From Rhodobacter capsulatus SB 1003 (lineage in GTDB: Bacteria > Pseudomonadota > Alphaproteobacteria > Rhodobacterales > Rhodobacteraceae), in the NCBI RefSeq assembly GCF_000021865.1, contig NC_014034.1:2220001-2252000 (forward strand): DNA of 32,000 bases. The letters are read 5' to 3'. The translations under genes and the position numbers were made by a program. The notes beneath the pieces were generated by a model. That model saw nothing but the letters and a program-made list of their open reading frames with translations. It ran no database searches and had not been told where the DNA came from. This document shows positions 1 to 32,000 of the stretch, piece by piece; positions within the stretch are counted from its first letter, which is position 1, and the number at the start of each line of letters is the position of its first letter.

Positions 1-215
1 ACCATCGAGCGGATCAGCGCGTGACCGCCCGGCAACTCATAGCCGCCAAAACCGCAGATCGCCCCGGAAGCATCGGAAAAGACAAAGAAATACCGCCCGG
101 GATCGGCCAGATCCTCGGTCGGAAGATGGGCCGCGGCCAGCGCCTCGGCCAGGGCCGGATCGGACCCGGCAATCGGTGTGGCAGTCAGTTCGGGCAGGAC
201 CATGACCTCGGGCAT
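1..215 (-). CDS. GNAT-type N-acetyltransferase, ArsN2-like (N-terminal part only; gene runs off the left edge)
   Basis: Not in the ORF track because it has no stop in the window. Reverse-strand ATG at 215-213 follows a CAGGAG Shine-Dalgarno about 7 nt upstream. Translation is MPEVMVLPELTATPIAGSDPALAEALAAAHLPTEDLADPGRYFFVFSDASGAICGFGGYELPGGHALIRSM. The 'LPTEDL...FFV...G.GG.E..G..ALIRS' pattern resembles ArsN2-like GNAT N-termini from memory. GC3 is high. Confidence 0.5.
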   Translation of the reverse strand, partial: MPEVMVLPELTATPIAGSDPALAEALAAAHLPTEDLADPGRYFFVFSDASGAICGFGGYELPGGHALIRSM

Positions 216-374
216 CGGGCGGCTCCTGTGAAAGGGGGGATGACGGCAACGGGGGTCGCGGCAAGGGGACGACTGGCGATGACACGAAGGCTTCGGTCGG
301 GATCCATTTCGCAACACCCGTTCAGATTGTGCGATTGTGCGACCAGCCGCGGGCGCGGTCAAGCGGTCAAAAAC

Positions 375-1613
375 TCACGCGCCCGCGGCGGTCAGCGCCA
401 GCCCGTCCACCACCGCGGTAAAGGCATCGCCCTGTTCCTGCCGGGCCTGCGGAAAGGTCGCGGCGACGGCCTGCCCGACCAGCCCCATCAGGCTGGAGCC
501 GCCGACCAGAACGGCGGTCTCGACCGAGGCCGGGGCGATGCCCGCCAGACGGCAGGTCTCCGCCAGCGCCGCCCCGAGATCCGCGCGCGCCCGCGCCAGC
601 GCCGCCGCCATCGAGACCGCGTCGATCTCGGCGTAAAGGCCGCGTTCGATCTTGCCCATGCGGATCATCGCGCCGGGCTTGCCCGCATTCGCCTCGATCT
701 TGCCGCGCTCGACCGCGAAGGCGAGATCATGGCCCAGCTCGTCCTCGATCACCCGCGCCAGACGCGCGATCGGCTGCGGCGCGACGGCGAATTTCGCCAG
801 ATGCGCCACGGCTTTGCGGGTGTCTTGCGTGTAAAGAAAGGGGATCTTCGCCCAGGTCGCCAGATCGACGAAGATCTCGTTCGGCATCGGCAGCAGACCG
901 GGGCCGAATTCGCGCCTGAGCTGCCCGCCCTGCCCCAGCAGCGGCATGACGTGATCGAGCGCGATGGCGCGGTCGAAATCGGTGCCGCCCAGCCGGATGC
1001 CGTGGCTGGCAACGATCTCGACCCGGCCGCCGACCACCCGAAACAGCGAGAAATCCGAGGTGCCGCCGCCGATATCGACGATCAGACCAAGCCGCGTGCC
1101 GGTCAGATCGGCCGAGGCGCGGGCGGCGGCCTCGGGTTCGGGGCAAAAGCCGATCTCGGTGAAGCCCGCCGCCGAAAGGCAGCCGGTCAGATCGGCCAGC
1201 GCCCGGGCATCGCGGCCGGGATCGGCGTGGAAATGCACCGGACGGCCCGCCAGGACGCGGGAAAAGCGCAGGCCGGTCTGCGCCTCGGCGCGGGTTTTCG
1301 TTTCCGCAAGGAAGGCGGTGACGACCTCGGCCAGAGTGCGGCGGCGCCCGCCGATCGGGCGGGGTTCATGGAAAAGGGGCGTGCCCAGAACGCTTTTGAG
1401 CGCGCGCATGAAGCGCCCCTCCTCGCCCGCGACCAGCGCCGAAACGGCGGCGGAACCGATCCGCATCGGCCCCGGCTCGGCCGGAAAGAAGACCGCGGTG
1501 GGCAGGGTGTCGGCGGTGCCGTCCAGCGTCAGGCGGCGCAACCGGCCGTCCTGCACGAGGGCGGCGGCGGAATTCGACGTGCCAAAGTCGATCGCAAGCG
1601 CAAGGTCGGTCAT
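375..1613 (-). CDS. Hsp70-family ATPase (YegD-like putative chaperone)
   Basis: 412-aa ORF. N-terminal phosphate-1 motif AIDFGTSNSAAA, internal LIVDIGGGTSDFSL (phosphate-2) and VLVGGSS (adenosine motif) are typical of the actin/Hsp70 fold. The short length matches YegD-like rather than DnaK. Confidence 0.8.
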   Translation of the reverse strand: MTDLALAIDFGTSNSAAALVQDGRLRRLTLDGTADTLPTAVFFPAEPGPMRIGSAAVSALVAGEEGRFMRALKSVLGTPLFHEPRPIGGRRRTLAEVVTAFLAETKTRAEAQTGLRFSRVLAGRPVHFHADPGRDARALADLTGCLSAAGFTEIGFCPEPEAAARASADLTGTRLGLIVDIGGGTSDFSLFRVVGGRVEIVASHGIRLGGTDFDRAIALDHVMPLLGQGGQLRREFGPGLLPMPNEIFVDLATWAKIPFLYTQDTRKAVAHLAKFAVAPQPIARLARVIEDELGHDLAFAVERGKIEANAGKPGAMIRMGKIERGLYAEIDAVSMAAALARARADLGAALAETCRLAGIAPASVETAVLVGGSSLMGLVGQAVAATFPQARQEQGDAFTAVVDGLALTAAGA

Positions 1614-1699
1614 CGCGGGCCCCTTCAGGAAAGACAGGCCCGCTACAGGGTTTCGGCGGCTCTGGCAAGAGGCTGCCTGGGGGGCGCCCGCCGTCCGGG

Positions 1700-4600
1700 T
1701 TAAAGCAGGAAATCCCCCGCCGACAAAGCGCCCAGCGTGACATTGTCGAGCGTGATCATCAGCCCGTCGACCTGGATCACCACGGCGCGGCCCGATTGCG
1801 TCATGTGGCCGGACAGATCGGCGAAACTGTCCAGCCCCGCCACCCCGCGCAGGTCGATGTCATCCACGCCGATGCGGAAATCGGTGATCCGGTCGGCGCC
1901 GTCGCCGGTCGCGAAGATGAAGACATCGTTGCCCAGCCCCCCGGTCATCAGGTCGTTGCCCGTGCCCGCCGTCAGCCGGTCGTTGCCCGCGCCCGCGGTC
2001 AGGCTGTCATTGCCCGCCTCGCCCAGCAGCAGGTCGTTGCCCGCCCCGGCCGAGATCCGGTCATTGCCCGCCCCGGCCGAGATCGTGTCGGCGCTTGCGG
2101 CACTGTCGCCGGTGGCGGTGAAGCTGTCGTCGCCCGCGCCCAGGCTGACCAGATCATTGCCGCCGGTGTCGGTCACGGCGTCGATCCCGGCGCCGCCCTG
2201 CAGCGTGTCATTGCCCAGCCCGCCCGCCAGCCGCGATCCCGCATCCGAGGCGGTCAGCCGGTCATTGCCCGCGCCGCCGTCCAGCGTGTCAAGGCCGCCA
2301 AGGCTGGTCAGCACCTCGTTGCCGAGCCCGCCCAGAACCGCATCGGCGCCCGCATCGGCGGTATCGGTGAAAATGTCGTCGCCCGCGCCCAGATCGATGC
2401 GGTCGGCACCGGCGCCGCCGCTGACATTGTCATTGCCCGCGCCCGCGGTGATCGAATCCTGCCCGGCACCGCCCAGGATCGTGTCATTGCCGTCATTGCC
2501 CGTCAGCCGGTCGTCGCCATTGCCGCCGTCCAGACTGTCGGCCCCCGCCGCACCGGAAAGCGCATCATTGCCCTCGCCGCCGCGCACGGTATCGGCATTT
2601 CCGGCGCTGTCGCCGCTGGCGATGTAGCTGTCGTTGCCCGCCCCCAGATCGACCAGATCGTTGCCGCCGCTGTCCGCCGCAACGTCGGCCCCGGCACCGC
2701 CCTGCAGCGTGTCATTGCCCAGACCGCCCTGCAGCGCGCCCCCCGCCGCCGAGGCGGTCAGGCTGTCATTGCCCTCGCCGCCATCCAGACTGTCGCGCCC
2801 GCCCAGGCTGGTCAGCACCTCGTTGCCAAGCCCGCCCAGAACCGTGTCGGCGCCCGTGTCGGCGGTGTCGGTGAAGATGTCGTCGCCCGCGCCCAGATCG
2901 ATGCGGTCGGCATCGGCGCCGCCGGTCACGCTGTCATTGCCCGCCCCCGCGCTGATCGTGTCGCGCCCGGCCCCGCCAAGGATCGTGTCGACGCCCGCGC
3001 CGGTCTCGATCCGGTCGTTGCCGTCGCCGCCCGAGACGCTGTCGCCCCCGGTCGCCGCATCGCCGGTGCCGGTGTAGCTGTCGTTGCCCGCGCCGAGGCT
3101 GACCACATCGGCGCCGGCCGCTGTCGCTGACCCGGTCGGCGCGATCCCGCCTTGCAGCGTGTCATCGCCCAGCCCGCCCGAGAGGACGCAGCCCGACGGC
3201 CCGGCCACAAGAAGATCGTCGCCCGCCTCGCCATGCAGCGCGTCGGCGCCGCCGCGGCTGGTCAGCGTGTCATCGCCCGCCCCGCCCCAGACGACATCGG
3301 CGCCGCTGTCGCTGCCATCGGCGAAGATGTCGTCGCCCTCCTGCAGCGAGATCGTGTCATTGCCCGCGCCGCCGCTGACGCTGTCATTGCCCGCCCCGGC
3401 GGTGATGCTGTCATTGCCCGCGCCGCCGTCGATCGTGTCGGCGCCCTGCCCGCCCAGAAGCGTGTCGCGGCCGGCGGTGCCCGCCAGCGACAGCCCGTCG
3501 CCGCCGGACCCGCCCCCGCCCCCGGTTCCGCTGCCGCCCGCAAACAGGAAATGCGTCGGATCCAGCATCGAGATCGCAAGCCCCGAAAGCAGGATCGTGC
3601 CCTCGGCGGTGGCGATGCGCACGCCCGTAGCCGTGTCGGCCATCAGCGCCAGAAGCGCGCTCCAGTCGGCGATCGCGGCGATCGCGGTCAGATCGACGTA
3701 ATCGATGCTGGCGACCAGATCCTCGATCGTGTCGGAGCCAAAGCCGGTGCCGAAAGCGAAGATGTCCGCCCCCGCGCCGCCGGTCAGCAGATCGTTGCCG
3801 CCCTCGCCCGCAAGCCGGTCGTCGCCTGCTTCGCCCGCAAGCGTGTCATCGCCCGCCCCGCCCGCAAGCGTGTCGTTGCCCGCCCCCGCGGCCAGCCGGT
3901 TGGCGGCGGTGTTGCCGGTGATCCGGTCCGCCCCGGCGCCGCTGCGGACATGTTCGATCACCGTTCCGGCATAGATCACCATGTTGCCGCGCTGCCCGAA
4001 CAGATCCGAGATCGCCCCCGGCGTCAGGTCGATCCGCGCCGCCTCGGCGCGGGCGGAAAAATCAAGCGTGTCGATGCCGTCCGTGTCCATCAGGGTGAAG
4101 GCGACATTGGCGCGGTGGCTTGCGGTGGCCAGATAATCCAGCCCGTCGCCCGCGGTCGAGCCGCTGCCATAGGTGGTGTTGCCGCCATGCACCGCGGCGG
4201 GGGCGCCGTAAAGCGCCCGCATCGCCGCGATGTCAAAGGCCATCGGGGTCAGCAGATAGGCATGGGTTGCGCCGGTGTTCGGGTTGTCGGTCTGCGCGAA
4301 ATAGGACATGACCGAGGTCTGCCAGCTGTCATTGGCATAAAGCGCATCGGTGGCGAAACGGGCGGAGCCGTTGTAATTGCCGGTATGGCCCAGCCCCAGC
4401 GCATGGCCGATCTCGTGGACATAGGTCTGGTAGCTGTAGCTGCCCAGCGTACCGCCGTAATTGCTGAACCAGGAGGAGGCCACATTGACCGTGGCCGAAA
4501 CCATGTTCGTGCCGGTGCCGCTCATCGCGCAATAGGCCCCGGCGGCGCTGTTCTGAAAGCCGATCTGGCCGCCGCTGGCGACGCGGACAAAGGTGATGCC

Positions 4601-4786
4601 CGCGACCGCGGACCAGCTGTCCAGCGCGGTCTCGATCAGCGCGCGCTCGGCCGTGGTGACCGCGGCGGCGAAGGAATAGGTCAGCGTGCGGCTGGCATCG
4701 AGCGCCCAGCCATAGGTGTAGCCGCCGAAATAGCCGCGGATCAGCTGCTGGACCGCCTGGTCCTCGGTGAAGGTCGAAAGGGGCAT
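1700..4786 (-). CDS. Serralysin-family (M10B metzincin) zinc metalloprotease fused to extended RTX calcium-binding repeat regions; probable T1SS substrate
   Basis: Start chosen at ATG 4786 (MPLSTFTEDQ...), which has a CAGGAG RBS just upstream. The 96 codons further upstream in the 1124-aa ORF are Pro/Arg-rich junk that overlaps tandem repeats. HEIGHALGLGH zinc motif (nt 4385-4417) and Met-turn SVMSYF are present. There are dozens of GGxGxD nonapeptides (GGAGNDTL and similar). The C-terminus ...LGALSAGDFLL resembles serralysin-type T1SS signals (acidic residue followed by hydrophobics). Confidence 0.9.
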   Translation of the reverse strand: MPLSTFTEDQAVQQLIRGYFGGYTYGWALDASRTLTYSFAAAVTTAERALIETALDSWSAVAGITFVRVASGGQIGFQNSAAGAYCAMSGTGTNMVSATVNVASSWFSNYGGTLGSYSYQTYVHEIGHALGLGHTGNYNGSARFATDALYANDSWQTSVMSYFAQTDNPNTGATHAYLLTPMAFDIAAMRALYGAPAAVHGGNTTYGSGSTAGDGLDYLATASHRANVAFTLMDTDGIDTLDFSARAEAARIDLTPGAISDLFGQRGNMVIYAGTVIEHVRSGAGADRITGNTAANRLAAGAGNDTLAGGAGDDTLAGEAGDDRLAGEGGNDLLTGGAGADIFAFGTGFGSDTIEDLVASIDYVDLTAIAAIADWSALLALMADTATGVRIATAEGTILLSGLAISMLDPTHFLFAGGSGTGGGGGSGGDGLSLAGTAGRDTLLGGQGADTIDGGAGNDSITAGAGNDSVSGGAGNDTISLQEGDDIFADGSDSGADVVWGGAGDDTLTSRGGADALHGEAGDDLLVAGPSGCVLSGGLGDDTLQGGIAPTGSATAAGADVVSLGAGNDSYTGTGDAATGGDSVSGGDGNDRIETGAGVDTILGGAGRDTISAGAGNDSVTGGADADRIDLGAGDDIFTDTADTGADTVLGGLGNEVLTSLGGRDSLDGGEGNDSLTASAAGGALQGGLGNDTLQGGAGADVAADSGGNDLVDLGAGNDSYIASGDSAGNADTVRGGEGNDALSGAAGADSLDGGNGDDRLTGNDGNDTILGGAGQDSITAGAGNDNVSGGAGADRIDLGAGDDIFTDTADAGADAVLGGLGNEVLTSLGGLDTLDGGAGNDRLTASDAGSRLAGGLGNDTLQGGAGIDAVTDTGGNDLVSLGAGDDSFTATGDSAASADTISAGAGNDRISAGAGNDLLLGEAGNDSLTAGAGNDRLTAGTGNDLMTGGLGNDVFIFATGDGADRITDFRIGVDDIDLRGVAGLDSFADLSGHMTQSGRAVVIQVDGLMITLDNVTLGALSAGDFLL

Positions 4787-4860
4787 CCGGGCACTCCTGA
4801 GCGGGCGCGTGCGGCACGCGGCACAAGGCGGACCGGCGGGCCGGTCGGCGACACGAGAAC

Positions 4861-4974
4861 GGGAAAGCAGGGGCGCCTTTGGCACCGCGGGAAAGCAAGG
4901 GCGCCTTTGGCGCTGGGGGAAAGCAGAAACGCCTTTGGCGCCGGGGGGGAAGAACGGGCCTTCATGGCCACCGG
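4861..4974. repeat. About 3.5 head-to-tail copies of a 28-bp tandem repeat in the upstream region of the RTX protease gene
   Basis: GGGAAAGCAGGGGCGCCTTTGGCACCGC (4861-4888), GGGAAAGCAAGGGCGCCTTTGGCGCTGG (4889-4916), GGGAAAGCAGAAACGCCTTTGGCGCCGG (4917-4944), and a degenerate copy GGGGGAAGAACGGGCCTTCATGGCCACCGG (4945-4974). Each unit carries a small GCGCC-TTT-GGCGC inverted repeat. Confidence 0.85.
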
Positions 4975-5273
4975 AGGATCCGCTTCCCGGGATCGAAACT
5001 ACCCGGTCCCCGGGCGCTGCGGCAAGCCGGAGCGCCCCGGGATTGCGGGTCAAGTTCGGCTCTATGGTGAACAAATCCTTGGCGCGGCCCGGCCCGGACC
5101 CGGCTTTGTTAATCGCTGCGGCGGCGGGGTGGCGCGGGCGCGTCGGGGCGGCGGCGGGGCGGCGGCGGAACCGTGCCCGGGGCCGGGCGGGCCCGCCGGG
5201 ACGAGATCCGGGACAAGATCGGACGAGGTCGGGGCAGCACAGCGCGGGCCGGGCGCCGAATCAGCGGCGGGGC

Positions 5274-7166
5274 TCAGCCCCGGGCCTTGCGGATCGGGTC
5301 GGCCAGCAGCCGCAGCCCGTTGAGCACCACCAGCACCGTGCCGCCCTCGTGACCGATCACCGCCACCGGCAGCGGCAGCTCGAAGAACAGCCCCGAGAGC
5401 ACCAGAACCGCCATCGCCCCCATGGCGAAGACAAGGTTCTGCCGGATGATCCGCGCCGTGCGGCCCGCCAGCCGGTGCGCTTCGGACAGCCGCGAGATGT
5501 CATCGGCCAGAAGCGCGACATCGGCGGCCTGCAGCGCCACCTCGGAGCCCGCAACCCCCATCGCGATGCCGACATCGGCGCGGGCCAGCGCGGCGGCGTC
5601 GTTCACCCCGTCGCCGACGAAGGCGACCCGGCCCCGCGCGGTCAGATCGGCAACGATCTTCACCTTGTCCTCGGGGCGCAGATCGGCGTGGATTTCATCC
5701 GCGCCGATGCCAAGTTCGGCGCCGATCCGCTCTGCCACCGCGCGCCGGTCGCCGGTCAGCATCGCGATCTGCCCGACCCCGCCCGCCCGCAGCGCCGCCA
5801 GCCCGGCCGGGGTGCTGTCGCGCGGGCGGTCCTCGCAGGTCACCCCGCCAAGGATCTTCGCGCCCCGCCCCAAAAGCACCAGCGTCCGCGGCGCGTTTTC
5901 CAAAACCGCAGGCAGCGCCAGCGTCTCGGCCGCCCGCGCGCCCATCCGCTGCGCCAGCCGCGCATTGCCCGCCCAGATCACCCCCTCGTCATCGACCGCC
6001 ACCATGCCCTCGCCCGGCACGGCCCGCGCCTCGCGCACGGGCAGCGGAACGATGCCGCGGGCGGCGACGTGCTGGCGGATCGCCGTGGCGATCGGATGTT
6101 CGGATTGCGCCTCGATCCCGGCCAGACGGGCCAGAAACAGCGCCTCGTCGCCCTCGCAGTGGATATCGACGATCTCCTGCTTGCCGGTGGTCAGCGTGCC
6201 GGTCTTGTCAAAGGCAAAGGTCTCGACCTTGGCCAGCGTCTCCAAGGCCGCGCCGCCCTTGAACAGAACGCCCCCCCGCGCCGCCACCGACAGCGCCGAG
6301 AGGATCGCGGCGGGAACCGAAATCACGATGGCGCAGGGGCTGGCCGCCACCAGCAGCGTGGCGGCCTTGTAAAGCGCCGCGTTCCAGCCGTGCCCGATCG
6401 CCCAGAAGGCGGCAAAGGCCGAGACCGCGGCCAGCAGAACCGCCACGGTGTAGCGCTGCCCGAACCAGGCCGAGAACCGCTCCGAGGGCGAACGGGCCGC
6501 CTGCGCCTCGGTCACCAGCGCGATCATCCGCGCCACGGTGCTTTCGCCCAGTTCGCGCCGGACCTCGATTTCCAGCACGCCATGCAGGTTCACCGTGGCT
6601 TCAAAGACCTGCGCGCCGGGGGCCTTGTGCACCGGCACGGATTCGCCGGTGATCGTGCTTTCGTCGATCGCCCCCTCGCCCGCGACGATGACACCATCGA
6701 CCGGCACCCGCGCGCCCGGACGCAAGATCACCACATCGCCCGGCACCAGCGTTTCCACCGCCACCTCGACCGTGTCCCCGCCCTGCCGTTTCAGCGCCCG
6801 GTCGGGGCGCAGCTCCATCAGCGCCTCGATCGCCCGGCGTGCCCGCCCCATCGCCCGGTGTTCAAGCGTGGTCGACAGGCTGAACAGCGTCAGCAGGACG
6901 GCCCCTTCCAGCGCCGCCCCCACGGCCGCCGCCGCCAGCGCCGCGACCACCATCAGCAGGTCGATGTCCAGCTGACGCTCCTCGATCAGCGCGCCAACCG
7001 CCCGATAGGCCGCCGGAACCCCGCCGGTCAGAAAGACCGACAAAAGCGCCAGCGTCTCGACCCAGCCACCGCCCAGCCCCGGAAAGATCCAGTGCCCCGC
7101 CGCGGCAAGCACCATCGCCGCAATCGTGGCCCAGGTCAGAACCAGCCTGCTCGTGTCCTCGGTCAT
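5274..7166 (-). CDS. P1B-4-type heavy-metal (Co/Zn/Cd-class) translocating P-type ATPase
   Basis: Start taken at ATG 7166 (MTEDTSRL...) after a GGGAGGAA RBS. Motifs present: TGES, DKTGTLT phosphorylation site, GDGVNDAAAL hinge, transmembrane SPC (AASPCAIV) and HEGGT (IGHEGGTVLV), which are signatures of the P1B-4 subgroup. No N-terminal CxxC/HMA domain; only about 20 aa precede TM1. Confidence 0.88.
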   Translation of the reverse strand: MTEDTSRLVLTWATIAAMVLAAAGHWIFPGLGGGWVETLALLSVFLTGGVPAAYRAVGALIEERQLDIDLLMVVAALAAAAVGAALEGAVLLTLFSLSTTLEHRAMGRARRAIEALMELRPDRALKRQGGDTVEVAVETLVPGDVVILRPGARVPVDGVIVAGEGAIDESTITGESVPVHKAPGAQVFEATVNLHGVLEIEVRRELGESTVARMIALVTEAQAARSPSERFSAWFGQRYTVAVLLAAVSAFAAFWAIGHGWNAALYKAATLLVAASPCAIVISVPAAILSALSVAARGGVLFKGGAALETLAKVETFAFDKTGTLTTGKQEIVDIHCEGDEALFLARLAGIEAQSEHPIATAIRQHVAARGIVPLPVREARAVPGEGMVAVDDEGVIWAGNARLAQRMGARAAETLALPAVLENAPRTLVLLGRGAKILGGVTCEDRPRDSTPAGLAALRAGGVGQIAMLTGDRRAVAERIGAELGIGADEIHADLRPEDKVKIVADLTARGRVAFVGDGVNDAAALARADVGIAMGVAGSEVALQAADVALLADDISRLSEAHRLAGRTARIIRQNLVFAMGAMAVLVLSGLFFELPLPVAVIGHEGGTVLVVLNGLRLLADPIRKARG

Positions 7167-7364
7167 CCCGTTCCTCCCGTGCTGCCGCTTTTCCGCGCCA
7201 CGCGCGGGCGGGTGTCGCGCTCTCATAGCGCGATCGGCCCCGGTTCGGCCAGAGCCGCAAGAGGCGCATGGCGTCGCAACCGGACCCCGGCCAGCCCCCC
7301 GAAATCGCGATGGAATCTCTTTTGCAGAAAGAAGCTGTTAATCAAGCTGGCGTAGCTTGCCCGC

Positions 7365-9542
7365 ATGACACATGCGCTTTCGCCCCGCCAACAGGAAGAC
7401 ATCGCCCTCGGCTCGCCGCAGATGACGGCGCTGCGGGGCCTGTTCCTGATCTGCCTGCACCACGGCGTCACCCTGCCGGTCACCGAAATCCCCGCGCTGG
7501 AAGAGGGCTCCATCGCCCCCCGGCTTGAAGCGACCTTTCAGCGCGCGGGCTTTCGCAGCCGCCAGATCAGCGGCGGCACTTGGCGCACGGCGAAGGGGCT
7601 CGGCTCGGCCTATCCGGCGCTGTGCGAGGGCAAGGACGGCCGCTGGTTCATCCTTGCCCATACCGTCGATCTGCCCGCCGGGCCGCATGCCGCCATCCTT
7701 GACCCCGCGCGCGAAGGCGAGGGCATCCTGTTCCTGCCGCAAGCGGAGTTCGAGGCGCGCTGGTCGGGGCGGCTGATCCTGGCGCGGCTGCGCAAGACCG
7801 AACTTTCGGCACGGCGTCCCTTTGGTCTGGGCTGGTTCATGCCGGCGCTGCTGGAGCAACGCGCGCTGTTTGGCGGCGTGGCGGTGGCGGTGGTGGCGGG
7901 CAACCTCATTGCCTTTGCCCTGCCCTTCCTGATGCAGGTGATGATTGACAGCGTGATTTCCTCGCATGCCTGGAACACGCTGGCGGCGGTGCTGTCGGTC
8001 TATGTGTTTCTGGTGCTGTTCGACGCGGCTTTCAGCTATGTGCGCCAGCGCCTGATGCAGATCTGCGGCGGGCGGCTCGATGCGCGGATCGGCGCGGCGG
8101 TGCATGCGCATCTGTTGTCGCTGCCCTTGTCGATGTTCGAGACGACGGCCGCGGGCGTTCTGGCCCGCAACATGCAACTGACTGAAAAGATAAGGCATTT
8201 TCTGGTCGGGCGGTTGTTTCAGACGATGCTGGATGCCGCGCTTTTGCCGGTTCTGCTGACGCTTCTGGCGCTTTTGTCGGGGCTGATGACGCTGGTCGTT
8301 CTGGGCTTTGCGCTGACCATCGCGGGGCTTCTGGCGGTGTTTTTGCCCGCGCTGCAGCGCCGTCTTTCGGCGCTTTACGACGCCGAGGCGGGGCGGCAGG
8401 CGCATCTGGTCGAGACGCTGCACAACATGCGCACGGTGAAGGCGCTGGTGCTGGAAGGCACGCGGCGCGGGCTTTGGGAAACCGCGCTGGCGCGCACGAT
8501 CCGCAGCCAGTGGCAGGTGGGGGAACTTTCCGCCACCGTCAGCGCGCTAACCTCGCTGATGGAGCGGCTGATGCAGGTCGCGGTGCTGGGCCTTGGCGCC
8601 GAACAGGTGCTCTCGGGGCAGATCAGCGTCGGCACTTTGGTCGCCTTCATGATGCTTTCGGGGCGGGTCACCGGCCCCCTGGTGCAGATCGTCGGGCTGA
8701 TCAACGAATGGCAGGAAGCGGCGCTGGCCGTGCGCACGCTCCGCGGCGTGATGGACCATCCGCCCGAACGCGGCCCCGAGGTGCGGCCGATCCGCCCGCC
8801 CCTGCGCGGGGCGATCCGGATCGAGGATCTGTGCTTCACCTATCCCGGCACCGCGACGCCCGCGCTCGATCATCTGACGCTCGACATCGCCGCCGGGCAG
8901 GTGATCGGCATTGTCGGGCGTTCGGGCTCGGGCAAGACGACGCTGACGCGGCTGCTGCAGGGCATCGGCTCGGCGCAATCGGGCCGCATCCTTTACGACG
9001 GCAATGACGCGCGCCACATCGACCTTGACCATCTGCGCCGTTCGGTCGGCATCGTGCTGCAGGAAAACGTGCTGTTCCGCGGCACCTTGCGCGAAAACAT
9101 CGCGCTCGCCCGTCCCGATGCCAGCCACGAGGCGGTGCTGCGCGCCGCGACGCTGGCGGGGGCGGCGGAATTCATCGACCGGCTGCCGCAGGGGCTCGAC
9201 ACCCCGGTCGAGGAAGGCGGGGCGAACCTTTCGGGCGGGCAACGGCAACGCATCGCGCTCGCGCGCGCGCTGCTCGCCGATCCGCCGATCCTGATCCTGG
9301 ACGAGGCGACCAGCGCGCTTGACCCCGAATCCGAGGCGGTGGTGAACCGCAACCTCGCCGCCATCGCGCAGGGGCGCACGGTGATCGTGGTCTCGCACCG
9401 GATGAGTTCGCTGGCGCATTCGGATGCGATCCTGGTGCTGGATCGCGGCCGGATCGAGGATTTCGCGCCCCATGCGGTGCTTCTGGCGCGCTCGCCGACC
9501 TATCGACATCTGTGGCTGCAACAGGCGGGGCAGACGGAATGA
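7365..9542 (+). CDS. Type I secretion system ABC transporter (HlyB family) with N-terminal C39-like domain
   Basis: 725 aa. The N-terminal region of about 140 aa resembles a C39 peptidase or C39-like domain. It is followed by a 6-TM ABC exporter domain. Walker A GRSGSGKTT, signature LSGGQRQRIALARA and Walker B ILILDEATSALD are present. The residue I align to the C39 catalytic Cys is Thr (QMTALRGLFLICLHHG), suggesting an inactive CLD as in HlyB. That alignment was done by eye. Confidence 0.9.
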   Translation: MTHALSPRQQEDIALGSPQMTALRGLFLICLHHGVTLPVTEIPALEEGSIAPRLEATFQRAGFRSRQISGGTWRTAKGLGSAYPALCEGKDGRWFILAHTVDLPAGPHAAILDPAREGEGILFLPQAEFEARWSGRLILARLRKTELSARRPFGLGWFMPALLEQRALFGGVAVAVVAGNLIAFALPFLMQVMIDSVISSHAWNTLAAVLSVYVFLVLFDAAFSYVRQRLMQICGGRLDARIGAAVHAHLLSLPLSMFETTAAGVLARNMQLTEKIRHFLVGRLFQTMLDAALLPVLLTLLALLSGLMTLVVLGFALTIAGLLAVFLPALQRRLSALYDAEAGRQAHLVETLHNMRTVKALVLEGTRRGLWETALARTIRSQWQVGELSATVSALTSLMERLMQVAVLGLGAEQVLSGQISVGTLVAFMMLSGRVTGPLVQIVGLINEWQEAALAVRTLRGVMDHPPERGPEVRPIRPPLRGAIRIEDLCFTYPGTATPALDHLTLDIAAGQVIGIVGRSGSGKTTLTRLLQGIGSAQSGRILYDGNDARHIDLDHLRRSVGIVLQENVLFRGTLRENIALARPDASHEAVLRAATLAGAAEFIDRLPQGLDTPVEEGGANLSGGQRQRIALARALLADPPILILDEATSALDPESEAVVNRNLAAIAQGRTVIVVSHRMSSLAHSDAILVLDRGRIEDFAPHAVLLARSPTYRHLWLQQAGQTE

Positions 9543-10855
9543 TCCAGCTTGGCTCCATCGACCGCGAGGCCATCGCCTTTCAGGAAGAGCTTGACCGGGT
9601 GCAGGTCGAGCCGGTGCCGGTGCTGTTGCGGCTCTGGCCGTTTCTGGCGGCGGCGCTGCTGGCGGGGCTCGTCGGGCTTGCCGCCTTCCTGCGCGTCGAT
9701 GTCGTGGTGACGGCCCCGGGCCAGCTGGCTGCGGCCGAACCGCCCCTGATGCTGCGCCCGGCCGCCAGCACCCGGCTTGACGCGCTTCTGGTGCGTCCGG
9801 GTGATGTGGTCGTGGCGGGGCAGCTGCTGGCGCGGCTCGATCCGACCCAGCCCGAGGCCGATCTGGCCGCGCTCGAGGCCGAACGCGATGCGCTTTCGGC
9901 CCGGATCGCGCGGCTGACGGCGGAACTTGAAGGCGGCGTGCTGGCCGAAACCGGCCCCGCGCTGGCCGCGGAAGCCGATGTGCTGACCGAGCGGCGGCTG
10001 GAAAGCCGCACCAAGGCCGAGGCGCTGCAGGCCGAGATCGCCTCGGCCGAGGCCCTGATCGAAGCGGAAACCCGCGATGGCGCGGGGCTGCGCGAGCAGC
10101 TCTCGATCCTGCGCGAGGTCGAGGCGATGCGCAACACCCTCGCCGAACGGCAGAGCGGCTCGCAACTGGCGGTGCTCGATGCGCGGCTGATGCGGCTGCG
10201 CGCCGAGGCCGATCAGCGCGCCCATGAAAGCCGCCTGGCCGAATTGCGCGACCGCCGCGACCGCGCCATCGCCGAACATCGGATGTTCCTGACCAGCCTG
10301 AAACGCACCGCGAGCGAGCAGCTGGCGGAAGCCGGGCCGCGGCTGCAGGTCGTCGAGGAGCAGATCGCCAAGGCCCGCGCGCTGCGGGAAATGGCCGATC
10401 TGGTCGCCCCCCGTCCGGGCGTGGTGCTGCGCGTCGCCGAGGGCGGCGTCGGCAGCCTGATCCCGGCGGGCAATCCGGTGGTGGTTCTGGTGCCAACCGA
10501 TGTGCCGCTTCTGGCCGAGATCGGGCTGCGCTCGACCGATGCCGGGCGGGTGGTCGCGGGCGATCCGGTCTCGATCAAGATCGACGCCTTTCCCTGGCGC
10601 GAACACGGCCAGCTGACCGGCTCCCTGACCGAGGTCGGCCATGCCAGCTACCGCGCGCAGGGCGCTTCGGAGGCGCAACACCCCGCCCATGTCGCGCTTG
10701 ATCCCGCCGCGGTGCTGGAGAACCTGCCGCCCGCGGCGACGCTGCTGCCCGGCATGACGCTTTCGGCCGAGATCCACACCGGCACCCGGTCGGTTCTCTC
10801 CACCTTCTTCGAGCCGATCCTGCGCGGACTGGCCGAAGCGCTGCGCGATCCGTGA
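9539..10855 (+). CDS. HlyD-family type I secretion membrane fusion protein
   Basis: ATG at 9539 overlaps the ABC stop codon (ATGA), indicating translational coupling. It has one N-terminal TM segment, a long Ala/Glu/Arg/Leu-rich coiled-coil region (RIARLTAELE..., ALQAEIASAEALIEAE...) and a C-terminal beta-barrel-like region. This architecture and the gene order match HlyB-HlyD. Confidence 0.85.
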   Translation: MIQLGSIDREAIAFQEELDRVQVEPVPVLLRLWPFLAAALLAGLVGLAAFLRVDVVVTAPGQLAAAEPPLMLRPAASTRLDALLVRPGDVVVAGQLLARLDPTQPEADLAALEAERDALSARIARLTAELEGGVLAETGPALAAEADVLTERRLESRTKAEALQAEIASAEALIEAETRDGAGLREQLSILREVEAMRNTLAERQSGSQLAVLDARLMRLRAEADQRAHESRLAELRDRRDRAIAEHRMFLTSLKRTASEQLAEAGPRLQVVEEQIAKARALREMADLVAPRPGVVLRVAEGGVGSLIPAGNPVVVLVPTDVPLLAEIGLRSTDAGRVVAGDPVSIKIDAFPWREHGQLTGSLTEVGHASYRAQGASEAQHPAHVALDPAAVLENLPPAATLLPGMTLSAEIHTGTRSVLSTFFEPILRGLAEALRDP

Positions 10856-10905
10856 TCGCGATGACCCTTTCCCCCGTTTCAGATCGCCCCATGAAGGAGA
10901 ATCCC

Positions 10906-11514
10906 ATGACCGACGCGACCCCGATCGAAACCGCCGATGCGGTGCCGATGACCGCAACCAGGACCGTGCTGCATGTCGGCTGCGGGGTTGCCCATCCGGC
11001 GAAACTGCCCGAGGCCTATTTTCCGCTCTCCGACTGGCGCGAGGTGCGGCTTGACATCGATCCCGACGTCGCCCCCGATATCGTCGCCAGCCTGACCGAC
11101 ATGTCGGCCGTCGCCGATGCCAGCGTCGATGCGGTCTGGTCGTCGCACAATCTGGAACATCTGGCGCCGCATGAAGTTCCGGTGGCGCTGGCCGAATTCA
11201 TCCGGGTGCTGAAACCGGGCGGTTTCGCGCTGGTGACCATGCCCGATCTTCAACAGGTCGCGACGCTGGTGGCCGAGGGGCAGCTTGAAGAGCCCGCCTA
11301 CATGTCGAGCCTCGGCCCGATCTCGCCGCTCGACATCCTTTACGGCTATCGTCCCGCGCTGGCCGAGGGCAACATCTTCATGGGGCACCGCACCGGCTTC
11401 ACCGCCCGGTCGCTGCGCGAGCACCTGACCCGTGCCGGTTTCGCCGGGGTGACCGTCGAACGCGACGGCCGCTTCGCGCTCTGGGGGGTCGGCACCCGGC
11501 TCGCCACGGCCTGA
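10906..11514 (+). CDS. Class I SAM-dependent methyltransferase (Methyltransf_11-like), third gene of the T1SS operon
   Basis: ATG at 10906 is preceded by AAGGAGA with 5-nt spacing. VLHVGCG (motif I), D at the end of beta-2 (RLDIDP) and VLKPGGFALV (post-motif) are typical of the Rossmann methyltransferase fold. It lies 50 nt downstream of the MFP on the same strand. Confidence 0.8.
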   Translation: MTDATPIETADAVPMTATRTVLHVGCGVAHPAKLPEAYFPLSDWREVRLDIDPDVAPDIVASLTDMSAVADASVDAVWSSHNLEHLAPHEVPVALAEFIRVLKPGGFALVTMPDLQQVATLVAEGQLEEPAYMSSLGPISPLDILYGYRPALAEGNIFMGHRTGFTARSLREHLTRAGFAGVTVERDGRFALWGVGTRLATA

Positions 11515-11553
11515 TCCGGCCAGACCGGCGACAGCACCTCGGATTGCAAGGCT

Positions 11554-11587
11554 CAAAAGGTCCGGATCCCCCGATCCGGACCTTTTG
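11554..11587. terminator. Bidirectional intrinsic-terminator-like hairpin (15-bp perfect stem, CCCC loop, A-tract/T-tract arms)
   Basis: CAAAAGGTCCGGATC-CCCC-GATCCGGACCTTTTG. It lies 40 nt after the methyltransferase stop, in the convergent intergenic region. Confidence 0.6.
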
Positions 11588-11660
11588 GCATGCGGCTCCC
11601 CCTTGGCGATGGCCAAGACCGGGTCCGGCCCCCGGCCGTTGTCGCGTGCGGACAGGAAAA

Positions 11661-11684
11661 CGGGGCTTCCAGACGGAAGCCCCG
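11661..11684. terminator. GC-rich hairpin (10-bp stem, AGAC loop)
   Basis: CGGGGCTTCC-AGAC-GGAAGCCCCG in the convergent intergenic region between the methyltransferase and the octad-repeat gene. Confidence 0.4.
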
Positions 11685-11695
11685 GATCGGGAAAT

Positions 11696-11719
11696 CCGCT
11701 TCCGCCGAAGCGGAAGCGG
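11696..11719 (-). terminator. Hairpin immediately downstream of the octad-repeat gene (10-bp stem, 4-nt loop)
   Basis: CCGCTTCCGC-CGAA-GCGGAAGCGG, 17 nt after the stop at 11736. On the minus strand it is followed by GATTTCCC. Confidence 0.5.
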
Positions 11720-11735
11720 CCGTTGTCGGATCGGA

Positions 11736-14507
11736 TCAGAGCAGCAGGGCCGAGCGCTGTTCGTCGCTCAGATAGCCAAGCTGGGTCGTGCTGAACGCCG
11801 CCACCTGGACCGAGGTCAGCGCCGCGAGATCCGCCGTTTCCATCGCGCCGAGCATCCCGGCATCAAGCCCGGCCAGCTGGGCAGTGGTCAGGCCGATGAC
11901 CTGCTTGGTGCCCAGCGCGGCAACGGCGCCCGCGGTCAGCTCGTTCAGCGACGCGATCGACATCGCCCCGATCTGCGCGCTCGTGAGGTTGGCGATCTGC
12001 GCCGTGGTGAAGCCCGCCCCCTGTTCCGAGGTCAGCGCCGCCAGCTGGACCGTGGTCAGGGCCTTCACCGCGGTGGAGCTCAGCGCGCCGAAGTCCTGGC
12101 TTTCAAGCGCACCGATCTGGGCCGTCGACAGCGTCGCCACCTGCGTGGCCGACAGCGTCGCCGCCTGCGCCGTGGTCAGGGCGTCGATCTGCCCCGTGCT
12201 CAGCGCGGTGATCTGGGTCGAGCTCAGCCCCTTGATCGCAGCCGTCGAGAGCGCGGCGAAATCCGCCGTCTGCAGCGCGGAGATCTGCGCCGTGCTGAGC
12301 GCCGCCACCTGCGTCGAGCTCAGCGCGGCGGCCTGACCGGTCGTCAGCGCCACGATGTCATCGGTGCCGAGCCCCGCCAGAGCCGCCGCCCCGAGCGCCT
12401 TGACCTGCGCCGTGGTCAGAACGGTGTTGATCTGCGTCGTGGTCAGGCCGGTCAGCTGCGCCGAACCGAGAACCGCGACCTGCGCCGTCGTCATCTTCGC
12501 CAGCGTGGCATTGGCCAGCGCGGCGATATCGGCGCTCTCCAGCCCCTTGATCGCCGCCGTGGTGATCTGCGCGATCTGATCGGTGCCGATCGCCCCCGCC
12601 TGCGCCGTGGTCAGCGCCGTGATCTGCGTCGACGAGAAGCCCTTGAAGGTCGCGGCCGAGAGCTTGGCAAGATCGGCCGTCTCCATCGCCGCAACCAGCG
12701 AGGTGCTCAGCGCGGCGATCTGGCTCGAGCTGAGCGCCGGTGCCTGGGTGGTGGTCAGCGCCACGATGTCGGCGGTTTCAAGGCCAAGAATGTTGCTTGC
12801 CGTCAGACCCTTGATCTGCGCCGTGCCAAGCGCCGCGATCTGCGCCGTGGTCATGGCGCGGATCTGCGAGGAGCTGAGCGCGGCGATCTGGGCCGAGGTC
12901 AGCGCCTGCGCTTCGGCCGTGGTCAGCCCCGCCATGTCGGCCGTGCTGAGCCCCTTGACCGCCGCGGTCGAGAGCAAGCCGATCTGGGTCGAGGTCAGCG
13001 CCCCCGCCTGCGCATCGGACAGCGCCGCGATCTGCGCCGAGGTCAGGCCCTTGACCGCCGTGGTGGTCAGGCTGGCGATATCCGCGCTTTCGATTCCGCC
13101 GACCTGGCCGGTCGTCATCGTCGCGATCTGCGCCGAGGTCAGACCGCCGATCTGCGTCGCCGTGAACGCCGTCATGTCCGCCGCGGAAAGCCCCTTGATC
13201 CCGGCGGTCGAGAGCAGGCCGATCTGCGTCGAGGTCAACTGGCCCAGCTGGGTCGTGGTCAGCGCATTGACCTGAACCGAGCCGAGGCCCTTGATCGCGC
13301 CGGTGCTCAGATCATCGATGGCGCCGGTGGCGATCGCCGCGATCTGACCCGTGCTCATGGCGGCCAGATGCTTGTCGGTCAGGCCCTTGACCTGCGCCGT
13401 GGTCAGGGCGGCAACGGTGGCGGTGGCGACACCGACGACACCGGTGGCGCTGATCGCGGCAATCTGCGTCGAGCTCAGCCCGGCCACGGTCGCGGTGCTC
13501 AGGCCCTGCAGCTGCGTCGAGGAGAGCGCGGCCAGCTGCGCGGTGGTCAGCGCGGCAACCTCGGTCGAGGTCAGGTTGGTGCTCAGATCCGCCGAGGAGA
13601 GGCCCTTGACGGCGGTGGCGCTGAGGTTGGCGATCTGCGCCGTGGTCAGCTCGCCGACCTGCGCGTCGGTCAGCCCACTCACCTGCGCCGAGCCGAGCCC
13701 CTTCACCGCAGCGGTGGTCAGGCTGGCAATCGCGGTGCTGGCGATGTCGTCGATCTGCGTCGAGGTCAGCGCGGCCACCTGTTTCGAGGAGAGCGCCGCC
13801 ACCCGCGCGGTGTCAAGCGCCCCGAGGAAGCCCGAGGTCAGACCGGCGACCGAGGTCGCGTTCAGCGCGGCCACCTGCGCCGTGCTCAGCAGCGGCGCCT
13901 GCGTCGAGGTCAGATCGTCGAGCTGCGTCGAGGTCAGCGCGCCGATTTGCGCGGTGGAGAAACCGGCAAGCTGCGCCGAGGTGAAGGCGGCCAGTTCGTT
14001 CGCTTCCAGCCCCCGCACCGCCCCGGTGGTGAGGCCCGCAAGCTGTTCGGCCGTCAGCGCGGCGGCCGCGGCGCTGGTCAGCGCGGTGACCTGCGCCGAG
14101 GACAGGCCGGCGATGCCGGTGGCGGTCAGGCCCGCGATGACGGTCGTGGTGACGTTGGGGAGCTGCGTGGTGGTCAGCGCGGCAAGCTGCGTCGAGGTCA
14201 GGACCGCGGCCTGATCGGAGCTCAGCGCGCCGAGCGCGGCGCCGCTCAGCCCCTTGATGCCCGCGGTGGTCAGCACCGCGATCTGGGTGCCCAGCAGCGC
14301 CGGAACCTGGGTCGCGGTCAGCCCCGCAACCTGCGTCGAGGTCAGAACGCGCAGGTTTGCCGTGCCAAGCACCGGCAGCTGATCGGTGGTCAGCGCCCCG
14401 AGCTGGGCGGAAGACATCGAGGCGACATCCGCCGTCGTGAGAGCCGCGATTGCCGCCGTCTCCAGCGCGGCAATCTGGGTCGTCGTCATATTGGAAATGG
14501 CCGTCAT
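11736..14507 (-). CDS. Octapeptide-repeat protein: 923 aa made of 114 consecutive 8-residue repeats (consensus T-[TS]-[AT]-Q-[IVL]-[AG]-[AG]-L); function unknown
   Basis: The 958-aa ORF has a TTG at 14612. I place the start at ATG 14507 (MTAISNM...) because third-position GC drops sharply in the 35 codons upstream and a GGGAA lies about 8 nt before this ATG. An alternative ATG lies near 14590. After 7 residues the whole protein is octads down to ...SDEQRSALLL*. There is no signal peptide, no Cys or Trp, and very few charged residues. GC3 is very high throughout. Confidence 0.85.
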   Translation of the reverse strand: MTAISNMTTTQIAALETAAIAALTTADVASMSSAQLGALTTDQLPVLGTANLRVLTSTQVAGLTATQVPALLGTQIAVLTTAGIKGLSGAALGALSSDQAAVLTSTQLAALTTTQLPNVTTTVIAGLTATGIAGLSSAQVTALTSAAAAALTAEQLAGLTTGAVRGLEANELAAFTSAQLAGFSTAQIGALTSTQLDDLTSTQAPLLSTAQVAALNATSVAGLTSGFLGALDTARVAALSSKQVAALTSTQIDDIASTAIASLTTAAVKGLGSAQVSGLTDAQVGELTTAQIANLSATAVKGLSSADLSTNLTSTEVAALTTAQLAALSSTQLQGLSTATVAGLSSTQIAAISATGVVGVATATVAALTTAQVKGLTDKHLAAMSTGQIAAIATGAIDDLSTGAIKGLGSVQVNALTTTQLGQLTSTQIGLLSTAGIKGLSAADMTAFTATQIGGLTSAQIATMTTGQVGGIESADIASLTTTAVKGLTSAQIAALSDAQAGALTSTQIGLLSTAAVKGLSTADMAGLTTAEAQALTSAQIAALSSSQIRAMTTAQIAALGTAQIKGLTASNILGLETADIVALTTTQAPALSSSQIAALSTSLVAAMETADLAKLSAATFKGFSSTQITALTTAQAGAIGTDQIAQITTAAIKGLESADIAALANATLAKMTTAQVAVLGSAQLTGLTTTQINTVLTTAQVKALGAAALAGLGTDDIVALTTGQAAALSSTQVAALSTAQISALQTADFAALSTAAIKGLSSTQITALSTGQIDALTTAQAATLSATQVATLSTAQIGALESQDFGALSSTAVKALTTVQLAALTSEQGAGFTTAQIANLTSAQIGAMSIASLNELTAGAVAALGTKQVIGLTTAQLAGLDAGMLGAMETADLAALTSVQVAAFSTTQLGYLSDEQRSALLL

Positions 14508-14789
14508 GGTAGGTTCCCGGGTTGAAGGATCAACAAACTGCTCCACCGGGGCGTTCCCCCGACAGGCATCGGCCAGTTCTCGGCCACACATGACACCGGA
14601 CGATGCGCGCAAGCGGTTACAGAGCCGTTAAATCCGCCCCTTCCGGGCCCTCGGACCCCGGGAAAATTAGCTCGAATTCAATTCAACCCGGGCTTTGGCG
14701 CCCGAAACCGGGCCGCGTTTACCGCGGATTTACCTTGCGATGCGAGGCTTGCGCCGAGGCCTCTGCGAAGGTCGGCATCCAGAAGGAGT

Positions 14790-16649
14790 TTGCCCTTGCC
14801 ATCCGTCGTTCCGTTCCTGCCCCTGCCCGGCGACACCCAGACGATCGCTGCGGCGCTGCACCAGCCCGGCGGTTTCACGGCCCAGGGCGATCTGGCACCG
14901 CATCTGGCGCGCGCGGTGGCGGCGCTCGGGATCGAGGGGCTGGTCAGCATCGGCGAGGCCGCGGCTCCGGCGCAGGGGGTGGCGCTTTACCGCGCCTGGC
15001 TCTTGCAGCACGGCCAGAAAGGGGACTCGGCGGCGGCCTGGTACAATCTCGGTGTCGCGCTGCAGCGGATGGGCAAACATGCCGAGGCCACGGCGGCGCT
15101 TGAGACCGCGCAAAGGTTGCGGCCGGGCCTGTGGCAGGCCGGTCTCGGCCGCGGGCTGGCCTTCGAGGCGGCGGGCGCCCCCGACAGCGCGCTCAGCGTC
15201 TGGCGCGAGCTTCTGCCCCCCGCCGAGGCGCGACGGCAGATCCACATCCAGCTGGCGCGGCTTCTGGAAGACCGCGGCCGTCTGGGCGAGGCGATCGAAG
15301 AAGCACGGGCGGCGCTCCTGATCGACCCCGACCAGCCCGACGTGATCCAGCATCTGGTGCACAACCGTCAGCGCACCACCACCTGGCCGGTGACCGAGGT
15401 CGCGGTGCCCGGCATTTCCGAGGAGCTGGCGGCGCGGCATGCGGGCCCTCTCGCGGCGCTGGCGCTGGTCGACGATCCGGCGCGGCAGGCCGAGATCTGC
15501 GCCAGCTGGATCGGCCGCAAACTGCCCGCGGCACCGCAGCTTCTGGCGCCTGCGGGCGGCTATGCCCATGACCGCGTGCGCATCGGCTATCTGTCGTCGG
15601 ATTTCTGCCGCCATGCGATGAGCTATCTGATCGCCGAGTTGCTGGAACGCCATGACCGCACCCGCTTCGAGATCTGGGGCTATGATGCCACCCGCGACGA
15701 TGGCAGCGACGTGCGCGCCCGGGTTCTGGCGGCGCTCGACCATCACGTCCCGATCCAGGACATGACCGACGAGGCCGCCGCCGCGCGCATCCGCGCCGAT
15801 GAGATCGACATCCTGATCGATCTGAACGGGCTGACCAAGGGCGCGCGTCCGGCGATCTTGCGGGCGAAACCGGCGCCGATGCAGGTCACCTATCTGGGCT
15901 ATATCGGCCCGGTGCCGCTGCCCGAACTCGATTATCTGCTGTGCGACGCGGTCACCGTGCCGCCCGGGGCCGAGGCCGATTACAGCCCCCGCCCGCTGCG
16001 GATCGCGGGCTGCTATCAGGCCAATGACGGTGTCATGCCGCAGCTGCCCGCCGTCACCCGCGCCGAGGAAGGCCTGCCCGAGGATGCCGTGGTCTTCACC
16101 TGCGTCTCGCATCATTACAAGCTGACCGAGGCGGTCTGGGGCGCCTGGTGCCGCATCGTCGCCCGGGTGCCCGGTTCGGTGCTCTGGATCATCGACGACA
16201 ACCCGGAGTCGCGCGCGGCGCTGACGGCGCGCTGGGGTGCGGCGGGGCTGGCGCCCGAACGGCTGATCTTTGCCGCCCGCACCGACCCCGCCCGCTACCG
16301 CGCCCGGCTGGCCTTGGCCGATCTTTTCCTCGACACCACGCCCTACAACGCGGGCACGATCGCCTCGGATGCCTTGCGGATGGGGCTGCCGCTGATCACC
16401 ACGCGCGGCCGGGCCTTTGCCGCGCGGATGGGGGCAAGCCTGCTTACCGCGATCGGCCTGCCCGACTGCATCGCCGAGGATCTGGCGGGCTACGAGGATC
16501 TGGCGGTGGCGATCGGAACCGATCCGGCGCGGCTTGGGGCGCTCAAGGCGCATCTGGCGACCGGCGCCTGGGAACGCACGCTGGGCGATGCCGAGGATTT
16601 CACCCGCCGCTTCGAAGCTGCGCTGCTGGCGGGCCGGGCCGCGCTCTGA
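14790..16649 (+). CDS. TPR-containing GT41-family glycosyltransferase (O-GlcNAc transferase / SPINDLY-like)
   Basis: 619 aa. TTG start at 14790, or at 14796 with better spacing from GAAGGAG at 14783-14788. The N-terminus has about 3 TPR-like units (AAWYNLGVALQRMGKHAEATAALETAQRLRP...). The catalytic region aligns by eye with human OGT: RIGYLSSDFCRHAMSYLI vs RVGYVSSDFGNHPTSHLM, LIDLNGLTKGARPAILRAKPAPMQVTYLGY vs [30 protein letters not shown], and PGSVLWII...DLFLDTTPYNAGTIASDALRMGLPLIT vs PNSVLWLL...[27 protein letters not shown]. Confidence 0.9.
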   Translation: MPLPSVVPFLPLPGDTQTIAAALHQPGGFTAQGDLAPHLARAVAALGIEGLVSIGEAAAPAQGVALYRAWLLQHGQKGDSAAAWYNLGVALQRMGKHAEATAALETAQRLRPGLWQAGLGRGLAFEAAGAPDSALSVWRELLPPAEARRQIHIQLARLLEDRGRLGEAIEEARAALLIDPDQPDVIQHLVHNRQRTTTWPVTEVAVPGISEELAARHAGPLAALALVDDPARQAEICASWIGRKLPAAPQLLAPAGGYAHDRVRIGYLSSDFCRHAMSYLIAELLERHDRTRFEIWGYDATRDDGSDVRARVLAALDHHVPIQDMTDEAAAARIRADEIDILIDLNGLTKGARPAILRAKPAPMQVTYLGYIGPVPLPELDYLLCDAVTVPPGAEADYSPRPLRIAGCYQANDGVMPQLPAVTRAEEGLPEDAVVFTCVSHHYKLTEAVWGAWCRIVARVPGSVLWIIDDNPESRAALTARWGAAGLAPERLIFAARTDPARYRARLALADLFLDTTPYNAGTIASDALRMGLPLITTRGRAFAARMGASLLTAIGLPDCIAEDLAGYEDLAVAIGTDPARLGALKAHLATGAWERTLGDAEDFTRRFEAALLAGRAAL

Positions 16650-16756
16650 CGCGCTCGGCCGCCTGCCCCCCCCCTGCCCCCGCAACGGGCGCAGTCTGCA
16701 CAGTCCGGCGGCGCCTGTCGCCGGATTGTCATGAAAGCTTCACTGGACGGGGGGAT

Positions 16757-16778
16757 TGCTTCCTGTATTCAGGAAGCA
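16757..16778 (+). promoter_or_regulatory. Perfect 9-bp inverted repeat overlapping the RBS and start codon of the arsR-arsC fusion gene (candidate operator or RBS-sequestering hairpin)
   Basis: TGCTTCCTG-TATT-CAGGAAGCA. The right arm contains the AGGAAG Shine-Dalgarno, and its last A is the A of ATG 16778. Confidence 0.4.
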
Positions 16779-17623
16779 TGGAAAACACTTGCCCCACCCC
16801 CGAGGCCGCCGCGGCCTTTGCCTGTCTTGGCCATCCCGGTCGCCTGTCGGTGTTCCGGATGCTCATGCGCTTTGCGCCGCAGGGCGTGCGGCCCACCGAA
16901 ATCGCCGCGGCGCTGGGGCTGAAGCCAAACACCCTCTCGCATCATCTGGCGGATCTGACTGCTTGCGGGCTGGTCACAGTCACCCGGCAGGGGCGGTCGC
17001 TTTTCTACGCCGTCGATCTTCACAAAACCGAATCCCTGATCGGCTATCTCGCCCTCGATCTGGGCCGGGCCCGGCCCGACCTGATGCCCAAAGCTCTTCA
17101 TGAAAAGGCAAATCCCATGCCCGACACGCCCTTCAACGTGCTTTTCATCTGCTCGGGCAATTCCGCCCGCTCGATCTTTGCCGAGGCGCTCCTGCGCGAT
17201 CTGGGCGCGGGCAAGTTCACCGCCCATTCCGCCGGAACGCGGCCCGGGACCGCGATCAACCCTTTCGCGCTCGAGGTGCTGAGCCGCAACGGCCATGACA
17301 CCGGGGGCCTGCGCGCCAAGCATCTGTCGGAGTTCCAGGGCCCCGCCGCGCCGCAGATGGAGTTCGTCTTCACCGTCTGCGATACGGCGGCGGCCGAGGA
17401 CTGCCCGCCCTGGCCCGGTCAGCCGATCACCGGCCATTGGGGCCTGCCCGATCCGGTCAAGGCCACCGGCACCGAGGCCGAACGCGCGCTGGTTTTCGCC
17501 CAGACCTACGGGGCGCTGCGCCGCCGCATTGCCGCCTTTGTCGACCTGCCCTTTGCCACGCTCGACCGGCTGGCGCTGCAAACCCGCGTCGATGCGATCG
17601 GCGCCCTGCCCGAAAAGGCCTGA
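16778..17623 (+). CDS. ArsR/SmtB-family HTH regulator fused in frame to an LMW-PTP-type (thioredoxin-coupled) arsenate reductase ArsC
   Basis: ATG 16778 follows an AGGAAG RBS. The upstream part of the 491-aa ORF overlaps the GT41 gene and is rejected. The N-terminal half has a winged-helix ArsR-like region (LGHPGRLSVFRML...PTEIAAALGLKPNTLSHHLADLTACGLV...GRSLFY). The C-terminal half has the CX5R P-loop FICSGNSARS and a distal Cys pair VCDTAAAEDCP. No stop codon separates the two halves. Confidence 0.8.
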   Translation: MENTCPTPEAAAAFACLGHPGRLSVFRMLMRFAPQGVRPTEIAAALGLKPNTLSHHLADLTACGLVTVTRQGRSLFYAVDLHKTESLIGYLALDLGRARPDLMPKALHEKANPMPDTPFNVLFICSGNSARSIFAEALLRDLGAGKFTAHSAGTRPGTAINPFALEVLSRNGHDTGGLRAKHLSEFQGPAAPQMEFVFTVCDTAAAEDCPPWPGQPITGHWGLPDPVKATGTEAERALVFAQTYGALRRRIAAFVDLPFATLDRLALQTRVDAIGALPEKA

Positions 17624-17626
17624 GCC

Positions 17627-18634
17627 ATGGCGAGACTTGCGATCAACGGCTTGGGCCGGATGGGAAAACTGCTCTTGCGGCGGCTCATCGATCTGGGGCG
17701 CGGGCCCGAGATCGTGCTTTTGAACGACGCCATGGGCGACGCCGAAACCCATGCGCTGCTGCTCGAGTTCGACACGGTGCATGGCCGCTGGCCGACCCCG
17801 GTTGCCGCCACCGAAACCGGGCTTCAGATCGCGGGGCAGCGCATCCGGCTGACGCGGGAAAAGACCCTTGAAGCCCTGCCCCTGGCCGAGATCGGGGTCG
17901 ATCTGGTGCTCGATTGCACCGGGCAGTTCAAGACCGCGGCCAAGGTCCAGCCCTATTTCGATGCAGGCGTGCGCAAGGTCGTCGTTTCGGCCCCGGTCAA
18001 GGATACGGGCGCGCTGAACCTCGTCTATGGCGTGAACCACGTGCTTTACGATGGCAGCCAGCGGCTGATCACGGCGGCGTCCTGCACCACCAACTGCCTG
18101 GCCCCCATCGTGAAGGTGATCCACGAAGCGCTTGGGATCAAACACGGATCCATCACCACACTGCATGACGTGACGAACACGCAAACGATCGTCGACCGCC
18201 CCGCGAAAGACCTGCGCCGGGCGCGGTCGGCGCTGATGAACCTCATTCCCACCACCACCGGCTCGGCCACGGCGATCACGCTGATCTATCCCGAGCTGAA
18301 AGGGCGGCTCAATGGCCATGCCGTCCGGGTGCCGCTTTTGAATGCCTCGCTGACCGATTGCGTCTTCGAACTTGACCGCCCGACCACGGTCGCAGAGGTG
18401 AACAGCCTTCTGCAGACCGCCGCCGAGGGAGGGCTGAACGGCATCCTCGGTTTCGAGACGCGGCCGCTGGTGTCGTCGGATTTCACCAACGACCCGCGCT
18501 CGGCGGTGATCGACGGCCCCTCGACGATGGTGGTCAATGGCACGCAGCTCAAGCTTTACGCCTGGTATGACAACGAATGGGGCTATGTCTGCCGGATGGC
18601 CGATATCGCCCGAATGGTGGCGGGGTCGTTGTGA
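17627..18634 (+). CDS. gap: Glyceraldehyde-3-phosphate dehydrogenase, ArsJ-associated type
   Basis: 335 aa. [11 protein letters not shown]-binding N-terminus and catalytic SCTTNCLAP are present. It starts 3 nt after the arsRC stop, and its stop overlaps the arsJ GTG start (GTGA). Confidence 0.9.
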
Positions 18635-19467
18635 GCGCCAATCCGATCCGCGCCTACGCTGCCGTCACCGCCGCCTATTGGGCCTTCATGCTCACCGATG
18701 GCGCGCTGCGGATGCTGGTGCTGTTGCAGTTCAACGGGCTGGGCTTCAGCCCGGTCGCGCTGGCCTGGCTGTTTCTGCTTTACGAAGTCGCGGGCATTGC
18801 CACCAATCTTGGCGCGGGCTGGCTGGCGGCGCGGTTCGGCCTGGCCGCCACGCTTTACGGCGGGCTTGGCCTGCAGGTCGCGGCGCTGGTCGCGCTGACG
18901 CAGCTGGACCCGGGCTGGTCGATCCCCGCCTCGGTCGCTTTCGTGATGGCGGTGCAGGGTGTCTCGGGCGTTGCCAAGGATCTGGCCAAGATGTCGTCGA
19001 AATCGGCGGTGAAACTGCTCGCCCCCAGCGGCGAGGGCGGGCTGTTTCGCTGGGTGGCGGCGCTGACCGGGTCAAAGAACGCGGTGAAGGGGCTCGGCTT
19101 CTTCCTTGGCGCGGCGCTTCTGGCGCTTGTCGGCTTCAAGCCGGCGATCTGGGGCATGGCGGGGCTTCTGGCGGCGATCCTGATCGCGGTCGTGGCCTTC
19201 CTGCCCAAGGGCCTGCCCGGGAAGATGAAATCCGACGAGGCCTGGGGCGGCTGGCGGTCGCAGGACCCGCAGGTGAACCGGCTTTCGCTGGCGCGGATGT
19301 TCCTTTTTGGCGCCCGCGATGTCTGGTTCGTCGTCGGGCTTCCGGTCTATTTCCAGGCGGTTCTCTCCGACGGCACCGCCGAGGGCCGCCGCGAGGCGTT
19401 CTTTCTGACCGGCGGTTTCATGGCGCTCTGGATCATCGCCTACGGCGCGGTGCAGGCCTTCGGGGGC
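18631..19467 (+). pseudogene. arsJ: arsJ (MFS organoarsenical / 1-arseno-3-phosphoglycerate efflux permease), 3'-truncated
   Basis: GTG 18631 starts (M)[40 protein letters not shown]...LFLLYE..., a typical ArsJ N-terminus. Membrane-like sequence stops after about 279 aa at ...WIIAYGAVQAFG. The ORF then reads through Arg-rich nonsense to 20205, antisense to an integrase remnant. Full-length ArsJ is about 400+ aa (from memory). The junction coordinate is approximate (plus or minus 15 nt). Confidence 0.7.
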
Positions 19468-20325
19468 AGCATTCGCAAGCACTCTCGCGCGGGTCTTCGT
19501 CAGCACGGCGGGCGGCAGCGGGTCGCGCTTCTCCGACGCCTTCTGTCCCTGTCCCTTCGCCACCCGCGCCACGGGCAAGCGGCTGAACGGGTTCGGCATC
19601 GTGTCGGGCATCCCGAACTCGACCTTGGCGAAGTTGACCACGGCGGACAGGATCGCCAACTCCCGCGACACCGTTGCCGCGCTGACCTTCGTCCCTGTCC
19701 CTTTGCCCGTCGCCTTCACCCGGTCAAGCATGTGATCGCGGACGGCGCGGGCGTCCTCTGGCGTGATGGCGGTCAACAGCGGATCGCGCCCGATGGCAGC
19801 GATTGCCGCCTCCACAACGCGGGTCGCAAGCCCCACAACGCGGCTGTCCGTCTCCGGGCTGTCCGCTTTCAGATGCTCTTTCAGATAGAGCCGCAGGGCG
19901 TCCCCCAAGGTCGGCTCCGGGGGCCTGCAGCGTTCCGGCCCAAGGCGCAGAAGGTTGACCGTGTGGCGATCCACCGGGGGCGCTCCGAGGGGTTCATAGC
20001 CCACTTGCGGGAAGCTCTCGGCCAGAGAATCGGCAGCGATTTCCAAGGCTTCCTCGGTCGCGCCACGCGCCACCAGATCGGCCCGACGCAGCCACCGCCC
20101 CGGCCATCCTTTTCTTCGCCGCCTCAATCTCGCGCTCCACCTGGGCGTGATACTGAGGACAGGCGGCAAGGGCTTCCTTCTGGGAATCGCCCGGCTTGCG
20201 CTTGAACTCGCGCTTGGGGATGACCTCGGAAACGTCCTTGGGAACCTGCGGCGGTATTGCCGGCTTCCCGATCTGGTTTGCTCAACGTGCTTCAAGACAA
20301 GCCCCGTATGTGCTCGAATGTGCAC
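19455..20325 (-). pseudogene. Phage/ICE-type tyrosine integrase remnant: N-terminal arm/core-binding part only, at least 2 frameshifts, catalytic domain missing
   Basis: Frame A gives ...SRQYRRR. A -1 shift near 20245 is then needed to read VPKDVSEVIPKREFKRKPGDSQKEALAACPQYHAQVEREIEAAKKR. A second shift at about 20080-20115 returns to ...ADLVARGATEEALEIAADSL...TLGDALRLYLKEHL...ITPEDARAVRDHMLDR...SAATVSRELAILSAVVNFA...DPLPPAVL. These are typical of integrase N-terminal and SAM-like domains. No R-K-H-R-H-Y catalytic region follows. The remnant lies directly next to the 3' end of a tRNA gene. Confidence 0.65.
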
Positions 20326-20382
20326 CGGAAGGGACGCAAGGGCCAGAAGATATTGAGAAATTTGACCCTAATAGGGTTCAGT

Positions 20383-20456
20383 TGGAGCGGGTGAAGGGAA
20401 TCGAACCCTCGTCATCAGCTTGGGAAGCTGCGGCTCTACCATTGAGCTACACCCGC
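20383..20456 (-). tRNA. tRNA-Gly (anticodon CCC), CCA encoded
   Basis: Reverse complement: GCGGGTG-TA-GCTC-AATGGTA-GAGC-C-GCAGC-TTCCCAA-GCTGA-TGAC-GAGGG-TTCGATT-CCCTT-CACCCGC-TCCA. This gives a 7-bp acceptor stem, D and T arms with GTTCGATTC, and anticodon loop TT-CCC-AA. There is one G:A mismatch at the top of the anticodon stem. Confidence 0.85.
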
Positions 20457-20490
20457 GTTGAGCGTCAGATAAGCGATGCCTCAGCCGCCG

Positions 20491-22530
20491 TCAAGCGCCG
20501 ATCTGACCGCGGCGGCGGCGGCGACCGCCGCCCTCGCCCGAGCCGCCCGCGTTGAAATTCACCTCGGGCAGCGTGATCAGCGCCGTCAGATGCGGGAACG
20601 GATCGGTCGCATGCGGAATCGCATTGGCCGCCACGAAATGCTCCTGAAAACGCGGCTCGATCGCGGTCTCGATCTTCACGATCCGCCGCACCTGCGCCTC
20701 GATCCCCCGCCGCGCCGCCACCGAGCACAGCGCCATCCGCGCCCCGGTCCCGGCCGCATTGCCCGCCGAGCTGACCGCCTCCAGCGCCACATCGGGGATC
20801 ATCCCCAGCACCATCGCATGTTTCGGACTGATATGGGCGCCAAAGGCCCCGGCCAGAACGACCCGGTCGACCCGGTCCACCCCCATCTCGTCCATGAGCA
20901 ACCGCGCGCCCGCGTAAAGCGCGGATTTCGCAAGCTGAATCGCCCGGATATCGCCCTGTGTCACGGTGATGCGCGGCCCGCCCGCGGCGCTGGCGTCGTG
21001 GATCACGTATTCCTGCGTCCGCCCCATCGCGACGCAGCGCGCCGTGCCCACCTGCTCGGCCGAGCCGATCAGCCCCGAGGCATCAAGGATCCCCGCGATC
21101 CGCATCTCGGCCACCGCCTCGATGATGCCCGAGCCGCAGATGCCGGTGATCTCCGGCGTGCCGAAGGCCGGATCGTCCGACCAGTGGTCATTGCCGATAA
21201 TGCGGAAGCGCGGCTCCTTCGTCGCCGGATCGATCTCGATGCGCTCGATCGCGCCCGGCGCTGCGCGCTGCCCGGAGGAAATCTGCGCCCCTTCAAAGGC
21301 CGGGCCGGTGGGCGAGGAACAGGCCAGAACCCGGGTGCTGTTGCCCAGAAGGATCTCGGCATTGGTGCCGACATCGACGATCAGCGACAGATCCTCGCGG
21401 GTTTCGGGCGCTTCCGAGAGCGCGACGGCCGCGCAATCGGCGCCGACATGGCCCGCAATCAAGGGCAGGATATAGGCCCGCGCCCCGGCGGCAATGGGCG
21501 TCAAGCCGAGCCCGGCGGCCGAGAGGGTCAGCCCCTGCCCCGTCGCCAGCGCGAAGGGCGCCTGCCCCAGTTCGACCGGATCGAGGCCGAGCAAAAGATG
21601 GTGCATGACCGGATTGCAGACGATCACCGCCTCGACCACCGCGGCGGCCTCGATCCCGGCCTCAAGCGCCAGCGCCTCGGCCAGCGTGGCCAGCGCCGCG
21701 CGCACCGCCGCGGTCATCTCGGCCGCGCCGCCCGGGTTCATCATCGCATAGCTGACGCGGCTCATCAGATCCTCGCCAAAGCGGATCTGCGGGTTCATCA
21801 GCCCCGAGGAGGCGAGCACCCGGCCGTCATCAAGCGCCACCAGATGCCCCGCGATCGTGGTCGAGCCAAGGTCGATCGCCAGGCCGTAAAGCGGCGCCTC
21901 GCGCAGGCCCGGAAACAGCGCGACAAGCTGCGGCGGGGTGCCGTCGCCCGCCTCCTGCACCGCCGCCGTGACCTGCCAGTTGCCTTTGCGCAAGACCGGC
22001 TGCAGCTGCGCCAGAACCGCAAGATCGGCCTGCAAACCCTTGATCTGCCATTGGCTTTCCAAAGCCGCCGCAAGGCGTTCGAAATCGCTTGAGGGTTCGT
22101 GCATCGAGGGCTCGGCGACTTCGACATAAAGCGGCCGGGTGGCCGGATCCATCTGCATCACCCGCTCGGAGGCGGATTTGCGGATCACCTGCTTGTGCAC
22201 CTGGCTTTCGGCCGGAACGTCGATCACCACATCGCCCGTCACGCAGGCCTGACAGCCCAGCCGCCGTCCCGGTTTCAGGCCGCGGATACGGTCGTAACGC
22301 TCCTCGACCGCGTTGAGCGGGCTGAGCGCCCCGGCGCCGACGCTGACGCCATGTTTGGGAAAATCGCCATAGCCCGGAGAGATCTGACATTTCGAGCAGA
22401 TGCCGCGCCCGCCGCAGACGGAATCGAGATCGACGCCCAGCGCGCGGGCGGCTGCCAGAACCGGCGTGCCCAGCGCCACCCGGCCGCGCTTGCCCGAGGG
22501 CGTGAAAATCACCAATGCATCGTCACTCAT
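20491..22530 (-). CDS. RACo-like corrinoid reductive activase (N-terminal plant-type 2Fe-2S ferredoxin domain plus ASKHA/DUF4445 ATPase domain)
   Basis: 679 aa. The N-terminus has CGGRGICSKCQ...LGCQAC, a 2Fe-2S ligand pattern. The central and C-terminal part has ASKHA motifs (GLAIDLGSTTIAG, IVDVGTNAEILLG, ICGSGIIE). Confidence 0.8.
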   Translation of the reverse strand: MSDDALVIFTPSGKRGRVALGTPVLAAARALGVDLDSVCGGRGICSKCQISPGYGDFPKHGVSVGAGALSPLNAVEERYDRIRGLKPGRRLGCQACVTGDVVIDVPAESQVHKQVIRKSASERVMQMDPATRPLYVEVAEPSMHEPSSDFERLAAALESQWQIKGLQADLAVLAQLQPVLRKGNWQVTAAVQEAGDGTPPQLVALFPGLREAPLYGLAIDLGSTTIAGHLVALDDGRVLASSGLMNPQIRFGEDLMSRVSYAMMNPGGAAEMTAAVRAALATLAEALALEAGIEAAAVVEAVIVCNPVMHHLLLGLDPVELGQAPFALATGQGLTLSAAGLGLTPIAAGARAYILPLIAGHVGADCAAVALSEAPETREDLSLIVDVGTNAEILLGNSTRVLACSSPTGPAFEGAQISSGQRAAPGAIERIEIDPATKEPRFRIIGNDHWSDDPAFGTPEITGICGSGIIEAVAEMRIAGILDASGLIGSAEQVGTARCVAMGRTQEYVIHDASAAGGPRITVTQGDIRAIQLAKSALYAGARLLMDEMGVDRVDRVVLAGAFGAHISPKHAMVLGMIPDVALEAVSSAGNAAGTGARMALCSVAARRGIEAQVRRIVKIETAIEPRFQEHFVAANAIPHATDPFPHLTALITLPEVNFNAGGSGEGGGRRRRRGQIGA

Positions 22531-22639
22531 CGCGCTCTCCCTGATTCAGGATCCGTTCTAGGACAGCCCGCGCGCAAGGCAAAGCCCGGCTGCGACAGCA
22601 AGTCGCGGCTTTGCGGCATGCGGAAGGCGAAACGGCGGA

Positions 22640-23890
22640 TCAGCGCTTCGCGACGGCGCCGAATTCGGTGCTGGCAAAGCGGCTCATCGCAGAGCCGATT
22701 TCCTCGGACAGGCGCAGGATCGTTTCCAGCCGGGTCTTGATTTCGGCATGGAACAGATCGAGCTGATCGATCGTCGCCGCCAGCCCGCCGCCATTGGCGC
22801 GCAACCGGCCGCATTCCACCCGCCCCATCACCCGGATCGTGTCGAGCCCCAGCATCAGACGGCGGATTTCCGAGCTGGACCGGGTCAGTTCCTCGGCATG
22901 GTCGACCGCGCTTTTCAGCGCCACGCGGCTGTCTTCGCGGCCGGAGGCGCGCAGCCGTTCCAGCCCCGCCCCCTCGGCCGCCCAGTCGATCCCCGCGACC
23001 GGCTCGGCGTGGCGGAAGCGGCTGATCATCTCGCCAAGGACGCGATCCGCCCCAAGCAGGAACAGCGCCCGCGCCGCCTGCCGCGAGACCCGGTCGCAGA
23101 GGTTGTCGCGGCCGGTGACGAAGCTGCGCAGCCGCTCCGAGATCACCAGCGAGGAGGCGCGGTAGTTTTCGGAAATCGCCGAGACCGGCCCGCCCGAAGG
23201 TTCCAGCCGCGAACGCACAAGGCGCATGTTGTTCGGGATCGACTGCAGCGATTCGAAGCTGCGCAGCAATTTGCGCTGCTCCTGCGTCACCTGTTCCAGC
23301 GCCACGTTCAGATCGATCAGGCGCTGGGTGCGCGGATCGACCGGGCGGCGCATGCGGATGTCGCGGGCGGCAAGTTCCTGGCCCAGCGCGCTGGCCATGA
23401 AGGTGGTGTAGCTGGTGAAGCCCGCCTCGGTCACGGCGTGCCACAGCATCCGGGCGCTGGCCTCGGGGTCGAGCCCTTCGACCCGTTCGCGGGTGCAAAG
23501 ATCGGCATAAAGCGCCCGGACCTTGTCGAAGAGCGGCGAGGAGGGCTTGAGGCGGACCGACAGATAGCCGCCCTCCATCGGCAGGATCACCCCGAAGACC
23601 CAGTAATGATCGCCGTTGCGGGCCCGGTTCTTGACATAGCCGCCCATCGGATGGCCGTTGCCCAGCGCGTCCCAGAGGATGCGGAAAACCGCGCGCGGCG
23701 TGTCGGGATGGCGGATGATCTTGTGCGGCGCCCCCAGAAGGTCGCCCCAGCCATAGCCCGAGACGCGCTGGAACACGTCATTGCCCGCCAGAATGACGCC
23801 GCGCTTGTCGGTGCGCGAAAAGAACACCTCGTCGAAGCCAAAGTCAACCGCCCCTTCGGCATGGCGCGACGGATCATTCTGCAGGGTCAC
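22640..23890 (-). CDS. Cytoplasmic Aer-like PAS-domain signalling protein with a divergent MCP-like C-terminal region
   Basis: 416 aa with no TM segments. The N-terminal FFSRTDKRGVILAGNDVFQRVSGYGWGDLLGAPHKIIRHPDTPRAVFRILWDALGNGHPMGGYVKNRARNGDHYWV closely follows the Aer/PAS_3 pattern (TD.kG.I...N..F...SGY....L.G.pHn.vRHPdMP...F.d.W..l..G..W.G.vKNR.k.G..YWV). The C-terminus is helical and only loosely MCP-like. Confidence 0.7.
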   Translation of the reverse strand: MTLQNDPSRHAEGAVDFGFDEVFFSRTDKRGVILAGNDVFQRVSGYGWGDLLGAPHKIIRHPDTPRAVFRILWDALGNGHPMGGYVKNRARNGDHYWVFGVILPMEGGYLSVRLKPSSPLFDKVRALYADLCTRERVEGLDPEASARMLWHAVTEAGFTSYTTFMASALGQELAARDIRMRRPVDPRTQRLIDLNVALEQVTQEQRKLLRSFESLQSIPNNMRLVRSRLEPSGGPVSAISENYRASSLVISERLRSFVTGRDNLCDRVSRQAARALFLLGADRVLGEMISRFRHAEPVAGIDWAAEGAGLERLRASGREDSRVALKSAVDHAEELTRSSSEIRRLMLGLDTIRVMGRVECGRLRANGGGLAATIDQLDLFHAEIKTRLETILRLSEEIGSAMSRFASTEFGAVAKR

Positions 23891-24005
23891 GGGGCCTCTC
23901 CGGTTCTTGAACGCCCCATTCTACCCTGGGCGGTGTTACCGGGAGCTTTATTTTCGGGCATTGACCGCCGATATTCGCGCGAGACGCGGCCTTTTCCGGG
24001 CCGAC

Positions 24006-26162
24006 TCAGGCCGGATCGGGCCGCGGCCCCGCACCGGGCTTGATCCAGGCCGAAACCGGCGCCGGACGGCCGAAATGGTAGCCCTGCAGGAAATCGGCGC
24101 CGATCCGGCGCAAGAGCACCGCCTCGGCCTCGCTCTCGACCCCCTCGGCGACGATCGACAGCTCCATCGCCCGCGCCAGCCCGACGATCGAGCGCACCAT
24201 CCGCATCCCCTGCTGGCCGTCCTCGATCGAGCGCACGAAGGAACGGTCGATCTTCAGCACGTCAAAGGGCATCTGCGTCAGATAGCCGATCGAGGCGAAG
24301 CCGGTGCCGAAATCGTCCAAAGCCAGGGTGAAGCCGTTGTGGCTGAGCGCGATCAGCTCGTGTTCGATCGTGGCATCGTCGCGCACGACGATCTGTTCGG
24401 TCACCTCGACCTCGATCCGCCAGGGCGCGATGCCATGCGACAGCACGACAGCGGTGAATTTCTCGGCAAAGCCGCGGCTCATCAGCTGCGCGGGCGAAAT
24501 GTTGATGCTGACCCGGGCCTGATCCATGAGGCGCATGTCGGCGCAGACCAGATCGAGCAGCCGCCAGCCCAGCGGCATGATCAGCCCGCTCGCCTCCGCC
24601 ACCTTGATGAAGCGGTCGGGCGCCACCGCGCCCAGCTCGGGCGAGGTCCAGCGCGCCAGCGCCTCGTAGCGGATCGGCGCGGCGCCAAGGCTTGCGGGCA
24701 CGATCGGCTGGTAATGGATTTCCAGCCCCTCGCCCTCGGCAAGCGCGCGGCGCAATTCGCGTTCGATCCGCTTGTGATCGAGATCCTCGCTCTCCATGCG
24801 CTTGTCATAGCGCACGACCTCCAGCGTCTCGCGCAGCTTGGCCGAATACATCGCCCGGTCGGCGCGGCGCAAAAGCTCTTCCTGTTCCATGCCGCGCCGA
24901 TCCTCGAAGGCCAGCCCCTTGGAGGACAGAACCTCGAAGCTGACCCCGTTGCACAGGATGGGCTGTTCGGACAAGCGGTTGATCTGACGGCATTTCTCTG
25001 CGACGATCCGGTCAAGGTCCCGGCTTGCGGAAAACACCACGAAGAATTCGTCGCCGCCGTAGCGGGCCAGAAAGGCGGTCTCGTCGGCGATGGCGCGCAG
25101 CCGCGCGGCGAATTCGACCAGAAAGGCGTCGCCGCCCAGATGCCCGACGGTGTCGTTGATCTGCTTGAAGCGCACCAGATCGATGGCCAGAACGGCGCAA
25201 TCGACGTCGCTGCTGTCGCGCAGGCTGTCCAGATGCTCGCGCATCGCAAAGCGGTTGGGCAGGCTGGTCAGCGCGTCGATCCGCGCGCGGTCGAAGGAAA
25301 TCGCCTCGCGTTCGATCAGCCCCGCCGCCTTCGAGCGCAGCAGCAGCGCCGCCGAATAGGAGATCACCACAAAGACGAAGCTGATCCCCGCCATGATCGG
25401 AAACATCTTCCAGAACAACAGCGTGCCCGGTTGCGGCGGGGTCCAGCGCAGCCAGGCGACCGGCTTTCCGTCCACCCCCGGCAGCGCCACCGAGATCGTC
25501 TGCGCGGCCTCGGGCGGGGTCATCGTCACGGCCAGCCCGGTGATCGAGAATTCGCTTTCCATGTCCCGCAGCCGCTGCGGCGCCATCACCTTGCCGATCG
25601 TGGCGATGCCGGCGCTGCCGGGCACGACGCGCGCCAGAAGCGCGGGGTTTTCGGGCAGCAGATAGGAGCTTGAAAACATCACCGGCTGGCCGTCGCGCAT
25701 CTCGAAGTAATCATGCGTCTGGCGGTGCGACGGGTCGAGCCCGGGGGCGATCCTGCGCAGGATCTGCCGCGTCCGTTCGGTCAGCAACCCCGGCTGCGGC
25801 GCCAGCCCCGCCCCCTCGCGCCAGGACAGCGGCGCCGCGAACGGACCGTCGAAGACTTCGGCAAACTGGAACACCTCGCCGCGATGCGCCGTGATGCCGT
25901 AATTCGAGGCCAGCCGGTCGATCGCCAGCTCCTGGGCATCAAGATAAAGGTCTGTCCAGTTGTGGTAATCGCTTGCCAGAATCGACACCTGTTCGAGCAG
26001 GTTCTGCACCCGTCCGGCCACGCGCTTGGTCGATTCCTCGGCGGCGCTGTCGTCCATCGTGCCGCGCACCGAAAGGAGCGACATCCACAGCACCGCCAGC
26101 ACCGCGAGCAGAACCGCGGTCACCAGGACCACGATCTGCCGCGGCAGGGTGTTTCCACTCAT
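24006..26162 (-). CDS. Membrane-anchored sensor diguanylate cyclase/phosphodiesterase (periplasmic sensor domain, GGDEF, EAL)
   Basis: 718 aa. TM1 is IVVLVTAVLLAVLAVLWMSLL. A loop of about 230 aa follows (CHASE4-like; not verified), then TM2. The GGDEF domain has an intact RYGGDEFFVV and no RxxD I-site at the usual -5 position. The EAL domain has YEALARW, DDFGTG, KIDRSF and EGVE. Confidence 0.88.
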   Translation of the reverse strand: MSGNTLPRQIVVLVTAVLLAVLAVLWMSLLSVRGTMDDSAAEESTKRVAGRVQNLLEQVSILASDYHNWTDLYLDAQELAIDRLASNYGITAHRGEVFQFAEVFDGPFAAPLSWREGAGLAPQPGLLTERTRQILRRIAPGLDPSHRQTHDYFEMRDGQPVMFSSSYLLPENPALLARVVPGSAGIATIGKVMAPQRLRDMESEFSITGLAVTMTPPEAAQTISVALPGVDGKPVAWLRWTPPQPGTLLFWKMFPIMAGISFVFVVISYSAALLLRSKAAGLIEREAISFDRARIDALTSLPNRFAMREHLDSLRDSSDVDCAVLAIDLVRFKQINDTVGHLGGDAFLVEFAARLRAIADETAFLARYGGDEFFVVFSASRDLDRIVAEKCRQINRLSEQPILCNGVSFEVLSSKGLAFEDRRGMEQEELLRRADRAMYSAKLRETLEVVRYDKRMESEDLDHKRIERELRRALAEGEGLEIHYQPIVPASLGAAPIRYEALARWTSPELGAVAPDRFIKVAEASGLIMPLGWRLLDLVCADMRLMDQARVSINISPAQLMSRGFAEKFTAVVLSHGIAPWRIEVEVTEQIVVRDDATIEHELIALSHNGFTLALDDFGTGFASIGYLTQMPFDVLKIDRSFVRSIEDGQQGMRMVRSIVGLARAMELSIVAEGVESEAEAVLLRRIGADFLQGYHFGRPAPVSAWIKPGAGPRPDPA

Positions 26163-26557
26163 CAGGCGGCCGCCTCCAGCGGCGGCAGCACGGCATTTTC
26201 GTAGCCCAGAACGCAGACCTGCGCATAGTCGCAGGTCAGTTCGCTGCCCGCGGCCAGATCGCGGGCGGCGATCATCTCCTCGCCGCGGTCGATCAGGCTG
26301 GGGTCGTCGCTGTGGTTCATGAACATGTCCCCATCATTCCCAAGGCGGAAAATTCCGAGATGCGGAAGATATTCCGCGTGGTGCCGCACCGTCTGCGCCA
26401 GATCTTCGGGAAATTGTGCCAGCGTGGCGGCAGGTATGTCCACATCAAACATCGGATCATGGCGCCAGACCGTGGCCCCGGCGCGGATCGGCACCCGAGT
26501 GAAGACGCCAAGGCCGTGAATTTTGCTGCGGGCAACATAGTGACTTACAAGAAGCAT
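26162..26557 (-). CDS. Bacterial SET-domain protein (putative protein-lysine methyltransferase)
   Basis: 131 aa. It has SKIHGLGVFT...IRAGATV at the N-terminus, NHSDDPS (cf. NHSCxPN) and ELTCDY (cf. ELxxDY). Its TGA overlaps the ATG of the downstream GGDEF-EAL gene (TGATG). Confidence 0.75.
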   Translation of the reverse strand: MLLVSHYVARSKIHGLGVFTRVPIRAGATVWRHDPMFDVDIPAATLAQFPEDLAQTVRHHAEYLPHLGIFRLGNDGDMFMNHSDDPSLIDRGEEMIAARDLAAGSELTCDYAQVCVLGYENAVLPPLEAAA

Positions 26558-26590
26558 GGAATGTCTCGTCTGTGCATCGGGAAGGGTCGT

Positions 26591-26917
26591 TCAGGCCTCG
26601 GCCTGCATCATCACGACGGAAAACAGCGCAGCGCCAATGCCTGCGATCTGCCGCGTCGAGAGGGTTTCTCCGAAAAAGACAACACCGACACCGGTCAGCA
26701 GCAGGATGGTGGCCGCGCTGTAGCGCACGGCGATCTGCGCCAGGCTCTGGCTTTGCATGAGCCACATCCAGCCAAGCGCGGTCAGCGCATAAAGCGCCGC
26801 CCCGGTGAAGAACCAGACCGAGGCATGCGGCACGGCGCGCAGGCTTGCGGATTTGAGCGCGTAATCGCCGACAATCGTCAGGACGACGATTGCCGCCAGA
26901 ATGAGATAGGATCGCAT
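26591..26917 (-). CDS. Small 4-TM membrane protein of the SMR/EamA-like (DMT) type
   Basis: 108 aa with four hydrophobic segments. The N-terminal LILAAIVVLTIVGDYALK is reminiscent of SMR/ArnE-like proteins. A GGAG RBS precedes the ATG, and the gene sits 33 nt upstream of the SET gene on the same strand. Confidence 0.6.
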   Translation of the reverse strand: MRSYLILAAIVVLTIVGDYALKSASLRAVPHASVWFFTGAALYALTALGWMWLMQSQSLAQIAVRYSAATILLLTGVGVVFFGETLSTRQIAGIGAALFSVVMMQAEA

Positions 26918-27245
26918 CGCTTGGCACTCCTGATATCGTTGCCTATCGAAGACAGGCCCACGTTAAGGTTAAGATGATTTTCGAATTCTAAACGCGGGCG
27001 GTGGAAACCCGTAAAATTAACCAAATTCCGCGCAGGCGCGCAAAAACACGTCTGCGTGCGGGGACGGGGGGTGTGTTTTTCGGGGGCACAGGGCCCGCCC
27101 TGCGGCGGATCAGGCCCTGTCCGGCCGAGGTCGGGTCACATCCTGCAGCGGAAAGCACAAGGGCAGAATCACCCCTGGCAGGCATCTCCGCGGCGCCAGA
27201 CAGCGCAAAGGCCCGTTGCGCCGCGTCCCCTCTGCGTGGACCGGA

Positions 27246-29204
27246 TCAGACGTCCAGCTCCTCAACGAACCGCGCGTTCTCGGTGATGTACTGGAACCGC
27301 AGCTCGGGTTTCTTGCCCATCAGCCGTTCCACCAGATCGTCGGTCTCGCCCGCGAATTCGTCGTCGATGGTGACCCGGATCAGCTTGCGCGTCGCCGGGT
27401 TCATCGTCGTGTCCTTCAGGTCCTTGGCATCCATCTCGCCCAGACCCTTGAAGCGCTGCACGTCGATCTTGCCGCGCCCGCCCAGCCCCTTCGCCATCCA
27501 GACGTCCTTTTCGGCATCGTCGGCGACATAGATCCGCTTCGCCCCCTGCGTCAGCCGGTAAAGCGGCGGGCAGGCCAGATACAAATGGCCCTTGTCGATC
27601 AGCCCCCGCATCTGGGTGAAGAAAAACGTCATCAGCAGCGAGGCAATATGCGCGCCGTCGACATCGGCGTCGGTCATGATGATGATCTTGTCATAGCGCA
27701 GATCATCGACGCGGAACTTCGTGCCCAGACCCACCCCCAAAGCCTGCGCCAGATCGTTGATTTCCTGGTTCTGGCCCAGTTTCGAACTCGCCGCGCCCAG
27801 CACGTTCAGGATCTTGCCGCGCAAGGGCAAGAGCGCCTGCATCGTCCGGTCCCGCGCCATCTTGGCCGAGCCACCCGCCGAATCGCCCTCGACGATGAAA
27901 AGCTCCGTCCCCTCGCGGTTCGTGGCCGAGCAATCGACGAGCTTCCCGGGCAGGCGCAGCTTCTTCGTCGCCGATTTGCGCGAGGTTTCCTTTTCCGCCT
28001 TGCGCCGCAGCCGCTCCTCGGCCCGCAGGACAAGGAAATCAAGGATCGCCCCCGCGGCCTTGGTGTCGGTGGTCAGCCAGGTGTCGAAATAATCCCGCAC
28101 CGCATTTTCCACCCAGCGCGCGGCCTCTTCCGTGCTCAGCCGGTCCTTGGTCTGGCCGACAAAGGACGGCTCACGGATGAAGATCGAGATCAGCGCGCAG
28201 CCACCCGTCAGCATGTCCTCGCGGGTGATCTGCGCCGCCTTCTTGTTGTTGATCCGCTCGCCATAGGCGCGGATGCCCTTGAGGATCGCCGCCCAAAACC
28301 CGGCTTCGTGCGTGCCGCCCTCGGGCGTGGGCACGGTGTTGCAATAGCTGTGGATGAAGCCGTCGCGCACCGGGGTCCAGTTGATCGCCCATTCGACCGA
28401 GCCGGGGATATTGTATTTTTCCTCGAAACTGACGCGGCCCGCAAAGGGCTTGTCGGAATAGGTCGAGGCCCCGGTCAGGGCTTCGGCCAGATAATCGGCA
28501 AGGCCATTGGGGAAATGGAAGGTCGCTTCCGTCGGCGTGTCACCATCGGCAATCGCCGTCTTCCAGCGGATCTCGACGCCCGAAAACAGGTAAGCCTTGG
28601 AACGCGTCATCTTGAAGAGCCGCGCGGGCTTGAGGCTCAGCGAGCCGAAAATCTCCGGATCGGGGTGAAAGGTCACGGTGGTGCCGCGCCGGTTCGGCGC
28701 CGCGCCCAGCTTCGCCACCGGCCCCTGCGGCACGCCGCGCGAAAAGCGCTGCTCGTAAAGCTCCTTGTTGCGCGCGACCTGCACCACCATCAGATCGGAG
28801 AGCGCATTCACCACCGAGGAGCCGACCCCGTTCAGACCGCCCGAGGTCGAATAGGCCTTGTTCGAAAACTTCCCCCCCGCATGCAGCGTGCACAGGATCA
28901 CCTCCAGCGCCGATTTGCCGGGAAACTTCGGATGCGGATCGACGGGAATGCCGCGGCCATTGTCGCGCACGGTGACCGAACCATCGGCATTCACCTCGAC
29001 CTCGATCCGGTTGGCGTGCCCCGCCACCGCCTCGTCCATGGCGTTGTCGAGAATCTCCGCCACCATGTGATGCAGCGCGCGCTCATCGGTGCCGCCGATA
29101 TACATGCCCGGCCGCTTGCGCACCGGCTCCAGCCCTTCGAGCACCTCGATCGAGGACGCGTCATAAGTCTCGCTCGGGGTCGAGGACAGAAGATCGCCGG
29201 ACAT
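27246..29204 (-). CDS. parE: DNA topoisomerase IV subunit B
   Basis: YDASSIEVLEGLEPVRKRPGMYIGGTDERALHHMVAEILDNAMDEAVAG, GGLNGVGSSVVNALS, Toprim EGDSAGGSAK, and PLRGKILNV are present. The length of about 650 aa lacks the proteobacterial GyrB insertion, so I call ParE rather than GyrB. The start is uncertain: ATG 29204 (MSGDLL) or ATG 29219 (MKASTMSGDLL). The longer 691-aa form is Pro/Arg-rich and unlikely. Confidence 0.88.
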   Translation of the reverse strand: MSGDLLSSTPSETYDASSIEVLEGLEPVRKRPGMYIGGTDERALHHMVAEILDNAMDEAVAGHANRIEVEVNADGSVTVRDNGRGIPVDPHPKFPGKSALEVILCTLHAGGKFSNKAYSTSGGLNGVGSSVVNALSDLMVVQVARNKELYEQRFSRGVPQGPVAKLGAAPNRRGTTVTFHPDPEIFGSLSLKPARLFKMTRSKAYLFSGVEIRWKTAIADGDTPTEATFHFPNGLADYLAEALTGASTYSDKPFAGRVSFEEKYNIPGSVEWAINWTPVRDGFIHSYCNTVPTPEGGTHEAGFWAAILKGIRAYGERINNKKAAQITREDMLTGGCALISIFIREPSFVGQTKDRLSTEEAARWVENAVRDYFDTWLTTDTKAAGAILDFLVLRAEERLRRKAEKETSRKSATKKLRLPGKLVDCSATNREGTELFIVEGDSAGGSAKMARDRTMQALLPLRGKILNVLGAASSKLGQNQEINDLAQALGVGLGTKFRVDDLRYDKIIIMTDADVDGAHIASLLMTFFFTQMRGLIDKGHLYLACPPLYRLTQGAKRIYVADDAEKDVWMAKGLGGRGKIDVQRFKGLGEMDAKDLKDTTMNPATRKLIRVTIDDEFAGETDDLVERLMGKKPELRFQYITENARFVEELDV

Positions 29205-29300
29205 GGTGCTCGCTTTCATTGGTGTTCTTGAGATGCACAGATACCGCAGCTTGGGCACCCGGGGCAAGAAGGGGGCTCTGCCCCGTCCCGTGCCGGGACT

Positions 29301-29362
29301 CCCCCGGGATATTTGAGGCAAGATGAAGGGGGGCTTTCATCTTGCCGAAAATATCCCGGGGG
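29301..29362. repeat. 62-nt near-perfect palindrome (14 + 11 bp arms with a 2-nt bubble, 8-nt loop) in the parE / HAD divergent intergenic region
   Basis: CCCCCGGGATATTT-GA-GGCAAGATGAA-[GGGGGGCT]-TTCATCTTGCC-GA-AAATATCCCGGGGG. Confidence 0.85.
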
Positions 29363-29508
29363 GTGAATGGCGCAGCCAGAGGGGGGCAGCGCCCCCTTCG
29401 CGGGCGGCCGCGACGCGCGCCGCAACAGGTCGTGCCCCTTTGTCATTCTGTCGCACCCATGTCATAAGCTGGCCGCATCGATGTCCGAACCGTTCCGAAA
29501 GGCCCCCC

Positions 29509-30387
29509 ATGACCCGCATCCTCCAGTCGCTCGCCGAAATCTCTGCCCGTTACGACGTGCTGCTGTGCGATCTCTGGGGCTGCGTGCATAATGGCGTCGC
29601 CCCCTTCCCCGCCGCCCTCGCCGCGCTGCAAGGCTTCCGCGCCCAGGGCGGCCGGGTGATCCTGATCACCAACGCGCCGCGCCCGGCCCGCTTCGTCGCC
29701 GAGGGGCTCGACCGCATGGGCGTCCCGCGCGAGGCCTGGGATGCCATCGTCACCTCGGGCGATGCGGCGCAGGACGCGATGTTCGCGGGCGCGGTCGGGC
29801 GCAGGCTCTGGCATCTCGGGCCGCAAAAGGACGACGGTTTCTTCACCGAGATCCCGCCGGAATGGCAGGGCCGCAGCCATGTCGAGCGCGTCCCCTTCGA
29901 TCAGGCCGAGGGCATCGTCTGCACCGGCCCCTTTGACGAGCTGAACGAAGTGCCCGAAGACTACCGCCCCCGCTTCCTCGAGGCCAAGACCCGCGGCCTG
30001 CCGCTGCTTTGCGCCAATCCCGATGTGGTCGTCGACATGGGCGAAACCCGGATCTATTGCGCGGGCGCGCTGGCGGCGCTTTACGAGGAAATGGGCGGGC
30101 GCACGATGTATTTCGGCAAGCCGCATCCGCCGATCTATGACATGGCCCGGCGCCGCATGGCGGAATTCGGCCTGACCGATGACAGCCGCGTGCTGGCGGT
30201 GGGCGACGGCATCAACACCGATGTGGCCGGGGCGATCGGCGAAAATCTGGACGTGCTCTTCGTCTCGGGCGGGCTGGCCGCCGAGCAGTTCGGCGCCGAT
30301 GTCGAAAATCCGAACGCGGATCTGCTCCGGGCCTGGCTGGATGCCCGCCAGCAGGATCCGCAATACACGATCGGCCGGCTGCGCTGA
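29509..30387 (+). CDS. HAD-superfamily subfamily IIA hydrolase (TIGR01459-like)
   Basis: ATG 29509 follows GAAAGG. MTRILQSLAEISARYDVLLCDLWGCVHNG carries the HAD motif I variant DxWG. ITNAPR (motif II) and VGDGINTDVAGA (motif IV) are present. The 62 codons upstream in the ORF track overlap the palindrome and are rejected. Confidence 0.8.
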   Translation: MTRILQSLAEISARYDVLLCDLWGCVHNGVAPFPAALAALQGFRAQGGRVILITNAPRPARFVAEGLDRMGVPREAWDAIVTSGDAAQDAMFAGAVGRRLWHLGPQKDDGFFTEIPPEWQGRSHVERVPFDQAEGIVCTGPFDELNEVPEDYRPRFLEAKTRGLPLLCANPDVVVDMGETRIYCAGALAALYEEMGGRTMYFGKPHPPIYDMARRRMAEFGLTDDSRVLAVGDGINTDVAGAIGENLDVLFVSGGLAAEQFGADVENPNADLLRAWLDARQQDPQYTIGRLR

Positions 30388-30510
30388 AACGACCCCGCAA
30401 CTATCTTGCGCCCGACATTCGTCTTGGGTTCATAAGTTTCGCTGCGCTTGCATGGTGGCGGCCGCCGTGCTAAGCGGCGGCGCAGCATGACCCCAAGCCG
30501 GAGCGCCCCC

Positions 30511-30951
30511 ATGACCGACCAAATCCAACGCGGCACGATCTGCATCGATCAGCTTGAACTCGGCATGATGCGCACGCTGACCAAGGAAATCACCGACCGC
30601 GACATCGAGTTGTTCGCCGAGGTCTCGACCGACCGCAACCCGGTGCATCTGGACGAGGATTTCGCCAGCACCACGCTGTTCAAGGGCCGGATCGCGCATG
30701 GGATGCTCTCGGCCGGGCTGATTTCGGCGGTGATCGGCGAGCAGCTGCCGGGCCATGGCACGATCTATCTGGGCCAGTCGCTGAAATTCCGCGCCCCGGT
30801 GCGGCCGGGCGATGTGGTGACGGCCGAAGTCACGGTGGCGGCGATCGATCCGGTGAAGCGTCGGGTCACCCTTGAAACCCGCTGCCGCGTGGGCGATACG
30901 GTGGTGATCGAGGGCGAAGCGCAGGTTCTGGCGCCCGCCTGCAAGCACTGA
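30511..30951 (+). CDS. MaoC-family (R)-specific enoyl-CoA hydratase / dehydratase
   Basis: ATG 30511 has GGAG 7 nt upstream. The hot-dog fold signature FAEVSTDRNPVHLDEDFA......GRIAHGML is present. The protein is 146 aa. Confidence 0.85.
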   Translation: MTDQIQRGTICIDQLELGMMRTLTKEITDRDIELFAEVSTDRNPVHLDEDFASTTLFKGRIAHGMLSAGLISAVIGEQLPGHGTIYLGQSLKFRAPVRPGDVVTAEVTVAAIDPVKRRVTLETRCRVGDTVVIEGEAQVLAPACKH

Positions 30952-30991
30952 CACGACCGGCGGCCTCGCCGGAGGCGGGACAAGACCGGGC

Positions 30992-31915
30992 ATGCAGACC
31001 TATACCCACTGGACGGGGCTTTCGCCCGAGGCGCGCGGCGCCTCGGTGGCGATGGGCAATTTCGACGGGGTGCATCTGGGGCATCAATCGGTGATCGACC
31101 TGGCCCGCGGCCGCGAGCCTTTGGGCATCATCACCTTTGAACCCCATCCGCGCGAGGTCTTTGCCCCCGAGGCCGCGCCGTTCCGGCTGATGAATGCCGA
31201 AGCCCGCGAACACCGGCTGGCGAAACTGGGCGTGACGCGGCTTTACGAGCTGCCCTTCGGCCCCGAGCTGGCGGGGATGGACCCCGAGACCTTCGCAGGC
31301 AAGGTGCTGGCCGAGGGGCTGGGCGTCGCCCATGTCACGGTGGGGGGCGATTTCCGCTTTGGCAAGGGCCGCGCGGCGGGCACGGCCGAGCTGATCGCGC
31401 TGGGTCAACGCCTGGGCTTTGACGTCACGGTGGCGCCGCTTCTGCACATCGACGGGATCGAGGTCTCCTCGACCAATATCCGCAAGGCGCTGGCCGAGGG
31501 GCGGGTGCGCGATGCGGCGAAGATGCTCGGTCACCTGCACCGGATCGAGGGCGAGGTGATGCACGGCGACAAGCGCGGCCGCGACCTGGGCTTTCCGACC
31601 GCGAACATGTCGGTGGCGCGGCTGCATCTGCCCAAGCTCGGCGTCTATGCGGTCAAGGTCGATGTGCTGACCGGGCCGCAGGCGGGGGCATACTTTGGCG
31701 CGGCCAGCCTTGGCGTGCGGCCGATGTTTGGCGAAAACGCCCCCAATCTGGAGACTTTCCTGTTTGATTTCGAAGGCGATCTTTACGGCCAGCATCTTTC
31801 CGTCGCGCTGGTCGAGTATCTGCGCCCGGAAATGAAGTTCGACGGCCTGCCCGCCCTGATGAAACAGATGGCAGCCGATTGCGAAACCGCGCGCGAGATC
31901 CTGCGCACAGCCTGA
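30992..31915 (+). CDS. ribF: Bifunctional riboflavin kinase / FMN adenylyltransferase
   Basis: 307 aa. It has the N-terminal nucleotidyltransferase motif GNFDGVHLGHQ, the SSTxIR motif (VSSTNIRKAL) and the C-terminal riboflavin kinase region GDKRGRDLGFPTAN...G.YA. Confidence 0.92.
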   Translation: MQTYTHWTGLSPEARGASVAMGNFDGVHLGHQSVIDLARGREPLGIITFEPHPREVFAPEAAPFRLMNAEAREHRLAKLGVTRLYELPFGPELAGMDPETFAGKVLAEGLGVAHVTVGGDFRFGKGRAAGTAELIALGQRLGFDVTVAPLLHIDGIEVSSTNIRKALAEGRVRDAAKMLGHLHRIEGEVMHGDKRGRDLGFPTANMSVARLHLPKLGVYAVKVDVLTGPQAGAYFGAASLGVRPMFGENAPNLETFLFDFEGDLYGQHLSVALVEYLRPEMKFDGLPALMKQMAADCETAREILRTA

Positions 31916-32000
31916 AGTGACTTCCCTGATGCCCAAATCCGAGTCACCTTTCGCGCGATGAGTAGTAACTTGCGCCCCCTGTTCTGGACCCTGCCGCTGA

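Follow-up and report, generated by a model that had tools for sequence, protein, structure and literature searches.

The five genes between positions 7365 and 16649 of the window, a 32,000-nucleotide stretch of Rhodobacter capsulatus SB 1003 (contig NC_014034.1), probably constitute a cargo, modification and export module whose type I secretion substrate is not of the RTX kind. They encode an ABC transporter, a HlyD-type adaptor (MFP), a SAM-dependent methyltransferase (MT), an octad-repeat protein and a TPR-containing GT41 glycosyltransferase. Comparative genomics in three directions supports the view, at the level of gene content, that they form a functional module. The octad protein is the proposed cargo of the type I secretion system (T1SS). 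We infer that it is glycosylated, methylated and exported.

Organization of the locus and its enzymes

The genes and associated elements are arranged as follows.

1700..5074, minus strand: RTX serralysin-like metalloprotease, 1124 aa, outside the five-gene block (18 RTX stretches and Peptidase_M10)
7365..9542, plus strand: T1SS ABC permease/ATPase, 725 aa (Pfam, NCBIfam, alignment of the C39-like domain, CLD, to HlyB)
9539..10855, plus strand: HlyD-family T1SS periplasmic adaptor, MFP (TIGR01843; ATGA-coupled to the ABC gene)
10852..11514, plus strand: class I SAM-dependent methyltransferase, MT (Methyltransf_11; third gene of the T1SS operon)
11661..11684, minus strand: strong intrinsic terminator hairpin (10 pairs, 8 of them G-C, with a T-tail)
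11736..14507, minus strand: octad (ALTTAQ) repeat protein, 923 aa (PF20080, periodicity, AF2 model)
14508..14795, no strand: divergent intergenic region between the octad and GT41 genes, 282-288 bp (sequence)
14796..16649, plus strand: TPR and GT41 (OGT-like) glycosyltransferase, alternative TTG start at 14790 (PF13844; matches to human OGT and XcOGT)

All five genes that the first-pass annotation had grouped into one block were found where it had placed them. Its operon of HlyB-like ABC, HlyD-like MFP and SAM MT is borne out by profile matches and by the overlaps ATGA (9539-9542, ABC/MFP) and GTGA (10852-10855, MFP/MT), through which the three genes are translationally coupled. The octad gene is convergent to this operon, and the terminator hairpin lies between the two convergent units, 52 nt past the octad stop codon. 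The GT41 gene is divergent from the octad gene. The 282-bp gap previously given for this pair holds if the TTG at 14790 is the start, but it becomes 288 bp with the TTG at 14796, which is better spaced from the AAGGAG at 14783-14788. The divergent region (14508-14795) is 82-92% conserved among the three R. capsulatus genomes compared and presumably holds the promoters of both genes; a search of it for a sigma-70 consensus gave no match.

The ABC protein matches ABC_membrane (E = 5.6e-38) and ABC_tran (E = 2.3e-33) in Pfam. Its best NCBIfam model is that of HlyB (TIGR01846), at 557 bits and thus below the cutoff of 725, while the MFP scores above the cutoff of TIGR01843 (228.7 versus 208.65 bits). 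The N-terminal 150 residues of the ABC protein align to the C39-like domain of HlyB. At the position of the catalytic Cys the sequence is Q-M-T-A-L, and GRWFIL, without the His, stands in place of the HlyB GRHFIL; therefore, the CLD is non-catalytic and degenerate. The protein belongs to a clade of ABCs of about 724 residues with 57-80% identity. As the earlier annotation had cautioned for TolC-like factors, no match to the TolC-type OEP family was found among the window proteins scanned against Pfam.

The MT (Methyltransf_11, 44.8 bits versus a cutoff of 21.2) represents a distinct, well conserved class I family of ~200 residues with the motifs LHVGCG, SSHNxEH and GPIxxxDILYG; an NPPY motif was sought in it and is absent. 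In many loci, its relatives (38-70% identity) have an octad, GT41 or T1SS gene as a neighbour. The glycosyltransferase comprises TPRs and a PF13844 domain (E = 1.6e-66), matches human OGT (E = 8.7e-68) and XcOGT (E = 3e-63 over residues 81-590), retains the OGT His and Lys motifs (DFxxH and YK), and has the short-TPR architecture of XcOGT. GT41 members use UDP-GlcNAc, UDP-Glc/Gal or GDP-Fuc as donors.

The octad-repeat protein

The repeat family of the octad protein is already catalogued as PF20080 (ALTTAQ_rpt), which matches at E = 7e-169 in 31 stretches; no mention of PF20080 was found in the literature searched. The gene has a DNA period of 24 bp, and the protein shows a lag-8 identity of 0.33 against a background of about 0.09, with about 115 octads and two 1-residue phase slips. 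It had been described as a signal-less, Ser/Thr-rich protein that ends in DEQRSALLL and lacks GGxGxD motifs, and this description stands: the repeats start at about residue 5, as in the family as a whole, Ser and Thr make up 26%, the C-terminus reads ...SDEQRSALLL, and there is a single loose G-x-G-x-D match. The protein is net acidic and contains no Cys or Trp. Octad proteins in general have no signal peptides, cysteines or RTX motifs, have in common an acidic-then-hydrophobic C-terminal tip with a conserved extreme C-terminus, and reach 5,600 aa, with tandem paralogues.

The AF2 model (pLDDT 91.1, about 113 mini-helices) predicts a mini-helix solenoid rod. A Foldseek comparison of the model with the PDB gave no close match, and the HEAT/ARM-like matches were non-specific (TM 0.05-0.23). 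Both the sequence and the model indicate that the conserved S/T-x-x-Q (T-x-x-Q) of the octads is a helix capping box. Therefore, a high Ser/Thr content does not by itself count as independent evidence for glycosylation.

Recurrence of the gene families and proposed clients of the transporter

The co-occurrence check that had been set beforehand was run from octad, GT41 and ABC seeds, and the same block was recovered. The octad-seeded survey covered 75 octad loci of species-representative genomes with unbiased clustering of neighbour families. After the octad family itself, the top four families are exactly GT41 (29 loci), T1SS ABC (18), MT (15-16) and MFP (16). A TolC-like outer-membrane factor (OMF) occurs in 13 of the 75, and every other family in at most 9, the 9-locus ones being lineage-restricted housekeeping synteny. 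The median distance to the octad gene is 98 bp for GT41 (29 loci) and 375 bp for the MT. GT41 adjoins the octad gene in 10 of 12 alphaproteobacterial and 13 of 14 gammaproteobacterial loci (23/26). Octad loci without GT41 can adjoin other glycosylation genes (GT4, DegT, FdtA, acetyltransferase, PseB-like dehydratase), and 31 of 46 betaproteobacterial loci have no glycosylation-type neighbour (GT41, GT4, sugar-biosynthesis genes). The association recurs in Alpha-, Beta- and Gammaproteobacteria with lineage-specific gene order and orientation; therefore, the genes have stayed close together through rearrangement. Octad genes are found beside two non-orthologous T1SS classes, a CLD/HlyB-like class in Rhodobacter, Rhodovulum and Massilia and a PrtD-type class with an OMF in Pseudomonas (TIGR01842, 736 bits versus a cutoff of 510), Methylomonas and Hydrogenophaga.

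Among seven metagenomic GT41 relatives with at least 55% identity, six have an octad neighbour and four the whole five-gene block, all four without an RTX protease. GT41 relatives at about 50% identity were found without an octad neighbour, and GT41-MT pairs without octad genes occur in peat metagenome contigs. Six ABC relatives were sampled; the ABC-MFP-MT operon is kept in five and an octad gene is adjacent in three. In a fourth, Rhodovulum visakhapatnamense, the octad-GT41 pair lies on another contig of the same assembly (L016, with the T1SS in L119). ABC-MFP alone was found in one locus (L120). A T1SS is missing within 10 kb of many octad-GT41 loci, and some lack both T1SS and MT within +/-10 kb (for example L016, L040, L045 and L077). 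The latter arrangement had been named in advance as a counter-case. It does occur at this distance, but since the partners can lie elsewhere in the same genome, as in L016/L119, it does not refute the link.

The T1SS might instead serve RTX proteins only, namely the 1124-aa serralysin-like protease and its paralogues, with the octad and GT41 genes forming an independent pair nearby and the octad protein leaving the cell otherwise or never. CLD-type ABCs such as HlyB bind RTX substrates, and this ABC clade has RTX proteins nearby in the window and in three further loci (L005, L123 and L124), the last of which has ABC-MFP-MT and an RTX protein without an octad gene; the octad-GT41 pairs distant from any T1SS are also consistent with this reading. 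We consider it unlikely, however, because the same ABC/MFP clade stands beside octad genes with no RTX protease match in L051, L080-L083, L087, L121 and L122, systems of a different class, the PrtD type, adjoin octad genes too, T1SS families are the top non-glycosylation neighbours, and octad proteins have no alternative export signal. The first-pass annotation had regarded the RTX protease as the more canonical substrate of a CLD-type ABC. This is only half right, since the classical exporters of serralysin-type proteases are PrtD-type ABCs, which have no CLD, yet RTX proteins recur beside the clade. Therefore, the pump is probably not exclusive to the octad protein. The neighbouring RTX metalloprotease probably uses this T1SS as a second client.

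It is very unlikely that the octad protein is a non-exported intracellular or envelope-associated scaffold and that the GT41, as a regulatory enzyme of the O-GlcNAc type, acts on it or on other proteins of the cytoplasm. The missing signal peptide, the resemblance of the predicted alpha-solenoid to cytoplasmic HEAT/ARM scaffolds, the calpain domains of some relatives and the housekeeping contexts of bacterial OGT homologues such as XcOGT would fit such a role, and Yersinia pestis HmwC was described as O-GlcNAcylating multiple proteins (PMC11329713). However, complete ABC-MFP-OMF systems recurrently adjoin octad genes, and ALTTAQ repeats are fused in other proteins to RTX, M10/reprolysin, cadherin/Calx and G8 domains. 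The sizes and tandem paralogues, the Cys-free acidic composition, the conserved extreme C-terminus and the non-specificity of the Foldseek matches also argue against a scaffold.

Equally improbable is that the GT41 and MT have another target, be it a T1SS component, an RTX client, a glycan or some small molecule, and that only a common exporter links them to the octad gene: the MT does stay with ABC-MFP where no octad gene is nearby (L119 and L124), the peat contigs pair it with GT41, and the only PDB entries that resemble it do so weakly and include a sugar O-methyltransferase, but GT41 is the tightest octad partner, often with no T1SS nearby, the Pseudomonas MT lies beside the octad gene outside the T1SS operon, and the TPRs of GT41 and a TPR-MT fusion adjoining GT41 in another clade imply protein substrates. 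The fusion suggests, by domain architecture, that the MT may be protein-directed too.

Proposed pathway and comparison with known systems

In the favoured module model, the 923-aa octad protein would be synthesised without a signal peptide, and the short TPR superhelix of GT41 would grip the still-extended chain in the cytoplasm and place a sugar on Ser/Thr of the repeats. The MT may then methylate the glycan or the protein. The CLD-bearing ABC/MFP pair would recognise a C-terminal signal, the acidic patch and hydrophobic tip of ...SDEQRSALLL, recruit a TolC-like channel encoded elsewhere and export the chain, which outside the cell would fold up as a long rod composed of about 113 capping-box mini-helices and serve as a surface fibre or a matrix/adhesin component. 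Points against the model, besides the incomplete loci described above, are that the octad protein is helix-prone, while the chain must be unfolded before export, and that it has no RTX repeats and matched none of the NCBIfam T1SS target-domain families.

In HlyCABD of Escherichia coli, too, a CLD-bearing ABC is combined with an HlyD adaptor and TolC is encoded at another site, the substrate is acidic, has no signal peptide and carries its signal at the C-terminus (proposed for the octad protein), and a dedicated enzyme encoded with the transporter is expected to modify the cargo before export. However, HlyC acylates, whereas we would expect glycosylation or methylation here; HlyA has RTX nonapeptides, and the present ABC falls short of the HlyB model. 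Ig-like/BIg or RTX beta-roll repeats, together with C-termini of the RTX type, occur in the giant non-toxin T1SS adhesins LapA, SiiE and MpIBP and in the glycosylated RTX-type surface proteins SwmA, oscillin and Sll1951 of cyanobacteria. All of these are repetitive T1SS cargo of great length that makes up fibres or layers on the cell surface, as proposed for the octad proteins, which differ in being all-helical by prediction, free of RTX motifs and paired with GT41/MT.

The closest functional analogy is Gram-positive GspB/Fap1, a Ser/Thr-rich repeat fibre that is O-glycosylated in the cytoplasm by the dedicated GtfA/GtfB and exported by the accessory Sec system of the same locus. The machinery is unrelated (GT4-type GtfA/B, SecA2/SecY2, LPXTG anchoring), the octad locus has no SecA2/Y2, and the Ser/Thr-rich repeats there are disordered, whereas a helical solenoid is predicted here.

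HMW1C lacks TPRs and works as an N-glycosyltransferase on N-x-S/T. The gene here encodes an enzyme of TPR-OGT type, most similar to human OGT and XcOGT, and the proposed route is a T1SS, in contrast to Sec and two-partner secretion of HMW1. The likeness lies in a GT41 encoded beside a large repetitive protein; for the cytoplasmic HMW1C/ApNGT enzymes of Haemophilus and Actinobacillus, hyperglycosylation of the neighbouring exoprotein before secretion was proposed (PMC2877744, PMC3012730). XcOGT (XCC0866, PDB 2JLB) shares about 3 TPRs, a GT41 catalytic domain that lacks the metazoan insert, and the conserved His and Lys motifs, but it belongs to a separate clade and its gene is part of a hemA-prfA operon where no octad gene is present. 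With equally few TPRs, it is an active OGT whose range of substrates is very narrow and whose native substrate awaits identification (PMC2556091).

The recurrence of this gene partnership in many Proteobacteria suggests that giant repeat proteins which are modified and exported form a class not yet described.

Gene map and encoded enzymes

The first-pass annotation had described five adjacent genes, encoding an ABC exporter, a HlyD-type adaptor (MFP), a SAM methyltransferase (MT), an octad repeat protein and a GT41 glycosyltransferase, and this description proved accurate in every particular of gene map, domains, overlaps and motifs that could be checked. Third-position GC analysis of the window (~70% GC) gave a clean gene map with the following features.

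Features of the block and its surroundings
375–1613, minus strand: 412-aa protein with a partial Hsp70/actin-like ATPase match (Hsp70 profile 4–234 of 599)
1700–5074, minus strand: RTX serralysin-like protein, 18 RTX stretches
5274–7226, minus strand: heavy-metal P1B-type ATPase gene (TIGR01525, 585 bits)
7365–9542, plus strand: ABC exporter (ABC_membrane, ABC_tran; best NCBIfam model HlyB, 557 bits versus a cutoff of 725)
9539–10855, plus strand: HlyD-family type I secretion system (T1SS) adaptor (TIGR01843, 228.7 bits versus a cutoff of 208.65); ATGA overlap with the ABC stop
10852–11514, plus strand: class I SAM methyltransferase (Methyltransf_11); GTGA overlap with the adaptor stop
11661–11684: strong hairpin terminator between the two convergent units
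11736–14507, minus strand: octad gene, convergent (PF20080; 923 aa, ATG at 14507)
ends at 16649, plus strand: TPR-GT41 gene, divergent (PF13844 and TPRs)
20386–20456, minus strand: tRNA (Rfam RF00005, 67.9 bits), between an MFS transporter gene and a RACo-like gene

The divergent region between the octad and GT41 genes spans 288 bp, and a promoter scan found in it no sigma-70 consensus, a pattern that is uninformative for a 70% GC alphaproteobacterium. The tRNA was the sole match in an Rfam scan of the window. The P1B-type ATPase gene separates the RTX protease gene from the T1SS operon, a position kept in all three R. capsulatus genomes compared, and no functional link to the module is obvious. 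The 412-aa Hsp70/actin-like protein is encoded immediately downstream of the RTX protease and in the same direction. The ~980 bp that separate GT41 from the GAPDH gene (16650–17626) contain no convincing ORF, as judged from their low third-position GC, and no Rfam match; conservation of this stretch is 89% in R. capsulatus DSM 1710 (locus L007) and only partial in SP108 (L006), and the stretch is absent at the SP36 locus.

The best NCBIfam models for the ABC exporter are all of T1SS type (HlyB, followed by LssB with 483 bits and PrtD with 338 bits). Because each score falls under its subfamily cutoff, the exporter represents a distinct T1SS subfamily. Its residues 1–150 align with the C39-like domain (CLD) of HlyB. 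Q-M-T-A-L occupies the site of the C39 catalytic Cys (M/T), and a Trp is found where HlyB keeps His; therefore, the CLD is non-catalytic. The Pfam C39 match lies under the threshold (18.8 versus 22 bits), and a C39 peptidase-type bacteriocin exporter was ruled out because the catalytic Cys and His are both absent. Among the proteins of the 32-kb window that were scanned against Pfam, no TolC-like outer-membrane factor (OMF, OEP family) was found, bearing out a caveat of the first-pass annotation. The tolC gene is often unlinked in T1SS, and OMF genes adjoin octad genes in 13 other loci.

The GT41 family includes the N-glucosyl transferase HMW1C. The enzyme of the window matches PF13844 with 225 bits against 25, preceded by TPR_1/2/8, and aligns over residues 81–590 with XcOGT (E=3e-63), its nearest solved bacterial relative. 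It keeps the active-site His motif (SSDFCRH versus SSDFGNH) and the UDP-binding Lys motif (HYK versus LYK), which we take to correspond to H498 and K842 of hOGT. The same numbering appears in PMC2556091, where the substrate range of XcOGT, an enzyme with just as few TPRs, was found to be very restricted. The O-fucosyl transferase SPY is also a GT41 member (PMC9715652).

The MT has a Rossmann-type SAM-binding domain (Methyltransf_11/25/23) with a conserved LHVGCG motif. Its similarity to known structures is weak and includes a sugar O-methyltransferase. The [NDS]PP[YFW] motif of HemK/PrmC-type Gln N-methyltransferases is not present in the MT. Methylation of Gln by a PrmC-like enzyme was rejected because NPPY is missing and the repeat Gln is explained as the N3 residue of a helix capping box.

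Conserved neighbors of the octad, GT41 and ABC genes

In the three R. capsulatus genomes, the whole block is syntenic, with octad orthologues at 83–85% identity, ABC at 97–98%, MFP at 93–98%, MT at 93–96% and GT41 at 88–96%; the P1B ATPase and the RTX protease are syntenic as well. These identities assign the window to R. capsulatus or a very close relative. An octad protein scan of species-representative genomes gave 75 loci, for which genes were called, proteins were clustered all-against-all and families were ranked by number of loci. The association of the five families proposed in the first-pass annotation was upheld by this comparison. The most shared neighbors after the octad family are GT41 (29 loci), the ABC exporter (18), the MT (16, the window included) and the adaptor (16). 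These are followed by a 442-aa TolC-like OEP family (Pfam E=2e-52) and a second OEP family, and all remaining neighbor families occur in at most nine loci. The annotated minor families, as read from their sequences, reflect housekeeping synteny within one genus group (for example, acyl-CoA dehydrogenase, ETF and MurI). Of the 32 loci in which the sequence extends 5 kb or more on each side of the octad gene, 27 contain at least one partner family. GT41 lies at a median distance of 98 bp from the octad gene, the MT at 375 bp and the ABC gene at 2.5 kb. The recurrent gene orders are as follows.

Gene orders at octad loci (OCT, octad gene)
Rhodobacter, Rhodovulum kholense: ABC>MFP>MT> <OCT GT41>, or GT41 divergent
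Pseudomonas: <MT OCT> GT41> <OMF <MFP <ABC
Methylomonas: <OMF <MFP <ABC OCT> ... GT41>
some Burkholderiales: OCT ... <GT4 <OMF <MFP <ABC

The ABC proteins of Rhodobacter, Rhodovulum and Massilia are of the CLD-bearing HlyB-like form, and that of Pseudomonas is a bona fide PrtD-type exporter without the N-terminal domain (TIGR01842, 736 bits versus 510). Two non-orthologous T1SS classes have therefore become linked to octad genes.

GT41 is adjacent in 10 of 12 alphaproteobacterial, 13 of 14 gammaproteobacterial and 5 of 46 betaproteobacterial loci, and 31 of the 46 betaproteobacterial loci have no glycosylation-type neighbor within 10 kb. The Pelomonas and Roseateles loci have no GT41, and the genes flanking their octad gene are nucleotide-sugar genes for a DegT aminotransferase, an FdtA-acetyltransferase, a hexapeptide acetyltransferase and a PseB-like dehydratase. 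Distant repeat-only relatives (proteins P0014, P0004 and P0001; loci L001–L004), a sample that was too small and too distant, showed no partners. Many Burkholderiales carry tandem pairs of giant octad genes, including Pelomonas and Roseateles (L015, L017, L027, L029); further pairs are present in L014, L030, L031, L048, L054, L061, L064 and L066. The pairs of Pelomonas and Roseateles are followed by the conserved nucleotide-sugar set, and ahead of them lies the gene of an unannotated 318-aa protein (cluster c30) without a Pfam match.

Starting from GT41, a scan of metagenomes returned 38 loci and led to the same association. The octad gene adjoins GT41 in six of the seven loci with at least 55% GT41 identity, and in the remaining one, a contig of 3 kb, the MT is still present. 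GT41, the octad gene, MT, ABC (54–61%) and MFP occur together in four loci (L080–L083), which have no RTX protease match, and L087 has the order ABC-MFP-OCT-GT41. In a more distant GT41 group (~50% identity, peat metagenomes), no octad gene was found on the contig; therefore, strict octad linkage of GT41 holds only in the closest clade. In some of the peat loci, the MT lies directly upstream of GT41 and is fused to its own N-terminal TPR module resembling that of GT41 (L104 8576–9733, also L100–L107 and L114), with neither an octad gene nor a T1SS on the contig. GT41 and MT without the octad gene are therefore a unit in their own right. Another GT41 clade (~51% identity; L096 2884–4863, L086, L088, L095, L099) has a conserved protein of ~660–700 aa after GT41. 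This protein shows a weak protein-kinase-like match (E=5e-5) and a hydrophobic C-terminus, and it may represent a different partner or substrate system of GT41.

Extending the octad pairing to all short-TPR bacterial OGTs was considered and dropped because XcOGT has no octad gene and sits in a hemA-prfA-XcOGT operon. The XcOGT gene (XCC0866; L118 8919–11707, Xanthomonas campestris) follows hemA-prfA and overlaps the prfA stop by 4 bp, an arrangement kept across Xanthomonas and Stenotrophomonas. In the E. coli hemA-prfA-prmC operon, this slot is taken by prmC/hemK, a possible hint that the native substrate of XcOGT is translation-related.

The ABC exporter of the window belongs to a large clade of ~724-aa proteins with 57–80% identity. 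From this clade we sampled the six matches with the longest contigs, which were picked before their contexts were seen. The ABC-MFP-MT operon is kept in five of them; in the alphaproteobacterial lineage, the MT belongs to the T1SS operon as a fixed component. L121 holds the complete five-family block. In L122 and L123, the octad gene is convergent and encodes a 3,305-aa protein with the C-terminus ...MSTAQISALFL. In Rhodovulum visakhapatnamense, ABC-MFP-MT stands alone (L119), and GT41-OCT is found on another contig of the same assembly (L016). L124 has an RTX protein (28 motifs) in place of the octad gene, and Rhodobacter maris (L120) has ABC-MFP only. Octad proteins are thus the most frequent neighbor of a pump of this type. 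The window, L005 and L123 likewise have RTX proteins close to the operon, and RTX proteins are probably additional clients of the pump. R. capsulatus SP36 (L005 5528–7669) has an extra 713-aa RTX-family protein directly beside GT41, in addition to the RTX protease beyond the T1SS operon; RTX genes therefore accumulate around the locus.

Sequence and predicted fold of the octad protein

The octad protein matches the PF20080 'ALTTAQ repeat' in 31 stretches (E=7e-169, 547.6 bits versus a gathering score of 26.4), and the protein search returned no near-identical copy of it; for the GT41 of the window, no record of the exact sequence was found. The gene has a DNA period of 24 bp, and self-identity of the protein is 0.33 at lag 8 and its multiples versus ~0.09 elsewhere. 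About 115 octads of the form L-[ST]-[ST]-[AT]-Q-[IV]-[AG]-[AG] follow one another with only two single-residue phase slips. The protein is 26% Ser+Thr, contains no Cys or Trp and is net acidic. Its N-terminus, MTAISNMTTTQIAAL..., agrees with the family-wide consensus; in nearly all of the 75 octad N-termini examined, the sequence is M-x-S-x-I-x-S-L-T-T-A-Q-I-A-A-L, the repeats start at about residue 5 and no hydrophobic signal segment is present.

The octad protein has the general traits of T1SS substrates: it has no signal peptide, is acidic and Cys-poor, and lies next to transporter genes. An RTX-class substrate was ruled out by the absence of GGxGxD repeats and of a recognized C-terminal target domain. 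Pfam did not detect RTX (PF00353) in the protein, NCBIfam returned no T1SS target domain family, and nearly all of 90 octad family members have only 0–1 loose GGxGxD-type matches. The C-termini of the family fall into a few types, most of which consist of an acidic patch followed by a hydrophobic tip (...DEDELNRQPPLI, ...EEQQRQVLI, ...AQLNALFL; ...SDEQRSALLL in the window). Secretion of Erwinia metalloproteases requires an acidic-plus-hydrophobic extreme C-terminus, of which the octad tips are reminiscent.

Octad proteins elsewhere are much larger (1,200–5,600 aa) and often occur as tandem pairs. Proteins in the database combine ALTTAQ repeats with RTX, HCBP, M10/reprolysin, cadherin/Calx, G8, PD40 and calpain domains, most of which are typical of exported proteins. 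Many ALTTAQ proteins (P0005, P0009, P0016, P0057 and others) end in a calpain-type (C2) cysteine protease domain. In others, the terminal domain is PF26745, which often accompanies the repeats in short ALTTAQ proteins. It seems that the ALTTAQ rod carries C-terminal heads of various kinds.

An AlphaFold2 model built on a 16-sequence alignment has a mean pLDDT of 91.1 with no residue below 50 and a pTM of 0.52. In the model, each octad forms one helix of 5–6 residues and a linker of 2–3 residues, giving 113 helices and no strands. A Foldseek search against the PDB returned only non-specific HEAT/ARM solenoids (TM 0.05–0.23), and the best local resemblance was to mesothelin (target TM 0.25–0.36). 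With generic matches only, the predicted 8-residue mini-helix solenoid therefore has no close solved counterpart. When the sequence is mapped onto the model, A-L-[ST] forms the linker and [ST]-x-Q-[IV]-[AG] the helix. The capping box, which pairs the N-cap with N3, is a structural principle of helices; in the model, the conserved T-x-x-Q thus runs from N-cap to N3 as a classical capping box. The invariant Thr/Ser and Gln thereby have a structural explanation. For this reason, Ser/Thr richness was downgraded and does not by itself count as evidence for O-glycosylation.

Proposed mechanism and its biological meaning

Synteny gives strong evidence that the octad gene and GT41 are functionally linked. 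For T1SS export of the octad protein, the evidence is good but not exclusive. From the observed gene organization and its conservation, we infer the following mechanism. The octad protein would be translated without a signal peptide. The cytoplasmic GT41, which has about three TPRs and would use nucleotide sugars, would bind the extended repeat and glycosylate Ser/Thr, with the exposed second S/T in each octad as the most plausible site, and the MT would methylate the sugar or the protein. The CLD-ABC/adaptor pair, together with an unlinked TolC, would export the chain via a C-terminal signal, and the exported chain would fold outside the cell into a rod. A modification on the monosaccharide scale appears compatible with passage through the T1SS conduit, by analogy with acylated HlyA.

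The same logic is found in HlyCABD, where a modifying enzyme is encoded with the transporter genes, and in HMW1/HMW1C, where a GT41 enzyme is dedicated to the neighboring exoprotein. Functionally closest, by analogy only, are the Gram-positive serine-rich-repeat glycoproteins with GtfA/B and accessory Sec. The block is a member of none of these systems: it lacks RTX repeats, an N-glycosyltransferase-type GT41 and SecA2/Y2. Neither SecA2/SecY2 nor GtfA/GtfB was found in the window. Each gene family is already known, and the repeat is already catalogued in Pfam. In the searchable literature, we found no description of the function of the repeat family or of the five-family association.

We tentatively consider it possible, and somewhat short of probable, that ALTTAQ proteins (900 to >5,500 aa) are a widespread, unrecognized non-RTX T1SS cargo that forms a previously unseen 8-residue mini-helix solenoid rod and is O-glycosylated and methylated in the cytoplasm by a dedicated short-TPR GT41 and MT. 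If so, Gram-negative bacteria would have an equivalent of the serine-rich-repeat/accessory-Sec glycoprotein systems, and proteobacterial OGT-like enzymes would receive their first assigned native substrates. Bacterial OGT homologues have been structurally known since 2008 and, to our knowledge, are mostly without assigned native substrates; the locus offers a specific candidate enzyme-substrate pair in the genetically tractable R. capsulatus. The finding would extend T1SS to non-RTX cargo and to cargo glycosylated and methylated before export, and a catalogued, unstudied repeat family with members of up to 5,600 residues would gain its first functional context. The predicted capping-box mini-helix solenoid would be a simple, idealized repeat architecture of interest to structural biology and protein design. 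Members of the octad family are common among Proteobacteria of freshwater, soil and wastewater (Pseudomonas, Aquabacterium, Roseateles, Hydrogenophaga, Methylocystis), and octad rods could shape surfaces, flocs and biofilms in these environments.

Follow-up and report, generated by a model that had tools for sequence, protein, structure and literature searches.

On the evidence of its sequence, the 923-aa protein encoded at positions 11736-14507 of a 32,000-nucleotide stretch of the Rhodobacter capsulatus SB 1003 genome (the window) is a member of a catalogued bacterial family without characterisation so far, the ALTTAQ repeat; its gene is under purifying selection and lies in a conserved gene neighbourhood. 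Our overall reading is that of an acidic, Cys-free helical-screw rod that would be exported by a type I secretion system (T1SS), O-glycosylated and placed at the surface as a fibre or spacer, a reading to which we give about an even chance of being correct in full.

The octapeptide array and its family

The minus-strand frame is open from 14612 to 11736 and, from the ATG at 14507, specifies 923 aa (MTAISNM...SALLL) with a predicted mass of 89 kDa. Beyond MTAISNM, the chain parses into exactly 114 units of eight residues and a final LL, and the two one-residue slips of register described in the initial annotation were recovered at the same nucleotides. The features of the gene are as follows:

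11736-14507, minus strand: ALTTAQ-repeat coding sequence, 923 aa, 114 octads, stop codon at 11736-11738 (ORF and translation, parse, Pfam PF20080, dN/dS, AF2)
14487-14507, minus strand: N-terminal heptapeptide MTAISNM, leading into the first octads; an N-terminal cap motif conserved across the family
13572-13574, minus strand: register slip 1, where residue 312 is a surplus Leu following octad 38, found by the parse and kept throughout the gap-free alignment of 4/4 R. capsulatus alleles
12417-12419, minus strand: register slip 2, where residue 697 is a surplus Leu following octad 86, found by the parse, in a gap-free allele alignment
11739-11840, minus strand: C-terminal cap ETADLAAL TSVQVAAF STTQLGYL SDEQRSAL-LL, possibly the uncleaved signal for type I secretion
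11661-11684, minus strand: strong hairpin of intrinsic-terminator type about 50 nt past the stop of the repeat gene, with a 10-bp stem (8 G-C pairs) followed by TTTTCC
14508-14789, no strand: divergent intergenic region of 282 bp between the ALTTAQ gene and a GT41 gene, as read from the sequence

The hand counts made earlier by octad position were all reproduced. Position 8 is L/M/F/I/V in 113/114 units (the sole exception being SSADLSTN) and position 5 is I/V/L/F/M in 103/114, while at position 4 Gln occurs 65 times and Asp 12 times among the 114, and Ser or Thr occupies position 1 in 88 and position 2 in 91. A periodicity of 8/16/24 residues is present, with a lag-8 residue identity of 0.333 against 0.123 ± 0.010 in shuffled sequences (n = 2,000; maximum 0.153; z = 21). 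The dominant 24-nt period that had been expected of the DNA appeared through its harmonics, which make up all of the strongest periods besides the 3-nt codon period; those listed are 2.4, 3.43, 2.67, 12 and 4 nt. TRF returned only short and imperfect patches (period 24/48/96, 63-85% matches), so the octad array is degenerate at the DNA level and, with allele substitutions that keep the residue class, its maintenance at the protein level, as originally proposed, is borne out. The earlier description of composition and flanks likewise agrees with our analysis: the protein has neither Cys nor Trp, 45 D+E against 24 K+R (pI 4.3), 62% A+T+L+S, and 239 Ser/Thr with only seven N-x-S/T sequons, and no non-repeat domain or signal peptide was found in the 923 residues, the N-terminus entering the repeats directly, with no hydrophobic core.

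The start at 14507 is supported by a Shine-Dalgarno-like GGGAA 6 nt upstream (14514-14518), by the conserved N-terminus of homologues and by the orthologue of strain SP36, in which the extension upstream of this start is not open. No sigma-70 consensus was found in a search of the 14508-14789 intergenic region. GC by codon position is 0.63/0.57/0.90. Comparison with three other R. capsulatus alleles gave a dN/dS of 0.26-0.29, and each of the four alleles encodes precisely 923 aa, in an alignment free of gaps. Their differences preserve the residue class (S and T exchange at positions 1-2, I/V/L at 5, L/F/M at 8), and Gln-4 is almost fixed, being the least variable position, with 10/114 units varying. 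It is hardly credible, then, that the ORF is untranslated and stays open by chance in repeat DNA of high GC. Long frames do arise easily here, since an antisense ORF of 993 aa (11544-14525, plus strand) is also open, but its product is an Arg/Gly-rich shadow frame, whereas the repeat gene shows the dN/dS given above, a terminator after its stop codon, a very strong Pfam match and homologues with a conserved N-terminus in hundreds of taxa.

That match, to Pfam PF20080 (ALTTAQ_rpt; E=1e-169, 550 bits against a 26.4-bit threshold, 33 stretches covering the protein), overturns the initial statement that the repeats belong to no named family; a weak match to LRR_EndoS (E=1e-9) and spurious low-complexity matches were also present. 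A confident match to a characterised family of known fold and function would, by the initial annotation, have removed the novelty of the protein. The family is indeed named, but PF20080 has no natural structure solved and no function assigned, and our literature search found no paper mentioning it. A word-indexed search returned 409 homologues, and an exhaustive search of public data at least 1,705 cluster representatives at E<=1e-3, 676 at 1e-10 and 131 at 1e-30. Relatives in alpha-, beta- and gamma-proteobacteria share the octad consensus and the start motif M-x-x-I-x-x-(L/M)-(S/T)-x-x-Q-I-A-A-L, with an Asp-4 unit two or three octads on. The four-unit ending with its hydrophobic terminus (..NALFL, ..SALLL) is common to Rhodovulum, Amaricoccus and an Asaia-labelled MAG, and varies in Siccirubricoccus (..NAMFAV); giant homologues have an acidic stretch and then end in ..PLI, ..PLL or ..VLI. 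Most relatives are larger (1,200-5,600 aa) and bear a C-terminal Ca-binding-like DxDGDG/'ADVWF' region or calpain, metalloprotease, RTX, cadherin or G8 domains, whereas the R. capsulatus protein and its Rhodobacteraceae relatives are repeat-only.

Predicted fold

Modelled by AF2 at full length with a 54-sequence alignment, the protein is a series of about 110 helices, each 4-8 residues long and corresponding to a single octad, without any strand (pLDDT 91.8, no segment below 50); a 128-aa segment gave an equally strand-free, all-helical model (pLDDT 93.5, pTM 0.84). Values above 90 should be read with caution, as AlphaFold can be over-confident for Ala/Leu-rich periodic sequence. The octad consensus is (S/T)-(S/T)-A-Q-(I/V/L)-A-(A/G)-L, and the typical predicted helix spans five or six residues of each octad. 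In the predicted fold, each octad would form one very short alpha-helix with position 1 as its N-cap and Gln-4 as the N3 partner of a capping box, positions 5 and 8 would build a continuous apolar core, and the 114 units would wind into a single unbroken 'alpha-helical screw' rod with N- and C-terminal caps only and no globular domain. Of the two structural options raised in the initial annotation, the S/T-x-x-Q capping box giving very short helices is thus the one that AF2 predicts, in agreement with a de novo 8-mer screw, and the beta-solenoid of ice-nucleation or antifreeze type finds no support in models that contain no strand.

The designed protein in question, HeliScrew4 (PDB 9ZEM), is a crystallised de novo 8-mer 'alpha-helical screw' reported in 2025. 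The rules described for it, which the R. capsulatus protein fits, are a single helix for every 8-mer, S/T/D/N at the N-cap and apolar residues in the core; the authors of the design noted a single natural example among PDB entries (bioRxiv 10.64898/2025.12.04.691947). It was the sole significant PDB sequence match (E=1e-11; profile E=1.2e-20), weaker ones being designed or natural LRRs (E=1e-5 to 1e-3). Its unit L-T-P-E-Q-I-A-A compares with L-T-T-A-Q-I-A-A in R. capsulatus, both of eight residues, and in both, by prediction for the natural protein, every unit is one short helix with an S/T N-cap and with apolar residues in the core of a tightly wound superhelix, the secondary-structure pattern predicted by AF2 being identical in kind. 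As a design that started from random repeats, HeliScrew4 resembles the natural protein by convergence rather than homology; it has 120 residues, and the R. capsulatus protein is 7.7 times longer. The designs prefer Pro at N1, where the R. capsulatus protein has Thr/Ser, though Pro is found there in some Pseudomonas ALTTAQ units (e.g., KPAQVAAL). Foldseek with the AF2 models returned neither 9ZEM nor 7QLR. The best match of the 128-aa model was mesothelin (8CX3; query-normalised TM 0.55, rmsd 4.9 A over 121 columns, probability 1.0), also a superhelix of short helices but with longer, irregular ones, no 8-residue unit, 14% identity and E=0.027, and the full-length model reached a TM of merely 0.1-0.2 with HEAT/ARM proteins.

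Two other conformations were weighed against the helical screw. An LRR-like or beta-solenoid fold, with three octads per 24-residue turn and Thr-lined faces as in ice-binding and ice-nucleation proteins, would suit the 8/16/24-residue periodicity, the abundant Thr, a Leu periodicity commensurate with 24 residues and the weak LRR_EndoS and PDB LRR matches; we nevertheless consider it very improbable, since both AF2 models are strand-free at pLDDT above 90, the HeliScrew4 match is much stronger, there is neither an Asn ladder nor an LxxLxLxxN motif, and the most conserved position is the capping-box Gln. We see just as slight a prospect for a disordered, low-complexity, mucin-like Ser/Thr/Ala-rich chain whose periodicity merely reflects its origin by duplication. 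The composition and the spurious low-complexity Pfam matches are what such a chain would give, but it would not account for a strict hydrophobic i/i+3/i+8 pattern kept through 114 units despite degenerate DNA, for position-specific substitutions within residue classes in four alleles of identical length, or for a pLDDT above 90 throughout, with no segment below 50.

Conservation of the gene neighbourhood

The repeat gene is flanked by genes of secretion and modification, and a further gene of the window encodes a protease:

14790-16649, plus strand: protein glycosyltransferase of 619 aa with TPRs and GT41, from the OGT/SPINDLY family, which may modify the repeat protein
10852-11514, plus strand: class I SAM methyltransferase, about 200-220 aa (Pfam Methyltransf_11, E=2e-11), possibly with its actual start codon downstream of 10852
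9512-10855, plus strand: adaptor of type I secretion from the HlyD family, 447 aa, matching Pfam HlyD_3 and, at 228.7 bits (cut-off 208.65), TIGR01843
7365-9542, plus strand: HlyB-type T1SS ABC permease/ATPase, 725 aa (Pfam ABC_membrane and ABC_tran), extended at the N-terminus by about 170 aa
1700-5074: canonical RTX-serralysin, ending ..GDFLL

The best NCBIfam match of the ABC gene is TIGR01846, type_I_sec_HlyB (E=7e-167), at 556.7 bits, below the curated cut-off of 725.55. The methyltransferase is the final gene of the ABC-HlyD operon and is convergent with the ALTTAQ gene. The GT41 neighbour matches Pfam Glyco_transf_41 (E=1.6e-66) and TPRs, as well as human OGT (E=9e-68) and XcOGT (E=3e-63), with the catalytic DFxxH and YK motifs aligned, which makes it a true OGT/SPY homologue, and a donor-binding motif that reads NAGTI, against NGHTT in hOGT and NAHTT in XcOGT. 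The RTX-serralysin could be the true cargo of the adjacent T1SS.

Among 75 species-level ALTTAQ loci, surveyed for neighbours within 10 kb, GT41 homologues are the most frequent neighbour family (28/75). The 28 loci come from alpha-, beta- and gamma-proteobacteria, with a single Pelobacter-labelled MAG in addition; among them are those of Rhodobacter, Rhodovulum, Amaricoccus, Methylocystis, Hydrogenophaga, Limnohabitans, Pseudomonas and Methylomonas. Five further loci have a GT4 glycosyltransferase instead. The reverse look-up, from GT41 orthologues, found a divergent ALTTAQ gene adjoining in 3/3, and the divergent layout is kept in Rhodobacter, Rhodovulum, Amaricoccus, Cereibacter and Stagnihabitans. 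At least 17 of the 75 loci contain ABC homologues, 14 contain HlyD and nine a TolC-like OEP. GT41 was not within reach in 47/75 loci and T1SS genes were not seen in most loci; many of these loci are cut by contig ends or occupied by the giant gene itself. Methyltransferase homologues stand beside ALTTAQ genes in 14 loci (56-61% identity in Pseudomonas, 70% in Rhodovulum) and also in the reverse-look-up loci L078 and L079. The cluster reads methyltransferase, ALTTAQ-GT41, OEP-HlyD-ABC in Pseudomonas, and in Buttiauxella a C39-ABC/HlyD pair immediately precedes two ALTTAQ-calpain genes. The RTX protease is restricted to the three R. capsulatus loci among those surveyed, so the T1SS association tracks the ALTTAQ gene and not the protease.

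Proposed export, glycosylation and role

Synteny suggests T1SS export of the repeat protein. The features counted in its favour are the adjacent HlyB-type ABC and HlyD genes, the acidic pI, the lack of Cys and of a signal-peptide core, and a hydrophobic C-terminus conserved family-wide. It is rather improbable, in our estimate, that the fold is as predicted while the T1SS serves the RTX-serralysin and the repeat protein is either retained inside the cell or exits through a different pathway. The Pfam search found no RTX GGxGxD repeats in the repeat protein, a canonical RTX protease ending in DFLL is encoded at the R. capsulatus locus, and the normal targets of OGT-type enzymes are cytoplasmic; on the other hand, T1SS genes accompany ALTTAQ in the protease-free Rhodovulum, Cereibacter, Stagnihabitans, Pseudomonas, Massilia and Buttiauxella, and, besides the conserved C-terminus, the family shows fusions to extracellular-type domains (RTX, cadherin, Calx-beta, G8, metalloprotease).

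The same synteny suggests that the putatively exported rod is probably O-glycosylated. We know of no proven glycosylated cargo that passes the narrow T1SS channel. This, the 47 loci without GT41 within 10 kb, and helix N-capping, which already accounts for Ser/Thr at positions 1-2, favour a rod that is exported by the T1SS but is no substrate of the GT41 enzyme or the methyltransferase, these acting on another protein or only regulating the locus. We regard this as unlikely, though the most serious of the alternatives: GT41 is the most frequent neighbour family in four proteobacterial lineages and adjoins in every reverse look-up, and GT41 enzymes are protein glycosyltransferases, those of the HMW1C type being encoded beside their adhesin substrates, which they glycosylate ahead of export (PMC10507012).

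The arrangement resembles HMW1A/HMW1B/HMW1C in that a cytoplasmic GT41, a large repetitive surface protein and its dedicated exporter (both roles putative in R. capsulatus) share one cluster. HMW1C, however, is of the N-glycosyltransferase type and the R. capsulatus enzyme of the TPR-OGT/SPINDLY type; the repeat protein has few sequons relative to Ser/Thr, and the HMW1 exporter is a two-partner system with a beta-helical cargo, against a T1SS and a predicted helical screw here. With LapA, SiiE and MpIBP (RTX adhesins) and RsaA (S-layer), the protein shares neighbouring genes for ABC and HlyD, a chain that is acidic, poor in Cys and devoid of an N-terminal signal peptide, a candidate C-terminal signal and a long tandem-repeat body presumably projecting from the cell. 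Unlike them, it has no RTX nonapeptides, BIg/cadherin extenders or recognisable N-terminal retention module, and, where T1SS adhesins are extended by beta-sandwich domains of about 100 residues, it would be extended by 8-residue units wound into an alpha-helical screw.

We envisage that, before export, the cytoplasmic TPR-GT41 enzyme would O-glycosylate some of the approximately 240 Ser/Thr, and that the co-conserved methyltransferase may modify either the sugar or the protein. The HlyB/HlyD system alongside would then export the rod unfolded and C-terminus first, with the conserved hydrophobic C-terminal end as a putative uncleaved secretion signal. In the giant homologues (2,000-5,600 aa), the ALTTAQ array would form the body of T1SS exoproteins with a C-terminal Ca-binding-like domain. 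Outside the R. capsulatus cell, the protein may serve as a rigid fibre or spacer on the surface, decorated with sugars.

Anatomy and family of the octapeptide-repeat protein

On the minus strand an open frame runs from 14612 to 11736; translation from its ATG at 14507 yields a protein of 923 aa which, after MTAISNM, consists of 114 octads (8-residue units) and a terminal LL, with a single surplus Leu at residue 312 (nt 13572-13574) and another at residue 697 (nt 12417-12419). Counted over all units, octad position 8 is hydrophobic in 113/114 and position 5 in 103/114, position 4 is Gln in 65/114 and Asp in 12/114, and Ser or Thr occupies position 1 in 88/114 and position 2 in 91/114. Position 1 is Thr, Ser, Asp or Asn in 91/114 units, with Gly in a further 9 and Glu in 8, and all five Pro residues of the protein fall at position 6, position 2 (helix position N1) being Thr, Ser or Ala. 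The initial annotation had parsed the chain into 114 octads with both register slips and had counted residues by position by hand, all of which was reproduced. Residue identity at lag 8 was 0.333, against 0.123 ± 0.010 in 2,000 shuffled sequences (z = 21). A dominant 24-nt period had also been anticipated, and the strongest non-codon periods of the ORF are indeed harmonics of 24 nt, present besides the 3-nt codon period. Because TRF detects the repeats only in patches (63-85% matches), the units must be old and degenerate at the DNA level, as had been proposed.

The ORF is a real gene, as indicated by its GC content by codon position (0.63/0.57/0.90), a GGGAA 6 nt upstream of the ATG, a terminator-like, G+C-rich 10-bp hairpin followed by a T-run 3' of the stop codon, and a dN/dS of 0.26-0.29 against the alleles of three other R. 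capsulatus strains. A sigma-70 consensus promoter was looked for at the locus and none was found. An antisense ORF on the plus strand (11544-14525; 993 aa, periodic and rich in Arg, Gly and Gln) is open over the entire gene, a shadow frame due to the periodicity and high GC content of the DNA that might be mistaken for a gene.

The Pfam profile PF20080 (ALTTAQ_rpt) matches the protein over 33 stretches with 550.4 bits (E=1e-169; gathering threshold 26.4 bits), and therefore the earlier statement that it belongs to no named repeat family was wrong. Nevertheless, PF20080 gives the repeat a name only, not the characterised fold and function that would take away its novelty, and the window protein joins, as a new and minimal member made of repeats alone, a family that is catalogued but uncharacterised. 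The NCBIfam profile scan of the protein returned no match, and the Pfam matches to Phage_TAC_7, HTH_25, Sigma70_r4_2 and Gp5_trimer_C were rejected as spurious, being short periodic or low-complexity. In exact-sequence look-ups in a protein collection, neither the repeat protein, with four alternative starts, nor three of its neighbours had a match, and the GAPDH of the window alone did, to R. capsulatus. Literature searches retrieved no work on the ALTTAQ/PF20080 family, the text matches to PF20080 concerning other subjects, and those on the R. capsulatus type I secretion system (T1SS), on GT41 together with T1SS, on SPINDLY in Rhodobacter, and on bacterial OGT substrates returned nothing concerning this family.

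A word-indexed search identified 409 homologues, and an exhaustive one yielded 1,705, 676 and 131 cluster representatives at E<=1e-3, 1e-10 and 1e-30, respectively. Their source labels include 'hypothetical', 'heme utilization protein', 'trimeric autotransporter adhesin' and 'beta strand repeat-containing protein', the last three of which are mislabels. The N-terminus is conserved across the family as M-x-x-I-x-x-(L/M)-(S/T)-x-x-Q-I-A-A-L, with a unit having Asp at position 4 two or three octads later. Giant members of 2,000-5,600 aa contain almost perfect octads, numbering up to several hundred, followed by 250-350 aa with many DxDGDG-type motifs, a region that ends in 'ADVWF', and then by an acidic tail finishing in ..PLI or ..PLL. 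No model in the Pfam and NCBIfam copies searched matched this C-terminal region, which may be the PF26745 of precomputed annotations. Two such proteins, at loci L005 (residues ~2130-2481) and L011 (C-terminal ~300 aa), have in common a DxDGDG/DxNxDG calcium-binding-like region with a conserved '...H-x-x-ADVWF'. The repeat-only group, to which the window protein belongs, is alpha-proteobacterial, and its members close with four conserved units as a cap and then a hydrophobic FL or LL. Elsewhere in the family, locus L076 (10001-24029) holds two paralogues of ~1,340 aa each, 8 kb apart, which flank five genes lacking a recorded Pfam match and then a 2OG-Fe(II) oxygenase. A plasmid of Polaromonas sp. 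JS666 (locus L082) encodes a 996-aa repeat-only protein (Bpro_5533) amid IS66, ISL3 and DDE transposases and an integrase, and neither a T1SS nor a GT41 gene was found near this copy, which exemplifies an ALTTAQ gene that is mobile or orphan.

Predicted fold and the designed helical screw

The full-length AlphaFold2 model, built on a 54-sequence alignment, has a mean pLDDT of 91.8 with no segment below 50, and DSSP assigns to it ~110 helices of 4-8 residues, one per octad over the whole chain, and zero strands. The same pattern of one helix per octad was predicted for a 128-residue segment (pLDDT 93.5, pTM 0.84), whose input was a MAFFT self-alignment of 16-octad windows with overlaps slid together (312 columns) and hence not in register. 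According to these models, position 1 (Thr or Ser, sometimes Gly, Glu or Asp) is the N-cap, Gln 4 stands at N3 to complete a capping box, and positions 5 and 8 are core residues. Substitutions among the four R. capsulatus alleles conserve residue class (S<->T, I/V/L, L/F/M, A/G), and Gln at position 4 varies least, in 10/114 units.

The only significant sequence match in the PDB is 9ZEM, the designed protein HeliScrew4 (E=1e-11; profile E=1.2e-20), in register across 13-14 units. HeliScrew4, a de novo design whose structure was determined at 2.2 Å, belongs to the 8-mer 'alpha-helical screws', a class with Ser, Thr, Asp or Asn as N-cap, apolar residues in the core and a clockwise superhelix of 2.5-4 units per turn; its designers could find only one natural representative in the PDB, 7QLR, asked why the fold is not used in nature and spoke of structural 'dark matter' (bioRxiv 10.64898/2025.12.04.691947). 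7QLR, which one paper ties to UniProt A0A487D782, was retrieved from the PDB neither by sequence nor by profile with the window protein, and Foldseek searches of the PDB with both models returned neither 9ZEM nor 7QLR. The best Foldseek match of the 128-residue model was the short-helix superhelix of mesothelin (TM 0.55, E=0.027), and the full-length model matched generic HEAT/ARM solenoids only, at an uninformative TM of 0.1-0.2 and rmsd of 20-50 Å. The likeness to 9ZEM is thus one of sequence, and is convergent, since the designs arose from random repeats. With the HeliScrew class the window protein shares tandem 8-residue units, each predicted by AlphaFold2 to form one short helix, a small polar N-cap (91/114) and hydrophobic positions 5 and 8; unlike that class it has no Pro at N1, a residue that does occur there in some units of Pseudomonas homologues.

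Two other readings of the repeat were considered. A leucine-rich repeat could account for the weak periodic matches to such models, but the LxxLxLxxN/C motif is absent and, as the models have no strands, these matches reflect Leu periodicity. The initial annotation had left the choice between a stack of short helices with a capping box and a beta-solenoid of the ice-binding or ice-nucleation type, with TxT/TxN ladders. For the latter no family matched in Pfam or the PDB, and it is unsupported by the all-helical models, which, together with the 9ZEM match, speak for the short helices. The initial annotation therefore stands in its observation and in its short-helix reading, and falls in its beta-solenoid reading as it did on family membership. 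On the predicted structures, an alpha-helical-screw fold is highly probable, and the rod would be ~30-45 nm long, an estimate that assumes 2.5-4 units per turn and ~1 nm per turn and is not taken from coordinates.

Conserved neighbours, and putative glycosylation and export

Genes of the window around the repeat gene and at higher coordinates
1700-5074, minus strand: RTX-serralysin
5274-7226, minus strand: heavy-metal P-type ATPase (Zn/Cd-type), flanked by the genes for the RTX protease and the T1SS
7365-9542, plus strand: HlyB-type ABC transporter
9512-10855, plus strand: HlyD adaptor (NCBIfam cut-off exceeded)
10852-11514, plus strand: class I methyltransferase
11736-14507, minus strand: ALTTAQ gene (the repeat gene)
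14790-16649, plus strand: TPR + GT41 glycosyltransferase
17627-18634, plus strand: 'ArsJ-associated' GAPDH, identical to R. capsulatus proteins
18577-20205, plus strand: MFS transporter of the arsenic-resistance block
20491-22530, minus strand: RACo-like corrinoid-activation ASKHA protein
22640-23890, minus strand: PAS protein
24006-26162, minus strand: GGDEF-EAL protein

The neighbouring ORFs of relatives at 75 species-level loci were clustered and searched with the proteins of the window. The commonest neighbour family is TPR-GT41 (28/75 loci), found in alpha-, beta- and gamma-proteobacteria and a Pelobacter MAG, followed by the T1SS ABC transporter (17/75), the HlyD adaptor and the methyltransferase (14/75 each), a TolC-like outer membrane protein, OEP (9/75), and a GT4 glycosyltransferase (5/75, all without GT41), counts that are lower bounds because many loci stop at contig edges or hold a giant gene. 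The methyltransferases of alpha- and gamma-proteobacteria are 56-70% identical; against the PDB, that of the window gave weak matches only, e.g., to a D-glucose O-methyltransferase (E=4e-4), too weak for assigning a substrate. The gene order is the same at the orthologous loci of R. capsulatus strains SP36, SP108 and DSM 1710, and in Pseudomonas the cluster runs methyltransferase, ALTTAQ-GT41, OEP-HlyD-ABC. In the reverse look-up, GT41 orthologues were divergent from an adjoining ALTTAQ gene in 3/3 cases, including Cereibacter johrii and Stagnihabitans tardus, and ABC-HlyD-methyltransferase adjoined in two of the three. T1SS genes also lie beside ALTTAQ genes at loci L078, L079 and L081. The last, from Buttiauxella gaviniae (187-14715), has a C39-peptidase ABC transporter and HlyD followed by two ALTTAQ proteins with a C-terminal calpain domain (Peptidase_C2), and is a different T1SS subtype with a protease-bearing branch of the family; a third calpain protein is encoded after both. 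An arsenic-resistance block (16148-20205, plus strand) comprises an ArsR-type HTH fused with or beside a low-molecular-weight phosphatase (ArsC-like), the GAPDH and the MFS transporter. The ArsR/ArsC-like/GAPDH/MFS arrangement is a known organoarsenical efflux type.

The GT41 neighbour matches PF13844 (E=1.6e-66), has N-terminal TPRs, and aligns with human OGT (E=9e-68) and XcOGT (E=3e-63), its DFCRHA with DFGNHP (the His of DFxxH) and its HHYKL with QLYKI (the Lys of YK), so that by sequence it is a true OGT/SPINDLY homologue. Its donor-binding motif (residues ~515-527) reads PYNAGTI, compared with PYNAHTT in XcOGT and LCNGHTT in human OGT, and since the His of the OGT motifs is missing, the donor sugar may be other than UDP-GlcNAc. 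The same His is absent from plant SPINDLY, a GDP-fucose enzyme. From the conserved adjacency, the ALTTAQ protein is a candidate GT41 substrate, for which we see an about even chance. In PMC11329713, the native substrates and roles of bacterial OGT/SPINDLY homologues are described as largely unclear, and PMC10507012 presents HMW1C/HMW1 as a GT41 encoded beside its own adhesin and exporter. As in HMW1C/HMW1, the genes for a GT41, a repeat protein and an exporter are clustered here; unlike in that system, the enzyme is OGT-type, the exporter a T1SS and the predicted body of the protein all-helical.

The ABC and HlyD genes lie next to the ALTTAQ gene, from which the convergent methyltransferase gene separates them, and the association recurs in at least 17 other species loci. 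With a pI of 4.30, no Cys and an N-terminus (MTAISNMTTTQ) that has no hydrophobic core, and hence no N-terminal Sec signal, the window protein shows traits of T1SS substrates, namely that they are acidic, Cys-poor and devoid of such a signal. Its C-terminus, which may hold an uncleaved secretion signal, is the conserved four-unit cap with the hydrophobic LL/FL end, and ..PLI/..PLL after acidic residues is found family-wide. RTX nonapeptides (GGxGxDxUx) were not found in it, there being no Pfam HemolysinCabind match, whereas the neighbouring RTX-serralysin has 16 such stretches. An RTX adhesin of the LapA/SiiE/MpIBP type was also considered and rejected, as Pfam detected no N-terminal retention module, BIg/cadherin extenders or C-terminal RTX. 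Altogether, the ALTTAQ protein is probably T1SS cargo. The RTX-serralysin, a 1,124-aa M10 metalloprotease with the terminus ..GDFLL, is a canonical T1SS cargo and may share the adjacent exporter; among the 75 loci, only those of R. capsulatus have an RTX protease in the cluster.

A putative surface rod and its significance

On the established repeat anatomy, family membership, purifying selection, predicted fold and conserved synteny, a mechanism can be proposed in which the TPR-GT41 protein would O-glycosylate Ser/Thr residues of the ALTTAQ polypeptide while this is still in the cytoplasm, the exposed N1 hydroxyl at octad position 2 being the likelier target, with further methylation of the sugar or the protein possible. 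The polypeptide would then be exported C-terminus first through the HlyB/HlyD system and, once outside, fold as a stiff rod of the helical-screw type, serving as a surface fibre or spacer. Among four R. capsulatus strains (the window and L001-L003), the ALTTAQ gene evolves faster than any other at the locus, its alleles having 83-85% aa identity versus 89-98% for ABC, HlyD, methyltransferase and GT41, although all four are 923 aa long, without indels and with both register slips kept. Because sequence drifts fast and length and register are fixed, this pattern is consistent with a structure that is exposed at the surface and for which length is important. We regard the full composite of a GT41-glycosylated, T1SS-exported, helical-screw surface rod as evenly poised between right and wrong. 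Clearly more tentative, and in our opinion rather doubtful, is the broader proposal that ALTTAQ proteins are widespread natural helical-screw fibres (114 to >600 octads), an undescribed class of T1SS cargo and, through their Ser/Thr-lined surface, the native substrate of bacterial OGT/SPINDLY-type GT41 enzymes with a partner methyltransferase.

The tight and repeated linkage of a GT41 to a Ser/Thr-rich, putatively exported protein points to a specific candidate substrate in an organism amenable to genetics. If the proposal is true, the bacterial OGT homologues would acquire a definite substrate to which they are linked genetically, and the catalogue of T1SS cargo would be extended by a non-RTX, all-helical, possibly glycosylated fibre. 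Protein designers would likewise gain a natural sequence atlas of the screw fold, in which Thr/Ser stands at the helix start where designs put Pro. The repeat gene, together with no fewer than 1,700 sequence clusters, suggests heavy natural use of the fold, in arrays of hundreds of units, and, as far as the models predict, the family would tie a fold reported to be near-absent from nature to a large natural group.

What the first reader, a model, noticed from the sequence alone, without database searches (positions are those of the whole stretch)
14508..16649. Eukaryote-like O-GlcNAc transferase homologue divergently paired with a Thr/Ser-rich repeat protein
The 619-aa protein aligns by eye over both catalytic lobes with human OGT (motifs listed in the feature) but has only about 3 TPR units.

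Its nearest neighbour, transcribed divergently from a shared 282-bp region, is a protein in which roughly a quarter of residues are Ser/Thr at fixed repeat positions. That neighbour also contains several N-x-S/T sequons (NMT, NVT, NAT x2, NLS, NLT x2 by eye).

Bacterial GT41 members are either O-GlcNAc-type enzymes or HMW1C-like N-glycosyltransferases, and their natural substrates are mostly unknown. A genetically paired, highly regular candidate substrate would be useful.
Basis: partly seen in the sequence, partly recalled or inferred. Interest (0 to 1): 0.7.

Follow-up and report, generated by a model that had tools for sequence, protein, structure and literature searches.

The report
Sugar-adding enzyme paired with secreted repeat protein
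A bacterial relative of the human O-GlcNAc transferase sits in a conserved gene cassette beside a giant threonine-rich repeat protein, a methyltransferase and a dedicated export pump, which gives this enzyme class, whose native bacterial targets are mostly unknown, a directly testable natural substrate.

Summary
Positions 14790-16649 (+) encode a TPR + GT41 glycosyltransferase, nearest XcOGT and human OGT, with no HMW1C match. The gene at 11736-14507 (-), 282 bp away and divergent, encodes a 923-aa protein of about 115 octads (L-[T/S]-[T/S]-A-Q-[I/V]-A-A). This is the Pfam ALTTAQ repeat, and the protein is 25.9% Ser+Thr.

The pairing is not chance. In 47 of 49 related genomic loci with enough flank, a GT41 orthologue lies next to an ALTTAQ protein. 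A type I secretion ABC transporter, a HlyD adaptor and a SAM methyltransferase usually accompany them, and all three are in this window at 7365-11514. Gene order and orientation vary between lineages, but the adjacency is kept.

Best explanation (confidence about 0.55): the GT41 O-glycosylates the octad Thr/Ser in the cytoplasm, the methyltransferase modifies the product, and the type I system exports it.

The sugar is probably not GlcNAc. The donor-selecting residue is Tyr rather than the Cys of human OGT, and some cassettes carry UDP-xylose synthase. N-glycosylation at sequons is not supported.

The literature searches found no description of this cassette. I rate it a new variant of the "dedicated glycosyltransferase plus secreted repeat protein" theme. 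Glycosylation itself is untested.

The parts
7365..9542 (+). Type I secretion ABC transporter (HlyB type) with an N-terminal C39-like domain that appears to lack the catalytic Cys
   Evidence: Pfam ABC_membrane and ABC_tran. E. coli HlyB is the best solved match, E 4e-122 over residues 82-717. NCBIfam TIGR01846 scores 557 bits, below its 725-bit cut-off. The N-terminal 178 aa score 22.3 bits against Peptidase_C39, cut-off 22. Sequence read. An orthologue accompanies the GT41 in 37 loci.
9512..10855 (+). HlyD-family type I secretion adaptor (membrane fusion protein)
   Evidence: NCBIfam TIGR01843 scores 228.7 bits, above its 208.65 cut-off. Pfam HlyD_3. An orthologue is present in 47 of the GT41 loci.
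10852..11514 (+). Class I SAM-dependent methyltransferase; its start overlaps the HlyD stop by 4 nt, so it is co-operonic with the secretion genes
   Evidence: Pfam Methyltransf_11, E 2e-11. The only solved-structure matches are weak (E 3e-4) and are two sugar O-methyltransferases, 3bus and 6uv6. An orthologue at 59-72% identity is present in 35 GT41 loci.
11661..11684 (-). Terminator-like hairpin (10-bp stem, 8 G-C pairs, then TTTTCC) just after the stop of the repeat-protein gene
   Evidence: Consensus scan. This is a pattern match only.
11736..14507 (-). 923-aa ALTTAQ-repeat protein: about 115 octads L-[T/S]-[T/S]-A-Q-[I/V]-A-A from residue 7 to the C-terminus. It has no Cys or Trp, is acidic, and has no N-terminal signal peptide or RTX repeats. 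It is the candidate acceptor substrate and type I secretion cargo.
   Evidence: PF20080 at E 1e-169 with 31 matches. Composition and register. The 24-nt period is seen by TRF. The C-terminal motif is conserved in orthologues. AF2 gives one short helix per octad, pLDDT 90 with an in-window pseudo-alignment.
14508..14789 (.). 282-bp divergent intergenic region shared by the repeat-protein gene and the GT41 gene
   Evidence: Sequence read. No sigma-70-like promoter was found by the simple scan.
14790..16649 (+). TPR + GT41 glycosyltransferase (619 aa as listed; probable start TTG 14796, 617 aa)
15030..15374 (+). TPR region of the GT41 protein (residues 81-195)
   Evidence: Pfam TPR matches. It aligns with human OGT TPRs 11-13 and with the XcOGT TPRs.
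15558..16622 (+). GT-B catalytic domain (residues 257-611). His275, Lys444, Thr523 and Asp527 are kept. Tyr519 sits at the human OGT Cys917 position.
   Evidence: Residue-by-residue alignments. Invariance across 13 orthologues. The catalytic domain alone matches XcOGT at 1.3e-58.

Best explanation
The window carries a five-gene cassette for making and exporting a glycosylated repeat protein.

The ALTTAQ protein (11736-14507, minus strand) is made in the cytoplasm without a Sec signal. The TPR-GT41 enzyme (14790-16649) binds the unfolded octad repeats and transfers a sugar from a nucleotide-sugar donor onto the Thr/Ser hydroxyls at octad positions 2-4. This could give up to hundreds of sites per molecule. 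The donor is probably not UDP-GlcNAc and may be a smaller sugar.

The SAM methyltransferase (10852-11514), co-operonic with the secretion genes, then methylates the product. The likeliest target is the sugar.

The modified chain is exported through the HlyB-type ABC transporter and HlyD adaptor (7365-10855), using a conserved C-terminal signal. Outside the cell it folds into a long solenoid of one short helix per octad and forms a surface or matrix fibre.

**Shown:** the homologies, the repeat architecture and the conserved linkage.

**Inferred:** the acceptor identity, the O-linkage and its sites, the donor sugar, the methyl acceptor, export by this type I system, and the extracellular role.
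For: **Linkage, forward direction.** Eighty genomic loci encode GT41 orthologues at 52-96% identity. An ALTTAQ gene lies within 2.6 kb in 70 of them, and in 47 of 49 with at least 3 kb on both sides. HlyD is present in 47 loci, the ABC transporter in 37 and the methyltransferase in 35, counts limited by contig ends.

**Rearrangement without loss of adjacency.** The secretion genes lie left of the repeat gene here and right of the GT41 in L006 and L039. The repeat gene is divergent in 53 loci and co-directional in 15.

**Independent lineage.** In L083 a 1208-aa protein combining a C39-like domain, TPRs and GT41 (35% identical, E 1e-86) sits divergently beside an ALTTAQ protein. That locus also has an FkbM methyltransferase, a second glycosyltransferase, a C39-ABC transporter and HlyD.

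**Reverse direction.** Of 76 metagenomic ALTTAQ loci, 23 carry a GT41 homologue at 29-62% identity in the DNA held.

**Enzyme looks active.** The counterparts of human OGT H558, K842, T921 and D925 (His275, Lys444, Thr523, Asp527) are invariant in 13 orthologues. K842 and D925 mutants of human OGT are inactive (PMC2556091).

**Enzyme and substrate co-vary.** The 27 loci with a second tandem GT41 paralogue have Ser/Thr at octad position 4 in 76% of octads, against 11% elsewhere. Ser+Thr is 29.8-33.2% against 20.4-27.0%.

**Sugar metabolism in the cassette.** UDP-xylose synthase (E 3e-128 to human UXS1) is present in 6 GT41 loci and 2 further ALTTAQ loci. FkbM methyltransferases are present in 12 GT41 loci and one metagenomic ALTTAQ locus. 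Another sugar epimerase/dehydratase lies beside the GT41 in L010 and L016.

**Secretion cargo features.** The protein has no signal peptide, Cys or Trp and is acidic. The C-terminus '...TxQIGAMTTAQxNALF[LATV]' is conserved across families. HlyB is the best solved match of the ABC transporter.
Against: - There is no direct evidence that the repeat protein carries any glycan or is secreted.

- The Thr/Ser positions have a purely structural reading. L-T-x-x-Q-I fits a hydrophobic-staple plus capping-box helix start (my reading of the sequence), and AF2 places one short helix per octad.

- ALTTAQ proteins with no GT41 nearby keep Ser/Thr at positions 2-3.

- The link is not universal in reverse. 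Five of six diverse ALTTAQ proteins on long contigs have no GT41 within 10 kb. Five metagenomic relatives with at least 2.5 kb on both sides have none.

- Two orthologue loci with full flanks lack an ALTTAQ gene (L031, L065).

- Several donor-contacting residues differ from human OGT: T560M, Q839H, K898P, H901Y, H920G and T922I. K898A inactivates human OGT, so activity and donor are uncertain.

- I know of no established precedent for a heavily glycosylated chain passing a type I secretion channel (own knowledge).

- The window also encodes an RTX metalloprotease (1700-5074) that could use the same exporter.

- Many of the 80 loci are related, so the counts are not independent events.
Confidence: 0.55

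Rival explanations
1. The GT41 glycosylates something other than the repeat protein. Candidates are a component or regulator of the secretion system, or many cytoplasmic proteins in an O-GlcNAc-like regulatory role. On this view the adjacency reflects co-regulation only.
For: The best-studied bacterial relative, XcOGT, is not beside any repeat protein. It lies directly downstream of hemA-prfA in Xanthomonas and Stenotrophomonas. GT41 enzymes of this type therefore do have other contexts. Two orthologue loci lack an ALTTAQ gene.
Against: The adjacency to the ALTTAQ gene survives rearrangements that move the secretion genes to the other side or out of the held DNA. A 35%-identical GT41 in another lineage is again next to an ALTTAQ protein. 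Gaining a second GT41 coincides with an extra Thr per octad.
Confidence: 0.15
2. The TPR-GT41 protein acts mainly as a holdase or targeting factor. It would keep the long repeat protein unfolded and hand it to the exporter, without transferring sugar to it.
For: TPR domains bind extended peptides. In L083 the GT41 is fused to a C39-like domain of the kind type I ABC transporters use to bind substrates (the role of that domain is from established knowledge of HlyB). Several human OGT donor-binding residues are replaced.
Against: The catalytic Lys, His, Thr and Asp, and the whole '...DTxPYNAGTIASDAL' loop, are invariant across orthologues. That is not expected for a dead enzyme. Nucleotide-sugar enzymes and methyltransferases travel with the cassette.
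Confidence: 0.08
3. The GT41, methyltransferase and sugar-nucleotide enzymes build a non-protein glycoconjugate that is made or exported together with the repeat protein.
For: UDP-xylose synthase, an additional glycosyltransferase and FkbM methyltransferases occur in some cassettes. Such genes are also typical of polysaccharide loci (own knowledge).
Against: All characterised GT41 members modify proteins (PMC9715652 and own knowledge). The TPR array fits a protein acceptor. No polysaccharide polymerase, flippase or export genes were seen among the conserved cassette genes.
Confidence: 0.07
4. HMW1C-like N-glycosylation: the enzyme puts hexoses on Asn in the N-x-S/T sequons of the repeat protein.
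For: The window protein has seven sequons against about 3.4 expected from composition.
Against: No HMW1C/NGT structure matches the catalytic domain even at E <= 10. The enzyme has TPRs like OGT. Sequons arise automatically when Asn sits two residues before the octad Thr. They number 0-20 in orthologues, and five orthologues have none.
Confidence: 0.03
5. The pairing is a chance neighbourhood with no functional meaning.
For: The genes to the right of the GT41 are an unrelated, strain-variable arsenic-resistance island.
Against: Forty-seven of 49 loci with adequate flanks keep the pairing across two orders of Alphaproteobacteria and several gene orders. Twenty-three of 76 ALTTAQ loci have a GT41, although GT41 genes are rare in genomes (rarity is own knowledge).
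Confidence: 0.01

Closest known systems
XcOGT (Xanthomonas campestris XCC0866) and TtOGT: bacterial OGT-type GT41 enzymes with short TPR arrays
   Same: The architecture is the same: about 3 TPRs plus TPR-like repeats, then a GT-B catalytic domain without the metazoan intervening domain. XcOGT is the best match of the catalytic domain (E 1.3e-58). Both have Tyr at the human OGT Cys917 position, Tyr463 in XcOGT and Tyr519 here.
   Different: XcOGT sits downstream of hemA-prfA, with no repeat protein or type I secretion genes nearby. It has His466 and Thr where this enzyme has Gly522 and Ile524. The native substrates of XcOGT and TtOGT are unknown (PMC9715652). This clade has a conserved neighbour as a candidate substrate.
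HMW1C / NGT with HMW1 adhesin (Haemophilus, Actinobacillus, Kingella)
   Same: A GT41 enzyme is encoded beside a large secreted adhesin. It modifies that adhesin at many sites in the cytoplasm before export (PMC3983070, PMC4550697 abstracts).
   Different: That system makes N-linkages to Asn in sequons. It has no TPRs, belongs to a different GT41 clade and exports by two-partner or autotransporter secretion. Here there is no sequence match to HMW1C, the sequons are not conserved and export is by a type I system.
Serine-rich repeat glycoproteins (GspB, Fap1) with GtfA/GtfB and the accessory Sec system
   Same: The logic is the same. A very long Ser/Thr-rich repeat protein is O-glycosylated in the cytoplasm by dedicated transferases, further modified (O-acetylation there, methylation proposed here) and then exported by a dedicated transporter encoded in the same locus (PMC5578698 abstract).
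   Different: That system is Gram-positive, uses GT4-type GtfA/B and exports through SecA2/SecY2. Its repeats are thought to be disordered (own knowledge). Here the enzyme is GT41, export is by type I secretion and the octads are predicted to fold into a helical solenoid.
Autotransporter heptosyltransferases (AAH, TibC) with AIDA-I and TibA
   Same: A dedicated cytoplasmic O-glycosyltransferase is encoded next to a repeat-rich secreted adhesin and modifies many Ser/Thr residues (PMC3835316 abstract; enzyme details from own knowledge).
   Different: The enzyme family, the sugar (heptose) and the export route (type V secretion) all differ.
Glycocin systems (for example SunS with the SunT C39-ABC exporter)
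   Same: A cytoplasmic glycosyltransferase modifies a peptide that a C39-domain ABC transporter in the same cluster then exports (own knowledge). The L083 variant even fuses a C39-like domain to the GT41.
   Different: Those cargoes are small peptides with double-glycine leaders, the transferase is GT2 and only one or two sites are modified.
Giant type I-secreted adhesins (LapA, SiiE) and RTX proteins
   Same: These are very large, acidic, Cys-free repeat proteins exported by an HlyB/HlyD-type system encoded nearby (own knowledge). HlyB is the best solved match of the ABC transporter here.
   Different: The ALTTAQ protein has no RTX nonapeptides or Ig-like repeats. No glycosyltransferase partner is known for those adhesins.

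Membership tests
GT41 (Pfam PF13844), OGT/SPY-type | Sequence match to the family model above its curated threshold | tested here: met
   225.1 bits against a cut-off of 25, E 1.6e-66.
GT41 (Pfam PF13844), OGT/SPY-type | TPR array directly followed by a two-lobed GT-B catalytic domain | tested here: met
   Residues 81-590 align end to end with XcOGT 23-534. Both lobes align with human OGT.
GT41 (Pfam PF13844), OGT/SPY-type | Catalytic and nucleotide-binding residues: human OGT H558, K842, T921, D925 | tested here: met
   His275, Lys444, Thr523 and Asp527 are invariant in 13 orthologues.
Protein O-GlcNAc transferase (UDP-GlcNAc donor) | Donor pocket of human OGT: T560, Q839, K898, H901, small residue C917, H920, T922 | tested here: not met
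   The counterparts are Met277, His441, Pro500, Tyr503, Tyr519, Gly522 and Ile524. In SPY, Tyr at the C917 position clashes sterically with GlcNAc modelled from human OGT. Zhu et al. propose that this residue selects the donor (PMC9715652).
Protein O-GlcNAc transferase (UDP-GlcNAc donor) | Demonstrated transfer of GlcNAc to Ser/Thr | not testable with these tools
   This needs an enzyme assay.
Metazoan-type OGT | Intervening domain between the catalytic lobes and a long TPR array (about 11-13 repeats) | tested here: not met
   Human OGT residues 696-826 have no counterpart, and only about 3 TPRs are present.
HMW1C-like N-glycosyltransferase | Sequence relationship to HMW1C/NGT | tested here: not met
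   No HMW1C/NGT chain matches the catalytic domain at E <= 10.
HMW1C-like N-glycosyltransferase | Conserved N-x-S/T acceptor sequons in the partner protein | tested here: not met
   Orthologues have 0-20 sequons, and five have none.
ALTTAQ repeat proteins (Pfam PF20080) | Repeated matches to the family model | tested here: met
   31 matches, 550 bits against a cut-off of 26.4.
Type I secretion system (HlyB/HlyD type) | ABC transporter of the HlyB type with an N-terminal C39-like domain | tested here: inconclusive
   HlyB is the best solved match at E 4e-122. TIGR01846 scores 557 bits, below its 725-bit cut-off. The C39 match is at threshold, 22.3 bits against 22.
Type I secretion system (HlyB/HlyD type) | HlyD-family adaptor | tested here: met
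   TIGR01843 scores 228.7 bits, above its 208.65 cut-off.
Type I secretion system (HlyB/HlyD type) | TolC-like outer-membrane channel | not tested
   No such gene turned up among the window ORFs I scanned against Pfam, and positions 20500-32000 were not scanned. TolC-like channels are often encoded elsewhere (own knowledge).
Type I secretion substrate | No N-terminal signal peptide, uncleaved C-terminal signal, acidic and Cys-free | tested here: inconclusive
   Composition and the N-terminus fit, and the C-terminal motif is conserved. No secretion-signal predictor or experiment was available.
RTX proteins | Glycine-rich calcium-binding nonapeptide repeats | tested here: not met
   The repeat protein has no HemolysinCabind match. 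The separate protein at 1700-5074 has 16.

The most novel reading that the evidence does not exclude
A bacterial mucin-like fibre. Nearly every octad of a 0.9 to more than 3.3 thousand residue helical solenoid would carry an O-linked, possibly methylated, non-GlcNAc sugar such as xylose, installed by an OGT-type GT41. The glycosylated chain would then be threaded out through a type I secretion system. If true, this would be the first defined native substrate for the XcOGT-like bacterial GT41 enzymes, and the first glycoprotein cargo of a type I system that I know of.
Probability: 0.35. Interest if true: 0.8.

Novelty: new variant of a known kind. Interest (0 to 1): 0.65.

Why it matters
Bacterial OGT-type GT41 enzymes have been crystallised (XcOGT, TtOGT), but they show little or no activity on tested substrates and their native targets are unknown (PMC9715652). 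This cassette offers a conserved, extremely regular candidate acceptor, an eight-residue unit repeated over a hundred times. It occurs in a genetically tractable organism, apparently Rhodobacter capsulatus. Both acceptor specificity and donor choice therefore become directly testable with peptides.

It would also extend the theme of a dedicated cytoplasmic glycosyltransferase paired with a secreted repeat protein to type I secretion, beyond two-partner, autotransporter and accessory-Sec export. That raises the question of whether a type I channel can pass a glycosylated chain. Finally, it would give a first functional handle on the ALTTAQ repeat, a widespread repeat family for which the literature searches found nothing.

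Tried and rejected
1. **N-glycosylation at sequons.** Rejected. There is no HMW1C similarity and the sequons are not conserved.

2. **Does XcOGT share this context?** I rebuilt its sequence from the alignment and looked up its orthologues. It does not. It follows hemA-prfA.

3. **Is the methyltransferase homologous to the C-terminal part of the L083 fusion protein?** There is no significant similarity, so I make no gene-fusion argument for the methyltransferase.

4. **Is Ser/Thr at octad position 3 enriched only where a GT41 is nearby?** Three of five distant GT41-less proteins have low position-3 Ser/Thr. Closer relatives without a GT41 in the held DNA are as Thr-rich as those with one. The result is inconclusive to negative.

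5. **Fold comparison of the AF2 models with solved structures.** The best match is mesothelin (E 4e-4, TM 0.35, rmsd 10 A). This is too weak to call a relationship.

6. **All-against-all clustering of locus ORFs.** It timed out. I replaced it with representative-locus searches.

7. **Literature searches.** Terms covered ALTTAQ, PF20080, GT41 with type I secretion, Rhodobacter capsulatus with OGT or type I secretion, and related combinations. Nothing on this cassette was found. Subscription-only papers were not searched.

8. **Promoters.** The simple sigma-70 scan found none in the shared spacer.
Full report
**1. What is in the window**

The window is G+C-rich (62-74% in 1-kb bins, about 70% around the finding) with no compositional break at the finding. 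Its GT41 is 96% identical to those of two Rhodobacter capsulatus strains.

The genes around the finding are as follows.

| Coordinates | Strand | Product |
|---|---|---|
| 1700-5074 | - | RTX serralysin-like metalloprotease |
| 5274-7226 | - | P-type ATPase |
| 7365-9542 | + | HlyB-type ABC transporter |
| 9512-10855 | + | HlyD adaptor |
| 10852-11514 | + | Class I SAM methyltransferase; start overlaps the HlyD stop |
| 11736-14507 | - | 923-aa repeat protein |
| 14790-16649 | + | TPR-GT41 protein |
| 16778-17623 | + | ArsR-ArsC fusion |
| 17627-18634 | + | GAPDH |
| from 18577 | + | MFS transporter |
| 20383-20456 | - | tRNA-Gly |

**2. Check of the observation**

*GT41 protein.*
- It matches Pfam Glyco_transf_41 at E 1.6e-66 and has TPR matches at residues 81-113 and 151-189.
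- It aligns with human OGT over both catalytic lobes (E 9e-68).
- It aligns end to end with the bacterial enzyme XcOGT, residues 81-590 onto 23-534 (E 3e-63).
- The metazoan intervening domain is missing.
- The likely start is TTG 14796 rather than 14790. The AGGAG at 14783-14788 is too close to 14790, and the nearest homologues are 617 aa.

*Neighbour.*
- It starts at ATG 14507 on the other strand, leaving a 282-bp divergent spacer.
- It is 25.9% Ser+Thr and contains exactly the seven sequons listed.

**3. The repeat protein**

It is a nearly perfect array of about 115 eight-residue units, L-[T/S]-[T/S]-A-Q-[I/V]-A-A. The array runs from residue 7 to the last residue with only two one-residue register shifts.
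- Ser/Thr occupies position 2 in 73% of octads, position 3 in 80% and position 4 in 29%.
- Pfam recognises it as the ALTTAQ repeat (PF20080, 31 matches, E 1e-169).
- It has no Cys or Trp, few charged residues with a net acidic balance, no RTX repeats and no signal-peptide-like N-terminus.

*A structural reading of the Thr/Ser.* The motif L-T-x-x-Q-I is what a hydrophobic staple plus capping box at a helix start looks like. This is my reading of the sequence. AlphaFold2 agrees.
- A 240-residue segment folded alone gave one confident model of five (pLDDT 77).
- With a pseudo-alignment of 28 other segments of the same protein, all five models were confident (pLDDT 82-90, pTM 0.84).
- Both runs give one 4-6-residue helix per octad.
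- The pseudo-alignment comes from internal repeats, so this confidence should be read with care.
- No solved structure is close. Mesothelin is the best match, at TM 0.35.

The Thr/Ser at fixed positions therefore have a possible structural role independent of glycosylation.

**4. Is the pairing real?**

*Forward test.* I aligned 13 orthologues and fetched 80 genomic loci encoding relatives of the GT41 (52-96% identity) with up to 10 kb on each side.
- An ALTTAQ gene lies within 2.6 kb of the GT41 in 70 of 80 loci, and in 47 of 49 that hold at least 3 kb on both sides.
- Most of the ten misses are cut by contig ends. The clear exceptions are L031 and L065.
- The repeat proteins range from about 940 to more than 3,300 residues.
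- The same loci usually also carry orthologues of HlyD (47 loci), the ABC transporter (37) and the methyltransferase (35). Contig length limits these counts.

*Taxa.* The loci include Rhodobacter, Stagnihabitans, Pseudorhodobacter, Amaricoccus, Rhodovulum, Roseomonas, Falsiroseomonas, Neoroseomonas and Roseicella.

*Gene order varies.*
- In this window the secretion genes and methyltransferase lie to the left of the repeat gene.
- In L006 and L039 they lie to the right of the GT41.
- In the Acetobacteraceae a second GT41 paralogue sits between the repeat gene and the first GT41.
- The repeat gene is divergent in 53 loci and co-directional in 15.
- The RTX protease of this window is not conserved with the cassette, so the exporter belongs with the repeat protein.

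*Reverse test.* The link is weaker in this direction.
- Of six diverse ALTTAQ proteins on long contigs, only one has a GT41 within 10 kb.
- That case is informative. In L083 the neighbour is a 1208-aa fusion of a C39-like domain, TPRs and a GT41 only 35% identical to the window enzyme. It is accompanied by an FkbM methyltransferase, another glycosyltransferase, a C39-ABC transporter and HlyD.
- Of 76 metagenomic ALTTAQ loci, 23 hold a GT41 homologue (29-62% identity), even though the giant repeat gene fills much of the DNA held.
- Five relatives with at least 2.5 kb on both sides have none.

ALTTAQ repeats are thus used more widely, for instance fused to calpain-like proteases with a type I system but no GT41 in Buttiauxella. 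This GT41 clade, however, is almost always found beside one.

**5. The enzyme**

*Clade placement.* The catalytic domain alone matches solved structures as follows.

| Solved structure | E-value |
|---|---|
| XcOGT | 1.3e-58 |
| Human OGT | about 1e-52 |
| TtOGT | 3e-39 |
| Plant SPINDLY | 5e-36 |
| HMW1C/NGT | no match, even at E <= 10 |

The enzyme is OGT/SPY-type and closest to XcOGT.

*Conserved residues.* The counterparts of human OGT H558, K842, T921 and D925 are His275, Lys444, Thr523 and Asp527. All four are invariant in orthologues. K842 and D925 are needed for human OGT activity (PMC2556091).

*Changed donor-contacting residues*.

| Human OGT | Window enzyme |
|---|---|
| T560 | Met277 |
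| Q839 | His441 |
| K898 | Pro500 |
| H901 | Tyr503 |
| C917 | Tyr519 |
| H920 | Gly522 |
| T922 | Ile524 |

Zhu et al. showed that Tyr at the C917 position (Tyr744 of SPINDLY) clashes with GlcNAc. They proposed that this residue sets donor choice in GT41. They also noted that XcOGT (Tyr463) and TtOGT (Tyr419) show little or no O-GlcNAc transferase activity (PMC9715652). The name 'O-GlcNAc transferase' is therefore not justified for this enzyme, and a smaller sugar is more likely.

*Sugar-metabolism neighbours.*
- Six Acetobacteraceae cassettes and two further ALTTAQ loci encode a UDP-glucuronate decarboxylase, which makes UDP-xylose (E 3e-128 to human UXS1).
- Twelve GT41 loci and one metagenomic ALTTAQ locus encode an FkbM methyltransferase.
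- L010 and L016 have another sugar epimerase/dehydratase next to the GT41.
- None of these is in the present window, so the donor here remains open.

**6. A co-variation between enzyme and candidate substrate**

The 27 loci with a second GT41 paralogue differ from the rest in their repeat proteins.

| | Two GT41 genes | One GT41 gene |
|---|---|---|
| Ser/Thr at octad position 4 | 76% of octads | 11% of octads |
| Total Ser+Thr | 29.8-33.2% | 20.4-27.0% |

This is what co-evolution of enzyme and acceptor would give. All two-GT41 loci belong to one clade, so it counts as a single event.

**7. Secretion**

- The ABC transporter's best solved match is HlyB (E 4e-122).
- Its N-terminal 178 residues score at threshold for Peptidase_C39.
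- By comparison with the HlyB N-terminus as I recall it, the catalytic-Cys position is not Cys. It therefore resembles the non-proteolytic C39-like domain of RTX exporters. This step is inference.
- HlyD passes its curated NCBIfam threshold.
- The repeat proteins share a conserved C-terminus, '...ALETxDIAALTxxQVAGFTTTQIGAMTTAQxNALF[LATV]', across Rhodobacterales and Acetobacteraceae. This is where a type I secretion signal would lie.
- I did not find a TolC-like gene among the ORFs scanned.

**8. Mechanism, rivals and novelty**

*Best explanation (confidence 0.55).* The GT41 O-glycosylates the octad Thr/Ser of the unfolded repeat protein in the cytoplasm. The methyltransferase modifies the product. 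Its only solved-structure matches, weak at E 3e-4, are sugar O-methyltransferases. The type I system then exports the chain, which folds into a solenoid outside the cell.

*Rivals.*
- The GT41 acts on another acceptor (0.15).
- The GT41 works as a non-catalytic holdase or targeting factor (0.08).
- The enzymes build a non-protein glycoconjugate (0.07).
- HMW1C-like N-glycosylation at sequons (0.03).
- Chance neighbourhood (0.01).

*Closest known systems by logic.* These are HMW1C with HMW1, the serine-rich repeat glycoproteins with GtfA/B and accessory Sec, and the autotransporter heptosyltransferases. This cassette differs from each in enzyme clade, linkage or export route.

*Literature.* Searches found nothing on ALTTAQ repeats or on a GT41 coupled to type I secretion. 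A 2025 review of bacterial O-glycosylation mentions neither GT41 nor type I secretion.

*Verdict.* I rate it a new variant of a known kind, with interest 0.65.

**9. Limits**

- There is no experimental evidence for glycosylation or secretion.
- Locus counts depend on tblastn thresholds and contig ends, and include related genomes.
- The high-confidence structure model rests on a pseudo-alignment.
- Some residue roles and system comparisons rest on my own knowledge, as marked.

Noticed in passing
L163:8919-11707 and L164:8914-11701: XcOGT is the crystallised bacterial GT41 whose native substrate is unknown. It and its Stenotrophomonas orthologue lie directly downstream of hemA-prfA. The GT41 start overlaps the stop of the release factor 1 gene. 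In many bacteria this slot holds the release-factor methyltransferase prmC (own knowledge). This may hint at a link between XcOGT and translation termination.
   Followed up: no
L083:5298-8924 (minus strand): A 1208-aa protein fuses a C39-like peptidase domain, TPRs and a GT41 domain. It also has a weak methyltransferase-like match near residues 980-1056. It sits beside an ALTTAQ protein and a C39-ABC/HlyD exporter. The C39-like domain may dock the enzyme onto the secretion substrate.
   Followed up: partly
L065:1637-2605; L045:19689-20963; also L047, L048, L056, L063, L113, L118: A UDP-glucuronate decarboxylase (UDP-xylose synthase), E 3e-128 to human UXS1, lies inside some Acetobacteraceae versions of the cassette. 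This hints that xylose is a transferred sugar there.
   Followed up: partly
27 loci, e.g. L045:7812-9893 and L045:9878-11743: Acetobacteraceae cassettes carry two tandem GT41 paralogues. Their repeat proteins have a third Thr per octad: position 4 is Ser/Thr in 76% of octads against 11% elsewhere.
   Followed up: yes
window 1700-5074 (minus strand): A 1124-aa serralysin-like metalloprotease with 16 RTX calcium-binding repeat matches. It is a classical type I secretion substrate about 2.3 kb from the ABC/HlyD genes. It is not conserved with the cassette in other genomes.
   Followed up: partly
window 16778-20456: An arsenic-resistance set lies immediately right of the GT41: an ArsR-ArsC fusion, GAPDH and an MFS transporter. 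It ends near tRNA-Gly(CCC) at 20383-20456. ArsRC and GAPDH matches are weak or missing in other R. capsulatus strains (L002, L003), so this looks like a strain-variable island.
   Followed up: partly
L082:6237-16715: Buttiauxella gaviniae has three tandem calpain-like (Peptidase_C2) proteins. Two carry ALTTAQ repeats. They sit next to a C39-ABC/HlyD/OEP type I system with no GT41, so ALTTAQ repeats also serve as a module in secreted proteases.
   Followed up: no
L045:13415-16129: A PAS-GGDEF-EAL protein (cyclic-di-GMP turnover) lies between the methyltransferase and the secretion genes in the Falsiroseomonas tokyonensis cassette. This may link the fibre to biofilm regulation.
   Followed up: no
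window 14790-14798: The listed TTG start at 14790 is one base from the AGGAG at 14783-14788. The TTG at 14796 has normal spacing and gives the 617-aa length of the nearest homologues.
   Followed up: yes
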